The position numbers and the translations under genes were made by a program. The notes beneath the pieces were generated by a model. It saw only the letters and a list, made by a program, of their open reading frames with translations, made no database searches and was not told where the DNA came from. DNA of 64,000 nt, from NCBI GenBank assembly GCA_963817955.1, contig CAWFQK010000009.1:96001-160000 (forward strand). The letters run 5' to 3'. Shown piece after piece: positions 1 through 64,000 of this stretch (positions within the stretch are counted from its first letter, which is position 1; each line of letters starts with the position of its first letter). This DNA comes from an uncultured Gemmatimonadaceae bacterium (GTDB lineage Bacteria; Gemmatimonadota; Gemmatimonadetes; Gemmatimonadales; Gemmatimonadaceae).

Positions 1-1
1 G

Positions 2-3000
2 CGGCATGACCAGCAGCGGCATGAGATACTCGAACATGCTCCCGCTCCACGACACGAGCGCGGTGGCACCATCCACCACAGTGAGCGAGCGGCCGAGTCG
101 AAACCAGTGCTCGGTGGGCGCATCGCCCTTCGCGATGGCGAGGAAACTCGCCAGGCGCGACTCCGACGCGAGCAAATCGTATGACGATTCGTCCAGCTTA
201 CCGGTTCGCGCATCGTACCCGATCGCAAACAGCCGACGCTGCGGGTCGTAGACGAGTTGGAAGTCCATTGCGGTCGCCATGTCGCGTGCGCGCCGCGCGA
301 GCGCGTCCAGCCGATCGACCAGTGTCGCCGCGCCAGCCGACGCGCGGGCCGCCGTTCGTAGCGGCGTGCGAGCTTCCGTTTCGGCGTCGAGTTCCAGTGC
401 GGTGAGTTCGGCGGCAGCCGCTTCCAGTCGCTGACGCGCCCACACGGTCGCGGCGGCCGTCTCGGGCGAGTTCGCGCTCGCGGTGGCACGCCGTCGCAGG
501 TCGAGCGTTGCGCCGTGGTAGGCTAACAGCCGTTCCCCAACCCACGGAGCGCGTCCGCTGCCGCCGTCGGCGGGGCGACTACCGTACTGGATGCCCTCGG
601 CGTCGAGCGCTGCCCAGAGCCGTGCGTCGTCCACGGGACCATCCGCCATTCCCAGGCAGCCTTGCGCGACGGCGACGAGATGGCCGGCGAGATTCCCTGA
701 ATCTACCGTCGACACGTACGGAGGATCGAGCACGCGCAAGTCGCTCAGGTCATACCAATTGAAGAAGTGTCCGCGCAGGCGCGACATCCGATCCAACGCG
801 TCGAACGCGCGTTCCAGACGGTCGAGCGTCTCGCCGCGCGTGAGGATTCCGAGGTCGCACGCCGACATCGTGGCCAACAGCTGTAGTCCGATGTTCGTTG
901 GCGACGTGCGCGAGGCGATGATCGGTTCGGGAGTCTCCTGGAAATTGTCGGGAACGAGCCAGTGTGTCTCGGCCGTGACAAAACGATCGAAATAGCGCCA
1001 GTGACGGAGCGCGTACCGGAGAGCGGTTTGGCGCTGGTCGGCATCGAGCGACCGATCGCGCCGCAGCAGGGGCGCGCTCAGGGCGATCGCCACCTCCGGC
1101 GCGAGCAACCATGCGACGGCCAGGCCGGCGAAGCCAGCCGTCGATGCCAACTGCGCGGCTCCGTGAATGGCAACGGATGTTGCGTGCCAGGCGACGAGCG
1201 ACATGATTGTGCCGCCGAGGAGCGTTGCGGGCCACATGCGTTGCCAGACTGATCGTCTGCTGTGGCCGGTCGTTCGCTCGGTCTGCGATGCCGTCTGCCA
1301 CTCGAGCATTCGGCGGTGGCGCAGGACCCGGACGATGCTGCGCACGATCGCGTCGCCCGCGAGCAGCGCCTGATCCGGCAGCAGGATCACGGCCAGGCCG
1401 AGTTGTTCGATGGCGCGCGATGCATCGCCGCCAAGCGCGACATAGTAGGGCCGCCAGCTATGTCCGCGCGGTGGGCGCAACGCCGCGAACAGGAGCGGCG
1501 CGATCCACGGCGTGCTCAGCGCAGCGAGCGCGGCCGCGGTCCACATGAATCCCGGGCCTGGCAAGACGGTCCAGCCGGCGACAAGCCACACGAGTAGCGC
1601 AATGGGATTCAGGCTGCGTCGCATGTTGTCAGCAATCTTCCATCGCGACAGCAGAGATAGCGGATTCGGATTCGAGCCAGACGCTCCGGGAACACGCCGC
1701 TTGAGCCAGGGCAAGAGCTGCCAGTCGCCGCGTACCCAGCGGTGCGTGCGCCGGGTAGACGTGAGATAGCGCGTCGGATAATCATCGAATACTTCCACGT
1801 CCGTCACGAGCCCAGCCCGCGCGAACGTACCCTCGATGAGATCGTGGCTGAGCAGCGTGTTCTCGGGAAAGCGCCCCGCCGTGGCGCGGCGAAACACGTC
1901 CACGTCGTAAATGCCCTTTCCGGTGAAAGTCCCCTCGCCGAACAGATCCTGGTAGACGTCCGACACCGCGGTGGTATACGGGTCCACACCGGGATGGCCC
2001 GCGTACACGGAGGCAAAGCGCGACTCGCTTGCGCTGGCAAGCGACACGCTCACGCGCGGCTGCAGAATGCCGTAGCCGCGAACGACACGTCCGCGCGCTG
2101 GATCGTACTCTGCCCGATTGAGTGGATGGGCGATGGTGCCGATGAGCGCCGCGGCCGCGCCACGCGGCAACATCGTATCGGAATCCAGCGTGATGACGTA
2201 TCGAACGCTGCGTAACCACGGCACTTCACCTTCGACGACGGGAAAGGCGTGGTCGTCCTCGTCGCGGATGAACGCGTTGAAATCAACGAGCTTGCCGCGC
2301 TTTCGTTCCCATCCCATCCAGATGCCATCGGCGGAATTCCACCGGCGATGGCGGTGGAGCAGATAGAACGGAGGTCCCGCCTCGCTCTGGCCGGCGTCTC
2401 CGCCGTACGCGACGTTCAAGGCGCGAATCCCGTCTACTGCCGCCGCGACAATCTCGTCATCTCCTGGCAAGGTCTCGGACGGTGCATCGAGCAGATCCGT
2501 GAGCATCGCGAATCGCATCTGCGGGTCGCGATTCGCCAGGTACTGGACTTCGATATGTTCGAGCGCATGCCGCACGGCATCGACGCTCCCGACGAGCAGG
2601 GGAACGACGACCGCCGTTCGGTCGCGCGCCGGCACGGCGTGCTCGTAATCGAGCCGGGGAAGTCGATCCGGTGGGACGAGGATCATCACGGCCTGATGCA
2701 CGAGTGCGATCGCGGCATCCGCGGCCGGAAGGAACGCGAGAACGAGCGCGCCGAGCAGCCATGTCGCACGCGCGTGCGTGGTCGGCGCCAGGCTGAGCGG
2801 CATCACGAGGACGACGAGTGCCAACGCCGTTGCGATGACCAGGGCGCCGAAGTAGACATGGTCAGGATGTGCCAACAGCCACTCGGTCACACGGCGCGTC
2901 ATCGGATTGCGGTAGCCAACCGCGCCCTCGAACGTCCGGCGACCCTCGTCCACGAGATGGTAGCCGATGTGCGCCTCTCGAGCATCGACGCCTATCGTCG

Positions 3001-4054
3001 CGGCGGCAGTGTGTGCGGCTTGGATGGCTGCGGCGGCGACCGCGGGTTCCGCCTTCCCAGCTCCTTTGGCAATCCGTTCCACTGCATGGCGGTAGTGGTC
3101 GCGCGTGGCGCGCGCCATGTCCGCATAGATGCCGGCAGGATCACCGCGCAGGACTGCCTCGGTCGCGCTGACGCTCTCTACGAACGCGGTCCAGTCGATG
3201 CTCGTTACGGATCGCAGGCTGGTGATCGAGTTGGCCATCACCAGCTGCGTGCGTGCCAATTCCTGCACGGACCGCTGCGCCGCGTCTTCCACCGACATGA
3301 CATCTTCGGCGACCCATTGCTCGAGCCACAACAGCGGGGTGAAATCGGCTCGCCGGCTCCGGATCTGCTGCAGGAACCGGGTGAGAAACGCCGGCGTGAG
3401 CGCGGGCCCGTGGTGGACGAACGCCGTCAACTCATGGATCGCATCCTCGCTCGGTTGTGTGCCCAGGAGGCGCAACACCCATTGATCGGCGACGGTGCGG
3501 TCGACGACGTCGCGCGCCGCGCGGAGCGCCATCTGCCGAACATTGTCGAGGAATCCCAGACGTAACATGGCCGGAATCGCCCAGAGCTCGCCCATTGTCA
3601 GCGGCGTCACGCGCTGGTAGTGCTCGATCATGAGCTTGACGCTTGCTTCATCGAGGCGCCCGTCGGTGTGGGCGATCAGCTCGATGATGATTTCATAAAT
3701 GCGCGGGTATCCCGCCAACACGTCGTCGCCGGCGAGCTTCGGGAGCTCCTGGTAATAGCCAGCCGGAAGCGTCGCCCGAATTTCCGGAACCTGCTCCTGC
3801 ACGACGAAGAAGTTGTCGAGCAACCAGGCGCCGGCGGGGCTCACGTCGTCGCCGGCAGCCGCGGCGCCGCCGAGCAAGTCGCACGCCGCGATCAGCTCAC
3901 GTTCCGTGGCCTCCAGTCGCGAGAGGAGCGGCCCGCGTTTGCGACGTTTGAACCAGCCCGGCTGTGGCGTCACGGCAATCGTATGCCGACGCGCAAGTGT
4001 TCGCGCGTGCTCGGCTAGCTGGCGCGCGCCGAACAATTGTCCGTGGGGCAGCAT
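2..4054 (-). CDS. ndvB: Cyclic beta-1,2-glucan synthase (NdvB/ChvB/Cgs-like), 3' end runs off the window
   Basis: Not in the ORF track because there is no stop in the window. Manual translation: starts MLPHGQLFGARQLAEHARTLARRH after GGAG, and contains WRYFDRFV..HWLVPDNFQE..RTSPTNIG and LVSWSGSMFEYLMP in the same frame. Confidence 0.85.
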   Translation of the reverse strand, partial: MLPHGQLFGARQLAEHARTLARRHTIAVTPQPGWFKRRKRGPLLSRLEATERELIAACDLLGGAAAAGDDVSPAGAWLLDNFFVVQEQVPEIRATLPAGYYQELPKLAGDDVLAGYPRIYEIIIELIAHTDGRLDEASVKLMIEHYQRVTPLTMGELWAIPAMLRLGFLDNVRQMALRAARDVVDRTVADQWVLRLLGTQPSEDAIHELTAFVHHGPALTPAFLTRFLQQIRSRRADFTPLLWLEQWVAEDVMSVEDAAQRSVQELARTQLVMANSITSLRSVTSIDWTAFVESVSATEAVLRGDPAGIYADMARATRDHYRHAVERIAKGAGKAEPAVAAAAIQAAHTAAATIGVDAREAHIGYHLVDEGRRTFEGAVGYRNPMTRRVTEWLLAHPDHVYFGALVIATALALVVLVMPLSLAPTTHARATWLLGALVLAFLPAADAAIALVHQAVMILVPPDRLPRLDYEHAVPARDRTAVVVPLLVGSVDAVRHALEHIEVQYLANRDPQMRFAMLTDLLDAPSETLPGDDEIVAAAVDGIRALNVAYGGDAGQSEAGPPFYLLHRHRRWNSADGIWMGWERKRGKLVDFNAFIRDEDDHAFPVVEGEVPWLRSVRYVITLDSDTMLPRGAAAALIGTIAHPLNRAEYDPARGRVVRGYGILQPRVSVSLASASESRFASVYAGHPGVDPYTTAVSDVYQDLFGEGTFTGKGIYDVDVFRRATAGRFPENTLLSHDLIEGTFARAGLVTDVEVFDDYPTRYLTSTRRTHRWVRGDWQLLPWLKRRVPGASGSNPNPLSLLSRWKIADNMRRSLNPIALLVWLVAGWTVLPGPGFMWTAAALAALSTPWIAPLLFAALRPPRGHSWRPYYVALGGDASRAIEQLGLAVILLPDQALLAGDAIVRSIVRVLRHRRMLEWQTASQTERTTGHSRRSVWQRMWPATLLGGTIMSLVAWHATSVAIHGAAQLASTAGFAGLAVAWLLAPEVAIALSAPLLRRDRSLDADQRQTALRYALRHWRYFDRFVTAETHWLVPDNFQETPEPIIASRTSPTNIGLQLLATMSACDLGILTRGETLDRLERAFDALDRMSRLRGHFFNWYDLSDLRVLDPPYVSTVDSGNLAGHLVAVAQGCLGMADGPVDDARLWAALDAEGIQYGSRPADGGSGRAPWVGERLLAYHGATLDLRRRATASANSPETAAATVWARQRLEAAAAELTALELDAETEARTPLRTAARASAGAATLVDRLDALARRARDMATAMDFQLVYDPQRRLFAIGYDARTGKLDESSYDLLASESRLASFLAIAKGDAPTEHWFRLGRSLTVVDGATALVSWSGSMFEYLMPLLVMP

Positions 4055-4247
4055 CGCATGCTCCTGGAAATGAGAACTCGCCGCACGCCGGTCGCGCAGC
4101 TGACCGCGCGATCGGTGGACGGCGAATGCGGGCGCCTGTCGACGTGTTCCGCAGTCTAATGCATGACGTCTGGCCCAGGCACTCCCGAGGCACGCCGAAT
4201 GAGTCTTCTAATACTCTTGTGATAACCGGCGAACGCGCGATGCCGCG

Positions 4248-4613
4248 TTACGGATCCGTCGGCTGCGCCACCGCGGGCCCGATGCAATCGTGCATGAGCT
4301 GAACGAGCATCCGTGACTGGGGGCCGCCAGTCAGTGCGCTGTCGTTCTCGGCGTCCAGCCGGGCGGGATGATTGACCACGCACTCTTCGAAGGTGCGTGC
4401 GATCGCTTCCGGCGTCGACCCGGCGGCGAGCATTTGCTGCGCGACCATGCTCGCAATGGTCTGGAGGCCCGTGCGGGCGCCGAAGGTCCCATGAATCGCC
4501 CGGGCGATCTGATTCGACAGCCGACGCGCCGCGGCGTCGGACAGGGCCGCCGGACGAACAACCTCAGCGTGCTGCGAAACCAGCACGCTGCGTGTATTTA
4601 ACCCTCGATCCAT
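4248..4613 (-). CDS. Hypothetical protein
   Basis: ATG at 4613 preceded by GGAGG; ~121 aa with protein-like composition. Confidence 0.55.
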   Translation of the reverse strand: MDRGLNTRSVLVSQHAEVVRPAALSDAAARRLSNQIARAIHGTFGARTGLQTIASMVAQQMLAAGSTPEAIARTFEECVVNHPARLDAENDSALTGGPQSRMLVQLMHDCIGPAVAQPTDP

Positions 4614-4738
4614 TCGTGCCCTCCGTACTCCAGTTACCTGAAACGTAGCCGGAAGCCGGCACGGCCGCTCGATATCGAGGAGATGACGTCGCTGGTAAAT
4701 GGCCGTGGACGATCCGAAAACGACCTGAGGCGCAGCGC

Positions 4739-5128
4739 CTATCTCGCTCCGCTGTTCCGCTGCTTCGGCATGAGCCAATGCTTCACTTCTGCCACGAGCG
4801 CCATAGGCGAGAAGGGCTTGTTCAAGTAGGTGGTGCAGCCGCTCGCCAGCGCCGCGCGCCGAGCACCATCGGTTTGCAGCCCGCTGATCGCGATGATCGG
4901 AATGTGCTTCGTAGCATCGGCATCGCTGAGAAGCTTGGCGACGTCGAGGCCGCTCATGGTCGGTAGCATCAGGTCGAGCAGCACGATGTCCGGTGGATCC
5001 GCGAATGCGAGATTCGCCGCCTCGAGACCGTCGGTTGCTTCGACTACCGTCAGGCCGTTCAGGCGCAGCACGTCAGCGAGCAGCCGGAGCTGCTCGACAT
5101 CATCTTCGGCGATCAGAACACGGCTCAT
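4739..5128 (-). CDS. Single-domain response regulator (CheY/DivK-like receiver)
   Basis: VLIAEDD...PDIVLLDLMLP.MSG...IPIIAISG...YLNKPF receiver motifs. Confidence 0.92.
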   Translation of the reverse strand: MSRVLIAEDDVEQLRLLADVLRLNGLTVVEATDGLEAANLAFADPPDIVLLDLMLPTMSGLDVAKLLSDADATKHIPIIAISGLQTDGARRAALASGCTTYLNKPFSPMALVAEVKHWLMPKQRNSGAR

Positions 5129-5197
5129 CGGCTACGGTCGAAGCTAGAGGTTCCTCTCGACAGAGAAACTAACGCAAATGTTTCTATCGCGAAGAAG

Positions 5198-5232
5198 CCG
5201 TGTCTCGTATCCCGTGTCCCGTGTCCCGTGTC
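5198..5232. repeat. Heptamer tandem repeat (GTGTCCC)n
   Basis: ccGTGTCTC GTATCCC GTGTCCC GTGTCCC GTGTC, intergenic next to the ROK stop codon. Confidence 0.85.
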
Positions 5233-5233
5233 G

Positions 5234-6130
5234 CTACCCTGCCGGCCAGAGCCATGCTGCGCCACGTACGCCGCTCGCGTCACCGTGCATTGCGCGCACC
5301 ACCGTGGTAAGCACCGCATCGGAGAACACGTAGCGTGGCAGCCGCGACACGACGGCGTCTGCCAGTCCGTAGATGTTCGACATCCCGCCGCCGAGGACGA
5401 TCACGTCAGGGTCGAGCACGTTGATGACGGTCGCGAGGCCACGCGCCAGACGATCGTGGTACCGCGACAGCGCCGCCGCCGCGTTCTCGTCTCCGTGCTC
5501 CGCGGCGAGAACGATTTCCTGCGACGTCCACGCCCGTCCGGTCACGCGCTCATGCTCCGCGACGAAGCCGGGGCCGGACAACCAGCTTTCGATGCAGCCG
5601 CGTCGTCCGCAGTAGCACTCGGGTCCGGGATGCTCCTCTGCGGTCTGCCACGGCAGCGGGTTATGTCCCCATTCACCGGCGATGAGGTTGACGCCCTCGA
5701 TGCAGCGACCCTCGATGACGATGCCGCCGCCCACGCCCGTGCCGAGAATCACGCCGAATACAACGCGCGCGGCGGTGGCGGCTCCGTCGCCTGCCTCGGA
5801 GAGCACGAAGCAGTTCGCGTCGTTCATCAGCCGTACGGGACGTGCGAGCCGCCGTTCGACATCGTGGCCGAGTGGTTGGCCGATCAGCCAGACCGAATTC
5901 GCGTTCTTCACCAGTCCCGTGGCCGGCGTGATGACGCCTGGAATGCCGATGCCCACCGTCCCGCGCTGGCCTGTTTCCCGCTCGAGGCGAGCGACGAGAT
6001 CTGTGATGGCATCCAGTGTGGCCTCGTACGCGCGTGGTGTGCTCACCCGCCGACGGGCCAGGATCTCACCCGATGCGGACAGTGCGATGCCTTCGATTTT
6101 CGTCCCGCCGAGGTCGATGCCGATACGCAT
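5234..6130 (-). CDS. ROK family sugar kinase (manno/fructokinase-like)
   Basis: MRIGIDLGGTKIE, NDANCF, GTGVGGG, GEWGH, CYCGRRGCIE. Confidence 0.92.
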   Translation of the reverse strand: MRIGIDLGGTKIEGIALSASGEILARRRVSTPRAYEATLDAITDLVARLERETGQRGTVGIGIPGVITPATGLVKNANSVWLIGQPLGHDVERRLARPVRLMNDANCFVLSEAGDGAATAARVVFGVILGTGVGGGIVIEGRCIEGVNLIAGEWGHNPLPWQTAEEHPGPECYCGRRGCIESWLSGPGFVAEHERVTGRAWTSQEIVLAAEHGDENAAAALSRYHDRLARGLATVINVLDPDVIVLGGGMSNIYGLADAVVSRLPRYVFSDAVLTTVVRAMHGDASGVRGAAWLWPAG

Positions 6131-6230
6131 GCATAGCGAATCTATCGCCATCGCCAACGTACTCGCGGTGCGCGTCTTGCCAAATGCTGCACTCGCTATT
6201 CGCAATCACGTGTTTCCAGAGGAGGATCGC

Positions 6231-6842
6231 GTGTACGCCACCAGCATGGTGCGGATGCTCGCCGGCATGGCTGCTGGCGCGCTCACCGCCGGTTGCAGCG
6301 CCTACGGCCGCACGCAGAGTGCAACAGGCACGGTCCCCGTCACTCCGAGCGTGTTCGTCACACTGATCCCGGCGCTACCGCAGCGTGATCTGGCTCTGCT
6401 GAACCGCATGAGCGACGGCAACATCCTGCAGCACGTCGCGATGAGTGATTCCCTGGAAATCGTAATGGCTCAAATGGCGCTCCGGCGAACGCACGACACC
6501 GGGGTGTCCTCGTTCGCCAGAATGCTCATTGCCGACCACTCGATGAATCTGCAGGACGGCCAGATCCTCGCGCGACAGACCGGGATCACTCCGACCACTG
6601 CCCCCGGGGATACGAGCGGTATCATGTTGTTCCGATTGCTGCATGTGCTCAACGAGGATTCCACAGACTTCAATCAGGTGTTCTTGCGCTCGCAGGTTCA
6701 GCTGCACCAGCGGGAACTTGCCGAATTGCAGACGCTGCAAGACGTCGCGCGGGACCAGGACGTGCGCGAGCACGTCGCCGCAACCATCCCGGTCATCCGG
6801 AAGCACTTGGCGCGTGCAATGGATTTGGTTGCGGCGAAATAG
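6231..6842 (+). CDS. DUF4142-like lipoprotein
   Basis: GGAGG before a GTG start, lipobox LTAGC, then the pattern FARMLIADHS...FNQVFLRSQVQLH...IPVIRKHL. Confidence 0.7.
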   Translation: MYATSMVRMLAGMAAGALTAGCSAYGRTQSATGTVPVTPSVFVTLIPALPQRDLALLNRMSDGNILQHVAMSDSLEIVMAQMALRRTHDTGVSSFARMLIADHSMNLQDGQILARQTGITPTTAPGDTSGIMLFRLLHVLNEDSTDFNQVFLRSQVQLHQRELAELQTLQDVARDQDVREHVAATIPVIRKHLARAMDLVAAK

Positions 6843-6972
6843 GCGATCGGCGAGCAACCAGCAACCGTTACTCGTCATCGGTTTGTGGCGCACTCGACGG
6901 GGAAACGTGGCCCGCGGCACGTCGCGCGGTGCGTGACTTGCCCCACGAGCCAGCATTCCCTCAGGAGGACAC

Positions 6973-7611
6973 ATGTATCAGAAGCTCGCGCTCGTATTCG
7001 GCGGCGTGCTCGCCGCCGCAGGCTGTGCGCAAACGACTCACGTGGAGTCTGCCGGTGAAGTTGCCCCGGCAATGCCCGTCACGCGCAACTATGTGCCCGC
7101 CGGCACGGCGATGAACATCCGCCTCAACCAATCGCTGGGGACACGGTCGAGCCGCGAAGGAGACGCATTCACGGCTACGGTCATCGATCCAGTCATCGCC
7201 CAGGACGGTTCCGTGGCCGTGCCCGCGGGCGCGACCCTCTCCGGACACGTCACGGGTTTGCATACGAGCAATATTCCGGGCGAGCAGTCCATCATCCGGC
7301 TCAATTTCGACGACATCACCCTGCGTAACCGGACCTATCCGTTCGGGGCAAGCATCTCGAACGTCACCGTCCAGAATCAGCCAACGAATGCGCCGGCCAA
7401 CCCGACGCGCGGCGCCGTCACTGGCGCAGCCGCCGGTGCCGTGCTCGGCGCGATTGTCAGCGGCGGGGAGCTCAGCAAGATCCTTACGGGCGGTCTGCTC
7501 GGCGCAGCGGCCGGTACGGTGATCTCGATGGGGCAGGGCGGCACACAATCGGTGATTCCGGCGGGATCGATGATGACTATTCGCTCATCACAGCCGGTCT
7601 CGATCCGGTGA
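6973..7611 (+). CDS. Hypothetical lipoprotein with glycine zipper
   Basis: AGGAGG RBS, lipobox AAAGC, VPAGT..LNQSL..GDAFTATV, GAAAGAVLGAI..GGLLGAAAGT. Confidence 0.75.
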   Translation: MYQKLALVFGGVLAAAGCAQTTHVESAGEVAPAMPVTRNYVPAGTAMNIRLNQSLGTRSSREGDAFTATVIDPVIAQDGSVAVPAGATLSGHVTGLHTSNIPGEQSIIRLNFDDITLRNRTYPFGASISNVTVQNQPTNAPANPTRGAVTGAAAGAVLGAIVSGGELSKILTGGLLGAAAGTVISMGQGGTQSVIPAGSMMTIRSSQPVSIR

Positions 7612-7612
7612 G

Positions 7613-8698
7613 TTAGGGCGTCGGCACGCTCCATTTGCCGGGCGTCGGAAGAACCGGCGCAACGTTCACCAGCGTTGCCCGCGGCCACATCGACGGCACG
7701 CCACGAATGAATGTGACGAGGCCGTCGATGGGCGCGCGGATCTCACCCGTGGGCCGTCCGACGAAATCTGTCGTGCGGCCCACGAGCTGACCCTTCTTCA
7801 CGCGTGTGTCGCGCGCCACGAGCGGGAAGAAGACCCCCGCGCCGTCAGCAGCGACGCGCGCGCCGGCACCAGAGAGCCAGACAGGGCGCTGCACCGGCGT
7901 CACCTTGCGCGGCAACATGGTGAGTTGGCCAAGCACATTGAGTGATCCGTCGACGAGAGCCGTGAGGTCGGCCGGCGCCACGACGCCGGAGCGTCCCGCT
8001 TCCGCCACGAGAATCGTCTTGCCTCGGACGAGCGCCTGTCCGGAAAGCGATCGACTCGCCGTCGGGCTGTTCGGATCCACGTCCGTCACGATGATGTGAT
8101 CCAGCCCAAATGCCTTCGCGAGCGCGAGCCCCGCGGAATCCTGCCGCGCCCGTCCTCCGCGGAACCAGTAGCTGTATGGCCGCAAGTCTTCGTCGAGATC
8201 GCCGCCGTGCAGATCCACGACGATATCTGACGGCCCCACGATCTTCTCTGTGATGGCCGCGAGCGCGCGCTGCGTCTGTGATCCATTCACATCGCCGGGA
8301 TAGCTCGAGTTCATCCCCTTGCGGTCGATCGGGTTCACGTGTGGCGTCATGCTGAGGAATGAGGCGACGTTGACCAGAGGCACGACGATGACGGTTCCGG
8401 AAAGCGTGCGGGCGTCGATCCGCCCGATCAGCTTCTGCATGGCGATGATCGAGCTGTACTCCGTACCGTGGCTTCCCGCCACGAACGCCACGGTCGGGCC
8501 CGGGCGTATGCCGCGAATGACGGCAACGGCGATCTGCAACGCCGAGTCGGAGCCCGCTGGGATGTCGATGGAGCCGTAAGCCGTGGTGCCGGGTGCAGCC
8601 GTCGCTGATCCGACGGTGAACGACGTGGTCTGCTGGGCCGTGAGTACGGGGGCGGCCACGAAGACGGCGACTGTAGCGCGAAGGACTAGTCGAAGCAT
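7613..8698 (-). CDS. Succinylglutamate desuccinylase/aspartoacylase (M14) family, exported
   Basis: Signal peptide, AGSHGTE, MNSSYPG, VDLHGGD, EAG motifs. Confidence 0.85.
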   Translation of the reverse strand: MLRLVLRATVAVFVAAPVLTAQQTTSFTVGSATAAPGTTAYGSIDIPAGSDSALQIAVAVIRGIRPGPTVAFVAGSHGTEYSSIIAMQKLIGRIDARTLSGTVIVVPLVNVASFLSMTPHVNPIDRKGMNSSYPGDVNGSQTQRALAAITEKIVGPSDIVVDLHGGDLDEDLRPYSYWFRGGRARQDSAGLALAKAFGLDHIIVTDVDPNSPTASRSLSGQALVRGKTILVAEAGRSGVVAPADLTALVDGSLNVLGQLTMLPRKVTPVQRPVWLSGAGARVAADGAGVFFPLVARDTRVKKGQLVGRTTDFVGRPTGEIRAPIDGLVTFIRGVPSMWPRATLVNVAPVLPTPGKWSVPTP

Positions 8699-8788
8699 GA
8701 TTCTCTCGGTGGGGGCGTGGCGAGAGGATACCACGCGAGGCGCGCGAGCGACAGGTCGCCGCGTTGGCGACATGACCCAGCAAACAGA

Positions 8789-8809
8789 CCCCCGGCCTGT
8801 GGCCGGGGG
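8789..8809 (-). terminator. Intrinsic terminator-like hairpin
   Basis: CCCCCGGCC-TGT-GGCCGGGGG, followed on the minus strand by TCTGTTTG, just downstream of the 8834 gene. Confidence 0.6.
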
Positions 8810-8833
8810 CGGTACGCGCAATCCGAGACGCGA

Positions 8834-9715
8834 TCAGCTGATGGTGAATTCCTTCACCATACCGTGCATCAGGTGCGGCTTACCGTCTTTGCTATCCGGT
8901 ACGAAGCAGACGAAGGCATAGTGACCGGCGGTGAGATCGACGGTCGTGAACTCCGGGGCCATGCCCGGCTCAACCGCTGTGATCCCGCCGATCGCATCCC
9001 CCGGCGGCGGCCCGTTCATCTTGTCGTACCACGCCTCCAAGTCCTTCACCGTTTTGCCCGGCGCAAAGCGGATGATCTCCATCTCGTGCATCTGCGGGCC
9101 CTTATTCGTGACCTCAATGGTGTGTTTGCCGCGCGTGAGCGCGCCCTTCAAGTCGAAGTTGTAATCGACGAGTGAAACCCTGACGTCGGCCTTGGGCAGC
9201 GCAGGCAGCGCCGCAACGGCGTTCGGGGCGGCGGTCACGGTGAATGGCCGTACCATGCCTTTGGCGAAGTGCGGCACATGCGCAGGGAAGTCAACCATGC
9301 AGATGAGCGCGTACCGGCCCGGTGTCAGCTTGAGCTCCGCGTCTGATTCGGCGCCCGGATTCGGCGCGTTTGGTCCACCGACGAACACGGCCCAGGCCGG
9401 CGGCGGTCCCGGGTTCTTCAATGCGGCCTCGAAATCCTGAACGGTCTTTCCACTGCCGAGACGGACGATCTGCAGATGGTGCAGGTTCGGACCATCATTC
9501 ACGAAGTGAAATGTGGTCCACCCTGCGCTGATGGAATCCGGCGCGTCGAATGCGAAGTCCTTGGCGTGGATCGTGGCGATGCGCGTCGCCGGGTCGAAGC
9601 TGGCTTGTGACACGCTGCCCGCGGCGGTGCCTGCGTTCTGGTTCGCGGTCCCCTTTGGGCTACACGCGCACAGGACAGCCGCCACGGCGAGGAGCGCCCC
9701 GAATGGTCGGTTCAT
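8834..9715 (-). CDS. Lipoprotein with two cupredoxin-like domains
   Basis: Lipobox-like LCACS. Two repeats: N.G...H...YALICMV..PHFAKGM and N.G...HE...YAFVCFV..PHLMHGM. Confidence 0.7.
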   Translation of the reverse strand: MNRPFGALLAVAAVLCACSPKGTANQNAGTAAGSVSQASFDPATRIATIHAKDFAFDAPDSISAGWTTFHFVNDGPNLHHLQIVRLGSGKTVQDFEAALKNPGPPPAWAVFVGGPNAPNPGAESDAELKLTPGRYALICMVDFPAHVPHFAKGMVRPFTVTAAPNAVAALPALPKADVRVSLVDYNFDLKGALTRGKHTIEVTNKGPQMHEMEIIRFAPGKTVKDLEAWYDKMNGPPPGDAIGGITAVEPGMAPEFTTVDLTAGHYAFVCFVPDSKDGKPHLMHGMVKEFTIS

Positions 9716-9927
9716 GAAGCCTCTCGATGGTGTTGGTGAATTGCAGAGCGTGAACATGGGCATCTCTGCAAGAACAGAGCGCGGCTACCAGGCATTCGAC
9801 AGCCGCGCTCGTCGTGTACGCCGTGATGCCTATCCGAGCCGACCGGCGGGGCGACCGCTACGGAGCAGCCAGCGACATCCAGCCGGTCAACGTCCAGGAG
9901 TCGAATGTCCGCTTCACCGTCCGTGAT

Positions 9928-10629
9928 CTACGTGACGCTCACCAGATCCACGTACGCAAACCGTCCGTCTCTCAGTACTCGCTCGCCGACATCGTAGCAA
10001 ATGGGCGTCGTGAAGATCGGTCCGTCGGCAACAAAGGTGTGAAACTCCCCACGTTCCCCGCACGGATCGACCCCGGCTGGCAACTCTTCGAGCAATGCTT
10101 CGTCGAACGCGCGCCCCGAGAATGCGCCGTCGAGTTGCGTGGTATCGACGCATACGAGGCGCGCCTCGAATCCCGCCGCGATGAACTCGCGCGCCAGCGC
10201 GTCCGTCGGAGTCCCCCAAATCGGGAAGAGGCCGGCGAACCCGAGTGGGGCGAGGCGTTCCTCTCGATAACGGCGCACCTCCTCCAGGAAGAGATCTCCG
10301 TAGGCGATCCGTCTGACCGCGGGGTAGCGGCCGCGAAGTTCGCCGAGGGCCACCGCGACCGCGGCGTCGTATGTCGCGTTGTCGCACTGAGGCTGCAACA
10401 CGATCTCGTGTAAAGGCAGGCCGATCGACTGCGCCTGCGCGGTGAGCAGCGAGCGGCGAACACCATGGATGCTAATGCGGTCGTATCCTGCGGTGACCGC
10501 CGTCAGGAGCGCGACGACCTTGAATGATGCGTCGGCGCAAAGCGCCGCGAGGGCAAGAGCGCTATCCTTGCCGCCGCTCCAGCTCAGCACCACCTGTTCG
10601 GCGCCAGACGGCTCGGGGGGATGGTTCAT
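9928..10629 (-). CDS. PP-loop ATPase, MJ0570/diphthine-ammonia ligase-like
   Basis: SWSGGKDS, HGVR, YGDLFLE, DPCGERGEFHTFV. Start position uncertain. Confidence 0.85.
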   Translation of the reverse strand: MNHPPEPSGAEQVVLSWSGGKDSALALAALCADASFKVVALLTAVTAGYDRISIHGVRRSLLTAQAQSIGLPLHEIVLQPQCDNATYDAAVAVALGELRGRYPAVRRIAYGDLFLEEVRRYREERLAPLGFAGLFPIWGTPTDALAREFIAAGFEARLVCVDTTQLDGAFSGRAFDEALLEELPAGVDPCGERGEFHTFVADGPIFTTPICYDVGERVLRDGRFAYVDLVSVT

Positions 10630-10774
10630 GCGCGGAATATCACCATCCTGCCACTCGGTCACCACCGCCATTGGTTGCCGGCGGCGTGCGGTGCGGGTAT
10701 CATTCAGTTCATACTGAATGCTCTGAAAGTCGGGAGTGTGCAGGTGCGCCCGCAGTTCCCACAAGGAGTTTGGT

Positions 10775-11266
10775 ATGGACCGCGTCCAGCGGGAGTTCAT
10801 CGATCGGATGGGCCAGGCGGCCGAGACCGACGGCATGTCCCCGATCGCCAGCCGCCTGTTCGCGCTCCTGCTGTTGAGCGCCGAGCCGCGATCGCTCGAC
10901 GAGCTCGCCGATGAGCTCCAGGTCAGCAAGGCCAGCATCAGCACCGATGCCCGCCGCTTGCTCGAGCGCGGTGCGGTCGAGCGGGTCTCCCGGCCCGCCG
11001 ATCGCCGCGACTACTACCAACTCGCGCCCAACTTCTTTGCCGCCGTCATTCGCGCGCGCATTGCACGCTGGCGCCGCATTCAGGAAATCGCGGACGTGAT
11101 GCGCGAGACGACGCACTTGGCACCGGCGGTGCGTGAGCGGCTGGCGGAAATCGACGATGTCCACGCGGCGGTCATCGACCCGTTCGGCGAGGCGCTCACC
11201 GCGTGGGAGCAAAGCGCGCGACGCCGCTCGACGAAAGCGGCCGCGCGCCGTGGCCGCACGGCATAA
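10775..11266 (+). CDS. MarR/GbsR family transcriptional regulator
   Basis: AAGGAG RBS; wHTH segment SLDELADELQVSKASIST...RRDYY. Confidence 0.88.
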   Translation: MDRVQREFIDRMGQAAETDGMSPIASRLFALLLLSAEPRSLDELADELQVSKASISTDARRLLERGAVERVSRPADRRDYYQLAPNFFAAVIRARIARWRRIQEIADVMRETTHLAPAVRERLAEIDDVHAAVIDPFGEALTAWEQSARRRSTKAAARRGRTA

Positions 11267-11277
11267 GGACAATTGTC

Positions 11278-12894
11278 GTGGCGCAGCCGGTAGCCCTCGA
11301 AGACGAGATCACCTCCGCCGAGCGGGGCGCCAGACCACCAATCCGGTCCGACGAAGGAGATCCGCATAAATACCTCATCGCATTTGCGGTCGTCCTCGCG
11401 TCGTTGATCCAGGTCATCGATAGTTCGATCGTCAACGTCGCCCTCCCGGACATGATGGGGAATCTCGGGGCCGGCCTCGACGAGATTGCCTGGGTTTCCA
11501 CGGGCTATATCCTGGCGAGCGTCATCATCATTCCGCTCACCGGGTGGCTGGGCTCGTTCTTTGGGCGCAAGCGCTATTTCGTCGGCTCCATCGTGTTGTT
11601 CACCGCGGCCAGCTTCATGTGCGGGGCGTCGCATTCGCTGGGCATGCTCGTGCTCTGGCGCATCGTCCAGGGACTTGGCGGCGGCGCGCTCATGACGGTC
11701 TCGCAGGCCGTGCTGTTCGAATCGTTTCCACGGCGCGAGGCCGGGACGGCAATGGCGCTGTTCGGCCTCGGTGTGATGGTTGGCCCCACCATTGGACCGA
11801 CGCTCGGTGGCTGGATTACCGACAACTACGGCTGGCCGTGGATCTTCTACATCAATCTGCCGGTCGGCGTGCTCGCTGCCATCATGATTGCGAGCTACGT
11901 GCACGATCCCGAGCACCAGAAGAAACCCCCGACCATCGACTACCAGGGCATTGCGCTGCTCGCCATGAGCGTTGGCGCGCTGCAGTACCTGCTCGAGCAC
12001 GGCCAGCGCGATGACTGGTTCGATTCGCGCCTCATCATCTGGCTCGCGGTCATTGGCGTCGTTGGCGGTGCCGTCTTGCTCTGGCGCGAGCTGACCACAG
12101 AGCATCCCGTGATCGACTTTCGCGTCATGAAGCACCGGCAGATGTGGGTCGGCACCATCCTCGGCGTCGTCATGGGCGTCGGCTTGTATGCGATGTCGTT
12201 CACCCTGCCGGTGTTTCTCCAGAATAATTTGCACATGACTGCCCAGCAAACGGGCATCGCGCTGCTGCCCGGAGCGCTCGCGACGGCCGTGTCCATGGCC
12301 GTCGTGGGACGACTGACGAATCGGTTTGATCCGCGTTTGCTGATCACGCTCGGCGCGCTCGTGTTCGCGGCGGCCGCCTGGGAATTGTCGCGCATCACCG
12401 GCCAGAGCGGGCGAGAAGACTTCTTCTGGCCGTTGATCCTCCGCGGGGTCGGACTGGGATTGATGTTCGTGCCGCTCACCACTGTGACCCTCGCCGAGCT
12501 GTCGCCGCGGGAGATGCCACAGGGGGCCGGCTTGTACAATTTCTTCCGTCAACTTGGCGGCTCATTCGGCATTGCCGGAATCGCGACCCTGCTCGGGCGC
12601 TACACGGTGCAGCTTCGCACGACGCTCGGCAATCATGTGTTGGTTGGCGACCCGATCGCCATGTCGCGTCTCAATTCGTTGACCGCCGGGATGATGGCGC
12701 GCGGCGCGGACGCCTGGACCGCTCGACAGCGCGCCTTGACCATCCTGGACCGCCAACTCCTGGGGCAGGCGAGCGTGATCGCGTACAGCCGTATTTATGT
12801 CCTGAGTGCGATGGTCATGCTTGCGCTCATACCCTTGCTGCTCCTCGTGCGGCAGACCAAAGGCTCGGGCGGCGGACAAGCGATCGTGGAGTGA
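11278..12894 (+). CDS. DHA2 (EmrB/QacA) MFS efflux permease
   Basis: IDSSIVNVALP, WVSTGY, RIVQGLGGG, GPTLGGWI, WIFYINLPVG. Confidence 0.93.
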   Translation: MAQPVALEDEITSAERGARPPIRSDEGDPHKYLIAFAVVLASLIQVIDSSIVNVALPDMMGNLGAGLDEIAWVSTGYILASVIIIPLTGWLGSFFGRKRYFVGSIVLFTAASFMCGASHSLGMLVLWRIVQGLGGGALMTVSQAVLFESFPRREAGTAMALFGLGVMVGPTIGPTLGGWITDNYGWPWIFYINLPVGVLAAIMIASYVHDPEHQKKPPTIDYQGIALLAMSVGALQYLLEHGQRDDWFDSRLIIWLAVIGVVGGAVLLWRELTTEHPVIDFRVMKHRQMWVGTILGVVMGVGLYAMSFTLPVFLQNNLHMTAQQTGIALLPGALATAVSMAVVGRLTNRFDPRLLITLGALVFAAAAWELSRITGQSGREDFFWPLILRGVGLGLMFVPLTTVTLAELSPREMPQGAGLYNFFRQLGGSFGIAGIATLLGRYTVQLRTTLGNHVLVGDPIAMSRLNSLTAGMMARGADAWTARQRALTILDRQLLGQASVIAYSRIYVLSAMVMLALIPLLLLVRQTKGSGGGQAIVE

Positions 12895-13000
12895 GTGCGC
12901 ATCCGCGATGACGCAGGATGTAGATAGGCAAACCTGCCTTGAGGGAGCCCTATCCGTGGCGTAGCTTCTCCGCGACTCGTCTCCCGCTGCCCGCCTCCAC

Positions 13001-13846
13001 ATGGACACTACATCGATCGAAATTCGCCCGCTCGTCACCCACGCCGAGATGCATGCGTGCGTCGAGTTGCAGCGCGATACGTGGGGCGACAGCTTCAGTG
13101 ACGTCGTGCCGATCAGCATTCTGCAGGTTTCGCAACGCATCGGCGGCGTAGCTGCCGGCGCCTTTGCCGAGTCGGGCGCGCTGCTCGGATTCGTATTTGG
13201 GCTGACCGGCGTCGAGCACGGTCGCGTCGTCCACTGGTCCGACATGTTGGCGGTGTGCCCGGCGGCGCGGAACATCGGATTGGGACGTCGCCTCAAGGAG
13301 CACCAACGCAGGGTAGTCCGTGAGCTCGGCGGCGCCGTGATTTACTGGACCTACGATCCCCTTGTGGCACGCAACGCCCATCTGAATTTCAACAGACTGG
13401 GCGTGCGGCTCACCGAGTATGTCCAGAACATGTACGGTATCACGGATAGCGCGTTGCACGGCGGTATCGCGACGGACCGTCTCATCGTTGCGTGGCCGAC
13501 GCACGACGACGAAATCGACAAACACCTTGCGGAGTCCAACCGCGCGCTCGCGTCGGCGGATTGCCAGCAGTCACCCATCGCGTCGGAATCATGGATCGCC
13601 GGCGCGTCGGGCGCCGCTATTCTTCCGCATTGCGTGCGTGTGCAGGTCCCGGCAAATGCGGAGCGTTTGATCGCGGAATCGCCCGGTGAAGCGGAAACCT
13701 GGCGGCATGCCGTGCGCACCGGCTTACAGTGGGGACTCGCAGCCGGCTACACGGTCGCGGCGTTTGCCGCGGACGACCGTTCCGGCGGCGGCTACTACCT
13801 GATGACCCGGGCATCGCGCACATCACAGACGCTCACGCGCTCATGA
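13001..13846 (+). CDS. GNAT family acyltransferase (putative D-amino acid N-succinyltransferase)
   Basis: HWSDMLAV..ARNIGLGRRLK, WTYDPLVARNAHLN, TDRLIVAW; overlaps the start of the enolase-family gene. Confidence 0.8.
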   Translation: MDTTSIEIRPLVTHAEMHACVELQRDTWGDSFSDVVPISILQVSQRIGGVAAGAFAESGALLGFVFGLTGVEHGRVVHWSDMLAVCPAARNIGLGRRLKEHQRRVVRELGGAVIYWTYDPLVARNAHLNFNRLGVRLTEYVQNMYGITDSALHGGIATDRLIVAWPTHDDEIDKHLAESNRALASADCQQSPIASESWIAGASGAAILPHCVRVQVPANAERLIAESPGEAETWRHAVRTGLQWGLAAGYTVAAFAADDRSGGGYYLMTRASRTSQTLTRS

Positions 13847-14973
13847 CCTTGCATATCGAACGAATCACCTGTCGGGAAATTCGGCTGCCGCTCAAGGAGC
13901 CGTTTCGTATCTCGTCCGGTGTGATCAGCGATCGGCGCATTTGCCTGCTCGAGCTGACCGACGCTGACGGCGTGATCGGATGGTCGGAATGCGTGGCTGG
14001 AGAAACCCCGAACTACAGTGCCGAGACGATCGATACCGCATGGCACGCGATGAAGGAGTGGCTCATTCCGCGAGTCATCGGCCGGGAGTTCGCGCGCCCT
14101 GACGATGTCTTCGCCGCGCTCGATGAGAACATCTGTGGCCACAACATGGCAAAGGCGGCGATCGAGATGGGCTGTTGGGACGTCGAGGCTCGCCGCCAGC
14201 AAGTGTCGTTGTCCCGGCTGCTCGGGGGCACGCGCGAGGCCGTTGCCACCGGAATATCGATTGGCATTCAGACGGACCCCAATGCGCTGGCGCAGCGCGC
14301 ACGACAGGCATACGACTTGGGCTACGGCAAGATCAAAGTGAAGATCAAACCGGGGGCGGACATCGACTATGTTCGCGCGGTCCGCACCGAGCTTGGTCCT
14401 GCGGTCCAGCTCATGGCCGACGCAAACTCCGCCTACACCCTCGCCGATGCCGATCATCTCGCCGGCCTCGATGCCTTTGATCTGATCATGATCGAGCAGC
14501 CGTTGGACCGCGACGACCTGCTGCGCCACGCCGAATTGCAGCGCCGGCTCTCGACGCCCATTTGCCTGGATGAGTCCATCATCAGCGTCGCCCGCGCCGA
14601 GGACATGATCGCGTTGCGCAGCGGTCGCATCATCAACATCAAGCCCGGGCGGGTCGGCGGTTTTATGGTTTCCAAAGGCATTCACGATCTTTGCGGACGT
14701 ACCGGAATTCCCGTCTGGTGCGGCGGCATGCTCGAAAGCGGTATTGGTCGTGCGCACAATGTGGCGCTTGCGTCGCTCCCGTTCTTCTCGCTTCCCGGCG
14801 ATCTGTCTCCAAGCGGGCGATACTGGGAGCGTGACATCGTGACACCGGAATGGACAATGGACGCCGCTGGCATGGTGCGTGTTCCAGTTGAGAGGCCGGG
14901 ATTTGGCGTGACAGTCGACGTCGATCGCGTGGAGGACCTCACAGTTCGACGCGAGTCGTTCGGGCAGCGGTAA
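13843..14973 (+). CDS. menC: o-succinylbenzoate synthase / N-succinylamino acid racemase (NSAR/OSBS subfamily)
   Basis: KIKVKIKPG, DAN, IEQP, LDES, INIKPGRVGG, WCGGMLESG. Confidence 0.85.
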   Translation: MTLHIERITCREIRLPLKEPFRISSGVISDRRICLLELTDADGVIGWSECVAGETPNYSAETIDTAWHAMKEWLIPRVIGREFARPDDVFAALDENICGHNMAKAAIEMGCWDVEARRQQVSLSRLLGGTREAVATGISIGIQTDPNALAQRARQAYDLGYGKIKVKIKPGADIDYVRAVRTELGPAVQLMADANSAYTLADADHLAGLDAFDLIMIEQPLDRDDLLRHAELQRRLSTPICLDESIISVARAEDMIALRSGRIINIKPGRVGGFMVSKGIHDLCGRTGIPVWCGGMLESGIGRAHNVALASLPFFSLPGDLSPSGRYWERDIVTPEWTMDAAGMVRVPVERPGFGVTVDVDRVEDLTVRRESFGQR

Positions 14974-15049
14974 CCTGACGACGTGCGGAACCTACCCCAT
15001 TGCCGGGGTAAGGATACCGTTCCCGCGCGCCCTTCCTCTTATTGAGGTC

Positions 15050-17338
15050 ATGTCCATTCGTCATCACACGCGCTGGTGGTCGTTCGCCCTTCTGGGCGGT
15101 ATGGGCACTCTTGTCGCGTGCAGGAACGATGGCATCGCGCCGTCGAATGCGCCGCCGGCTAACATCGAGGTAGCCGGTACGCTGTCGCGCACCGCGGTTG
15201 TTGGCGTGAGCATTCCCGGCGCGCTGGCCGTGAAAGTGACCGACGCCAACGGGCGGCCGGTGGTCAACACCGCCGTCGCTCTCGCTGTGACGCTCGGGAA
15301 CGGATCGACGAGTCCACGGGTTGCCCTCACTGACGCGAACGGGCTGGCGACGGCCATGTGGACACTCGGCACCATCGTAGGCGTCAACGAAGTCACGGCG
15401 AGCGTGACCGGCGTCGACGCACAGATCAAGTTCGAAGCGACCGGCACGGCTGGACCTGTCTCGACGATCGCGTTTGCGCCGCCAAGTGCCCGCCTGCTGG
15501 TCACCGTCGATTCCACCCGCATCACGGCGCAGAGCCTCGACTCGTTCGGCAATGTCACGTCGCCCGCGCCCACGTTCACGGTGCGCGATCCCACGTTGGT
15601 CTCTATCGACTCGCTCGGCGTCATTCGCGCGCTCAGGCGTGGAGCCGGCACGTACGTAATTGCCACGGCGGGAGCGACGAGGGACAGCGCCCTGGTCACC
15701 GTGCTCGCCCCGGGGCAATCCCCGTGTACCGCAGTCGCGAACCCCGTCGATCTCGCGATCGGTCAGGTCGTGACGGACGTCTCAGGCGTCGGTTTCTGTG
15801 TCCGCGGATCGACCGACAGCGCTGAGTTTGCCCTGATTCCGTACTACAACTCCGGCGTGCCGAGTGCGAGTGCGCAGATCGGGGTGCTCGGCCAGGGCCT
15901 TTCGCCCCTGCCGCTGCCGTCACCAGCCGCGCTGTACCCGTCGATGACGGTGCGTCCGGTGTTCCCGCCGCTCATTCCGGATGACGCGTTCGAATCACGC
16001 TTACGCGATCGCGAACGCATCGAGGCTGCCAAACGAATGCCTGGTGGCGTGCCGCTGAGCGCGCGCCGCGATTTCCTGCCAGGGAAAGCAACCACGCCTG
16101 TAGTGCCCGCGATCGGCGACGTGATGAAGCTCAACGTCAATGCGATGGACTTTTGCGACAACCCGGACTTCCGTCTCGGCCGCGTGGTGGCGATCAGCGA
16201 CAGGGCGATCGTCGTGGCTGATACGGCGAATCCGCCAGGCGGCTTCACCGCAGCGGAGTATCAGTCGATTGCCGTCACCTTCGACACGCTCGTCGACCCC
16301 GTGGATCGTGGTGCGTTCGGCTCTCCGACGGACATCGACAACAACGGCCACGTGATCATGTTCTTCACCCGCGCGGTGAACGAGATGACGCCCTCGGGCG
16401 CGAACAGCGTGGTCCTCGGCTTCTTCTATCAGCGAGACCTGTATCCCAAGACGGCCTCGCCGGGGCCATGCGCGGGCAGCAACACCGGCGAACTGTTCTA
16501 CCTCATGGTGCCGGATGCGGCTGGCGTCGTCAACCAGAATCCGCGGTCGAAGGCGCAAGTGGTGTCGTTTACGAATGGCACGGTAGCGCATGAGTATCAG
16601 CACCTGATCAATGCGTCGCGGCGCATGTACGTGAACGGGGGCGGCACGAACTTCGAGGAGAAATGGCTCGATGAAGGGCTGGCCCACACTGCGGAAGAGC
16701 TGAATTTCTTCCGTGCGTCCGGCCGGACGCCGCGCTCCAATATCGACGCATCCGCCTTTAACGATCCGAAGTTCCTTGACGCCTTCTCGACATTCGAGCT
16801 CAACAATTTTCGGCGATATCAGACTTACCTTGTGCTTCCCGAAACACAGTCGCCGATCGGCTTCGACATGTTTGACGACGATTTACCAACGCGCGGCGCC
16901 ATCTGGAATTTCTTGCGATTTGCCGCCGATCACCTGGCGGTGGGCCAGGAGAACACGTTCTGGTACAACCTCGTGAACTCCAAGACGTCGGGGATCGCGA
17001 ACCTGACGAGCGCGCTCGGCGTGGCGCCCAACTCGCTGCTGCGTGACTGGGTTGTGTCGGTGTTCCTCGACGACAACGCGCCGAATGTCGATCCTCGTTT
17101 TCAGCAGCCGAGCTGGAATCTGCGTAGCGCCCTCACGGGCAGCGGCGTATCGTTGGAGTATCCGCTGGCGACGCATATCCTCAGCGATAACGTGGTGTCG
17201 AGCACGACTCTCTGGGGCAACGCCGGGTCGTTCTTTCGTTTTTCGGTAGCGAAAGGACAGGAGGCGTTGCTGACTGTGACGTCTGGCGGCCAGACTCTGC
17301 CGTCGACGGTGCAGCTCGCTATTGTCCGTGTCCGCTAA
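15050..17338 (+). CDS. Lipoprotein with Ig-like domains and a zincin metallopeptidase domain (M30-like)
   Basis: Lipobox LVAC, Big-like TDANG.A..WTLG, DIDNNG, AHEYQH and WLDEGLA. Confidence 0.75.
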   Translation: MSIRHHTRWWSFALLGGMGTLVACRNDGIAPSNAPPANIEVAGTLSRTAVVGVSIPGALAVKVTDANGRPVVNTAVALAVTLGNGSTSPRVALTDANGLATAMWTLGTIVGVNEVTASVTGVDAQIKFEATGTAGPVSTIAFAPPSARLLVTVDSTRITAQSLDSFGNVTSPAPTFTVRDPTLVSIDSLGVIRALRRGAGTYVIATAGATRDSALVTVLAPGQSPCTAVANPVDLAIGQVVTDVSGVGFCVRGSTDSAEFALIPYYNSGVPSASAQIGVLGQGLSPLPLPSPAALYPSMTVRPVFPPLIPDDAFESRLRDRERIEAAKRMPGGVPLSARRDFLPGKATTPVVPAIGDVMKLNVNAMDFCDNPDFRLGRVVAISDRAIVVADTANPPGGFTAAEYQSIAVTFDTLVDPVDRGAFGSPTDIDNNGHVIMFFTRAVNEMTPSGANSVVLGFFYQRDLYPKTASPGPCAGSNTGELFYLMVPDAAGVVNQNPRSKAQVVSFTNGTVAHEYQHLINASRRMYVNGGGTNFEEKWLDEGLAHTAEELNFFRASGRTPRSNIDASAFNDPKFLDAFSTFELNNFRRYQTYLVLPETQSPIGFDMFDDDLPTRGAIWNFLRFAADHLAVGQENTFWYNLVNSKTSGIANLTSALGVAPNSLLRDWVVSVFLDDNAPNVDPRFQQPSWNLRSALTGSGVSLEYPLATHILSDNVVSSTTLWGNAGSFFRFSVAKGQEALLTVTSGGQTLPSTVQLAIVRVR

Positions 17339-17404
17339 TCGCAAATGCAAATCCTGCGCGGTCCGATTGGGCGACCGCGACATCTCAACACCTTTCCAAA
17401 CACC

Positions 17405-17863
17405 ATGAAACGCCTGCTTCTTCTCGCGACGGCACTCACGTTGGCCGGCTGCAACCTCAACACCAGTGCGCCACCCGCCGACAATCCGAGCGATCCGGCG
17501 ACGGAAACGTTTGCTTCGAGCCTGAACGTCAACATCTCGACGATGACGAAGACGCAGAATGGCGTCTATTATAGGGACCTAGTGGTCGGGTCCGGCGCGA
17601 CGCTCACCGGGTCACCATCGGTGTTGTTCACTTATGCCGGATTCCTCAAGACCGGCAGTCTGTTTGGGCAAGAGCAAATAACGACTCCAATGCCGCTGTC
17701 GGCGCTCGTGTTCGGCGTGCAGGAGGGCATGCAAGGCATGAAGGAGGGTGGTGAGCGCCTCATGGTGATTCCGTCTGCGCTCGGCTATGGACCCAATCAG
17801 GTCAGTACCATTCCGGCGAACTCGACGCTGATATTCGACATCCGGCTCGACCAGATCCCGTAG
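17405..17863 (+). CDS. FKBP-type peptidyl-prolyl isomerase, lipoprotein
   Basis: GMKEGGERLMVIPSALGYG, IPANSTLIFDI. Confidence 0.9.
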   Translation: MKRLLLLATALTLAGCNLNTSAPPADNPSDPATETFASSLNVNISTMTKTQNGVYYRDLVVGSGATLTGSPSVLFTYAGFLKTGSLFGQEQITTPMPLSALVFGVQEGMQGMKEGGERLMVIPSALGYGPNQVSTIPANSTLIFDIRLDQIP

Positions 17864-17878
17864 CTTCGCGCTGACGCG

Positions 17879-17896
17879 CGAGACACGGGACACGAC
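17879..17896. repeat. Short heptamer repeat (GACACGG)n
   Basis: cgaGACACGG GACACGA directly before the ATG at 17897. Confidence 0.55.
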
Positions 17897-19906
17897 ATGA
17901 CCGAGCAGCCCGTCTGGACCCCATCACCCGAACAGGTCGCGCGGGCAAACCTGACTCGGTTCATTGAGCAGGTGCGCCGCATCGGTGCGCGTACCGCGTC
18001 GGTCACCGACGTTGAATCGTTGTACGCCTGGTCGGTGCGGGATCTGGAGTTGTTCTGGACAGAGGTGCGGCGATTCTGTGGGGTGATCACCGGCCCGCGC
18101 GATCCATCCATCGCCTGTGAGCGCGTGCTGATTGGACGCGACCGCGTCGCGCCGCCCGATCCGGAGGTCGGGCCGAGGTGGTTCGTCGGCACGCGCCTGA
18201 ATTTCGCCGAGAATCTGCTCCGGTACCGCGACGAGCGCGAAGCGATCGTCTTCTGGAACGAACTCGGGGCGCAGCGCCGGCTGACGTTTGCGGAGTTGTA
18301 CGATGAGGTTGCTCGTCTCGCAGTGGCGCTACGTGGCATGGGTGTTCAGGCGGGCGATCGCGTCGCCGGCTTCATGCCCAACCTGCCGGAGACGGTGATT
18401 GCCATGTTGGCCACCACGAGCCTCGGCGCGATCTGGTCGTCCTGCTCGCCGGATTTTGGCGCGAACGGCGTGCTCGACCGGTTCGGTCAGATCCAGCCGC
18501 GCGTGCTGTTCTGCGCCGATGCGTACCGCTACGGCGGACGGGAGATTGATTGTCTCGCCCGCGTTCGCGAGATCGCCGAACGCATTCCGCAGATCGAGCG
18601 CGTCGTCGTCGTACCATACCGCTCCGCCGACCCTCACATTGCATCGGTGCGAAACGCGGTGCTCTGGCAAGATTTCGCGCCGATCGCCGATCGTCCACCG
18701 TCCATCACCTTCGAGCATCTCCCGTTCGATCATCCGCTGTACATCCTGTACTCGTCGGGCACGACCGGACTGCCGAAGTGCATGGTGCATGGCGCCGGCG
18801 GCACACTGCTTCAGCATCTCAAGGAGCTGGTGCTGCACACCGACCTCACTCGCGACGATCGCATCTTCTACTTCACCACCTGTGGGTGGATGATGTGGAA
18901 CTGGCTCGTGTCGAGCCTCGCGGTGGGCGCGACGTTGGTGCTGTACGATGGCGCGCCGCTCATTCCTCACCGGCCCGTGCTGTGGGACATGGCCGCAAAG
19001 GAACGTGTCACCGTGTTCGGCACGAGCGCCAAGTGGATTGCTCTTCAGGAAAAAGCAGGACTGCACCCGCGTGAAACACACGATCTGAGCGCGCTCACAT
19101 CCATGCTGTCCACGGGCAGTCCGCTCGCCGCGAGCAGTTACGATTACGTGTACGCTCACGTGAAACCCAGCGTTCGTCTGAGCAGCATCAGCGGCGGCAC
19201 GGACATCATCTCCTGTTTTGCGCTTGGCAACCCGATCGGTCCCGTCTATCGCGGCGAGTTGCAGATGCGCGGTCTGGGGATGAAGGTCGACATCTTCGAT
19301 GACGATGGCCACTCGGTCGCGGGCCGGCCGGGAGAGCTCGTGTGCACCGCACCGTTTCCCAGCATGCCGGTGGCGTTCTGGAATGATCCCGATGGCGCGA
19401 AGTACCGGGCGGCGTACTTCGAGCGATATCCCAATGTCTGGTGTCATGGCGATTGGGCCGAGCTCACCGAGCACGGCGGCCTGATCATCACCGGCCGGAG
19501 CGACGCCACGCTCAATCCTGGTGGTGTGCGCATCGGCACTGCCGAGATCTACCGGCAAGTGGAGCAGCTTCCGGAGATCGTGGAGAGTGTCGTGATCGGC
19601 CAGGAGATCGCCAGCTCTGCGGGCCCCGACGTTCGCATTGTCCTCTTCGTGCGATTGGCGGATGGCGTGAGCCTTTCCGACGAGATCAAGGAGCGGATTC
19701 GATCTCAGATCCGGGCGAACGCGAGTCCGCACCACGTGCCCAAGAAGATCGTGCAGGTCGCCGACATTCCGCGCACGATCAGCGGCAAGATCACCGAGCT
19801 CGCGGTGCGCGACGTCGTGCATGGCCGCGCCGTCAGGAACACGGACGCGCTCGCCAACCCGCAGGCACTCGATCTGTTCCGTAACCTCGCGGAGCTCGCG
19901 ACCTGA
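17897..19906 (+). CDS. Acetoacetate--CoA ligase
   Basis: YSSGTTGLPKC.VHGAGG, YFTTCGWMMWNW, SISGGTD, GRSDATLNPGGVRIGTAE. Confidence 0.93.
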   Translation: MTEQPVWTPSPEQVARANLTRFIEQVRRIGARTASVTDVESLYAWSVRDLELFWTEVRRFCGVITGPRDPSIACERVLIGRDRVAPPDPEVGPRWFVGTRLNFAENLLRYRDEREAIVFWNELGAQRRLTFAELYDEVARLAVALRGMGVQAGDRVAGFMPNLPETVIAMLATTSLGAIWSSCSPDFGANGVLDRFGQIQPRVLFCADAYRYGGREIDCLARVREIAERIPQIERVVVVPYRSADPHIASVRNAVLWQDFAPIADRPPSITFEHLPFDHPLYILYSSGTTGLPKCMVHGAGGTLLQHLKELVLHTDLTRDDRIFYFTTCGWMMWNWLVSSLAVGATLVLYDGAPLIPHRPVLWDMAAKERVTVFGTSAKWIALQEKAGLHPRETHDLSALTSMLSTGSPLAASSYDYVYAHVKPSVRLSSISGGTDIISCFALGNPIGPVYRGELQMRGLGMKVDIFDDDGHSVAGRPGELVCTAPFPSMPVAFWNDPDGAKYRAAYFERYPNVWCHGDWAELTEHGGLIITGRSDATLNPGGVRIGTAEIYRQVEQLPEIVESVVIGQEIASSAGPDVRIVLFVRLADGVSLSDEIKERIRSQIRANASPHHVPKKIVQVADIPRTISGKITELAVRDVVHGRAVRNTDALANPQALDLFRNLAELAT

Positions 19907-20025
19907 TTCAGCCCGGCAGTCGCACTGTTTGACCTGGCCTCGCGTGGCGCTAGCATTTCGTGAGCGGCCGTGCCGCAGCCGATGTCGGGGCGAGGCCGAG
20001 AGACGACTCTAGCAGCGGAGATTCC

Positions 20026-21156
<1,131 letters not shown>

Positions 21157-21157
<1 letters not shown>

Positions 21158-22357
21158 TGCCCATCTACCACACGCTCGGAGAGATCCCGCGAAAGCGGCA
21201 CACGTCTTTCCGGCAACCCGAACGGCGCGCTCTATGCCGAGGAGTTGATGGGACACGAGGGCTTCACGGGGACGTCGTCGCTGCTCTACCACATGCATCC
21301 GCCGACGACGGTGAAGTCGGCGCGCCGGATCCGCGACGATGGCGTATGAAGCCGATCCGGACCGCACGCTGAGGCACCGGCATTTCCTCACGGCGCGCGC
21401 GCGCAAGGGCGGGAGCCCGACGCTCGATCGCACCCGATGCTGTTCAACGACGACGTCGCGATGCTCTACGTGGAGCCCGACGAGCAGGACGAGCATTTCT
21501 ATCGGAACGCGCAGTGCGATGAGGTGGTGTACGTGGCGAAGGGCGCTGGGACGCTCGAGTCGGTGTTCGGTGACTTGCCGTTCTGGCGAAGGCGACTATC
21601 TCGTCATCCATCGCGGCATCCTCCATCGGTACCGGTTCGACATGTCGAAGGAGCAGCCGAAGCTGCTCGTCATGGAGAGCCGCGGCCACGTGCGTACGCC
21701 GAAGCGCTACCGCAATGAGTTCGGCCAGCTCATGGAAGGCGCGCCGTATTCCGAGCGCGACATTCCGCGCGCCCGCTGTTGCTCACTACGCACGACGAGA
21801 TGGGCGACTTCCGTCTCTTCGTGAAGCAGTACGACGGCATCAACGAGTTCATGCTCGACCATCATCCGTTCGACGTGGTGGGCTGGGACGGGTACTTCTA
21901 CCCGTGGGCCTTCAACATCCACGACTTCGAGCCGATCGTCGGCCGCGTCCATCAGCCGCCGCCCGTGCACCAGACGTTTCCAGGGCGACGGGTTCGTCGT
22001 CTGCTCGTTCTGTCCGCGGCCATACGACTTCGATCCGAGCGCCGTGCCCGCGCCCTACAACCACAGCAACGTGGATTCAGACGAAGTGCTGTACTACGCG
22101 TCGAGCGAGTTCATGAGCCGTAAGGGCATCGAGTTCGGCAGCGATCACCCACCATCCCGACGGGATTCCGCACGGGCCCCATCCCGGGCCGCGCCGAGGC
22201 ATCGATCGGCGCGAAGGGCACGAACGAGCTCGCCGTGATGATGGACAGCTTCCGGCCACTCAAGGTCGCCAAGCAGGCGCTCGCATTCGAGGATCCGAAC
22301 TACTACAAGAGTTGGATCGACGAGCAGTACACTGGATTCAATCCGCCCACCACGTAG
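21157..22357 (+). pseudogene. hmgA: Homogentisate 1,2-dioxygenase, multiply frameshifted (likely sequence error)
   Basis: MPIYHTLGEIPRKRH, HHPFDVVGWDG, VHQPPPVHQTF, APYNHSNVDSDEVLYY, ELAVMMD spread across reading frames. Confidence 0.85.
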
Positions 22358-22376
22358 CGTGAGCAGCTGTCATGGT

Positions 22377-22410
22377 GACGGGACACGGGACACGGGACAC
22401 GGGACACGAG
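22377..22410. repeat. Heptamer tandem repeat (GGGACAC)4
   Basis: Direct reading; lies between the convergent hmgA and YceH-family genes. Confidence 0.9.
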
Positions 22411-22422
22411 AACTGAGCAGGA

Positions 22423-23070
22423 TCACCCGAACTGACGCGTGAATTCCTCGAAGCGCGCGCGAAGGTCCGCCAATTCGCCGCGCAGCCCCTCGACCATTGC
22501 TTCGAGCGCGGCAATCCGCTCATCGCCGCCCGGAATGCGAACTGCCCGAGGAGCAATCGTGGTGCGATCCTCGGCTACCGCGTCCCCTGATAGCCGGTGC
22601 GCGTACCGCGCCTCCTTCTGTCCCGGGCGTATCGCCAACTGCACCACGAGCTCTCGCGCAACCAACGACGCCAAAGTCTCCTCGATGTCGGCCACGCTCG
22701 CAAACTCGGCGAGCCGGCCCGTCCTTCCCTTGATCTCGCCCGCTGTCTGGGGCCCGCGCAGCATCAGCACGCACATCACTGCCAGCGCAGGTGCGTCGAG
22801 ATTCATCGCATCCGTCATGAGATGCTGGTACTTCATGACGCGCGAATCGCTGCGGTGGATGGCGCGGACGAGTGAGTGCTGCCGCAGGTTATTGATCGCC
22901 CACCGCACGGCGTCTTCGCCCAATTCCATGACCGGGTCGCGGTTGGACGACTGGTTGCACGCGTTCACCAGCGCATTCAGCGACAGCGGATAGGCGTCCG
23001 GTGTCGTGGACTCCTTCTCGATGAGGGAACCGAGAATACGGACTTCGACATCGGTGAGTATGAGCGGCAT
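22423..23070 (-). CDS. YceH/DUF480 family protein
   Basis: EVRILGSLIEK..TTPDAYPLSLNALVNACNQSSNRDPVM, LMLRGPQTAGE. Confidence 0.9.
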   Translation of the reverse strand: MPLILTDVEVRILGSLIEKESTTPDAYPLSLNALVNACNQSSNRDPVMELGEDAVRWAINNLRQHSLVRAIHRSDSRVMKYQHLMTDAMNLDAPALAVMCVLMLRGPQTAGEIKGRTGRLAEFASVADIEETLASLVARELVVQLAIRPGQKEARYAHRLSGDAVAEDRTTIAPRAVRIPGGDERIAALEAMVEGLRGELADLRARFEEFTRQFG

Positions 23071-23082
23071 GGAGAGAAAGTA

Positions 23083-23129
23083 ACGAGAGACGGGAGACGA
23101 GACACGGGAGACGTCTCCCGTCTCCCGTC
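23083..23129. repeat. Inverted pair of heptamer runs (GGGAGAC)n/(GTCTCCC)n
   Basis: acgagagacgggagacgagacacgggagac followed directly by gtctcccgtctcccgtc. Confidence 0.8.
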
Positions 23130-23133
23130 AGCG

Positions 23134-25972
23134 TTACTCCGCCGCCAACAGCATCTCGAGCTCCTCCCGCCCGATCTTCGCCAGCACGCCCTGATCCGCG
23201 CCGAGAATCGCGTCGGCAAGTGCGCGCTTGGATGCCTGCAACTCCAGCACCTTCTCTTCGATCGTCGCTCGCGCCACGAGTCGCGTTGCGATCACGCGCC
23301 GCGTCTGGCCGATGCGATGCGCGCGGTCGATCGCCTGCGCTTCGACAGCCGGATTCCACCAGGGGTCGAGGAGGTACACGTAGTCTGCCGCCGTCAGATT
23401 GAGTCCGTGGCCGCCGGCCTTCAGGCTCACGAGGAACAGCGGCGGCCCGTCCGCGGCCTGAAAATGGTCCACGCGTTGTTCGCGGTCGCGCGTCTGGCCG
23501 TCCAGGTACTCATACGGAATGCCCGCCGCGTCGAGGCGCCAGCGAACGAGGGCGAGAAAGCTCGTGAACTGCGAGAACACCACGGCCTTATGACCTTCGG
23601 CGACGATCTCCTCGAGTGCCGGCACCAGCGCATCGAGCTTCGCGCTCGGCAAATGCACCCTGGTCGAGTCGGCGAGTACCGGGTGGCAGGCTGCCTGGCG
23701 CAGGCGGAGGAGTGCCTCCAGGATGTGCATGCGCGCGCCGCCGATGCCAATTTGATCAACGCGATCGAACACCGTCGCCCGAGTCTGGACGAGCAGATCC
23801 ATGTAGAACTTACGCTGCGGCGGTGTGAGATCCACGTACAGTGTTTGCTCAATGCGTTCAGGCAGCTCGGGTGTCACCTGCTCTTTGGTGCGGCGCAGGA
23901 TGACGGGCCGGAGCGCCCGCTTCAGAATTTCCCGCCCCGCGAGCCGGTCATCCACCGTCGGGTCCGATGCCAGGTCCGCCATGAGCCCGAACGTCGAGGC
24001 GGCGCCGAGCATACCGGGATTCAAGAACTCGATCAAGCTCCAGAGCTCCTGTAGCCGGTTCTCGATCGGCGTGCCGCTGAGCGCGAGGCGATGCCGCGCG
24101 CGCAGCAGGCGCGCGGCCTTGGCGGATCCCGTGTTGGGGTTCTTGATCGCCTGTGCCTCGTCGAGGATGGCATACTCGAACTCGATGCCGCTGAGATCCA
24201 CGATGTCGCGTCGCAGTGTGCCGTACGTCGTGAGCACCACGTCCACGGCACTCGGGTCGATCTCGCTGATGCGCCGCCGCGCGTTACTGAAGTCGATCAG
24301 CCTGAGCGATGGCGTGAATCGCGACGCCTCGCGCGCCCAATTGAAGACCAGCGAACGGGGCACGACGATGATCGAAGGCCGTCGCGCGTGGCTCTCGTTA
24401 TCTCCGGCGGCAGATACACGCAACGAGTCGAGTAGCGCGAGCACCTGCACGGTCTTCCCCAGGCCCATGTCGTCGGCCAAACAGCCGCCCAGTCCGAACT
24501 CGCGCAGGAACTGCAACCAGCCGAGCCCCTCTCGTTGGTATTCGCGGAGTGTTCCGACGAAGCTCGGCGCGGCATCTATGGGTGACACGCCGCTGAAGTC
24601 GTGGATCCGGGTCCGTGCTGTCTGGAACGTTTCATCGACCGATGCCTCCGGCATGGTCGTGAGCAGCGCGTCGAGCAGGCCAACCTGTGACCGTGTGAAT
24701 CGCGTCACGTTCGCCAACGACGATCCGGCGGCGAGCACCGGTCCGAGGCGTGACAGCCACTCCAGGGGGAGCAGCCCGACACTGCCATCGGAGAGAGTCA
24801 CCGTTGTCTGCCGCCTGCGCAGCGCATCCAGCAGGGCAGGGAGTGGCGCGACGACGCCGTCATATTCCACCACCAAGTCGAGATCGAACCAATCGATACC
24901 CGAACGCACCTCGGCGCGCGTCGCACCCGGCGTGCGGTATCGGATGCCGGCTCGCGTCGAGGCCCCACCCCTCGCGGACGAGCTCCACGACGAGCGGGGC
25001 GAGCTTGTTCTTCGGGATCGTGAGCCGCGCGGAATTCGGCGTGAAGTCCAGAGGTTCGCGTGCGCCGGAGGCCATGAGCCGATTCCGCGCTTCACGCTCT
25101 GCCTCACGATCCCGGCGGTACAACGTGAGGTGTCCCTTGTCGAAAACGGTTTCGTGTGGATGATCGCTTTGGATCCGCACGGTCCCATACTGAAACCCCA
25201 ACACCAGTGCCGGTGGAGGCTTCCTCCAGGGCGACGGATCGGGTGTGATCGAGAGCCACGGCCGCGGCGAGCCCTGCTGCTCTGCGATGGAGATATCGTC
25301 CGGGAGCGCAATGACCGGCGGATGCGGGAGTGCGTACAACGTCTCGAGCAGATCGGGCAATTCCCCTTCGGCAAGCGGCACTCGCGGCACCGCACGCAGG
25401 GTAGCGGCAATCATGAATGCGCCGCCGTGGTCGAAGCGGGCGAACGTATCGTCTACATAAAGCACGCCTGAGGGGTGAAGCACGAGCGGCGTGGAGAGCG
25501 CCATCGTTTCGTCATCGCGCGACAGGGCGCCGCTGAGGATGCCTGCTCCTGTTTCGTCTCGGTGGACGCGGAGCTCGAGTCGCCAGGGCTCACCGGCGTC
25601 CCAGCCTGCGGCCTTGCGCTGCCGGTCGCTAGCGGACAGCTGAAGATGACATCGACCGGTGGCGCATATGGCGGCGAGCGTCGTGTCGAACGCTCTGTCG
25701 CGGAGCATGAAACTCGACGTCATCGGCGTTCTGCCCGACCGATATTCGTCGATGCGGGGGCCGAGCAGCAACCGCGCGATGTCGCGGTCTGCGGGATCGG
25801 GCGCGGCGAGCCAGGCGTCGGCGCTGAGGCGAAGCGGGGGCGAGTCGGGCGATGCGTGGCCGGGCGTGACCGTTTCGGTCGTTACTTCCACGCAGAGCCC
25901 CTCGGCGTGCGAGCGGGCGGCGGGATCGACGACGTAGATCAGCCGGACATTTTCCGGGAAGGGATCCGGCAT
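23134..25972 (-). CDS. SNF2-family helicase with one frameshift near 24950
   Basis: LREYQ, LADDMGLGKT, DEAQ, LSGTPIEN, DPWWNPAVE.QA.DRAHRIGQ; the N-terminal part is in ORF 24860..26020. Confidence 0.85.
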
Positions 25973-25986
25973 GCATGGAAGATAAT

Positions 25987-26023
25987 AGACACGAGACACG
26001 GGACACGAGACACGAGACACGGG
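25987..26023. repeat. Heptamer tandem repeat (GACACGR)5
   Basis: agacacgagacacgggacacgagacacgagacacggg in a divergent intergenic gap. Confidence 0.9.
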
Positions 26024-26074
26024 ATGCCTGTCATCATTCTGGCTGCTGGGCGAGGTCTACTGTAACTTTGTCTC

Positions 26075-27256
26075 ATGCCCTCCATCCTTTCTCCAGAGAA
26101 GTCGCTCTCGCTCGTGCCCGATCTCGCGCGCACCACGAATCCATCGGTGTGGGTCTACCGATTCAAGCATCCGCAGCAGGCATGGACACTCAGCATTGCG
26201 ACGCACGCCGAGCCGGGGTCGGACAAACTCTCGCTCGGCGGCTTTCGTATTGCGCCGCGGGAGCGGACGGACGCGGTGGGATTCGATCCGGATCGTGAGG
26301 CCGTTGGTCTTGCGATGGGAATGGAGGAGAAGGTCTACTGGTCGCGACTCATCGACGTCGGAGGGCCGCTCGCGCGGCGGGACATGAGCCGCATCGTGGG
26401 TGGAAAATGCGTCCTCAACCCCACCGCCGACTCGCGCGTGGGACAACCGCGCGATTTCGAGATGCTCGATTGGGCCATCGAGTGCTTTCGCGCCTTCGAA
26501 TCGAAGGCGGGTGTGCGCCTCACGACCGGCCAGGATCTCGGGCATGGTTGCATGTCCGACGGAAAGACTCAATCGCTCGACTATCTGAGCGAGCGCTTTG
26601 CCGGCAGTGTTCGCGCCGACACGTCGAAGCCGACCGGAGAAGGGAACTACTTCGTACTCCAGGGCATGCTACGTGGCGTCGGGATTCCGATCGAGCGCGC
26701 AACGGTGGGGCTCATTGGCGTGGGCAACATCGGCCAGCACATGTTCGAACGCCTGAATGCGGTTGGGGCCCGGGTCATCGCTGTCGAAGCGCGCGAAGAT
26801 CGCCGCGCGCCGCTCATTGCCGCCGGACACGTCGCCTGGCCCGCCACGCAGAAAGCCCAACTGCTCCGGCAGCCGATCGACGCACTCGTCGTCAACGCTG
26901 CTGGAGGCTCTCTCGATTCGGCCACCATCAACCAGTGCGTGGCGAACCCGCGACTCAAGGTGATCTGCGGTTCCGAGAACCTCGTCATGCCGAACGCTGA
27001 TGACGCCACCCGTCTGCGCATCGCAAAGAAATCGTATTGCCCCACGGAGCTCGGCGGCATGATGGGCTATCTCACCGCGGTAGAAGAGTTCCTTGCGCAC
27101 CTGGAGCACGTGCCATTCGACGTACGCGCACTGTACGAAGCCGCGAAGCTTCTCGAGCCGGCGGCGTACCGCGCTACGGCGCTCCAGGAGCAACGCTCGT
27201 ATGCGATCAGTTTCGAAGACGCGATACGCTCGATATTCGGTCCCGGCGTGGTCTGA
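26075..27256 (+). CDS. Divergent Glu/Leu/Phe/Val dehydrogenase family protein
   Basis: LGGFR, LAMGMEEK, GGKCV, TGQDLG, DTSKPT, GLIGVGNIG, ICGSEN. Confidence 0.72.
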   Translation: MPSILSPEKSLSLVPDLARTTNPSVWVYRFKHPQQAWTLSIATHAEPGSDKLSLGGFRIAPRERTDAVGFDPDREAVGLAMGMEEKVYWSRLIDVGGPLARRDMSRIVGGKCVLNPTADSRVGQPRDFEMLDWAIECFRAFESKAGVRLTTGQDLGHGCMSDGKTQSLDYLSERFAGSVRADTSKPTGEGNYFVLQGMLRGVGIPIERATVGLIGVGNIGQHMFERLNAVGARVIAVEAREDRRAPLIAAGHVAWPATQKAQLLRQPIDALVVNAAGGSLDSATINQCVANPRLKVICGSENLVMPNADDATRLRIAKKSYCPTELGGMMGYLTAVEEFLAHLEHVPFDVRALYEAAKLLEPAAYRATALQEQRSYAISFEDAIRSIFGPGVV

Positions 27257-27259
27257 TCG

Positions 27260-28039
27260 TCACGCCCGCGACGCGAAAGCCGCGATCGCGCTACGGGTGT
27301 AGTCCGAGAGCACGAGTGTGCCGCTCATCGCGGCGCGCTCTTCGAGAAGGCGCGGCCACGCATCGGTTCCTCGCCACGTCATGCGCTTGATGCGCGCCAC
27401 GGCGTCAGGATTCGCCGCGGCGACCGAGCGTGCGATCCCATCTACGGCACGGTCGAGCGCATCGACGTCATCTACGACTCGCGCGTACAAGCCGTGACGC
27501 TCGCCCCATGAGGCGTCGCGCCACTCGGTGTCGATCGTCATCGCGGCGAACGGGCCCCCGCCGATCTTGCGCTCGATCACCGGCCCCACTACGAATGGAC
27601 CAATGCCGATCGCGAGCTCGCTCAGTCGCAGCGACGCCTGCTGCGTCGCGATGGCATAGTCCGACGCCGCCACCAACCCGACGCCGCCCCCCACCGCCTT
27701 GCCGTGAACCCGCGTCACGATGGCCTTGGGGCAACTCGTCATGGCGATGATGACACGCGCAAACCCCATGAAGAATTCCTTGCCGGCCGCGCGATTGGCG
27801 ATCGCCGTGAGCTCGTCGAACGACGCACCGGCGCAGAACGCGCCTGTGCCGTAGCTGCGGAGCACGATCACGCGCACGTCGTCGCGCGTGGCGAGGGCGT
27901 TGATTTCGTGCGCCAGCGCGGCGAGCACCGTTGCCGGAAGCGAGTTGCTCTTCGGATGACCGAACGCCACGTCGGCCACGCCGTCGATCACAAAGGTCGA
28001 CACCATGCCGCTGGGCGCGAGAGCGGGATGTGCGGTCAT
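27260..28039 (-). CDS. Enoyl-CoA hydratase/isomerase (methylglutaconyl-CoA hydratase-like)
   Basis: AFCAGA, HGKAVGGGVGLVAASD, LSELAIG. Confidence 0.88.
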   Translation of the reverse strand: MTAHPALAPSGMVSTFVIDGVADVAFGHPKSNSLPATVLAALAHEINALATRDDVRVIVLRSYGTGAFCAGASFDELTAIANRAAGKEFFMGFARVIIAMTSCPKAIVTRVHGKAVGGGVGLVAASDYAIATQQASLRLSELAIGIGPFVVGPVIERKIGGGPFAAMTIDTEWRDASWGERHGLYARVVDDVDALDRAVDGIARSVAAANPDAVARIKRMTWRGTDAWPRLLEERAAMSGTLVLSDYTRSAIAAFASRA

Positions 28040-28064
28040 GGTGTGCAACGACGCGTGCATGCCA

Positions 28065-28794
28065 TCACTGGCCGAGGTGGACGCGCAAGCCGGCGCGGAA
28101 AGCGCCGAGCGTCGTATTCTTGAGCACATCGCAGCCGCTCTGAGTGCAGGCGCCGCCCGGCGTCGGCAGTCCCTGCGCGAGACCGGTGAATGCGTAGGTG
28201 TACGTCGCTTCTCCGAAAATCGCAGTTCGGCCGGCGATCTGGCGATCCACACCAGTGCTGATGTTAAAGGTCGCGCCCGTGCGACGCTGCTGTGACGTGG
28301 TGGACGTCGAACCGTTCGACGTGTAGGTCACTGTGCCGGGTTGAAAACTCAGAAAACCAAACCCGGCATTCACAAAGGGCATGACGTATGGCGACGGAAT
28401 TCTGACGCGCAGATTGGCGGCGATGGAGAAGACCTGTGCAGACGACCCGCTCGCCGACGTCGCTGCTGCCCCCCCCGTCGGCGTCCGGAAGTCGGAGAGG
28501 AACTGCGGTGCGTTCAGTGGCAGCCTCGCGTAATCCATGCTCAACCCAAAGCCGCTCAGGCTCACGTCACGCGATCCGCTTCCCCAGTTTTCCCACACCA
28601 GGCTGACCGCGTTGCCCCGGTCCCATTCGCGCAGGGTGCCCTGTGGATGCAGGGGAGAGGTTACGCCGGCCGACACGCGCAGGTAGTCGCCCCCGGTGAG
28701 CCCCCCGGCCATGTCTCTGGCATCCTGCGCGCGTGCGACCTGGAGCGGACGCGATCGATACAAGCAGTGGCACGAATAACAGACGAGCACGCAT
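28065..28794 (-). CDS. Outer-membrane beta-barrel protein, probable +1 frameshift near 28747
   Basis: Signal peptide MRARLLFVPLLVSIAS joins LQVARAQ if one base is removed; amphipathic strands and a C-terminal FRAGLRVHL. Confidence 0.6.
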
Positions 28795-28910
28795 TCGACC
28801 TCGACGGTAATGGACCGAACTGGAATCTATTCGGGCGCGTCTGCTGGCGACTAGATTGCGAGCACGAGCCCACGGCGGTTGCGGCAGTTTCTTGACGCGG
28901 AGTCCAGGCC

Positions 28911-29879
28911 ATGGCCAACCAATCGGTTGAAAGTGCTCCGACGGCAGAGGATTCCGCGCAGATCGCGGAATTCGAGGCACGGATTGCCCGCGGTGACAGC
29001 ATCGAGCCCAAGGACTGGATGCCGGTGCGCTACCGCAAGCAGCTCATTCGGATGATGTCGCAACATGCGCATTCCGAAGTCGTGGGCATGCTGCCGGAAG
29101 GCAACTGGATCACGAGGGCGCCGAGCCTGCGGCGCAAGGCGGCGCTCATCGCCAAGGTGCAGGACGAGGCCGGCCACGGTCTGTACATCTACTGCGCCAC
29201 GGAGACGCTCGGCGTCGATCGCCAACAGCTGATCGAGCAACTACTCGCCGGCACGGCGAAGTACTCCAGCATCTTCAACTATCCCACCTTGTCGTGGGCG
29301 GACATTGGCTGCATTGGCTGGTTCGTGGATGGGGCGGCGATCGTCAATCAGACGATGTTGGCGCATGCGAGCTACGGACCGTACGCGCGTGCGATGGTGC
29401 GGATCTGCAAGGAAGAGAACTTCCACAAGCGTCAGGGCTACGAGATCATGGCGACGCTGGCCAGCGGCACGCCCGAGCAGCGTGACATGGCACAGGGCGC
29501 GGTGAATCGGTGGTGGTGGCCGTCACTCATGATGTTCGGCCCGCCCGACAGCCAATCGTCGAATTCTGACGAGCTGATGCGGTGGGGCGTGAAGAAGAAG
29601 AGCAATGACGAGCTCCGACAGCGATTCGTCGACCTGACCGTTCGGCAGGCCAAGGCGATCAACGTCACCCTTCCTGATCCTCACCTCACGTACAACGAGG
29701 AGACGGAGCACTGGGATTTCGGCCCGATAGACTGGGACGAGTTCAGGCGCGTGGTTCAGGGCGATGGACCGTGCAACCGCGAGCGCCTGGCGGCGCGCCG
29801 CCAGGCACACGCCGACGGGGAGTGGGTGCGCTTGGCCGCCGTGGCGTACGCCGACAAACATCACCAGGAACGACGATGA
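28911..29879 (+). CDS. paaA: Phenylacetyl-CoA epoxidase subunit A
   Basis: [43 protein letters not shown]. Confidence 0.96.
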
Positions 29880-30178
29880 ACGACGCGAGGACTGCCGACT
29901 CCCAGTGGCCGCTCTGGGAGGTCTTCCTGCAGCCGCCCAAGGGGGCGGCACACGAGCACGCCGGCAGCGTGCACGCCGTCACCGCGGAGCAGGCGCTCCA
30001 GAACGCGCGCGACGTATACGCTCGCCGCGGCGAGACCGTGAACATCTGGGTGGTGCCGAGCGCGGCGATCACCGCATCGACGCCCGAGGACATGGGGCCA
30101 TTCTTCGACCCGGGAAACGACAAGCCGTACCGGCACCCGCAGTTCTACAAGGTGCCCCGTGGGGTAAAAGTATTCTAA
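29876..30178 (+). CDS. paaB: Phenylacetyl-CoA epoxidase subunit B
   Basis: [32 protein letters not shown]. Confidence 0.95.
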
Positions 30179-30196
30179 TGCAAAGGTCCATACGCC

Positions 30197-30949
30197 ATGT
30201 CTGACGCCTCGGTCGCCTATCTGCTGCGGCTTGCCGACGACCGTCTGGTGCTCGGCCACCGGCTGTCGGAGTGGTGCGGTCACGGCCCCATCCTGGAGGA
30301 GGACATCGCGCTCGCCAACATGGCGCTCGATCTGATCGGCAATGCCACGTTGCTGTTCACCGTGGCCGGCGAGTGCGAGGGGCGCGGGCGGAACGAGGAC
30401 GCGCTGGCCTACCTCCGCGACGCTGTCGACTTTCGCAATGCCTTGATCGTCGAGCTTCCGAAGGGTGACTTCGGCTTCACGATCGTGCGCCAGTACCTGT
30501 TCAGCGTCTATTCGCTCCTGCAGATGGAGGCCCTGCAGCGCAGCACGAATGCTGATCTCGGGGGAATCGCGGCCAAGGCGGTGAAGGAAGCGCGGTACCA
30601 CGTGCGGCACACGGCCCAGTGGGTGGTCACGCTCGGCGACGGCACCGCGGATAGTCACACCCGAGCACAGAACGCGCTCGATGATCTGTGGCGATACACC
30701 GGTGAGCTGTTCATGACGGACGTCGTGGATCAGGAGGCTGCGAGCTCGGGGCTCGGCATTGATCCAGCGACCCTTGCCCAGGCCTGGCGCGCACAGGTGG
30801 AGGATGTCCTGCAGCGCGCTACGCTGACCATTCCGAACGTCAGCTACATGCAGCGCGGCGGACGCGACGGGTTGCACACTGAGCATCTCGGGCACCTGTT
30901 GGCGGAGATGCAGATCGTTGCTCGCTCGCATCCTGGGGCGGCTTGGTGA
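30197..30949 (+). CDS. paaC: Phenylacetyl-CoA epoxidase subunit C
   Basis: LGHRLSEWCGHGPILEEDIA, KEARYH, HTEHLGHLLAEMQ. Confidence 0.95.
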   Translation: MSDASVAYLLRLADDRLVLGHRLSEWCGHGPILEEDIALANMALDLIGNATLLFTVAGECEGRGRNEDALAYLRDAVDFRNALIVELPKGDFGFTIVRQYLFSVYSLLQMEALQRSTNADLGGIAAKAVKEARYHVRHTAQWVVTLGDGTADSHTRAQNALDDLWRYTGELFMTDVVDQEAASSGLGIDPATLAQAWRAQVEDVLQRATLTIPNVSYMQRGGRDGLHTEHLGHLLAEMQIVARSHPGAAW

Positions 30950-31452
30950 CGACCCACGACGTGCCGTCGCGTGGCGATCTGTTCGAGATCCTCGACGCCG
31001 TGAAGGATCCTGAAGTGCCTGTGATCAGCATTGTGGAACTGGGCATTGTGCGAGACGCCCAGGCGACACAGGCGGGCGTGGAGGTTACGGTGACGCCCAC
31101 GTATTCCGGGTGTCCGGCCATGCGAGAGATCGAGACGGAGATCCGCCGCGTGCTCCAGGAGCAGGGGTTTGGCCCGGTGACGATTCGGACGGTGTACTCG
31201 CCGGCCTGGACTACGGATTGGATAGGCGCCGCGGCGCGGGAGAAGCTCGAGTCCTACGGCATTGCGCCGCCCCGCCCGGTGGACGCTTCTGACGAGTTGG
31301 TCACCATTGGCCGACGGGTGGCGCCGCCTCGCTGTCCATACTGCAAATCGACGCAGACCGTGCGGCAAAGCGAGTTCGGGTCGACGGCCTGCAAGGCGAT
31401 CTGGCTCTGTCGCGACTGCCGTCAGCCGTTCGAGGAGTTCAAGGCGATCTGA
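30946..31452 (+). CDS. paaD: Phenylacetyl-CoA epoxidase subunit D
   Basis: DPEVPVISIVELG, TPTYSGCPA, CPYC..FGSTACKA..C..C.QPFE.FK. Confidence 0.95.
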   Translation: MTTHDVPSRGDLFEILDAVKDPEVPVISIVELGIVRDAQATQAGVEVTVTPTYSGCPAMREIETEIRRVLQEQGFGPVTIRTVYSPAWTTDWIGAAAREKLESYGIAPPRPVDASDELVTIGRRVAPPRCPYCKSTQTVRQSEFGSTACKAIWLCRDCRQPFEEFKAI

Positions 31453-31465
31453 CGGCGGTGGTCCA

Positions 31466-31918
31466 TCACCGCTGCAATGGCAGCGTCGTGGTCTCCTTCA
31501 CGGTCGTCAAGGCGATCGACGTGCGCGCCCGCGCCACTCCGTATTTGTCCTTGAGCGTGTTCGTCAGGAACCGCTCCAGGTCTCCGGTCGTCCGGCAGCG
31601 CACCTTCAGCAAATAGTCGTCGTCGCCGGCAATGTGGTGGCATTCCACCACTTGCTCGTGCCTGGCAATGCCCTTGAGGAACGCCGGCCGGTGAGCCGGA
31701 TCGCCGAGCGTGACGTGCACGAAGGCGAGCAGGGGCAACCCGAGCGCATCGGGATTGGCGATCGCACGATATCCAACGATGATCGCGTGCTCCTCGAGCT
31801 TGCGCACGCGCTCCGCCGCCGCAGGCGGCGAGAGCGCGAGCGCCTCACCGACCTCCGTCCACGGAGCGCGGCCCCGCTCCATCAGCAGTGCGAGCGCCTT
31901 GTAATCCAAATCATCCAT
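31466..31918 (-). CDS. Lrp/AsnC family regulator
   Basis: LSPPAAAERVRKLE...GYRA, ECHHIAGDDDYLLKV. Confidence 0.93.
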   Translation of the reverse strand: MDDLDYKALALLMERGRAPWTEVGEALALSPPAAAERVRKLEEHAIIVGYRAIANPDALGLPLLAFVHVTLGDPAHRPAFLKGIARHEQVVECHHIAGDDDYLLKVRCRTTGDLERFLTNTLKDKYGVARARTSIALTTVKETTTLPLQR

Positions 31919-31946
31919 GGGTTCTCACCTTTGACAAACTCGTCCA

Positions 31947-32004
31947 TTGACGATCAATACCGTTGATAGTAAAGTTCCGACATGAAGTAACGAACTATTC
32001 GTTA
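31947..32004 (+). promoter_or_regulatory. Sigma70-like promoter with two palindromic operator candidates
   Basis: TTGACG (31947)-17 nt-TAAAGT (31970); ATCAA-N5-TTGAT (31953-31967); TAACGAA-N3-TTCGTTA (31988-32004). Confidence 0.55.
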
Positions 32005-32038
32005 GCTGACGTGTCCTTCTATCCGGGAGGAGGAGAAC

Positions 32039-32311
32039 GTGATGGCAGCCGAGCGTCTGTTCGGGTCGCTGCGCGAAATCGTGCATGCGTTTACCCATAG
32101 GATTCGCCGCGCGTCATACGCGCCGGCGCGCGCGACCTTCAGCCCACCGGGCGACCTGTCAGTTACCGCCTTCAGGCGCGCAACGCGCACCGAATGCGAC
32201 GACGACGATCACCCCGAGCGATATCGCGAGATCGTGTTGATGAACGATCATGCCGTCTCTCGCATGTTCGACCGCCGTCAGAGCCCGCAGCCCGAGGCTT
32301 GGCCCGACTGA
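32039..32311 (+). CDS. Small hypothetical ORF (possibly a degenerate transposase piece)
   Basis: Strong GGAGGAGGAG RBS before GTGATG; no recognisable family. Confidence 0.35.
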   Translation: MMAAERLFGSLREIVHAFTHRIRRASYAPARATFSPPGDLSVTAFRRATRTECDDDDHPERYREIVLMNDHAVSRMFDRRQSPQPEAWPD

Positions 32312-32329
32312 CCGGCTGACGACGACCGG

Positions 32330-32516
32330 GCTGGTGTGGCGTGCGAAACGACTCGCCAACGAGAAGCTCGTGTCGCTCGTGGAGGCGCACACTGACGTGC
32401 TGGTCAAGGATCGGCGCGCCACGTACTACGGCCACAGGATCTATTTCACGACGGGCCGCTCGGGGCTGAGCCTCGACTGTGCGATCCCGAAAGGGAATCC
32501 GGGAGATGTCCTCTGA
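32330..32516 (+). pseudogene. DDE transposase remnant (IS5/ISNCY-like)
   Basis: EKLVSLVEAHTDVLVKDRRATYYGHRIYFTTGRSGLSLDCAIPKGNPGD resembles the EK.VS.FE.HTD...K.....GHK.......LI.D.....GNP.D transposase segment; truncated by TGA. Confidence 0.65.
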
Positions 32517-32841
32517 CACTGACACTCTCCCCGGCTTTGGTATCGGCGGATTTCCGATGCTGGTTGGTCACGCGAGCCGCTCGGCTGTCAGACCCTCCAT
32601 ACATCATGCAGCGGAGGCAACTCCGATATGAGCAGCTTCGCGCGCAGCTCGTCGCGGCCGAGTTCCGGACGACAGACGTCAAACACCAGCTCGAGCGGCT
32701 GCGCGAAAGCTTGCTCGCCTCGAAATCGCCGAGGGCGACGCCGTGCAGATAGAGATCTGGCAGCATCGCCCCAACCTCGTTCATCAACTTCGTATCGCCC
32801 GATGCCTTGATTCTCTGCTCGGCGCACTGCATAACTGTCCT

Positions 32842-35800
32842 ATGCACATTCTTGTCATTTCGTTGTGTGAGCACCGCGCATTGAGAAAGACTCGCACATT
32901 GCTCGATAGCTATGCGGTTCGCGTTGGGGACCGGAGTTGGGCGAGCGCAATGACAACGGAAGGCGTCAGAGAACTGAGGGCCGCTCTCCGTCGCGTCGCG
33001 ACTCGGCAGACAGCGGTTGCGTGCTACCAGAACGACGGCCGACGCCGAATGAAGTTGTTGTGGATCGTCGGCTCTCGTGCGGCGTTCGGACCCGATGGTC
33101 ATGTCCCCTCAGGCACGACGAGGAGAACTCCTGCGAAACATTCGACCCTCGCGCAGCCATGGACGCGCGTCGCATCCCTGCTAGCCCAAGGCGCCGGCCT
33201 GGTACACGATATGGGCAAGGTGTCGGAACGGTTCCAATCCAAGCTGCGCCAAAGCACGACGTCGGGCGATGACGTGCGGCATGAGTGGATTTCCATGAAG
33301 GTGTTGCAGGCGATGCGCAAGAATGGGCACGACTGGAGGCAGGCGTGGTCGACGCTTGATGTGGGAATGTCGGACGTAACGCTTGGCGATCGTGTTGTCG
33401 GGCAGCCTTCGACGGAAGCGGTCGCCAGTTCGCTCGAGGCGCTTGATTTTCTAGTCGCCAGCCATCACGGCCTACTGCAGAGCGAAGACCCCGGCACTGT
33501 TCCCACGGCCAGGGCGCCAAGCCGGCATGTGCGCCGTTCACATGCTGCAGACCAGGTGACACCGGCAGGCAACATCGATCCGGCTGTGTTGGCGGACTAT
33601 TGGCAGCTTGAAGACCGGCTGGCGCTCGCCGCGGGGGAACGGGGCACGGCGTATTGGCGCGCCACCACGGTGTACGCTCGCGCGGCATTGATCTTCGCCG
33701 ATCACACGGTGTCGGCGCAGCGGCTGCCCATGAGCGGCACCAGCGACGGTATGTACGCCAACACGGTGAGGGAAGGGGGCGTCCGCCGCCTAAATCAAAC
33801 ACTCGACTGGCATCTGCGAACCGTGAGCGCGCGCGCGCGCGAAATCGCCTGGCGCATGTCGCAACTGACCGCGACGCGCCAGGCCGTTGGGTCGTCTCAC
33901 GGCCAACTTGTCGGGTTGTCTCACGATGCGGTTGAGAACATCACTCGGATGTCGAAGCCGATGGGTCGCTTCGCGTGGCAGAATCGATGCGCGGATGCGC
34001 TGGCACAGGCGCGTGAGAAAGCTCCCGATCGCCCGATGTTGGTTTTCAACATGGCGAGCACAGGGTCAGGAAAGACGCGTATGAATGCCCGCGCCGCCTG
34101 TGTCCTCTCGCGGGATGCATCCCCGCGCTTTTCAATTGCGCTGAATCTGCGCAGCCTTACGCTCCAGACCGGCGAGGCCCTGAAGTCAGGGTTGGACATC
34201 GGTGGTGACGAGTTGGCCGTCGTGATTGGTGATCGCACGGCACAGGATCTCTTCAACAAGGCGCGCTCTGCCGCACAGGCAGCGGTCTTTGACGGAGATA
34301 ATCCCGACGAGAATCAGTTCGAGGGTGAAATCATCTGCGACGGCGACGAGCACGAGTTGCCCGAATGGATGGAACCGCTCTTCGAGGCCGGCCGCGAACG
34401 TACGATCGTTGGCGCGCCGCTTCTCGTCTCCACAATCGATTTCCTCAGTGCCGCCGGCACGCCAGGCGCACAGGGGCATCACGTGAAAGCGCTGCTGAGA
34501 CTCATGAGCGCAGACCTGGTGCTCGATGAGATTGACAGCTACGAACCGAACGCCTTGGTGGCTGTGCTCCGCCTCGTGCAGCTCAGCGCGCTGTTTCGCA
34601 GAAATGTCATCTGTTCATCAGCCACGCTGTCATGGCCAGTCGCTACCGCGGTTGAACGGGCCTTCCGATCGGGCGTTGAAATGCTGCAGGAGCTCGAGCG
34701 CGATGCTGGCCAGTCGACGAAATCACCAGAGTCTGCGGAACAGAGTATCGGGTACGTGCGTGCATGCATCGATGACACGCTGCCTCCATTGGTCGACATT
34801 GGCGATATATGCGGTCGCGACTTCAAGACGCTCTACTGTGCGCGGCTCGCGGAGATCGCGGCGAGCATTGCGGTACAGCCAACGCTCCGGCTTGCGGTGC
34901 TCCAGAAGGTGTCCGTCGTAACGCGAGAAGGGTGGTTCAACGCTGTCCAGGACGCTGTGCAGAGAATGCACAACGCGAACGCTTGGTCATTCGGTGATAG
35001 CGGCAAGGTGGTGTCGTTCGGGCTGGTACGAGTAGCCAATATTGGCACAGCGATCGAAGTGGCACGCCACCTTGCCGATGCCTTGCCAAACGCAAGTGTG
35101 GCGTGCTATCACGCTGGCGAATTCCGGATCGCTCGATTCCATAAAGAACGGCGGTTGGATGCACTGCTCTCTCGTAGTCGAGGGAACGAGCACATCCTGC
35201 ACGACCCGGAAATTCGCAAGCTGGTTGCAGCAGCGAAGTCACAGAGCGTGCCGTGTATCGTAGTGGCGACGCCGGTTGAAGAAATCGGGCGAGACCATGA
35301 CTTCGATTGGGGTGTGATCGAGCCGTCGAGCACTCAGTCGATTGTTCAGGCGGGTGGTCGAGTGAACCGCCATCGTTTCATCCCATGCGGCAACGAACCG
35401 AACATCGCGCTCCTGCAGTTCAATCTGCGGCACTGCACGAACGTGGAGCTTGGTCGTGAAGGCAACGCCGCTTTCATACGGCCTGGGTATGAGGATGAAC
35501 GCAGAAGCCGCAACTCGGGAGGAGGCCACTATCTCGATCACGACCTGCAGCACTTGCTCCCCTGGGACAATGGCCTTCTCAGGGTCAATGCGGCGCTTCG
35601 ATTCGATGAGGTCAACTGCCAACTCGCACTGGCCGACGATCAGGCGGTCGAGCGGCGCGTCGGAACCTATTTCGGCGAGGGTGGCTTCTTTGTCACACAG
35701 CCAGTGGACTGCTGGACGCTCACTGACGGGCCGGGCGGACCCTATGCAAAGACGGCGTTGCGAGAAAGGGATGCACAGAAGCAGTACTGGAGAGTGAAGG

Positions 35801-36069
35801 ACGAAGATGGACACCTTGCGTTTGACAAGAAGGTGCGCGTTCAAGATCCGAGGGGCCGCGACTTTCTCGTAGATGAGTGGTTTGCAGAGGCGATCGATGT
35901 CATCGCTGCAAGACCTAACGCCTGGCTAGCGCTCCCGCCGGCCGATATGGCGCAGCTCTGCGCCGACATGGACATCGACGTCGAGAACGGCATGCAGGCG
36001 GAGCTCGCCGCCTACAAGGCAGACACGAAGTTTGAGTACGACCTCGGGTTCGGCGTGAGAAGAGCGTGA
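32842..36069 (+). CDS. cas3f: Type I-F Cas2-Cas3 fusion nuclease/helicase
   Basis: N-terminal Cas2 (MHILVISLCEHRALRKTRTLLD...TRQTAVACY), HD motif GLVHDMGK, Walker A STGSGKT, VLDEID, SAT, GRVNRHR. Confidence 0.95.
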   Translation: MHILVISLCEHRALRKTRTLLDSYAVRVGDRSWASAMTTEGVRELRAALRRVATRQTAVACYQNDGRRRMKLLWIVGSRAAFGPDGHVPSGTTRRTPAKHSTLAQPWTRVASLLAQGAGLVHDMGKVSERFQSKLRQSTTSGDDVRHEWISMKVLQAMRKNGHDWRQAWSTLDVGMSDVTLGDRVVGQPSTEAVASSLEALDFLVASHHGLLQSEDPGTVPTARAPSRHVRRSHAADQVTPAGNIDPAVLADYWQLEDRLALAAGERGTAYWRATTVYARAALIFADHTVSAQRLPMSGTSDGMYANTVREGGVRRLNQTLDWHLRTVSARAREIAWRMSQLTATRQAVGSSHGQLVGLSHDAVENITRMSKPMGRFAWQNRCADALAQAREKAPDRPMLVFNMASTGSGKTRMNARAACVLSRDASPRFSIALNLRSLTLQTGEALKSGLDIGGDELAVVIGDRTAQDLFNKARSAAQAAVFDGDNPDENQFEGEIICDGDEHELPEWMEPLFEAGRERTIVGAPLLVSTIDFLSAAGTPGAQGHHVKALLRLMSADLVLDEIDSYEPNALVAVLRLVQLSALFRRNVICSSATLSWPVATAVERAFRSGVEMLQELERDAGQSTKSPESAEQSIGYVRACIDDTLPPLVDIGDICGRDFKTLYCARLAEIAASIAVQPTLRLAVLQKVSVVTREGWFNAVQDAVQRMHNANAWSFGDSGKVVSFGLVRVANIGTAIEVARHLADALPNASVACYHAGEFRIARFHKERRLDALLSRSRGNEHILHDPEIRKLVAAAKSQSVPCIVVATPVEEIGRDHDFDWGVIEPSSTQSIVQAGGRVNRHRFIPCGNEPNIALLQFNLRHCTNVELGREGNAAFIRPGYEDERRSRNSGGGHYLDHDLQHLLPWDNGLLRVNAALRFDEVNCQLALADDQAVERRVGTYFGEGGFFVTQPVDCWTLTDGPGGPYAKTALRERDAQKQYWRVKDEDGHLAFDKKVRVQDPRGRDFLVDEWFAEAIDVIAARPNAWLALPPADMAQLCADMDIDVENGMQAELAAYKADTKFEYDLGFGVRRA

Positions 36070-36312
36070 GAAGAATGGTGCGGGCGACGTACCGGATTGT
36101 CAGCTGCTTCAGAGGGCCTTTGCCAATCGATCGCATCGCATCCGTACGTCCGAATGTGAATTACAGTTCCAGTGTCACTGGGTGGTCGTATCGTTCTCCG
36201 TCATGACTGGCTGACACGCAAGCACGACAGTTCTGCAGAAGGACGTCAGCAGGAGTAGCGCGTCGATGATCCGTGGCTCCGGCATGGCGCATATCACTTT
36301 GGGAGGCAGCAT

Positions 36313-37581
36313 ATGAGCGAATCCTCCGACGGCATCGAGGACGAAGCGGGCGATTCTGGTGCAGCACCGGCTACAACGCGAGGCGCTAAGCCGTGGAAAA
36401 GCTACGAGGCCGACGTCTATAAGGAGGTAGCAAGCAAGCTCGTTCACTTCAGCACCAAGACCGTCAACTCCAACGCATCTGCCGGCGGCATCCGGTTGGG
36501 ACCCGATGCTGGCCTCGACCTGCCCTACGTTTCGGCTCGAACGCTCATGAGCTCTGGCGTGCGGGTGGATCTGGACTACACCGCCAACGTCGGAGGCACC
36601 GCGACCGTGGTGAAGCAGATCAACGCGGCTCAGCGCAACGACGCGCCAGTGGGTGAGCCATCTGATTTGGAGCGCCAGTTCATCGCAACCGCAATGGAGG
36701 AGGCGCATGCCGCGCCATTCACCGTCGGCATTGAATCGGTAGATGCGCGGCTCCGCCAGATCCTCATACCAAAGCCGGACGCGAGAGATGGCTACGTAGC
36801 AGTCACGCCGCTCACGGCGGGCGGCGTATGTCACCTGTTGCTCGACTCGAGCACAGGCTTGCTCGCGGCACACAATGGCGCGGTGAAGGAAGAGCGTACC
36901 CTGACGTCAAATCCAGCCGAGCACGCACTTCCAGCCGAGCACACACTTCGGAAAATCCACCAAGCAAGATTTGGCTTGGGCGGTTCGAATCCGCAGAACG
37001 TCGGCGGCCTCGTGCGCAGCATGCAACGACCCATACACGTGGGGGCGCCAGGTGGCGGAGGGTCCACGCGGGCTGCCTTCGCGCTGTACTATGAAGGCAT
37101 ACGACTCGACCTGGCCCGAGCCGCTCTGCTCCCATATCGGGCCTTCAGAATCAGCCTGACGGCGGGTGGAACGACCGTCAGTACGATGGAAGATAGAAAC
37201 GTCGAGGAGGAGATTCTTCGCCGCGTGTGCGACGGCATTCAGCAGTTAGCGGCGGAAGCGCTGGACACGCTCCGAACTCACGCGGAGTTGCTCCCGCAAG
37301 ACCACCAGCTTGCCGGGGACCAGAACGGTGAATATGAGCTCGTGTCGCGGAAGGTTTCCGGCGTCGTACGCGGCTTGATTGACAAGCGGCTGCGTGGCCA
37401 TGATTACCGGCAGACGCCAGCGGGGCGCGAGATCGACTGGCCGCGCGAGACCGCGCAGCTCATTGCTGGAAAAGTTGGCGCGAGCCTAATGACATTGCAC
37501 GGCGAACAGGTACCTGTGGTGCCGCTGGACGCGCGCGGGCGCAACAGCGTGGCTGCCATCATCGAGGAGTACCTGCGATGA
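36313..37581 (+). CDS. cas8f: Type I-F Cas8f (Csy1), divergent
   Basis: Position in the operon; LRQILIP..GYVAVTPL and GGSNPQNV, equivalent to Csy1 KQ.YF...Y.LL.PL and GGTKPQNI. Confidence 0.82.
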   Translation: MSESSDGIEDEAGDSGAAPATTRGAKPWKSYEADVYKEVASKLVHFSTKTVNSNASAGGIRLGPDAGLDLPYVSARTLMSSGVRVDLDYTANVGGTATVVKQINAAQRNDAPVGEPSDLERQFIATAMEEAHAAPFTVGIESVDARLRQILIPKPDARDGYVAVTPLTAGGVCHLLLDSSTGLLAAHNGAVKEERTLTSNPAEHALPAEHTLRKIHQARFGLGGSNPQNVGGLVRSMQRPIHVGAPGGGGSTRAAFALYYEGIRLDLARAALLPYRAFRISLTAGGTTVSTMEDRNVEEEILRRVCDGIQQLAAEALDTLRTHAELLPQDHQLAGDQNGEYELVSRKVSGVVRGLIDKRLRGHDYRQTPAGREIDWPRETAQLIAGKVGASLMTLHGEQVPVVPLDARGRNSVAAIIEEYLR

Positions 37582-38372
37582 ACTACCTCCTTATGCCGCA
37601 GATACGTGTGCAATCGGCGAATGCACATACGTGCGGCTTTCTCCTGGGTGGGCCACCCGTATTGCCGAGTGTGTTCTTCGCGCATGCATTGAGCCGGAAG
37701 CTCCGCTGCAGCGTCACTGGCGTCGCCTTGATACACCATCAGGCAGTGCCGCTGGGGCAGTCATTCTTCGGCGTCTATTCACCGCAGCAACGGCGAGCGG
37801 CCGCGTTCACCTTCACGAACAAGCCGGGGAGGGACTACTCGTCAAAGAATGCGCACGCCCTGTCCTCCCAACCAGTGGCCTGCACGCACCTCCGGGTCAG
37901 TCTGATCCTGGAGGTAGAGGGTCTGCGCACAATCGAAGGAGTAAAGAATTTCATGTTTGGCGGCCGCCTGTCCGGTGGACAGATCACGGCGCACGGAGCG
38001 TTGAGTTTGTGCGACACGATCGGCGAGGCCGTCGAGCAGGCACAGACAGGGTTCTGCGTGATTGACAGGCAGGACCTGATGCAGCCCCATGATGGAAAGA
38101 ACCAGGCCATGCTCCTGGTTGAGCACCTTGGGCGCCAGTCATCAAAGGATGCCGGGGATGCGTGGCTGTCCGCCGCGTGTCTTGGGTATGCCCCAATAAC
38201 GCCCTTCGAGCAACGCGAGGGTGTCCGCGAAGGTTATGACCATGCCTTCGCGGAGTCCCTCATCGGGCTCGTGCAATACCAGTCTGTCAGATCGATCGCC
38301 GATGTGCAGCGCGTAATCTGGAGGCCAGAGTGGCTCCCGAATGGCGTCTTTCGTGTTGTTCAGTCCACCTAG
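37578..38372 (+). CDS. cas5f: Type I-F Cas5f (Csy2)
   Basis: YLLMPQIRVQSANA..GGP....FAHALSRK, RLSGGQI, HAFAESLIGL. Confidence 0.92.
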   Translation: MNYLLMPQIRVQSANAHTCGFLLGGPPVLPSVFFAHALSRKLRCSVTGVALIHHQAVPLGQSFFGVYSPQQRRAAAFTFTNKPGRDYSSKNAHALSSQPVACTHLRVSLILEVEGLRTIEGVKNFMFGGRLSGGQITAHGALSLCDTIGEAVEQAQTGFCVIDRQDLMQPHDGKNQAMLLVEHLGRQSSKDAGDAWLSAACLGYAPITPFEQREGVREGYDHAFAESLIGLVQYQSVRSIADVQRVIWRPEWLPNGVFRVVQST

Positions 38373-38400
38373 CCACACCCCAAGAGGAATCGACGCAATC

Positions 38401-39471
38401 ATGACAACCGCACTGAAGAAATTGCCGGGCGTTCTGTCCTTTCAGAGAAGCATGCTCGTGACCGATGCGCTGTTCTACAATGCGTATGACGACGGACACA
38501 AGGAGCCGCTGCATGTCGTACGCCACGGGATTCGCGGCACGCAAAACATCAACAAGGCGTATGCCGCAGAATCCGCTGGGGCTACGGCCGCCAGTGCGAA
38601 GCGCGCGAACGTGTCCAACATTCAGACTACGGATTCGGCGAAACTGGACCCAGCCGCCGTGGCGCTGGAAGTCCGCTTCGACGTCCGGTTCCTCGACTTG
38701 GGGAACGCGCTGTTCGCCTGCGCCGCGGGTCAAACGGACAAACCCGAGGATATTCCGGCGCTCCGCAGCCTCCTGGCTGTCTTCATCGATAAGGCGAAGG
38801 CCAGCGATGGACTCATGGAGGTCGCCAGTCGGTACGCTCGCAACATCGCCAACGGCCGCTTCCTGTGGCGGAACCGCGCGGTCGCGCAATCGGTGCGCAT
38901 CGTAGTACGTGACGGCACGGGTGAGATCGCCTCGTTCGATGCACTGGCCACGCCTCTGAACAGCTTCGGCGCCTACTCGGCTGAGGAACGTCGTGTGGCT
39001 ACAGTCGTTGCCGCCGGCCTGCGAAACGATCGGCAGGCAAAGTTGAGCGTTTGCGCGACTGTGGACTTCGGTGTGCGCGGGCCGGTCGAGGTTTTTCCGT
39101 CGCAGAACTATCTGGAAGGGAAGGAGAAGGGTTTTGCGCGTCCGTTGTACTGCGTGGGTGATGTGCCGACGGGACAGGACAGGCACAGCGCGGCGGAGTT
39201 AGGGCAAGCGGCGTTGCGAGACCAGAAGATCGGTAATGCGCTGCGCACGTTCGACACGTGGTATCCAAGGTTCGAGACGCATCAGCTACCAATCCCCGTG
39301 GAACCCAACGGCGCCAGCCTGGACGCACAGGAGTTCTTCCGAAACACAAAGGCAGCCTCGGGCTTCAACCTGATGCTGCGGCTGGGTGAGCTGGATCCGA
39401 ACACTGACGATGGGATGTTCCTGCTCGCCTGCATCATTCGTGGTGGTGTCTTCTCGGGGAGCGATAGCTGA
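38401..39471 (+). CDS. cas7f: Type I-F Cas7f (Csy3)
   Basis: VLSFQRS, GIRGT, RYARNIANGRFLWRN, EVFPSQ, QKIGNALRTFDTWY, IIRGGVF. Confidence 0.96.
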   Translation: MTTALKKLPGVLSFQRSMLVTDALFYNAYDDGHKEPLHVVRHGIRGTQNINKAYAAESAGATAASAKRANVSNIQTTDSAKLDPAAVALEVRFDVRFLDLGNALFACAAGQTDKPEDIPALRSLLAVFIDKAKASDGLMEVASRYARNIANGRFLWRNRAVAQSVRIVVRDGTGEIASFDALATPLNSFGAYSAEERRVATVVAAGLRNDRQAKLSVCATVDFGVRGPVEVFPSQNYLEGKEKGFARPLYCVGDVPTGQDRHSAAELGQAALRDQKIGNALRTFDTWYPRFETHQLPIPVEPNGASLDAQEFFRNTKAASGFNLMLRLGELDPNTDDGMFLLACIIRGGVFSGSDS

Positions 39472-39473
39472 GC

Positions 39474-40028
39474 ATGCGGCCCCACTGGTTCTTCGATATC
39501 GATACGACCGGCGGTGAAGACAGCGGCTTAGGCCAGCCGCTGCTACGCGGGAGGATGCTGTCCGTGCTGCACCCAGTGTTTCAGCGATGCCCGCACACGT
39601 ACGCTGTTGCGCTCACGCGTGGCTTGGGGCAGCTGCGCGTATTCGCGTCAGCGCGTCACGACATCGAGATACTGGCAGACCAGCTTGGGTCGCTGCCCTG
39701 GGTACGCGACTATGCCCGCCTGTCTAATCCGCGTCTGGTTCCAACTGATTTCGGAGGGAACTGGACCACGTTCAATCGGTATCGGATTCCCACGGCGAAG
39801 TCAGATCGCAAGACCGGCGACGAACACGGCCAGCTTCGTAGCCGCCGTCTGAAGGCTGCGATCGAAGGAAAGATGGATTATTTCATGCTTCGGAGCGCGA
39901 GCACCGGCCAGACGTTCACGCTTGTCGTGCACCGCCAGCCTGGTGTGCCAATTAACGTGGAATGTCAACCCAGTAGTTACGGATTCAGCTCGGCAGCGCG
40001 CGCATTCAGCTTGCCAGACCTGCCGTGA
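39474..40028 (+). CDS. cas6f: Type I-F Cas6f (Csy4) endoribonuclease
   Basis: VLH (candidate catalytic His), LRVF, Arg-rich helix, LRSASTGQ.F, SSYGFS. Confidence 0.9.
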   Translation: MRPHWFFDIDTTGGEDSGLGQPLLRGRMLSVLHPVFQRCPHTYAVALTRGLGQLRVFASARHDIEILADQLGSLPWVRDYARLSNPRLVPTDFGGNWTTFNRYRIPTAKSDRKTGDEHGQLRSRRLKAAIEGKMDYFMLRSASTGQTFTLVVHRQPGVPINVECQPSSYGFSSAARAFSLPDLP

Positions 40029-40999
40029 GTGCAAAGGGAGTTGGGCGACCGCAGATCCGTCCGCGCGCGGTCATGCTTTCGAAGCGCGCAAACGTGTTCT
40101 ATCTGGAGCATGTACGCGTGATCCAGATGGATAACCGCGTGGTGTACTTGACTCAGGACGGCGGGGATATTGAACGGTTCTTCAATATCCCCGAACGCAA
40201 TACTGCGTTCTTGTTGCTCGGGAAGGGCACGTCGATTACCGACGCCGCGATGCGTCGACTCGCCGAGTCGAACGTGATGGTTGGGTTTTGCGGCTCAGGC
40301 GGATCGCCGCTGTTTGGCGCGCTGGACTTGGCGTTTCTTGCTCCGCAAAGCGAGTATCGGCCAACCGAGTATATGCAACGCTGGATGATGGCGTGGCTCG
40401 ATGAGGAGCGGCGGGTCGGACTTGGCCGAAGTCTGTTACTGGCGAGGTCGAAGCTCACATCCCGGCGGTGGGCCGAAGATCCCGAGTTGAATAAGCGCGG
40501 CATCGCAGTTCCCGCACCGCTCATCGAGACATTCGCCAGACAGGTGCAGGCGGCGCAGAACTCGCAGGATCTACTTCTGGCCGAGGCACGCTGGGCAAAG
40601 AACTTGTACGCCATTCTTGCGGAGGGTTTTCGGGTCGACTTTGCCCGGCAAGCTGGTGAGGGGGGGCTTGGGGGATTCTCGGATGTCGCGAATGGCTTCC
40701 TGGATCACGGAAACTACATCGCGTACGGCTACGCTGCCGTCGCCTTGTGCGGACTTGGCATCAGCTTCTCATTGCCGCTTCTGCATGGCAAGACGCGGCG
40801 CGGCGCACTCGTCTTCGACATTGCCGATCTCATCAAGGATGCCGTGGTGATGCCACTGGCGTTTGCCTGCGCCGAGCGAGGCGATAACCAGCGGGACTTC
40901 CGTTCCGCGCTTATTGAGCGCTGCCAGGACCAAGAGGTCCTCGACTACCTCTTCACCTTCATTTCTGCACTATGTGAGGAACCGCTGAAACCACAATGA
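40025..40999 (+). CDS. cas1f: Type I-F Cas1
   Basis: SKRANVFYLEH, NIP..NT..LLLG.GTSIT, QSEYRPTEYMQ, FLDHGNY.AYG, HGKTRRGALVFDIAD. Confidence 0.96.
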   Translation: MSAKGVGRPQIRPRAVMLSKRANVFYLEHVRVIQMDNRVVYLTQDGGDIERFFNIPERNTAFLLLGKGTSITDAAMRRLAESNVMVGFCGSGGSPLFGALDLAFLAPQSEYRPTEYMQRWMMAWLDEERRVGLGRSLLLARSKLTSRRWAEDPELNKRGIAVPAPLIETFARQVQAAQNSQDLLLAEARWAKNLYAILAEGFRVDFARQAGEGGLGGFSDVANGFLDHGNYIAYGYAAVALCGLGISFSLPLLHGKTRRGALVFDIADLIKDAVVMPLAFACAERGDNQRDFRSALIERCQDQEVLDYLFTFISALCEEPLKPQ

Positions 41000-41087
41000 C
41001 TTAGGCCGTCTGTGTGATTTCGAAGGTCCGAGGGCAGGCACCCACGTACGTCGTTGAGGCAGCGAGACTTGCCCAATTGTTGTTCTA
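41000..41087 (+). promoter_or_regulatory. CRISPR leader (88 bp)
   Basis: Lies between the cas1 stop and the first repeat; ends TTGTTCTA, similar to I-F leader ends; the degenerate repeat is at the far end of the array. Confidence 0.7.
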
Positions 41088-43997
41088 GTTCACCGCCGTG
41101 TAGGCGGCTTAGAAGGATTTTCCGCCTTCCATTCGAACGCCGCGATGGTTCACCGCCGTGTAGGCGGCTTAGAAGTCCAGGCGAATGCCAAAGTTGCCGG
41201 GCATGTTGTTCACCGCCGTGTAGGCGGCTTAGAAGGTCGTGGCTGGCCCTCCGGCTGGTCCCGGTGCGTTCACCGCCGTGTAGGCGGCTTAGAAGATCCC
41301 GCTGATCGTCGAATGCGCGACGCCGGAGTTCACCGCCGTGTAGGCGGCTTAGAAGAGTCCGGACGCGAGCGCAACGATCCAGCTAGAGTTCACCGCCGTG
41401 TAGGCGGCTTAGAAGTTACAGCGCTGTAGCGTCCGGCAGGCTTATCGGTTCACCGCCGTGTAGGCGGCTTAGAAGACCTGCCTGGTCGCCCACGGCGCCA
41501 GCGGTATGTTCACCGCCGTGTAGGCGGCTTAGAAGAATGTGAGAGAAAGGGATAGTAGCCTTTCCGCGTTCACCGCCGTGTAGGCGGCTTAGAAGGCCAG
41601 TCAATCCGTTCGCGCGTGATTTTGCGCGTTCACCGCCGTGTAGGCGGCTTAGAAGGCCCGGCGTTCGCGTCGGAGCAGTGCGAGGCAGTTCACCGCCGTG
41701 TAGGCGGCTTAGAAGATCCGATGATGCGGTAGACGCCAGGGGCGACGGTTCACCGCCGTGTAGGCGGCTTAGAAGAGTGAGGCATCGGCCCTGTTGAGCA
41801 GCGGCGCGTTCACCGCCGTGTAGGCGGCTTAGAAGTTCTCTCCCGATCAGGAGATCCGCGGCGTTCTGTTCACCGCCGTGTAGGCGGCTTAGAAGGACAC
41901 GCTCGCTGTCAGCGTCGTCGCCGTCACGTTCACCGCCGTGTAGGCGGCTTAGAAGCCCGGAGAATCGCCCCGTCCCCGTTGCGTTCGGTTCACCGCCGTG
42001 TAGGCGGCTTAGAAGAACACGTTGACCGCCACGGTCATCAAAATGGAGTTCACCGCCGTGTAGGCGGCTTAGAAGGATGCGTGGGGCACCGGGACGGCGG
42101 CAACAGAGTTCACCGCCGTGTAGGCGGCTTAGAAGCTTCAGGTACGCGGCGATGGCGCGGCGGATCAGTTCACCGCCGTGTAGGCGGCTTAGAAGCAGTT
42201 GCACGAATCCAGGCTGGCCGAACGGGGCGTTCACCGCCGTGTAGGCGGCTTAGAAGTCGCGCCGGTCGCGCCAGAGATCGGGCCGCCTGTTCACCGCCGT
42301 GTAGGCGGCTTAGAAGCGCGCCTCGCGCAAGGATACCAACCCCCATGTGTTCACCGCCGTGTAGGCGGCTTAGAAGCCGGCCATGAGACTATTGATTGAC
42401 GGCATCTCGTTCACCGCCGTGTAGGCGGCTTAGAAGTCGCAGCCGCCGGTAGCGACAGCGACGCGACAGTTCACCGCCGTGTAGGCGGCTTAGAAGTCGG
42501 CACCGGGACCAGCCGGCGTGACTGGCCCGTTCACCGCCGTGTAGGCGGCTTAGAAGGATCGGCGAGCCCAACGCGCACACCCGGTGAATGTTCACCGCCG
42601 TGTAGGCGGCTTAGAAGACCACACGCCGCAGAATCGCTGCTCCGGTGTCGTTCACCGCCGTGTAGGCGGCTTAGAAGAGGAGCCCGCGCCGATCATCGTC
42701 GCGCTACCGGTTCACCGCCGTGTAGGCGGCTTAGAAGAGCGACCGTGCTCCCGGGTGGATTCGTGTTCAGTTCACCGCCGTGTAGGCGGCTTAGAAGTTG
42801 GTCTGGGCGCGGCCCGGCGTCGCGTAACTGTTCACCGCCGTGTAGGCGGCTTAGAAGGGTTCACCGCGAGGATTTTGACTGCGGGGTGCGTTCACCGCCG
42901 TGTAGGCGGCTTAGAAGGTGTCGCCGGTGTCAGCGTCCGGGCCGAACAAGTTCACCGCCGTGTAGGCGGCTTAGAAGTACCGGCCGGTGGCCGCCGGGGC
43001 GATCGACGAGTTCACCGCCGTGTAGGCGGCTTAGAAGTATTCGCGATGGACACAGGGCGCTTCAATGCCGTTCACCGCCGTGTAGGCGGCTTAGAAGTGC
43101 GTCACCGACCGAGCCGTGATCGTGTACGAGTTCACCGCCGTGTAGGCGGCTTAGAAGTTCAGCCATCGCCGCATAGATGAGATTCTGGAGTTCACCGCCG
43201 TGTAGGCGGCTTAGAAGAGCACGGCAACGCGGCGCGCGGACGCCATGTTGTTCACCGCCGTGTAGGCGGCTTAGAAGACGGGCGCCGGCACTGTATACGT
43301 CACCCCGGCGTTCACCGCCGTGTAGGCGGCTTAGAAGTGGGCGCGACGAATCCGGATCTCGCGCGGATCGTTCACCGCCGTGTAGGCGGCTTAGAAGGTG
43401 CAGGAGCCCGAGGAGCCCGAGACGTTGCCGTTCACCGCCGTGTAGGCGGCTTAGAAGATGCGCGCTATTCTTCCGCGCATGACGAAACTGTTCACCGCCG
43501 TGTAGGCGGCTTAGAAGTCGCGCCGGTCGCGCCACAAGTCGGGCCGCCTGTTCACCGCCGTGTAGGCGGCTTAGAAGGTATCAGAGGCGCCCGCATTCTC
43601 GATTACGTCGTTCACCGCCGTGTAGGCGGCTTAGAAGCGCATCGTGAGCGTATGTTCAACCGCCTGGTGGTTCACCGCCGTGTAGGCGGCTTAGAAGTCC
43701 TCCGCACTGCCGAAGTCCCAGCCCGAACCGTTCACCGCCGTGTAGGCGGCTTAGAAGTTCTCGGCTTTGGTCATGCCCTTCATGAAGTCGTTCACCGCCG
43801 TGTAGGCGGCTTAGAAGGTGCGATCAATCGCGAAGTTCGGGACCGTCATGTTCACCGCCGTGTAGGCGGCTTAGAAGATCGCCGCGCGGCGGATCCTTGA
43901 GATACGGGTGTTCACCGCCGTGTAGGCGGCTTAGAAGATACGTTCACGAAAGACGTCGCAATGGACGAAGTTCACCGCCGTGTAGGCGGCTTAGAAG
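41088..43997 (+). CRISPR. Type I-F array segment 1: 49 repeats GTTCACCGCCGTGTAGGCGGCTTAGAAG
   Basis: 60-bp period, 32-nt spacers (two of 33 nt), hairpin CCGCC-GTGTA-GGCGG. Confidence 0.99.
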
Positions 43998-44136
43998 ATC
44001 TGGCGTGCGGATTCCGACGAAGTTGACCACCGAGTCCGATCGAAGCTGACCACCGAGTCCGACGAATCTGACCAGCACGTTAGCAGTGGCGGTTGTGTCG
44101 GAGCGAAGCGACGGGCAGTGGATCAGTGAGCCGTGG

Positions 44137-44907
44137 TTAGGAGGTCGGGGTCGGAGTGGACGGGGAGTGCTCGGCCGCAGCCAGGCGTTTGCGCATGGAG
44201 CCGCCCTTGAGGGTGAGAGTGTGCGCGCCATGCACGAGTCGGTCGAGGATGGCGTCGGCGAGCGTGGGATTGCCAATGTATTCGTGCCAGTGTTCGATCG
44301 GCAGTTGACTCGTGACGAGCGTCGCCCGCTTACGATACCGATCGTCCAGCACTTCGAGCAGATCGCGTCGTTCGGGATCGTTCAGCGACACAAGTCCCCA
44401 ATCGTCCAAAATGACTAGATCCGTCTTGGCGATCTTGAGGAGCAGCTTGGGGTACGAGCCGTCCGCGCGCGCGAGCGCGAGCGCATGGAGGAGCCGGCCG
44501 AGGCGGAAGTAGCGCGTGGTCAGCCCGTGGCGGCAGGCGGCGTGGCCCAACGCACACGCGAGATAACTCTTGCCCACCCCGGTGGCCCCGACCAGGAGCA
44601 CGACCTGGTGCTGCCGCACCCACTCCGCGGAAATCAGCCGCACGAGGACGCTGCGATCGAGCCCGCGCGGCGCCCGCCAGTCGATGTCCTCGGCGGCCGC
44701 CGCGGTGAGGGCGAGCCGCGCGTCCTGTAAGAGGCGCTGCAGTCGGCGGTCTTCGCGGTAGGTCACCTCCCGCTCGAGCAAGAGTGCGAGGCGTTCTTCA
44801 AAGGGGAGATCGACCGCCGCACTGGTCTGGAGTTGCTCGCCGAAGGCGGCCGCCATGCCGGGCAGCCGGAGGGCGTGAAGGCGCTCGACGGTCGTATACG
44901 AGGTCAT
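44137..44907 (-). CDS. istB: IS21 helper ATPase
   Basis: GATGVGKSYLA, LVILDDWG, TSQLP, DAILDRL; ATGA overlap with istA. Confidence 0.95.
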   Translation of the reverse strand: MTSYTTVERLHALRLPGMAAAFGEQLQTSAAVDLPFEERLALLLEREVTYREDRRLQRLLQDARLALTAAAAEDIDWRAPRGLDRSVLVRLISAEWVRQHQVVLLVGATGVGKSYLACALGHAACRHGLTTRYFRLGRLLHALALARADGSYPKLLLKIAKTDLVILDDWGLVSLNDPERRDLLEVLDDRYRKRATLVTSQLPIEHWHEYIGNPTLADAILDRLVHGAHTLTLKGGSMRKRLAAAEHSPSTPTPTS

Positions 44908-46502
44908 AATGAGAGTTTCTCCTGGATCGGGGGATGTGCGAGGGACGCGAGGGACGAGGGAGGTGAGGGTGGCGTGAAGTAGTTCGCGCCACGCACGTGG
45001 GCATGGGTCGGCGGCAGCGTCAGCGTGGCGGGCTCTTCGAGCGGCACGGCATCGAGACCATGTTCGAGAATGGATTTCACCGAGCGATAGGACACCGCGC
45101 CGCTGCGGAGAGCGCGGAAGCACGCCGCCTCGACTCGGGGGTCGGTGTACCGCTTGGCGAGACTCATGAGGCCGAGGCAGGCGCGATAGCCCTGCTCCGG
45201 GTGGGGCTTGCTCTCGAGAATTCGCTGGACCACGGCGCCCGTGGACTGGCCGATGGCCTCCCCCCAGCGGACCAATCGATCCGGCGTCCACTCGAGATGC
45301 TTCTGGTGCGCCTTGGGCCGGTGCGTGGGCTCGGTGGTGAAGCCGCCGATGTGGCGACTGCGCGGATGCAGGGCGACGCGTTGCCCGCCGTACAAGATTT
45401 CGACCGCCGTGGCGGTGAGCCGCACCTCGACGGATTTGCGGAGCAGCCGATGCGGCACGCTGTAGTAGTGCCGCTCGACCTCGATGTGATAGTCGATGTT
45501 CACGCGCGCTTTCTTCCACTCCGAGTATGTATATGAGTGACTCGGGAGCGGCAGGAGCGCGGGGCGGTCGAGCGTCTCCAACAGCGTGCGGCGGGTGCCC
45601 GCGAGCTTCTGAAACGGCCGGTCGTTGAGTGCGGCGAGCAGTCGCGCGATTTCGCGATTGGCCGCCGCGAGGCCGATGAGCGTGTGGTGCCGGAGGGGGG
45701 CCAGGACCCAGCGCTCACAGATTTGCACCGCTGTTTCAACTTTCGCCTTGTCCCGAGGCGACCGCACCCGGGTGGGCAGCACCGTGGTCCCGTAGTGTGC
45801 CGCGAGATCGGCGTACGTGGGGTTGACGTCGGGATCATAGAAACACGGCTGGCGGACGCCCGTGCGCAGATTATCCGGGATTGTCAGGCGTGGCACCCCG
45901 CCGAAGCCCGCGTACATCCGCACGTGTGAGCCGATCCAGTCCGGCAGCGACTGCGTCCACGTCAGCTCGGCGAACGTGTAGTTGCTCGCGCCCAGCGTGC
46001 CGACGAAGAGCTGCGCCTCGCGGCACTCGCCCGTGCTCGGGTCCACGACGGGGAGCGTCTGCCCGGCATAATCGACGAACACTTTCTCCCCGGCGACGTG
46101 GACCTGACGCAGCACCGGATCCAGCGTGTCCGCCCACGCGCGATAGAGCGTCGTAAACTGCGAATACTGATAGCCCGTCGGCTGGGTGGCCTTGTACTCT
46201 AACCAGAGGAGCCGCAGGGTGACCCCTTTGCGGCGCAGCTCCTGGTGCAGCGTCGGCCAGTCTGGGAGGAGTTTGGGGATCGTCAGCGGCTCGGGAGGAA
46301 CGAGCTGGGCGCTCAACGCTGCGTCATCGAGGCGCGCGCAGTCCGGCCACTGCACGCCGGCCAGCGTCGCGCGATCCAGATAGAGCCCAACGGTATTGTG
46401 GCTGATGTTCAGGCTGCGGCCAATGGCCCGGCGACTGAGGCCCGTGGCAGCGAGGCGGAGCACTTCACGAAGTTTGCGCATGGAGAGGCGGTCTGCGGCC
46501 AT
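44904..46502 (-). CDS. istA: IS21 transposase
   Basis: GEKVFVDYAG, PDNL, PRDKAKVE, HVRGANY. Confidence 0.96.
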   Translation of the reverse strand: MAADRLSMRKLREVLRLAATGLSRRAIGRSLNISHNTVGLYLDRATLAGVQWPDCARLDDAALSAQLVPPEPLTIPKLLPDWPTLHQELRRKGVTLRLLWLEYKATQPTGYQYSQFTTLYRAWADTLDPVLRQVHVAGEKVFVDYAGQTLPVVDPSTGECREAQLFVGTLGASNYTFAELTWTQSLPDWIGSHVRMYAGFGGVPRLTIPDNLRTGVRQPCFYDPDVNPTYADLAAHYGTTVLPTRVRSPRDKAKVETAVQICERWVLAPLRHHTLIGLAAANREIARLLAALNDRPFQKLAGTRRTLLETLDRPALLPLPSHSYTYSEWKKARVNIDYHIEVERHYYSVPHRLLRKSVEVRLTATAVEILYGGQRVALHPRSRHIGGFTTEPTHRPKAHQKHLEWTPDRLVRWGEAIGQSTGAVVQRILESKPHPEQGYRACLGLMSLAKRYTDPRVEAACFRALRSGAVSYRSVKSILEHGLDAVPLEEPATLTLPPTHAHVRGANYFTPPSPPSSLASLAHPPIQEKLSL

Positions 46503-46793
46503 GGTCTTCTCCTGGGAGGTCCAGGGGAAGCCGTCGGCGTTCGATCGTCCGTCGCCTTACTTCTCCAAAGCCGCGATGCGCAGCAGTGCTCAGCGGTGCC
46601 GTGGTGGGCGGCTTCCCCGTCACGGCTGGTCAATATCGCCGGAACGGGTGGGCAGCATCACCGGAATCGCTGGTCAGATTCGTCGGAATCGGTGGTCAGC
46701 TTGCACCGGAATCGCTGGTCAGCTTGGCCCGGATTCGGTGGTCAGAATCGGCCGGAATACGCACTGGCGCGAGAACGCGGGGTCAGGCGCCGT

Positions 46794-49700
46794 GTTCACC
46801 GCCGTGTAGGCGGCTTAGAAGGCTCGTAGGTGGCGTGGGCGGGACCAACCTGTGTTCACCGCCGTGTAGGCGGCTTAGAAGTTGAAGGTGAGCGTATCCT
46901 GTCCCGCCGCGAGGTTCACCGCCGTGTAGGCGGCTTAGAAGTCCCGCACGAACGGCGCTCTTCCAGCGCAAAGGTTCACCGCCGTGTAGGCGGCTTAGAA
47001 GACGCTCAACGCCCAGGATCACACACTCTCGATGTTCACCGCCGTGTAGGCGGCTTAGAAGTGTCGCGTCCATCTCGGACCCTACCAGCCCGCGTTCACC
47101 GCCGTGTAGGCGGCTTAGAAGTCGCTCGAGCGCAGGAATAGCGTCCCCTGACCGTTCACCGCCGTGTAGGCGGCTTAGAAGATTGTCGAGCAGCGTCGGC
47201 AGCACTTCATTGAGTTCACCGCCGTGTAGGCGGCTTAGAAGTTCCGCGCGGGGCTCAACGTCCACGCGGCGGGGTTCACCGCCGTGTAGGCGGCTTAGAA
47301 GTCAACGCCGTGCGAGTGCGCGGTGCGGTGCACGTTCACCGCCGTGTAGGCGGCTTAGAAGCCCAGGCAATCAACGGGGTTCCGTTCGACGGAGTTCACC
47401 GCCGTGTAGGCGGCTTAGAAGACACTTGAGTTGCGTGCGATGGCCGATCAGCTGTTCACCGCCGTGTAGGCGGCTTAGAAGTCGATCGCCGCAGCAATCA
47501 GCTCGGCGTCACTGTTCACCGCCGTGTAGGCGGCTTAGAAGTTGCATCGGAGCGCATTCGCACGCTTGCACTCGTTCACCGCCGTGTAGGCGGCTTAGAA
47601 GGCTCCCGCCGCTCGGAGGATCGACGGCCGCGCGTTCACCGCCGTGTAGGCGGCTTAGAAGTACGACGCGCGCTGCGCCGGGGCAACCGTGACGTTCACC
47701 GCCGTGTAGGCGGCTTAGAAGTCGACCCACGCGTTATTGAGCTTGTCCGCAATGTTCACCGCCGTGTAGGCGGCTTAGAAGGATTCGCGCGCGCCGAGTC
47801 GCACGTTCTCGAGGTTCACCGCCGTGTAGGCGGCTTAGAAGTCGTCCGCCGTCCACTCAAGCGCCTCAACGCCGTTCACCGCCGTGTAGGCGGCTTAGAA
47901 GGATGCGCCAGGCCGCGAGACCGGCGACGATCCGTTCACCGCCGTGTAGGCGGCTTAGAAGTGCGTGAGATCCGTGGTGAGGACGAGGTTACCGTTCACC
48001 GCCGTGTAGGCGGCTTAGAAGTCCGACGGCAATCGCTACCTCGTCCGCCGTCCGTTCACCGCCGTGTAGGCGGCTTAGAAGGCAGGGCATCCGGCGATGT
48101 GCGCGCACTGGGAGTTCACCGCCGTGTAGGCGGCTTAGAAGAAGAGCGGCGGTGAATCCACTGATATCGACTAGTTCACCGCCGTGTAGGCGGCTTAGAA
48201 GAGGACGCCAAGGGCGATCTCGCGCTGCGCGGGGTTCACCGCCGTGTAGGCGGCTTAGAAGCTGATCACGCGCCTCGGCCTCGCACTCGTCCATGTTCAC
48301 CGCCGTGTAGGCGGCTTAGAAGGTTGCAGCCGGTGTATTACCAGCCGCCCCAGTGTTCACCGCCGTGTAGGCGGCTTAGAAGTGGACGACGCGCATCACG
48401 CGTGGTTTGGGCTCGTTCACCGCCGTGTAGGCGGCTTAGAAGGGAGCGAGACATGACGCAGACCACGCAGACCCGTTCACCGCCGTGTAGGCGGCTTAGA
48501 AGACATCCCGTCACGTCCGGCTATGGGATATTCTGTTCACCGCCGTGTAGGCGGCTTAGAAGCATCGCGCCCGACTGGAACGCACCCGGAGCACGTTCAC
48601 CGCCGTGTAGGCGGCTTAGAAGGCGTCGGCCAGCCGCTCCGCCGTCGTCTCGAAGTTCACCGCCGTGTAGGCGGCTTAGAAGGCCTCTTCACGTCGGAGG
48701 GGATGATCTACCACGTTCACCGCCGTGTAGGCGGCTTAGAAGTGGAATCGCGGCACCAGTTCCTCGCGCCACAGGTTCACCGCCGTGTAGGCGGCTTAGA
48801 AGATTGTCGAGCAGCGTCGGGAGCACCTCGTTGAGTTCACCGCCGTGTAGGCGGCTTAGAAGAGCCGTTCGCGGATGAACAGGGCCACTTTTTCGTTCAC
48901 CGCCGTGTAGGCGGCTTAGAAGATTCAGAAGCGTGAAGAGAAGGCCGCCGACTCGTTCACCGCCGTGTAGGCGGCTTAGAAGTTGGCGTGTCAGGGTGTA
49001 GGTCATGCCGTCCCGTTCACCGCCGTGTAGGCGGCTTAGAAGTCCAGGTCAAAGTGCGCGGCCTCGTCGATCACGTTCACCGCCGTGTAGGCGGCTTAGA
49101 AGTCCAGTTCGCCGACGACGAGCGCCACCCACTCGTTCACCGCCGTGTAGGCGGCTTAGAAGAACGCCGGGCCCGATGGCAACGGCGACAAGCGGTTCAC
49201 CGCCGTGTAGGCGGCTTAGAAGAACACAGTACTCGCCAGCGTGGAGGGCTGAGCGTTCACCGCCGTGTAGGCGGCTTAGAAGTGCAGGGCGGTGACGTGC
49301 TGTGGGTCGCCGTGGTTCACCGCCGTGTAGGCGGCTTAGAAGCACGGCTCTTTCGGTAACTCCTTGCTCGCAGCGTTCACCGCCGTGTAGGCGGCTTAGA
49401 AGAAAGTCGGCGCGTGGGAGGCGTTCGCGAACGCGTTCACCGCCGTGTAGGCGGCTTAGAAGTCTTTCTTGGCGAAGTGGGTGATCTTCACCGAGTTCAC
49501 CGCCGTGTAGGCGGCTTAGAAGGAAAGAGTCGCTGGCGTATGCCACATCAGGGTGTTCACCGCCGTGTAGGCGGCTTAGAAGCAGACGAGCCGGTACTCC
49601 CCTTTGCCGGCGGTGTTCACCGCCGTGTAGGCGGCTTAGAAGTCCAATACGGCGCGGAGAAACGGTACGTCACTGTTCACCGCCGTGTAGGCGGCTTAGA

Positions 49701-51086
49701 AGGCTCGCGTCGTAGGCCCGTGCGTAGCCCGTGGGTTCACCGCCGTGTAGGCGGCTTAGAAGACGGTCGCGGCGCCGGCGCCGACCCTCGACTTGTTCAC
49801 CGCCGTGTAGGCGGCTTAGAAGTGACACCTACGGCAGGCAGCGAGCCGCAATGAGTTCACCGCCGTGTAGGCGGCTTAGAAGGACCCGGAGACGAACAAA
49901 GTCGACGCGATCGCTCGGGTTCACCGCCGTGTAGGCGGCTTAGAAGTGCGTATCAGGACGCACAAACACGTCCATCGCGTTCACCGCCGTGTAGGCGGCT
50001 TAGAAGTCCATGTTGCTACTCTTGCCGCTGCCGTTCTCGTTCACCGCCGTGTAGGCGGCTTAGAAGGGCTGCGCGGGGTCGATGTTGTCCACGATCACGT
50101 TCACCGCCGTGTAGGCGGCTTAGAAGCAACGGGGAGCAGTTCCGCGTGATGCTCGCGCGTTCACCGCCGTGTAGGCGGCTTAGAAGATATCGCCCGCGTG
50201 TCGATCGTCATGGCGTACGTTCACCGCCGCCGTGTAGGCGGCTTAGAAGTGGCGCCATCCGATCGCTACGGACGTAACGCAGTTCACCGCCGTGTAGGCG
50301 GCTTAGAAGAGATCAGGCAGTTTGCCGACCGGCACGACACTGTTCACCGCCGTGTAGGCGGCTTAGAAGACTTGAACGACCTAATCGCGCTCTGCCATCG
50401 GGTTCACCGCCGTGTAGGCGGCTTAGAAGGTCATGGCCGCGCTCCGTGCCGGCAGAGGCGAGTTCACCGCCGTGTAGGCGGCTTAGAAGTCGGCGATGGC
50501 CGCCCAGACGAGAAACTGTATGTTCACCGCCGTGTAGGCGGCTTAGAAGTGATCCAGCGAGGGATGGAAGAGTCCATATGCGTTCACCGCCGTGTAGGCG
50601 GCTTAGAAGATGAGCGCACGCACAGCCAGCGCCTCGCGGGCGTTCACCGCCGTGTAGGCGGCTTAGAAGTTGGCGCGACTGTGGCCCCAGGGGCACACAC
50701 CGTTCACCGCCGTGTAGGCGGCTTAGAAGTCGCACTCGGCCATCAAGGCACTAATCCGCTCGTTCACCGCCGTGTAGGCGGCTTAGAAGTGCCACGCGTG
50801 GGACCAGCGCATCCCCGTAATGTTCACCGCCGTGTAGGCGGCTTAGAAGTGCCACGCGTGGGACCAGCGCATCCCCGTAATGTTCACCGCCGTGTAGGCT
50901 GCTTAGAAGAATCACATTGGCCAGATGACCATGGGAGAACTGTTCACCGCCGTGTAGGCGGCTTAGAAGACGAGATCAAAGCAGCGCTCGCCGCGGGACG
51001 TGTTCACCGCCGTGTAGGCGGCTTAGAAGGCTATCTGTTCGCCGTGCCGGCGCCGATCCTCGTTCACCGCCGTGTAGGCGGCTTAG
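46794..51086 (+). CRISPR. Array segment 2: 72 repeats, the last split by an IS
   Basis: Same repeat. Variants at 50219 (+CCG) and 50882 (G>T); one 33-nt and one 36-nt spacer. Confidence 0.99.
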
Positions 51087-52562
51087 CTCGACTTTGGCCA
51101 TTTCTCACGCGTTGTGAGCGAGGCGCGGATAGCGGCCTCATGACGTGACGAAGCGGGTGACCTCGTAGACTGACACAACTCCTTGCAAGAGTACTGTGTC
51201 ATGTCGACGCTGCCGACCCGCTTCGCCTCGATCATCCTAGCATTTTCCGGACTCTTTCGCCAGCGGACGTGGCGGTACGCGGAACGGCTCCTCGTCGGCG
51301 CCATTCTCGCGCCGGGTATTCGCACCGTCGCGAGCGCCCTGCGCGTCCTCGGGCTGGCCGACGAGCGCCATTTCGTGAACTACCATCGCGTGCTGAGTCG
51401 AGCCCCCTGGTCCCCCCGTGCGGCGAGTCGGATCTTGCTTGCTCTGCTCGTGCGCGCCTTCGTGCCGACCGGTCCGATCGTGCTTGGCCTCGATGACACC
51501 ATCGAGCGTCGGCGCGGCGCCAAGATTCACGCCAAAGGCATCTATCGGGATCCGGTCCATTCCTCGCACAGTCACTTCGTGAAAACGAGTGGGTTGCGCT
51601 GGCTCTCGGTCATGCTCCTGGCGCCGATCCCGTGGGCGAAGCGCGTCTGGGCCTTGCCGATCCTCACGGCGCTGGCGCCCTCCGAGCGCTATGCCCAGGA
51701 GCGCGGCCTGCGGCACAAGCGGCTCACGGATTGGGCGCGGCAACTGCTCGGCCAACTCCAGCGCTGGTTGCCCGGGCGCGCCCTTATCATGGTAGCCGAC
51801 GCGAGCTTCGCGGCCTTGGACCTCCTCGGGGCCCTCGCGCCCAAGATGACCTGCATTACACGCTTCCGACTCGATGCCCAGCTCTATGCGCCCGCCCCAC
51901 GCCGCGGCCCGCATCGGCACGGTCGCCCGCGCAAGAAAGGGGCGCGTCTGCCCGCGTTGAATCGCGTGCTGCTCAGCCGCGCGACGTCGTGGACCCGGCT
52001 CACCGTCCCGGGTTGGTATGGCGAGACGAGCCGCGACATCGAGGTCACCTCCGACACCGCCGTCTGGTACTCGCATGGCGTCGCGTTGCCCATTCGTTGG
52101 GTGCTCGTGCGCGATCCGCTCGGCCGGTTCGATCCGCAAGCGTTGCTCTGCACCGATCTCGCGCTCGCGCCGCTCGCGATCGTCCAGTATTTCGTGCAGC
52201 GGTGGCAGGTCGAGGTCACGTTTGAAGAAGCTCGCCGGCATCTGGGCCTCGAGACGCAACGGCAATGGTCCGACCGCGCCATCGCCCGGACGACCCCCGT
52301 CCTGTTGAGCCTCTTCTCCTTGGTCACGTTGCTGGCCCACCGCCTCGTCCGCGCCGGCACGCTGCCAGTCCGCCGCACGGCTTGGTATCAGAAACCGACG
52401 CCCACCTTCAGCGATGCCCTCGCTGCCGTGCGGGCCGACCTCTGGCGCCACGAGGATTTCCACATATCCACATCGCACCGGCACATTCCAAAAGTCTCAC
52501 GCCGCTTACTCGCTCGCCTCACCGCCATCTTGTGCGAGGCGGCGTGAATGGCCAAAGTCGAG
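51087..52562 (+). mobile_element. IS701-like element (1476 bp) inserted within a CRISPR repeat
   Basis: Perfect 16-bp TIR CTCGACTTTGGCCATT / AATGGCCAAAGTCGAG; TSD CTTAG at 51082-51086 and 52563-52567. Confidence 0.92.
51201..52547 (+). CDS. DDE transposase (IS701-like)
   Basis: LGLDDTIERR, VADASF, QRWQVEVTFEEARRHLG, WYQK..PTFSD. Confidence 0.9.
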   Translation: MSTLPTRFASIILAFSGLFRQRTWRYAERLLVGAILAPGIRTVASALRVLGLADERHFVNYHRVLSRAPWSPRAASRILLALLVRAFVPTGPIVLGLDDTIERRRGAKIHAKGIYRDPVHSSHSHFVKTSGLRWLSVMLLAPIPWAKRVWALPILTALAPSERYAQERGLRHKRLTDWARQLLGQLQRWLPGRALIMVADASFAALDLLGALAPKMTCITRFRLDAQLYAPAPRRGPHRHGRPRKKGARLPALNRVLLSRATSWTRLTVPGWYGETSRDIEVTSDTAVWYSHGVALPIRWVLVRDPLGRFDPQALLCTDLALAPLAIVQYFVQRWQVEVTFEEARRHLGLETQRQWSDRAIARTTPVLLSLFSLVTLLAHRLVRAGTLPVRRTAWYQKPTPTFSDALAAVRADLWRHEDFHISTSHRHIPKVSRRLLARLTAILCEAA

Positions 52563-52746
52563 CTTAGAAGAGCCGCGGTATTGGTCGCCAGCCTGCATGA
52601 TGGTTCACCGCCGTGTAGGCGGCTTAGAAGAATAATCAGTAGACTATAATGACCACGATCAAGTTCACCGCCGTGTAGGCGGCTTAGAAGCGTCTGCAAA
52701 GCGCGCTGCGATCATCCGTAGAGTTCACCGCCGTGTAGGCGGCTTA
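52563..52746 (+). CRISPR. Array segment 3: repeat remnant, 3 spacers, 3 repeats (last truncated)
   Basis: Repeats at 52603, 52663 and 52723; the last ends ...GGCTTA then diverges. Confidence 0.97.
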
Positions 52747-52761
52747 CGGTCCCCGACCCGT

Positions 52762-54922
52762 CTACACGCTCAGTATCGCCTCGAGACGCTCGGCGATCCC
52801 CGCCACGCTTGGCAGCACGGCGTCCAGCAGCACCGGATGGTACGGCATCGGTACGTCCTCGACCGCAACGCGATCCACCGGCGCATCGAGGTGCCAGAAC
52901 GCATCCTTGGCGACGGTGGCGGCGATTTCCGCGCCGAACCCGGCCGTGAGATTGTCTTCGTGCACAATGATGCACCGCCCGGTCTTTGCCACGGACCCGA
53001 GCACACACGCGCGGTCCCAGGGCGCAATCGAACGCAGGTCGATCAGCTCCACGCGATTGCCGAACCGCGCCGCCGCTTCGCTGCACCGATGGACCAATGC
53101 ACCCCAGCTCACCAGGGTCACGTTCCGTCCCTCACGCAGCACCTTCGCTTTGCCGAACGGCACGATGTAGTCGTGGCCGGGATAGTGCGCGCTGCCGTCA
53201 CTCGTCATCAACAGCGAGCGATGCTCGAAGAAGATCGTCGGGTTCGCGCCGCGCATGGCCGACCGTAAGAGGCCCACGGCATCCGCGGCGTTCGACGGCA
53301 TCGCCACCTGCCATCCGTAGGCATGCGCGAACCGAACTTCGTCGCTGAGACTGTGCCAGGGGTCGCCGACGTCTTTTCCAAATCCTCCCGGCATGCGCAC
53401 CACGATCGGCGCCGCGAAGCGATTGGCCGTGCGCCAGCGCATCGTTCCGCAATTGTTCAACTGTTCGGTGGCGGGATCGGCGTATTTGCGGAATTGAATC
53501 TCCGCGACTGGCATGAGTCCCGAGATGGCCATGCCGACGGCGCGCCCGATGATGCCCTCTTCCGATAGGCTCGTGTCGAACACGCGGCTGTCGCCGAACT
53601 GCTTCTGCAACCCTTCGGTCACGAGATGCACGCCGCCCTTGCGACCAACATCTTCGCCGAACACCAAGACTTTCGGATTCACTTCGAGCTCACGCCGCAG
53701 TGTGCGACGCACCGCCTCGGCGAAGCGCACGGTGTCGCCCCCGGCCGCAGGCGTGTCGCGTCCGTCGAGTGCCGCGCGTTCGGCGCGCGAGAGTCCGCCG
53801 AGCGCTTCAGGGGAACCTTCGCTGTCGTCGGCATACAGCCAACGTGCGACGGTAGCCGGGTTCGGATTGGGCCGGGCGCGCGCTGCCGCGAGTCCCGCCT
53901 GCACGTCACGCGCGACCTCGGACTCGAGCTGCGTCCATTCCGCTTCTGACATCAGCGACGGCACGAGATACGCGCGCAGTTTCGGCAGCGGATCGCGCGC
54001 GGCGTCCGCTGCAATCTCGGCATCGGTACGGTAGCCCTTCTGATTGTCAGGGCCGGAATGGCTGGAGAGGCGCGGAACGGTCAGCCGCACGAGCGCCGGT
54101 CCCTTGCCGGCGCGCACGTGAGCGACGCATTCGCCGAAGAGACGCGCGGTCTCGCCCGGGTTGCATCCGTCGCCATGACGAACGACGAGATTGCCGAATG
54201 ACGACAGGTTCTTCGCGATGTCGCCACCGGGCGTCTGGAAGGTGCTGCGAACCGAGATGCCGAGGCCGTTGTCCTCGACGTAGAACAGCATCGGCAGTGA
54301 CAGTGAGGTGGCGATGGTCAGTGCCGACCAGAAGCCGTTGCTGGCGACCGAGGCTTCGCCCCCGAGCACGACGCCGATCGCACCCTCCCATTCACTCTCT
54401 CCGAGAACGCCGGCGTGGTACCGAATGGATTGCGCCCAGCCGGCGCACGGGGTGTACTGCGAGCCGACATCACCGGACATCGGAAGCACGACAGGGCCAT
54501 TGCGGTTTGGCAGATTACAGACGACGCCGATGTCCCGTCCGTCGCTGAACCCGCCGGCGCGTCCCAACGGGCTCGCCAGCGCATCCTCGATCGTCAGACC
54601 GAGCGACAGGAGCAGCGGGCGTGAGCGGTAATACGCGCTCGCGGCGTCGTGCTGATGGTCGATCATCGACCCGAGAATGACCTGCGCCACGTCGTGACCG
54701 CGTGCCGAGAACTGGTAGAGCACGAGGTGCTCGCGCGGCACGGTCTGCCTTGTTCTTGTTCGTCGTTTCTTCGGCGTCGTCGAGTGCGCGCGACACGAGC
54801 GTGTGATAGGCGATGCGGCGCCAGTCGAGGCGCGGATCGGGCGCGGTTGCGTCCTCGCCGGCCCGGCGCGATCTGGCCGGCCCACGAGGCGATGAGTCGC
54901 GAGGCACAGGAAGCGTAGTCAC
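52762..54922 (-). CDS. 2-oxoacid dehydrogenase E1 alpha+beta fusion, frameshift near 54748
   Basis: YQFSARGH, YYRSRP, GGEAS...VEDN (TPP site), FGEDV, FDTSLSE, AEIQF, IDLRS.APWD; N-terminal DWRRIAYH..SRALD is in the adjacent frame. Confidence 0.88.
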
Positions 54923-55029
54923 ACGCTGTAATCTGTCGGTGCCGTGGTCGCGAAGCCAGCGTCGCGCCCTGCCAACGACCCCCGGGAACGGACTATCTTC
55001 CGCCGTCGAGCCAATTATCCAAGGCGCGC

Positions 55030-55812
55030 ATGAGTGATATCGTGTTAGACGCAGCCGCAGGCGTAGCAACGATTACGCTGAATCGGCCAGACGTCCTCAA
55101 CAGTATGACGTGTTCGATGGCGCGCGAGCTTCGCGAGTGCCTCGAGTTGGTGGGGCGTGACGACGAGTTACGCGCCGCAGTGCTGACCGGTGCCGGCCGC
55201 GGTTTCTGTGCGGGGCAGGATCTCGCGGAGGTAGCGCCCAGTGGCGCCGCGATGCCAGACCTCGGCGATATCGTGCGCGACAACTACAACCCTGTCATTC
55301 GGGCCATCCGCACACTGGAGAAGCCCGTGATTTGCGCCGTGAACGGCGTGGCCGCCGGCGCGGGTGCCAATCTTGCTTTCGCTTGCGACATCGTCTTCGC
55401 GTCGTCCACCGCCATGTTCATACAATCGTTCGCCAGAATTGGTGTCATCCCCGATTGCGGCGGCACCTTCATGCTTCCGCGCATCGTCGGACTGCATCGC
55501 GCCGCGATCATGACCATGCTTGCCGAAAAGATGGGGGCCGAGCAGGCGCGCGAATGGGGGCTCGTGTACAGGGTGACTGAACCAGAGGTTCTGCTCGAAA
55601 CCGCGGTTGGCACGGCGAAGCAACTGGCGATGCAGCCGACACGCGCACTGGGCCTCATCAAACGTGGGTTCAACCGATCGCTTGGAGTCGATCTCGACGC
55701 GCAGCTCGATTACGAAGAGGAGCTTCAACGCGAGGCGGGCCTGACCGAGGACTACGCAGAAGGCGTCCACGCATTTCTCGAGAAGCGGAAGCCGGTGTTC
55801 AAGGGGAGGTAG
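55030..55812 (+). CDS. paaG: Enoyl-CoA isomerase/hydratase PaaG
   Basis: GRGFCAGQDL, YNPVI, NGVAAGAGANLA, PDCGGT; paa gene context. Confidence 0.88.
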   Translation: MSDIVLDAAAGVATITLNRPDVLNSMTCSMARELRECLELVGRDDELRAAVLTGAGRGFCAGQDLAEVAPSGAAMPDLGDIVRDNYNPVIRAIRTLEKPVICAVNGVAAGAGANLAFACDIVFASSTAMFIQSFARIGVIPDCGGTFMLPRIVGLHRAAIMTMLAEKMGAEQAREWGLVYRVTEPEVLLETAVGTAKQLAMQPTRALGLIKRGFNRSLGVDLDAQLDYEEELQREAGLTEDYAEGVHAFLEKRKPVFKGR

Positions 55813-55822
55813 GGGCTGAACC

Positions 55823-57022
55823 ATGTCTCTCGATAACAACACGCTCGTCGGAGTCGTCGGTGCCGGGACAATGGGCACCGGGATCGCACAGGTCGCTGCG
55901 ACCGCCGGACATCGCGTGGTGCTCGGCGATGCCGCGCGCGGCGCGACACAGCGCGCACAGGCGAACATCGCCAAGACCATGGAGAACGAGGTGGCGCAGG
56001 GGCGCATGTCGCGCAATGACGCGGATGCGCTCATGGCGCGTGTCGATTTCCAGTGGGAGCCGTTGGACGACGACCTCTCATCATACCGCGACTGCGGGCT
56101 CGTCGTGGAAGCGGTCGTCGAGGATCTCGCGACGAAGCAGTCCGTCTGTCGCCGTCTCGAAGGTGCTGTGTCGCGCGATACGGTGCTTGCGACGAATACG
56201 TCGTCGCTTTCCGTGGCATCCATCGCCTCGGCGTGCACGGTGCCGGAGCGTGTGATCGGCGTGCATTTCTTCAATCCCGCGCCGGTCATGCCGCTCGTCG
56301 AAGTCGTGCCGTGGCTCGGCGCGGGTCCGATCGCCGTGACGTCATCGTTTGCGCTCATGCAGGCGTGGAAGAAGACCCCGGTGCTCGCGTCGGACACGCC
56401 GGGGTTCATCGTCAACCGGATTGCCAGGCCGTACTACGGCGAAGCCATTCGCCTCCTCGAGGAAGGAGTGGCCGACGTGGCCACGATCGACTGGGCGCTC
56501 AGGGAGCTCGGCGGATTCCCTATGGGTCCGTTCGAGCTCATGGACTTCATTGGCAACGACGTGAATTACGCCGTGACACAATCCGTATTCGAGGCCTTCT
56601 ACTACGACCCGCGGTACAAGCCGTCGCTCACGCAGCGGCGATTGGTCGAATCGGGCTTTCTGGGCAGGAAATCAGGACGTGGGTACTACGACTATCACGC
56701 CGGGGCCGAGCTGCCGGAGCCGAACAAGGACCCGGAGATCGCATTGCTCGTGTTCGAGCGTGTGCTCGCCATGCTGATCAACGAGGCGATCGATGCCGTG
56801 CTCCTGCGGGTCGCGTCGCCAGAAGACATCGATCTCGCGATGACGAAGGGGGTACACTATCCCAAGGGCCTGCTCGCCTGGGCGAACGAGATCGGTCTGG
56901 CTCGTGTGCTCGGGTGGATGGACCGCCTGCACCTCGAGTATGGCGAGGACCGGTACCGCCCGAGCCCGTTGCTCCGGCGCATGGTGCGGGACGAACGGCG
57001 CTTCTTCGAGGGGGCGAATTGA
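55823..57022 (+). CDS. paaH: 3-hydroxyacyl-CoA dehydrogenase PaaH
   Basis: GAGTMG.GIA, ATNTSSL, HFFNPAP.M.LVE, PGFIVNR. Confidence 0.9.
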   Translation: MSLDNNTLVGVVGAGTMGTGIAQVAATAGHRVVLGDAARGATQRAQANIAKTMENEVAQGRMSRNDADALMARVDFQWEPLDDDLSSYRDCGLVVEAVVEDLATKQSVCRRLEGAVSRDTVLATNTSSLSVASIASACTVPERVIGVHFFNPAPVMPLVEVVPWLGAGPIAVTSSFALMQAWKKTPVLASDTPGFIVNRIARPYYGEAIRLLEEGVADVATIDWALRELGGFPMGPFELMDFIGNDVNYAVTQSVFEAFYYDPRYKPSLTQRRLVESGFLGRKSGRGYYDYHAGAELPEPNKDPEIALLVFERVLAMLINEAIDAVLLRVASPEDIDLAMTKGVHYPKGLLAWANEIGLARVLGWMDRLHLEYGEDRYRPSPLLRRMVRDERRFFEGAN

Positions 57023-57074
57023 TGGGTTCGTGGGGGGACTAGAACAGCTTCTTACCGCAGAGCGGCCCAACAGC

Positions 57075-57357
57075 TATTGAACGCAGAGGTCGCAGAGAAC
57101 TGCAGAGAGAGGACGCAGAGAACTGCAGAGGAGCACCGAGTAAGTCTTATCCGGGAGTCTTGGATGATGCCGTCGCGACGCTCGGAGCCGCCAAACTGAG
57201 GGGTGGGATCATCTGAGCGATGGAATTATCTAAGAGTTAGGGTCATTCGAATAGTGAATCGCCTCTCGCGTTCCACCTATGCGCGTTTCTCTCTTGCAGT
57301 TCTCTTGCAGTTCTCCTGCTGTTCTCCTGCAGTTCTCTGCGACCTCTGCGTTAAATA
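57075..57357. repeat. Inverted-repeat-bounded miniature element
   Basis: 31-bp IR with one mismatch (57075-57105 / 57327-57357) and internal 11-mer tandem repeats. Confidence 0.8.
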
Positions 57358-57460
57358 AGCAAGCCGTCTCCCGCGCGGACCCCCGAAAGCACCCCCACAC
57401 GCCCGCCCGAAGACCATGATTCAATCCTTCCAAACAACGAATAACGAACGGATATAACGA

Positions 57461-58672
57461 ATGACGAACGCCTACATAGTGGATGGTGTGCGCACAGCCG
57501 TCGCCAGTCTCACCGGCGGCCTGAGTGAGGTACGCGCCGACGATCTGGCGGCCCATGTGATCGCGACCTTGATGCGGCGCCATCCGACGCTGGATCAGGC
57601 CCGAATCACCGACGTCGTGCTCGGCTGTGCGAATCAGGCGGGCGAGGACAATCGCAACGTCGCGCGCATGGCGGCGCTGCTCGCTGGATTGCCGGTGACG
57701 GTGCCAGGCGAAACGGTGAACCGCCTCTGTGCCTCCGGCATGAGCGCGGTGGCGAACGCCGCGCGTGCGGTAAGGCTCGGCGAGGGCGACTACTACATCG
57801 CCGGCGGGGTGGAGAGCATGACGCGCGCGCCGTACACGATGTCGAAAGGCGCCAAGCCCTTCGCGCGCGACATCGAGTTGTTCGATACGAGCATCGGTTG
57901 GCGTTTCGTCAATCCGAAAATGAAAGCCCAGTACGGCACCGACTCCATGGGACAGACCGCCGAGAACGTCGCGGAGCAGTATGGAGTGACGCGCGCCGAT
58001 CAGGATTGTTTCGCGCTACGCTCGCAGCAGAAAGCCGCCGCGGCACGTTCCGCGGGGCGGTTCGGATGCGAGATCGTTGCCGTGGACATTCCGCAGAAGA
58101 AGGGGGCACCAAAGCGGTTCGACCAGGACGAGTTCCTGCGTCCGGAGACCACCATCGAAATTCTCAGCAAGCTCAAACCCGCTTTCCGCGCCGAGGGCGG
58201 TTCAGTCACCGCCGGCAACGCGTCGGGATTGAACGACGGAGCCGTGGCGCTGCTCATCGCATCGGATACCGGCGTCGCGGAACTTGGTGCAACACCGCTG
58301 GCGCGCATCGTGGCGACCGGCGTGGCGGGTGTCGAGCCGCGGATCATGGGTATGGGCCCTGTGCCAGCGTCACGCAAAGCATTGGCGCTGGCCGGCCTCA
58401 CGCTCGATCAGATGGACGTCATCGAACTGAACGAAGCGTTCGCGGCACAATCGCTCGCCTGCCTCCGGGAACTTGGTATTGCGGACGACGATTCCCGGGT
58501 CAATCCGAATGGCGGCGCCATCGCGCTTGGCCATCCACTGGGAATGTCCGGCGCGCGGATCGTGCTCACCGCGGCACGCCAACTCGAGCAGACCGGTGGC
58601 CGATACGCATTGTGCACGTTGTGCATTGGCGTTGGCCAGGGCATGGCCACCATCATCGAGCGGGTGGCCTGA
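57461..58672 (+). CDS. paaJ: 3-oxoadipyl-CoA thiolase (PaaJ/PcaF)
   Basis: [40 protein letters not shown]. Confidence 0.93.
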
Positions 58673-58713
58673 CCCGCTCACGGCGTGCGGCCGTTTTACG
58701 AGACGGGAGCATC

Positions 58714-60849
58714 ATGACGACGACAGCAGCGACGAGACCGCCAATTGGACTTCCGGGTGCCGAGCCTCGGCGACTGGAGAGCTTTGTCGAGGGCGAGTGG
58801 GTCACCGGAATGGGTGCAGCGGTCGACCTGTATCATGCGGTGAGCGGCGAGCGGATCGGCGAAGCATCGACAGGCGGCGTGGACTTCAAGGGCATGGTGG
58901 CGTACGCGAAACGCGTCGGCGGTCCGGCGCTGCGTACGATGACGTTCCACGAGCGCGCCCTGATGCTGAAAGCCATGGCGCAGTACCTCATGGCGCGGAA
59001 GGACGAGTTCTATCTCGTGTCTGCCGCTACCGGGGCGACCAAACTGGATTCGTGGATCGACATCGATGGCGGCATCGGGACGTTCTTTGCCTATGCGTCT
59101 CGCGGGCGACGTGAGTTTCCGAACGAAACTTTCTTCGTCGATGGCGCTGCGGAGATGTTGTCGAAGGGCGGCACGTTCATTGGCCGTCACATCTGCGTGC
59201 CGATGGAAGGCGTGGCCGTCCACATCAACGCATTCAACTTCCCCGTTTGGGGCATGCTCGAAAAGCTGGCGACGTCGCTCCTCGCCGGCGTGCCGTCGAT
59301 CGTGAAGCCCGCTACGGTCACGTCGTACCTCACCGAAGCGGTGTTCCGGGCGATGATCGAGTCTGGGCTCCTTCCCGCAGGCGCGGTGCAATTGCTCTGT
59401 GGCAGCACCGGCGATCTGCTCGACCATCTCGATTGCCAGAGCGCCGTTGCGTTCACGGGCTCTGCCTCCACGGGCAAGATGCTCAAGTCGTCACCGTCGA
59501 TCCTGGAGCACAACGTTCGCTTCAACATGGAAGCGGACTCTTTGAATTACTCCATGCTTGGCCCGGATGCGGCGCCGGGCACGCCGGAATTCGACTTGTT
59601 CATCAAGGAAGTCAGTCGCGAGATGACAACGAAGGCCGGGCAGAAGTGCACGGCCATTCGTCGGACGTTCGTGCCAGAAGCCGTGCTACAGGATGTAATG
59701 GCTGCACTCGAGAAGCGTCTGGCCACAGTGACGCTGGGCGATCCCGCAGTGGACAGCGTGCGAATGGGGCCACTGGCCGGCCGCGGACAGGTAGCAGAGG
59801 TTCGGAAGAGCGTTGCTGCGCTCTCGCGCTCGGCCGAGCTGGTGTACGGGAACGTTGACGACTTCCAGGTAGTGGGCGCGGACCGCGAGCGCGGTGCCTT
59901 CTTTCCGACGCTGCTGTTCTACGCGAAAGACCCGCTCGGCGCGAGCGAGCCGCATGACGTCGAGGCGTTTGGTCCCGTCAACACCGTGATGCCATACCGC
60001 GGCATCGACGAAGCCATCGAGCTGGCAAAGAAGGGGAAGGGAAGTCTTGTTGGATCGTTGTTCACGGCAGACGATCGAGTGGCGCGCGACGTGGTGCTCG
60101 GCACGGCGGCCTATCACGGCCGGCTGATGTTGATCAATCGCCACAGTGCCCAGGAATCCACCGGACACGGGTCGCCGCTGCCGGCGCTGGTGCATGGCGG
60201 TCCTGGTCGTGCGGGCGGCGGCGAGGAAATGGGCGGTGTGCGCGGTGTGCTGCATTACATGCAACGCACGGCGCTCCAGGGCTCGCCGACCACGTTGATG
60301 CATGTGACGAAGGAGTACGTGCCGGGCGCCACACGCACGACCGATCGCGTGCATCCATTCCGCAAGTACTTCGACGAACTGGAGATTGGCGATTCGCTGG
60401 TCACAGGCCGGCGGACCGTCACCGAGGCCGACATCGTGAACTTCGCCGGGGTGAGCGGCGACTTCTTCTACGCGCACATGGATGACCTGGCGGCGCGGGA
60501 TTCGGTGTTCGAGAAGCGCGTCGCCCATGGCTACTTCGTTCTATCGGCGGCGGCCGGCCTGTTCGTCGATCCGGCGCCCGGTCCGGTGCTCGCCAACTAT
60601 GGCTTGGAGAGCCTGCGGTTCGTGAAGCCGGTCTATCCGGGCGACACGATTCAGGCTACGATCACGGTCAAACAGAAGACCGCCAAGGAAAAGAAACCGG
60701 ATCAAGTCGCGCAGGGTGTCGTCGCCTGGGATGTCGAGGTGAAGAATCAGAACGACGAGCCCGTGGCCGTGTACACGATCTTGACTCTGGTCGAACGTCG
60801 GTCGACGCAGCTGCCATTTCCACCCACTACTTCGGAGCCATCACCATGA
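58714..60849 (+). CDS. paaZ: Bifunctional oxepin-CoA hydrolase/aldehyde dehydrogenase PaaZ
   Basis: [30 protein letters not shown]-terminal MaoC domain [14 protein letters not shown]. Confidence 0.96.
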
Positions 60850-61277
60850 CACAGTCCAGGATTCGGCAGGGTGTGACGATCGCTGTCGCTCTCATCGCAG
60901 TTGGTGCTTCGGCCCCCGTAGCACGGGCGATTGTTCTATCTCGCGCGCCCGTTCAGCGAGTTGCCGTCGATCCGGTGGGTGAGTACCAGTGGTCCATGAC
61001 CACGTCCGGCATGGCAGTCAACGGTACGCTGAAGGTCACGCGCTCCGACTCGACGCTGTCGGCGACGGTGACGAGCGATCAGACCGACAGCCCGATTCCG
61101 GCCACATCAGTGAAGCTGGACGGAAATCGGTTGACGGTGGTCGCGTCGGGGGACTTCGGCGAGTTCACGATAGGGCTCGATTTCGCAGAGTCGGGCCTGT
61201 CGGGCACATACAAGTACGTGAATCCGAACGGCGCGGCCGACTCGGGGCCGCTCACGATCAAGAAATCCGAGAAATAA
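60846..61277 (+). CDS. Exported hypothetical protein
   Basis: Signal peptide; beta-rich DPVGEYQW..NGTLKV. Confidence 0.7.
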   Translation: MTQSRIRQGVTIAVALIAVGASAPVARAIVLSRAPVQRVAVDPVGEYQWSMTTSGMAVNGTLKVTRSDSTLSATVTSDQTDSPIPATSVKLDGNRLTVVASGDFGEFTIGLDFAESGLSGTYKYVNPNGAADSGPLTIKKSEK

Positions 61278-61300
61278 CTTCGGCAGTGGGCCGTGAAACG

Positions 61301-61328
61301 AGGGAGCCGCGATGATTCGCGGCTCCCT
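61301..61328 (+). terminator. Stem-loop downstream of the operon
   Basis: AGGGAGCCGCGA-TGAT-TCGCGGCTCCCT with only a weak U tract. Confidence 0.5.
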
Positions 61329-61467
61329 TGCGCAGGTGCGCAAGGGCTTCTCAACGCTGTCAGGCTGCGTAAGGGTTCCCCAACGCTGCTCCGTACAGTA
61401 GCGTATCCCAGTCAGTTGCCGACTGCCGGCACCTCACCTCATCCAGCCTTCCTTCAGAGAGCGTTCC

Positions 61468-64000
61468 GTGGCAAATCGAGTCATTAGTCGCGGCTTAGTC
61501 ATAGCCGCGCTTGTCATGCCTTCGATGGTGCTCGCGCAAGGCCGACGCGGGCGCGGCGGCGCGCCCGCCGAATCCGCCGGCCCGAGTGACGTCAGTTGGC
61601 GCAATGTGGGCCCGGAATCGTCCGGCCGCATGGTTGCCGTCGCCGGATCGGCGGCGCGACCCGCTGAGTATTATTTCGGCACCACCGGCGGCGGTGTGTG
61701 GAAGTCCACCGATGGCGGCAAGACCGCCGTTCCAGTGACGGATAATTATTTCGGCGGCACCATTGGCGCCGTGACGGTCGACGAAAAGAACCCGGATGTC
61801 GTGTGGGTGGGCGGGGGTGAGTACGCGATCCGCGGCAACGTCTCGTACGGCGACGGCGTGTGGAAGACCACCGATGCCGGCAAGACCTGGCAGTACATGG
61901 GTCTGAAGGAGACGCAGCAGATCGCCCGCATCGTGCTGGATCCGCGCAATGCCGATGTGGCGTACGTCGCCGCGCTCGGCCACGTGTGGGGAGCCACCCC
62001 GGATCGTGGCGTGTACAAGACCACCGACGGTGGCAAGACATGGAAGAAGATCCTCTTCCGCAATGATTCCACCGGCGCGGTCGAGCTGGTGATGGATCCG
62101 AGCAATCCCGATGTGCTCTACGCCGCGCTCTGGCAGGCCGGTCGCAACCCCTGGATGTTGATCAGCGGCGGCAACGGCGGCGGCATCTTCAAGACGATAG
62201 ATGGTGGCGACCACTGGACGGAGATCACGCTCGCCAAGGGCTTGCCGACCGGGGTCATCGGCAATGTCGGCATGGCGATCTCTCCGGCAAAGCCGAATCG
62301 CATCTGGGCGCTCATCGAGCACGAGCCGAATGGCGGTGTCTATCGCTCCGATGATGCGGGCGCGTCATGGACGCTGCTCAATCAGGATCGCGATCTCCGC
62401 CAGCGTGCCTGGTACTTCTCGCGTCTGTTCGCCGATCCCAAGGATTCGAACGTCGTGTACGCGCCAAACGTCACTCCGCTCTGGTCGCAGGATGGCGGCA
62501 AGACCTTCACGCGCGCGTTCGGTGCCGGCGACAACCACGTCATGTGGATTTCGCCGACCGATTCGAAGCGCATGGTCGTCGGGCATGACAATGGTGCGGT
62601 GCTCACGACGGATGGCGGCACGACGTCGACGCACCTCAATATCCCAACAGGTCAGTTCTATCACGTCCATCTGACGAACAAGGTGCCGTACGACCTCTGC
62701 GGCGCGAAGCAGGATGCCGGCTCGGTGTGTGGTGCCGTACGTCAGGCGGGCGGCTTTGGTGGACGGGGCGGCGGTGGCGGCGGTCGGGGCGGTGCGCCGG
62801 CCCCGGCATCGGCATATGCCGAATTCTACGGAGCGGCGGGCGGCGAGTCAGGCTATCTGGCCTCGGATCCCACCAACCCGAACATCACCTTCGGCGGCAA
62901 TTACAGTGGCGTGATCGACATGCAGGATCGCGGCAGCGGTTTGCGTGCCCGCCTCGATCCGTGGCCCCTCAACCCAATGGGTCACGACGCGAAGGACTCG
63001 AAGTACCGCTTCCAGTGGACCTTCCCGATCATGAATTCGCCGCACGAGCCGCACACGCTCTATGTGGGCGCGAACGTGGTCTTCAAGTCCACGGACAACG
63101 GCAAGAGCTGGCAAGTGATCTCACCCGACCTCACGCGCCACGATCCGGCAACACTTGGCGCATCGGGTGGGCCGATCACCAAGGACCAGACGTCGATCGA
63201 GTACTACGGAACGGTGTTCGCGCTCCAGGAGTCACCGATCACGCCGGGGCTCATCTGGGCCGGCTCGGATGACGGCCTCATTCACGTCACGCGCGACGGC
63301 GGCAAGTCGTGGAAGAACGTGACGCCGAAGGGGCTCCCGCAGTGGACCCGCATTTCGGTCATCGATCCGTCGCCGCACAACGCGGGCACGGCATACGTTG
63401 CCGCGAACCGCTACCAGCTCGACGACTACGCGCCGTACCTCTACAAGACCACCGACTACGGCGCGACGTGGACGCGCATCAACGACGGCATTCCGGTGGG
63501 CGAGTACACGCATTCCATTCGTGAAGACCTCGTCAAGCCCGGCCTGCTCTACGCCGCGACCGAGCGCAGCATGTGGTTGTCGCGCGACGACTGGCGCCCA
63601 CTGGGAAAGCCTGAAGAAGAATCTCCCGCCGGTGCCGGTGCACGACATCGCGCTCCGCGACGACGACATGGTGATCGCCACCCACGGCCGTGCCTTCTGG
63701 GTGATGGAGAACATCTCGCTGCTACGACAGGCGCCGGAAGCGGATGCGGCCGCGGCGGCGGGCAAGGATTTCCTCTACAAGCCGGCACCGGCGTATCGGG
63801 CGGGTGGTGTGACGGTGCAATACAAACTGGCGAACGCCAATCAGCCGGTGACCGTGGAATTCCTCGACCCCACGGGTAAGCTCATTCGCAAGTTCTCATC
63901 AACCGATTCAGTCCCCGCGGCCGGGGGCCGGGGCGGGGCAGGCGGTGGACGTGGCGGCGCGGGTGGACCACCACGCGTGACGACCCGTGCGGGGCTCAAT
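61468..64000 (+). CDS. BNR/VPS10-repeat beta-propeller (glycosyl hydrolase-like), frameshift near 63591, runs off the window
   Basis: Repeated S.DGG.TW Asp-boxes; removing one T restores DDGAHWESLKKNLPPVPVHDI. Confidence 0.85.

Follow-up and report, generated by a model that had tools for sequence, protein, structure and literature searches.

A complete CRISPR-Cas locus of I-F1 composition and cas1-last lineage, probably acquired horizontally by a member of the Gemmatimonadota

The window analysed here, a stretch of 64,000 nucleotides from an uncultured Gemmatimonadaceae bacterium, very probably carries a complete locus of I-F1 composition that falls in the cas1-last lineage of type I-F and was acquired horizontally as an insert of about 21 kb in a phenylacetate-degradation cluster of the Gemmatimonadota. 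The gene content and intactness of the locus, the anatomy of its array, its clade membership, the host lineage and the insertion site are directly established.

Organization of the cas operon

The ORF list gives the operon order as cas2-3, cas8f, cas5f, cas7f, cas6f and cas1, uninterrupted by further ORFs and followed by a leader and the array. All six ORFs are intact and of full length against the family models. The preliminary description had reported these intact ORFs, a cas1 that lies last, overlaps the cas6f stop and abuts the leader, and 123 spacers between near-identical repeats, and each of these observations was confirmed. The overlap of cas1 with the cas6f stop is 4 nt, and 88 nt separate the end of cas1 from the first repeat (41088).

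32842..36069, + strand: cas2-3, a Cas2-Cas3 fusion (longest ORF 32743-36069, starting at 32743)
36313..37581, + strand: cas8f, a divergent Csy1 large subunit (assigned by profile-profile comparison)
37578..38372, + strand: cas5f (Csy2), PF09614 at 67.2 bits (Pfam cut-off 25)
38341..39471, + strand: cas7f (Csy3), TIGR02566 at 260.5 bits (passes Pfam and NCBIfam)
39474..40028, + strand: cas6f (Csy4), PF09618 at 48.3 bits (cut-off 25)
40025..40999, + strand: cas1 (Cas1f), TIGR03637 at 398.3 bits (cut-off 150)

The start of cas2-3 was placed at the ATG at 32842 because the family match begins at residue 34 of the longest ORF. The protein matches TIGR02562 with 763.8 bits (cut-off 566) over model positions 1-1109 of 1110. 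It contains PF21384 (Cas2) at residues 34-111, PF18019 (HD), PF22590 and a helicase, and the motifs GSGKT and DEID are visible in its translation. As a single sequence, cas8f has no match in Pfam, NCBIfam or PDB. A profile of 28 sequences aligned with canonical Csy1 in hhalign with a probability of 98.3% (E 1.9e-14, 305 columns) and also matched the PDB Csy1 9irf_J (E 1e-5), and its comparison with the I-F3 Cas8/5 fusion gave E 0.02. A cas8f-like gene is common to the whole cas1-last clade. The NCBIfam equivalog scores of cas5f (TIGR02565, 94.3 bits) and cas6f (TIGR02563, 27.4 bits) are under their cut-offs of 154 and 36.25, respectively. Among PDB entries, cas7f matches 6kqr (1.2e-40), Pseudomonas aeruginosa Csy3 (2e-32) and I-F3 Cas7 (about 1e-10). 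Cas1 matches that of P. aeruginosa (3god) at 6.5e-84, and its catalytic segments are conserved, with EAR and LHGKTRRG.LVFD.ADLIKD kept.

CRISPR array, insertion sequences and leader

The preliminary description ended at 41087, which is the end of the leader only; the array extends to 52750. The repeat GTTCACCGCCGTGTAGGCGGCTTAGAAG has 122 matches at three or fewer mismatches where 0 are expected. At six or fewer mismatches there are 124 repeats, 120 of them perfect, enclosing 123 spacers, of which 119 are 32 nt long, three 33 nt and one 36 nt. The array is interrupted by two insertion sequences, on which the preliminary description is silent, and is to that extent imperfectly maintained.

40955..41087, + strand: leader, comprising 88 non-coding nt and, in the 3' end of cas1, a possible distal arm of an inverted repeat
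41088..44005, + strand: leader-proximal part of the array, 49 repeats; spacer 49 is split by the IS21-family element
44006..46763, - strand: IS21-family element inside a spacer, with a 6-bp target duplication, CTGGCG
44904-46502 and 44137-44907: IstA and the IstB region of this element (PF01695 at 233.7 bits, PF22483/rve)
46764..51086, + strand: middle part of the array, with a duplicated spacer pair and, at 50219, a repeat variant of 31 nt
51087..52562, + strand: IS of 1476 bp inside a repeat, with a DDE transposase (51183-52547; PF13546 at 110.1 bits)
52563..52750, + strand: distal end of the array; its last repeat (52723-52750) is degenerate

Excision of the IS21-family element in silico restores a 32-nt spacer. 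Two more copies of this element are found on contig C4 (98.3-98.4% identity). The second IS has a target duplication CTTAG and terminal inverted repeats that begin CTCGACTTTGGCCATT, and related copies are present on contigs C3 and C9 (90-97% identity). Both IS types are thus residents of the host genome. The IS21-family element, which lies antisense after spacer 48, may block expression of the older 74 spacers.

Folding of the repeat gave a hairpin of -10.1 kcal/mol with a stem of 5 bp, a loop of 5 nt and a tail of 8 nt. The repeat length of 28 nt, this stem, the 8-nt 5' handle set by the predicted cleavage site and the 32-nt spacers correspond to type I-F geometry. The GC content of the spacers, 0.642, equals that of the genome and is 0.61-0.665 across all six bins of the array, and the leader-proximal spacers are also host-like. 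This equality suggests, at the level of base composition, that the system has been active in its host. Megablast searches for protospacers among 50,697 phage and 72,556 plasmid records gave no match, and nothing convincing was found in 401 genomes of the phylum Gemmatimonadota.

An anchored comparison of 67 non-redundant leaders of the clade gave three putative leader elements, namely ACCTTC (40955-40960), GAAGGT (41022-41027) and TCTA immediately 5' of repeat 1. Of the 75 clade loci whose array is on the + strand, 70 have its start 90-143 nt past the end of the Cas1 match. Two IHF-like boxes are typical of the clade leader. Both are degenerate here, with three mismatches each, which is the mode for shuffled sequence. 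No canonical IHF was seen in the host, and no promoter-like excess was seen.

Host and insertion site

The RpoB of the host (residues 1-1520) shares 80% identity with the RpoB of a metagenome-assembled genome (MAG) titled Gemmatimonadetes, which also carries one of the related I-F loci (L015), and 52-55% with those of four other phyla or classes. The non-proteobacterial, Gemmatimonadota-like host of the preliminary description is therefore upheld as Gemmatimonadaceae-like, an assignment based on the NCBI title of one MAG and on family kinship.

31453..52761, no strand: whole insert, about 21.3 kb long (4.2 kb of it IS), flanked by paaD and an E1-dehydrogenase gene
31466..31918, - strand: Lrp/AsnC-family regulator gene inside the insert (PF01037 at 65.7 bits, PF13404 at 50.1 bits)

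The site is empty in two congeners, G136 and G342, in which the two flanks (window positions 31448/31450 and 52778) lie on one contig each, 412 and 426 bp apart, or about 0.4 kb as against 21.3 kb here. The intergenic DNA at these empty sites has no similarity to the insert. It follows from the empty site that the contig is not chimeric (a chimeric contig would, according to the preliminary description, have counted against its proposal) and that horizontal transfer brought in the locus. Of 401 sampled genomes of the phylum, 2 have an I-F Cas1. Together with this rarity and the position of the nearest relatives in other phyla, the empty site marks the locus, by sequence comparison, as foreign to the host lineage, in agreement with the acquisition originally proposed. 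The Lrp/AsnC-family gene is without paralogues elsewhere in the genome, and the related I-F loci lack a counterpart of it. No close donor was identified among the relatives, the best of which is 58% identical over six proteins.

Relationship to known type I-F systems

The locus has the features of subtype I-F, namely a Cas2-Cas3 fusion, an I-F Cas1 and Cas7f, Cas5f and Cas6f. It also has the separate large subunit Cas8f (Csy1), without Cas11, that is a feature of variant I-F1. The textbook I-F1 order with cas1 first, which is descriptive and not defining, is absent. The survey of gene order proposed in the preliminary description was carried out on the 80 public-genome loci nearest by Cas1, most of them from Beta- or Gammaproteobacteria, and cas1 was last and array-adjacent in 78. 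Divergent cas2-3 with cas1 last was found in 51 of the 80 and the co-directional arrangement seen here in 18. In seven more cas1 is last and cas2-3 lies beyond the fetched piece, two have cas2-3 downstream, one is odd and one is canonical. The Cas1 and Cas7f trees were also run. In the Cas1 tree, a branch of length 2.16 with SH-aLRT 100 sets the 81 cas1-last rows apart from the remaining rows, and the Cas7f tree gave the same split, again with SH-aLRT 100. These trees were built by 'quick' search with SH-aLRT only, on canonical references of 7 rows (Cas1) and 5 rows (Cas7f) that comprised no P. aeruginosa, Yersinia or I-F3 sequences. The identities of plasmid Cas1 proteins are bimodal (57-62% vs 35-46%). 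The position of loci L039 and L040 within the divergent group shows that cas2-3 has switched orientation on more than one occasion in the clade.

The same order has been published for the Acinetobacter I-Fa systems. In PMC4224351, I-Fa and I-Fb are told apart by cluster organization and by their place in the Cas1 tree, and the locus tags in Table 1 of PMC12078494 run cas3...csy2, csy3, cas6, cas1. An A. baumannii plasmid example reads cas3f(-), hypothetical, csy2, csy3, cas6, cas1f. The I-Fa systems share with the locus here the order cas8f-cas5f-cas7f-cas6f-cas1 followed by a leader of about 100 nt and the array, the Cas1 and Cas7f clade, 28-nt repeats and 32-nt spacers, and a divergent Cas8f that has been annotated as 'hypothetical' or under 'lacks csy1' (PMC9458022). 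They differ in host phylum, in a divergent upstream cas2-3 (co-directional here, as in the 18 loci above), in identity (about 62% for Cas1 and 51% for Cas7f) and in the handle, mostly TTTAGAAA there and CTTAGAAG here. Judged by these loci, cas1-last is the norm of a large, already known I-F branch that includes Acinetobacter I-Fa (ADP1/ATCC 19606).

The canonical I-F1 systems (Yersinia, P. aeruginosa PA14, A. baumannii AYE I-Fb), for which Legionella pLPL and a Vibrio plasmid were used as examples, share with the locus here the six genes, the Cas2-Cas3 fusion and the repeat geometry, and likewise lack Cas11. Unlike it, they have the order cas1, cas2-3, csy1-4 with the array after cas6f, and in the fetched examples the first repeat was found about 130-230 nt past the cas6f stop. 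Identities to them are 43-46% for Cas1, 28-34% for Cas7f and about 30% for Cas2-3, and a long branch lies between in both trees. The I-F2 (I-Fv, Shewanella type) and I-F3 (Tn7-like CAST, Tn6677) systems share Cas6f and Cas7f ancestry. However, I-F2 is without Cas8f and has Cas5fv/Cas7fv (example L089), whereas Cas8f and matches to the Csy3 and Csy2 models are present here. I-F3 systems are not known to carry cas1 and cas2-3 and have Cas8 fused to Cas5, and the locus here has cas1 and cas2-3 and separate cas8f and cas5f.

The nearest relatives are a Bdellovibrionota MAG (L008), Oxalobacter (L003/L005) and the Gemmatimonadetes MAG (L015). Like the locus here, they have the co-directional order, with leaders of 96-100 nt, and together with it they form a 5-row group (SH-aLRT 97), but they are at most 58% identical over six proteins and have a cas GC of 0.49-0.57 vs 0.61 here. 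In the tree of six concatenated Cas proteins, the locus is sister to the Bdellovibrionota system (98; 58% identity), which also has an identical repeat.

Alternative explanations

The preliminary description viewed the order as a peculiarity of this locus and proposed a newly rearranged, unrecognised I-F clade belonging to this non-proteobacterial host. The departure from the textbook I-F1 order, a Cas8f that escapes all family models and the modest identity of the best relative speak for such a clade. However, the order is normal in the 78 loci and in Acinetobacter I-Fa, the Cas8f-like gene is clade-wide, and the Bdellovibrionota repeat is identical. The terminal G of the repeat, also taken as distinctive, is the majority state in the clade (57/76) and occurs in four of eight systems outside it. 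Since cas1-last is so common among relatives, this explanation is largely refuted and highly improbable. The separation from canonical I-F1 stands, but the lineage itself was already known; because order and proteins fall within a described I-F clade, a result that the preliminary description had itself named as decisive against its proposal has largely been obtained. A misjoining of proteobacterial CRISPR-Cas to Gemmatimonadota DNA in assembly or binning could account for the GC of the cas operon (0.608, flanks 0.64-0.65) and for the nearest Cas relatives being in other phyla. It deserves almost no credence given the synteny of both flanks with a single contig of each congener, IS copies elsewhere in the genome (98% identical on C4 for the IS21-family element, with the second IS on C3 and C9) and host-like spacer GC.

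Vertical inheritance of an ancestral I-F system in the Gemmatimonadota family, followed by many losses, would fit the presence in another member of the family, G077 (which carries L015), of a co-directional locus from the same 5-row group. It is very unlikely all the same, as the locus occurs in 1 of 93 other family genomes and in neither of two congeners, the G077 and window loci are at different genomic places, the window system is closer to the Bdellovibrionota system, and the AU test rejects sisterhood (delta lnL 25.3, p 0.0006) for a group that was named after seeing the tree. An ageing relic, that is, a long array acquired or built in the past, now partly or wholly silent and heading for loss, is unlikely, though less so. 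The two IS insertions, the degenerate IHF-like boxes, the lack of spacer matches in the phage, plasmid and phylum genomes searched and of a promoter-like excess are in its favour. Against it are the six full-length cas ORFs, the kept Cas1 catalytic segments, the nearly uniform repeats and leader-proximal spacers with host-like GC, and IS insertion into arrays is common in active CRISPR systems. Horizontal acquisition of a complete cas1-last system is therefore preferred.

Proposed function

By analogy with its protein families, Cas6f would cleave the pre-crRNA at the base of the 5-bp hairpin to leave the 8-nt handle CUUAGAAG, and the crRNA would assemble with Cas8f, Cas5f, Cas7f and Cas6f into a Csy/Cascade complex. 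This complex would recruit Cas2-3, which would degrade matching DNA. New 32-nt spacers would be inserted by Cas1 and Cas2-3 at the leader-proximal repeat, just 3' of cas1. The protospacer-adjacent motif of type I-F is CC; the motif used here and expression of the system are predictions from sequence. Overall, rather than presenting a novel gene order, the system described here adds a member to a known I-F branch.

The CRISPR-Cas locus and its array

A full type I-F gene set is present in the window as six contiguous plus-strand open reading frames, followed by a long CRISPR array. The preliminary description of an I-F locus with cas1 last, beside an array of 123 spacers, is thus borne out. The genes, and the two insertion sequences (IS) that interrupt the array, are as follows.

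32842-36069, + strand: cas2-3 (longest ORF from 32743); TIGR02562, 763.8 bits over positions 1-1109 of 1110; Cas2, HD and helicase domains
36313-37581, + strand: 422-aa protein, divergent Cas8f by profile comparison; no Pfam or NCBIfam match
37578-38372, + strand: cas5f (Csy2 family); PF09614, 67.2 bits
38341-39471, + strand: cas7f (Csy3 family); TIGR02566, 260.5 bits
39474-40028, + strand: cas6f (Csy4 family); PF09618, 48.3 bits
40025-40999, + strand: cas1; TIGR03637, 398.3 bits
44006-46763, antisense to the array: IS21-family element with IstA and IstB, inside a spacer, 6-bp duplication
51087-52562: 1476-bp DDE-transposase IS, inside a repeat, CTTAG duplication

The cas1 gene overlaps the cas6f stop by 4 nt and ends 88 nt before the first repeat. 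It is the sole cas1 in the genome, and alignment of its product to Cas1 of Pseudomonas aeruginosa showed conservation of the EAR and LHGKTRRG.LVFD.ADLIKD segments, where the catalytic residues sit. The 422-aa protein alone had no match in the PDB. A profile of 28 of its homologues from related loci aligned with canonical Csy1 over 305 columns (98.3% probability, E 1.9e-14) and matched a solved Csy1, 9irf_J, at E 1e-5; on this profile comparison the protein is a divergent Cas8f. A search for a CreTA-like mini-array or degenerate repeat within the cas locus gave a best candidate with 9 mismatches, which was equalled by 2 of 50 shuffles and was rejected. Promoter and terminator scans of the locus gave no excess over shuffled sequence. 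Going by their families, Cas6f would process the pre-crRNA, the Csy complex would assemble and then recruit Cas2-3, and Cas1 with Cas2-3 would integrate new spacers at the leader.

The 28-nt repeat was matched 122 times at ≤3 mismatches (0 expected), and the array totals 124 repeats, 120 of them perfect. The imperfect repeats include one of 31 nt at 50219 and a degenerate one at 52723. The latter is the terminal repeat and lies at the far end of the array, which puts the leader on the cas1-proximal side. The repeat folds with I-F geometry, namely a 5-bp stem, a 5-nt loop and an 8-nt tail (CUUAGAAG), and this is the only array with the repeat in the genome. A solitary hairpin matching the repeat core (G000:C7:87965-87992, on another contig of the genome) has 6 mismatches to the repeat and neither handle nor neighbouring copies, and was dismissed as chance. 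The 123 spacers comprise 119 of 32 nt, three of 33 nt and one of 36 nt, with one duplicated pair (50790-50821 and 50850-50881). In addition, spacers 42257-42288 and 43518-43549, and likewise 47182-47213 and 48803-48834, form related pairs, one alike at 29 of 32 positions and the other at 23 of 24. Such pairs suggest repeated acquisition from related invaders plus one duplication. In silico excision of the IS21-family element restored a spacer of exactly 32 nt. Further copies of this element, 98.3-98.4% identical, are found on contig C4 of the genome, and copies of the 1476-bp IS, 90-97% identical, on contigs C3 and C9. Positioned behind spacer 48 in antisense orientation, the IS21-family element may keep the 74 older spacers from being transcribed.

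The spacers have an overall GC content of 0.642, and each of six bins along the array falls within 0.61-0.665, which equals the genome GC. For this locus, such agreement is an indirect sign that the array grew in a GC-rich host similar to this one and did not arrive ready-made from a donor of lower GC. Among related loci, spacer GC and local host GC were 0.468 and 0.459 in a Bdellovibrionota MAG and 0.584 and 0.619 in a Gemmatimonadetes MAG; in some others, the spacers lay up to 0.10 from the local host value. Comparison of the spacers with their own genome returned chance matches of 17-25 nt only. The whole array had no megablast match in phage and plasmid records, and the spacers had no accepted target in 401 genomes of the phylum, where short matches straddled repeat-spacer borders or fell in IS elements.

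Host and insertion site

The window lies on a contig of 220 kb in a genome of 4.53 Mb (9 contigs, GC 0.63-0.65). RpoB of this genome shares 80% identity across residues 1-1520 with its counterpart in the Gemmatimonadetes MAG (record "Gemmatimonadetes bacterium") and is 52-55% identical to those of Oxalobacter, Desulfovibrio, Acinetobacter and the Bdellovibrionota MAG. The non-proteobacterial, Gemmatimonadota-like host proposed in the preliminary description is thereby supported, with the phylum resting on the label of the MAG. By contig number and position, that MAG is also genome G077 of the phylum sample, where its kinship to the window's genome is given as "same family". The features around the locus are listed below.

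5198-5232, 22378-22408, 23083-23113 and 25987-26021: tandem arrays of related heptamers
28911-31452: left flank; paaA, paaC and paaD, phenylacetate-catabolism (paa) genes
31466-31918, - strand: Lrp/AsnC-family regulator gene
52762-60849: right flank; E1 dehydrogenase, enoyl-CoA hydratase, 3-hydroxyacyl-CoA dehydrogenase, thiolase and PaaZ-like fusion

The CRISPR-Cas locus splits a phenylacetate-degradation cluster. In two congeneric genomes (G136 and G342), the left-flank match ends at window position 31448 or 31450 and the right-flank match begins at 52778, with the flanks 412 and 426 bp apart on one contig as against 21.3 kb in the window. The insert showed no similarity to the intergenic DNA of either congener. 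Both flanks are joined on single contigs of the congeners, and the window's contig is therefore not chimeric, a possibility that had been raised earlier. Relative to these two congeners, the CRISPR-Cas locus is an insertion, and the empty-site comparison provides a clean record of a whole CRISPR-Cas locus placed in a catabolic gene cluster.

Alternatively, both congeners lost the locus. The distribution of I-F systems in the phylum bears on the choice. With the window's Cas1 as query (E <= 1e-40), I-F Cas1 was found in 2 of 401 sampled phylum genomes, the window's own and G077; this corresponds to one of 93 other genomes in the family and to neither congener. The sample includes one genome flagged as unpublished (G187), which contributes to the total of 401 and to nothing else. 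The empty site and this rarity together support acquisition across phyla, as the preliminary description had proposed. Any Cas1 (PF01867) was found in at least 76 of the 401 genomes, a lower bound because PF01867 is insensitive to I-F Cas1 and missed G077 at E 1e-5. A 2025 classification, in the portion of its text available, places Gemmatimonadota among well-sampled phyla without detectable CRISPR-cas loci (PMC12669027). Taken as a phylum-wide statement, this does not agree with the MAG-rich sample of 401 genomes. Three CRISPR-Cas systems in 245 marine MAGs appear in the accessible part of another report (PMC11316326). The present locus belongs to a very small number of I-F systems in Gemmatimonadota.

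Within the insert, the Lrp/AsnC-family gene upstream of cas2-3 stands alone: the genome contains no paralogue of it, and neither the related loci nor the empty site of the congeners has a counterpart. The heptamer arrays (CCGTGTC / ACGGGAC / AGACACG) hold 4-5 copies each and occupy four places upstream of the paa genes. Elsewhere in the genome, a tandem repeat at G000:C2:629421-629700 reads as Gly-X-Y, a collagen-like coding repeat.

Gene order in related loci

A one-genome-per-species scan with the window's Cas1 yielded 90 confirmed loci, of which 80 were kept and the six window proteins mapped on them. The best Cas1 matches among the kept loci, 70% identical, were from Oxalobacter and a proteobacterial MAG.

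Arrangement of the cas genes in the 80 loci
cas2-3 divergent, then cas8f-cas5f-cas7f-cas6f-cas1: 51
co-directional order, as in the window: 18
cas1 last, cas2-3 outside the fetched piece: 7
cas2-3 downstream, on the opposite strand: 2
odd arrangement (locus L059): 1
canonical arrangement (locus L079): 1

The divergent form was found in Acinetobacter, Moraxella, Psychrobacter, Rhodoferax, Zoogloea, Thauera, Acidithiobacillus, some Nitrospirota and others, and the co-directional form in Oxalobacter, Desulfovibrionaceae, the Bdellovibrionota and Gemmatimonadetes MAGs, one Nitrospirota and one 'Deltaproteobacteria' MAG. In 70 of the 75 clade loci with a plus-strand array, the array starts 90-143 nt (median 106) past the end of the Cas1 match, and the 4-nt cas6f/cas1 overlap is common to at least 15 loci. 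Of 76 clade loci, 57 have a repeat with a terminal G and 24 have exactly CTTAGAAG, and a terminal G is also seen in 4 of 8 systems outside the clade; the 28-nt repeat of the Bdellovibrionota MAG is identical to that of the window. Neither the position of cas1, which is last in nearly all of the 80 nearest loci, nor the terminal G is therefore special to this locus, as had been thought. The 'rearranged' order, an attractive inference at the time, is instead a hallmark of a large, mostly proteobacterial I-F lineage.

Identities of the window's Cas1 to plasmid records were bimodal, at 57-62% and 35-46%. Two I-F Cas1 genes occur in one Oxalobacter formigenes genome (G002): one in a cas1-last locus (L005, 370 bits) and one followed by cas2-3 as in the canonical order (L093, 472 bits), which groups with canonical Cas1. 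A Pseudomonas paraeruginosa plasmid (NZ_CP027167.1, locus L087) carries a Cas1f gene 37.5% identical to that of the window, without Cas3f and preceded by a RAMP protein, Cas6/Csy4, an 'ATP-dependent DNA helicase' and a hypothetical gene. It looks like a different effector type with an I-F-like adaptation gene.

Phylogeny and classification

All trees were built by quick search with SH-aLRT support only, and without sequences from P. aeruginosa, Yersinia, I-F3 and I-F4. In the Cas1 tree (89 rows; locus L081 dropped as a short match), all 81 cas1-last rows fell on one side of a branch with support 100 and length 2.16. On the other side were seven canonical or I-Fv rows, from Legionella, Vibrio, Methylomonas, Acetobacter, A. 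lwoffii, the second Oxalobacter locus and a Deferribacterales MAG. The window's Cas1 lay within a 19-row group (93) made up almost wholly of co-directional loci. The Cas7f tree (65 rows; 17 near-duplicates omitted, 4 short matches dropped) gave the same cas1-last split at 100 and placed the window as sister to the Bdellovibrionota MAG at 97. A concatenated tree of the six Cas proteins (21 rows, 2540 columns) also joined these two, at 98, and placed them in a larger group (97) that includes the Gemmatimonadetes MAG and Oxalobacter; the window's concatenated proteins were at most 58% identical to those of any other row. A sister relationship of the two Gemmatimonadota systems was rejected by the AU test (delta lnL 25.3, p 0.0006; 11 rows, LG+G4), a rejection weakened by the pair having been named after the tree was seen. 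In all three trees, the co-directional loci of the Nitrospirota and 'Deltaproteobacteria' MAGs (L039 and L040) fell inside the divergent group, and the orientation of cas2-3 has therefore changed more than once.

Published work, as far as the available text of each article goes, uses the Cas1 tree and the organisation of the cluster to divide Acinetobacter I-F systems into an ADP type, I-Fa, and an AYE type, I-Fb (PMC4224351). The I-Fb order is cas1, cas3/cas2, csy1-4, leader and array (PMC4338279), and the I-Fa locus tags of ATCC 19606 run cas3 ... csy2, csy3, cas6, cas1 (PMC12078494, Table 1). I-Fa has been reported as a form that "lacks csy1", with a Cas1 48.8% identical to that of I-Fb (PMC9458022), and the ADP1 system is in experimental use (10.1101/2024.01.05.574328). 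An A. baumannii plasmid record likewise reads cas3f (-), hypothetical protein, csy2, csy3, cas6 and cas1f. Acinetobacter I-Fa is like the window's system in its cas1-last order, its unrecognised Cas8f and its clade; from the published organisation and the plasmid record, these three traits are therefore those of a described group. The suggestion of a distinct I-F clade holds insofar as the Cas1 and Cas7f trees separate it from the canonical rows, and fails insofar as the clade takes in the already described I-Fa systems. The available text of the literature neither names the co-directional sub-form nor reports I-F in Gemmatimonadota, although figures and supplements may say more. In current nomenclature the cas1-last lineage has no separate name and is counted as I-F1. 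The window's locus is a fairly divergent new member of this known lineage, in a phylum where I-F is rare.

Leader and host factors

Sixty-seven non-redundant clade leaders (loci L002-L081) were anchored at repeat 1 and compared from 170 nt upstream. Boxes were scored against WATCAANNNNTTR, which is taken here as the IHF consensus. A box of this type near -97, over the cas1 stop, had ≤1 mismatch in 47 of the 67 (shuffles would give about 1.6), and so did an inverted box near -41 in 25 of 67 (1.1 expected). Other conserved elements were AAAaCGAAGg near -67, a T-tract near -18 and TCTA at -4 to -1. A 7-mer complementary to the -67 box was found at -150 to -100, inside the coding end of cas1, most commonly near -133, and was perfect in 16 of 67 leaders (3.7 expected). 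The clade leader thus resembles the P. aeruginosa I-F leader, for which the available text describes two IHF sites and two inverted repeats (10.1101/2023.05.26.542337).

The window's leader (40955-41087) retains an ACCTTC/GAAGGT inverted pair, and each of its IHF-like boxes differs from the consensus at 3 positions, as shuffled sequence most often does. The corresponding mismatches are 3 and 3 in the Bdellovibrionota MAG, 2 and 3 in the Gemmatimonadetes MAG, and 0 and 2 in Oxalobacter. Among the genomes checked, Oxalobacter alone passed the cut-offs of the IHF-alpha and IHF-beta models. The window's genome, congener G136 and G077 each showed one DNABII (HU/IHF-family) gene, scoring 70-80 bits against cut-offs of about 120 for these models; that of the window's genome (L118) is at G000:C4:333485-333772. 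HU reportedly assists integration in another system. Spacer acquisition without IHF by the window's system can be put forward as an unlikely reading of the degraded boxes and the single DNABII gene, taken with the host-like GC of all 123 spacers, which suggests that the array grew in a host of this kind. If true, the leader would be found by Cas1-Cas2-3 with HU or with no bending protein, and the IHF-dependent mechanism of I-F integration would have a naturally occurring variant. This could help explain the spread of the cas1-last lineage outside Proteobacteria, and a separate variant name for the lineage would be warranted. Overall, the leader and IHF observations lead to a testable question, the host-factor dependence of I-F adaptation outside Proteobacteria.
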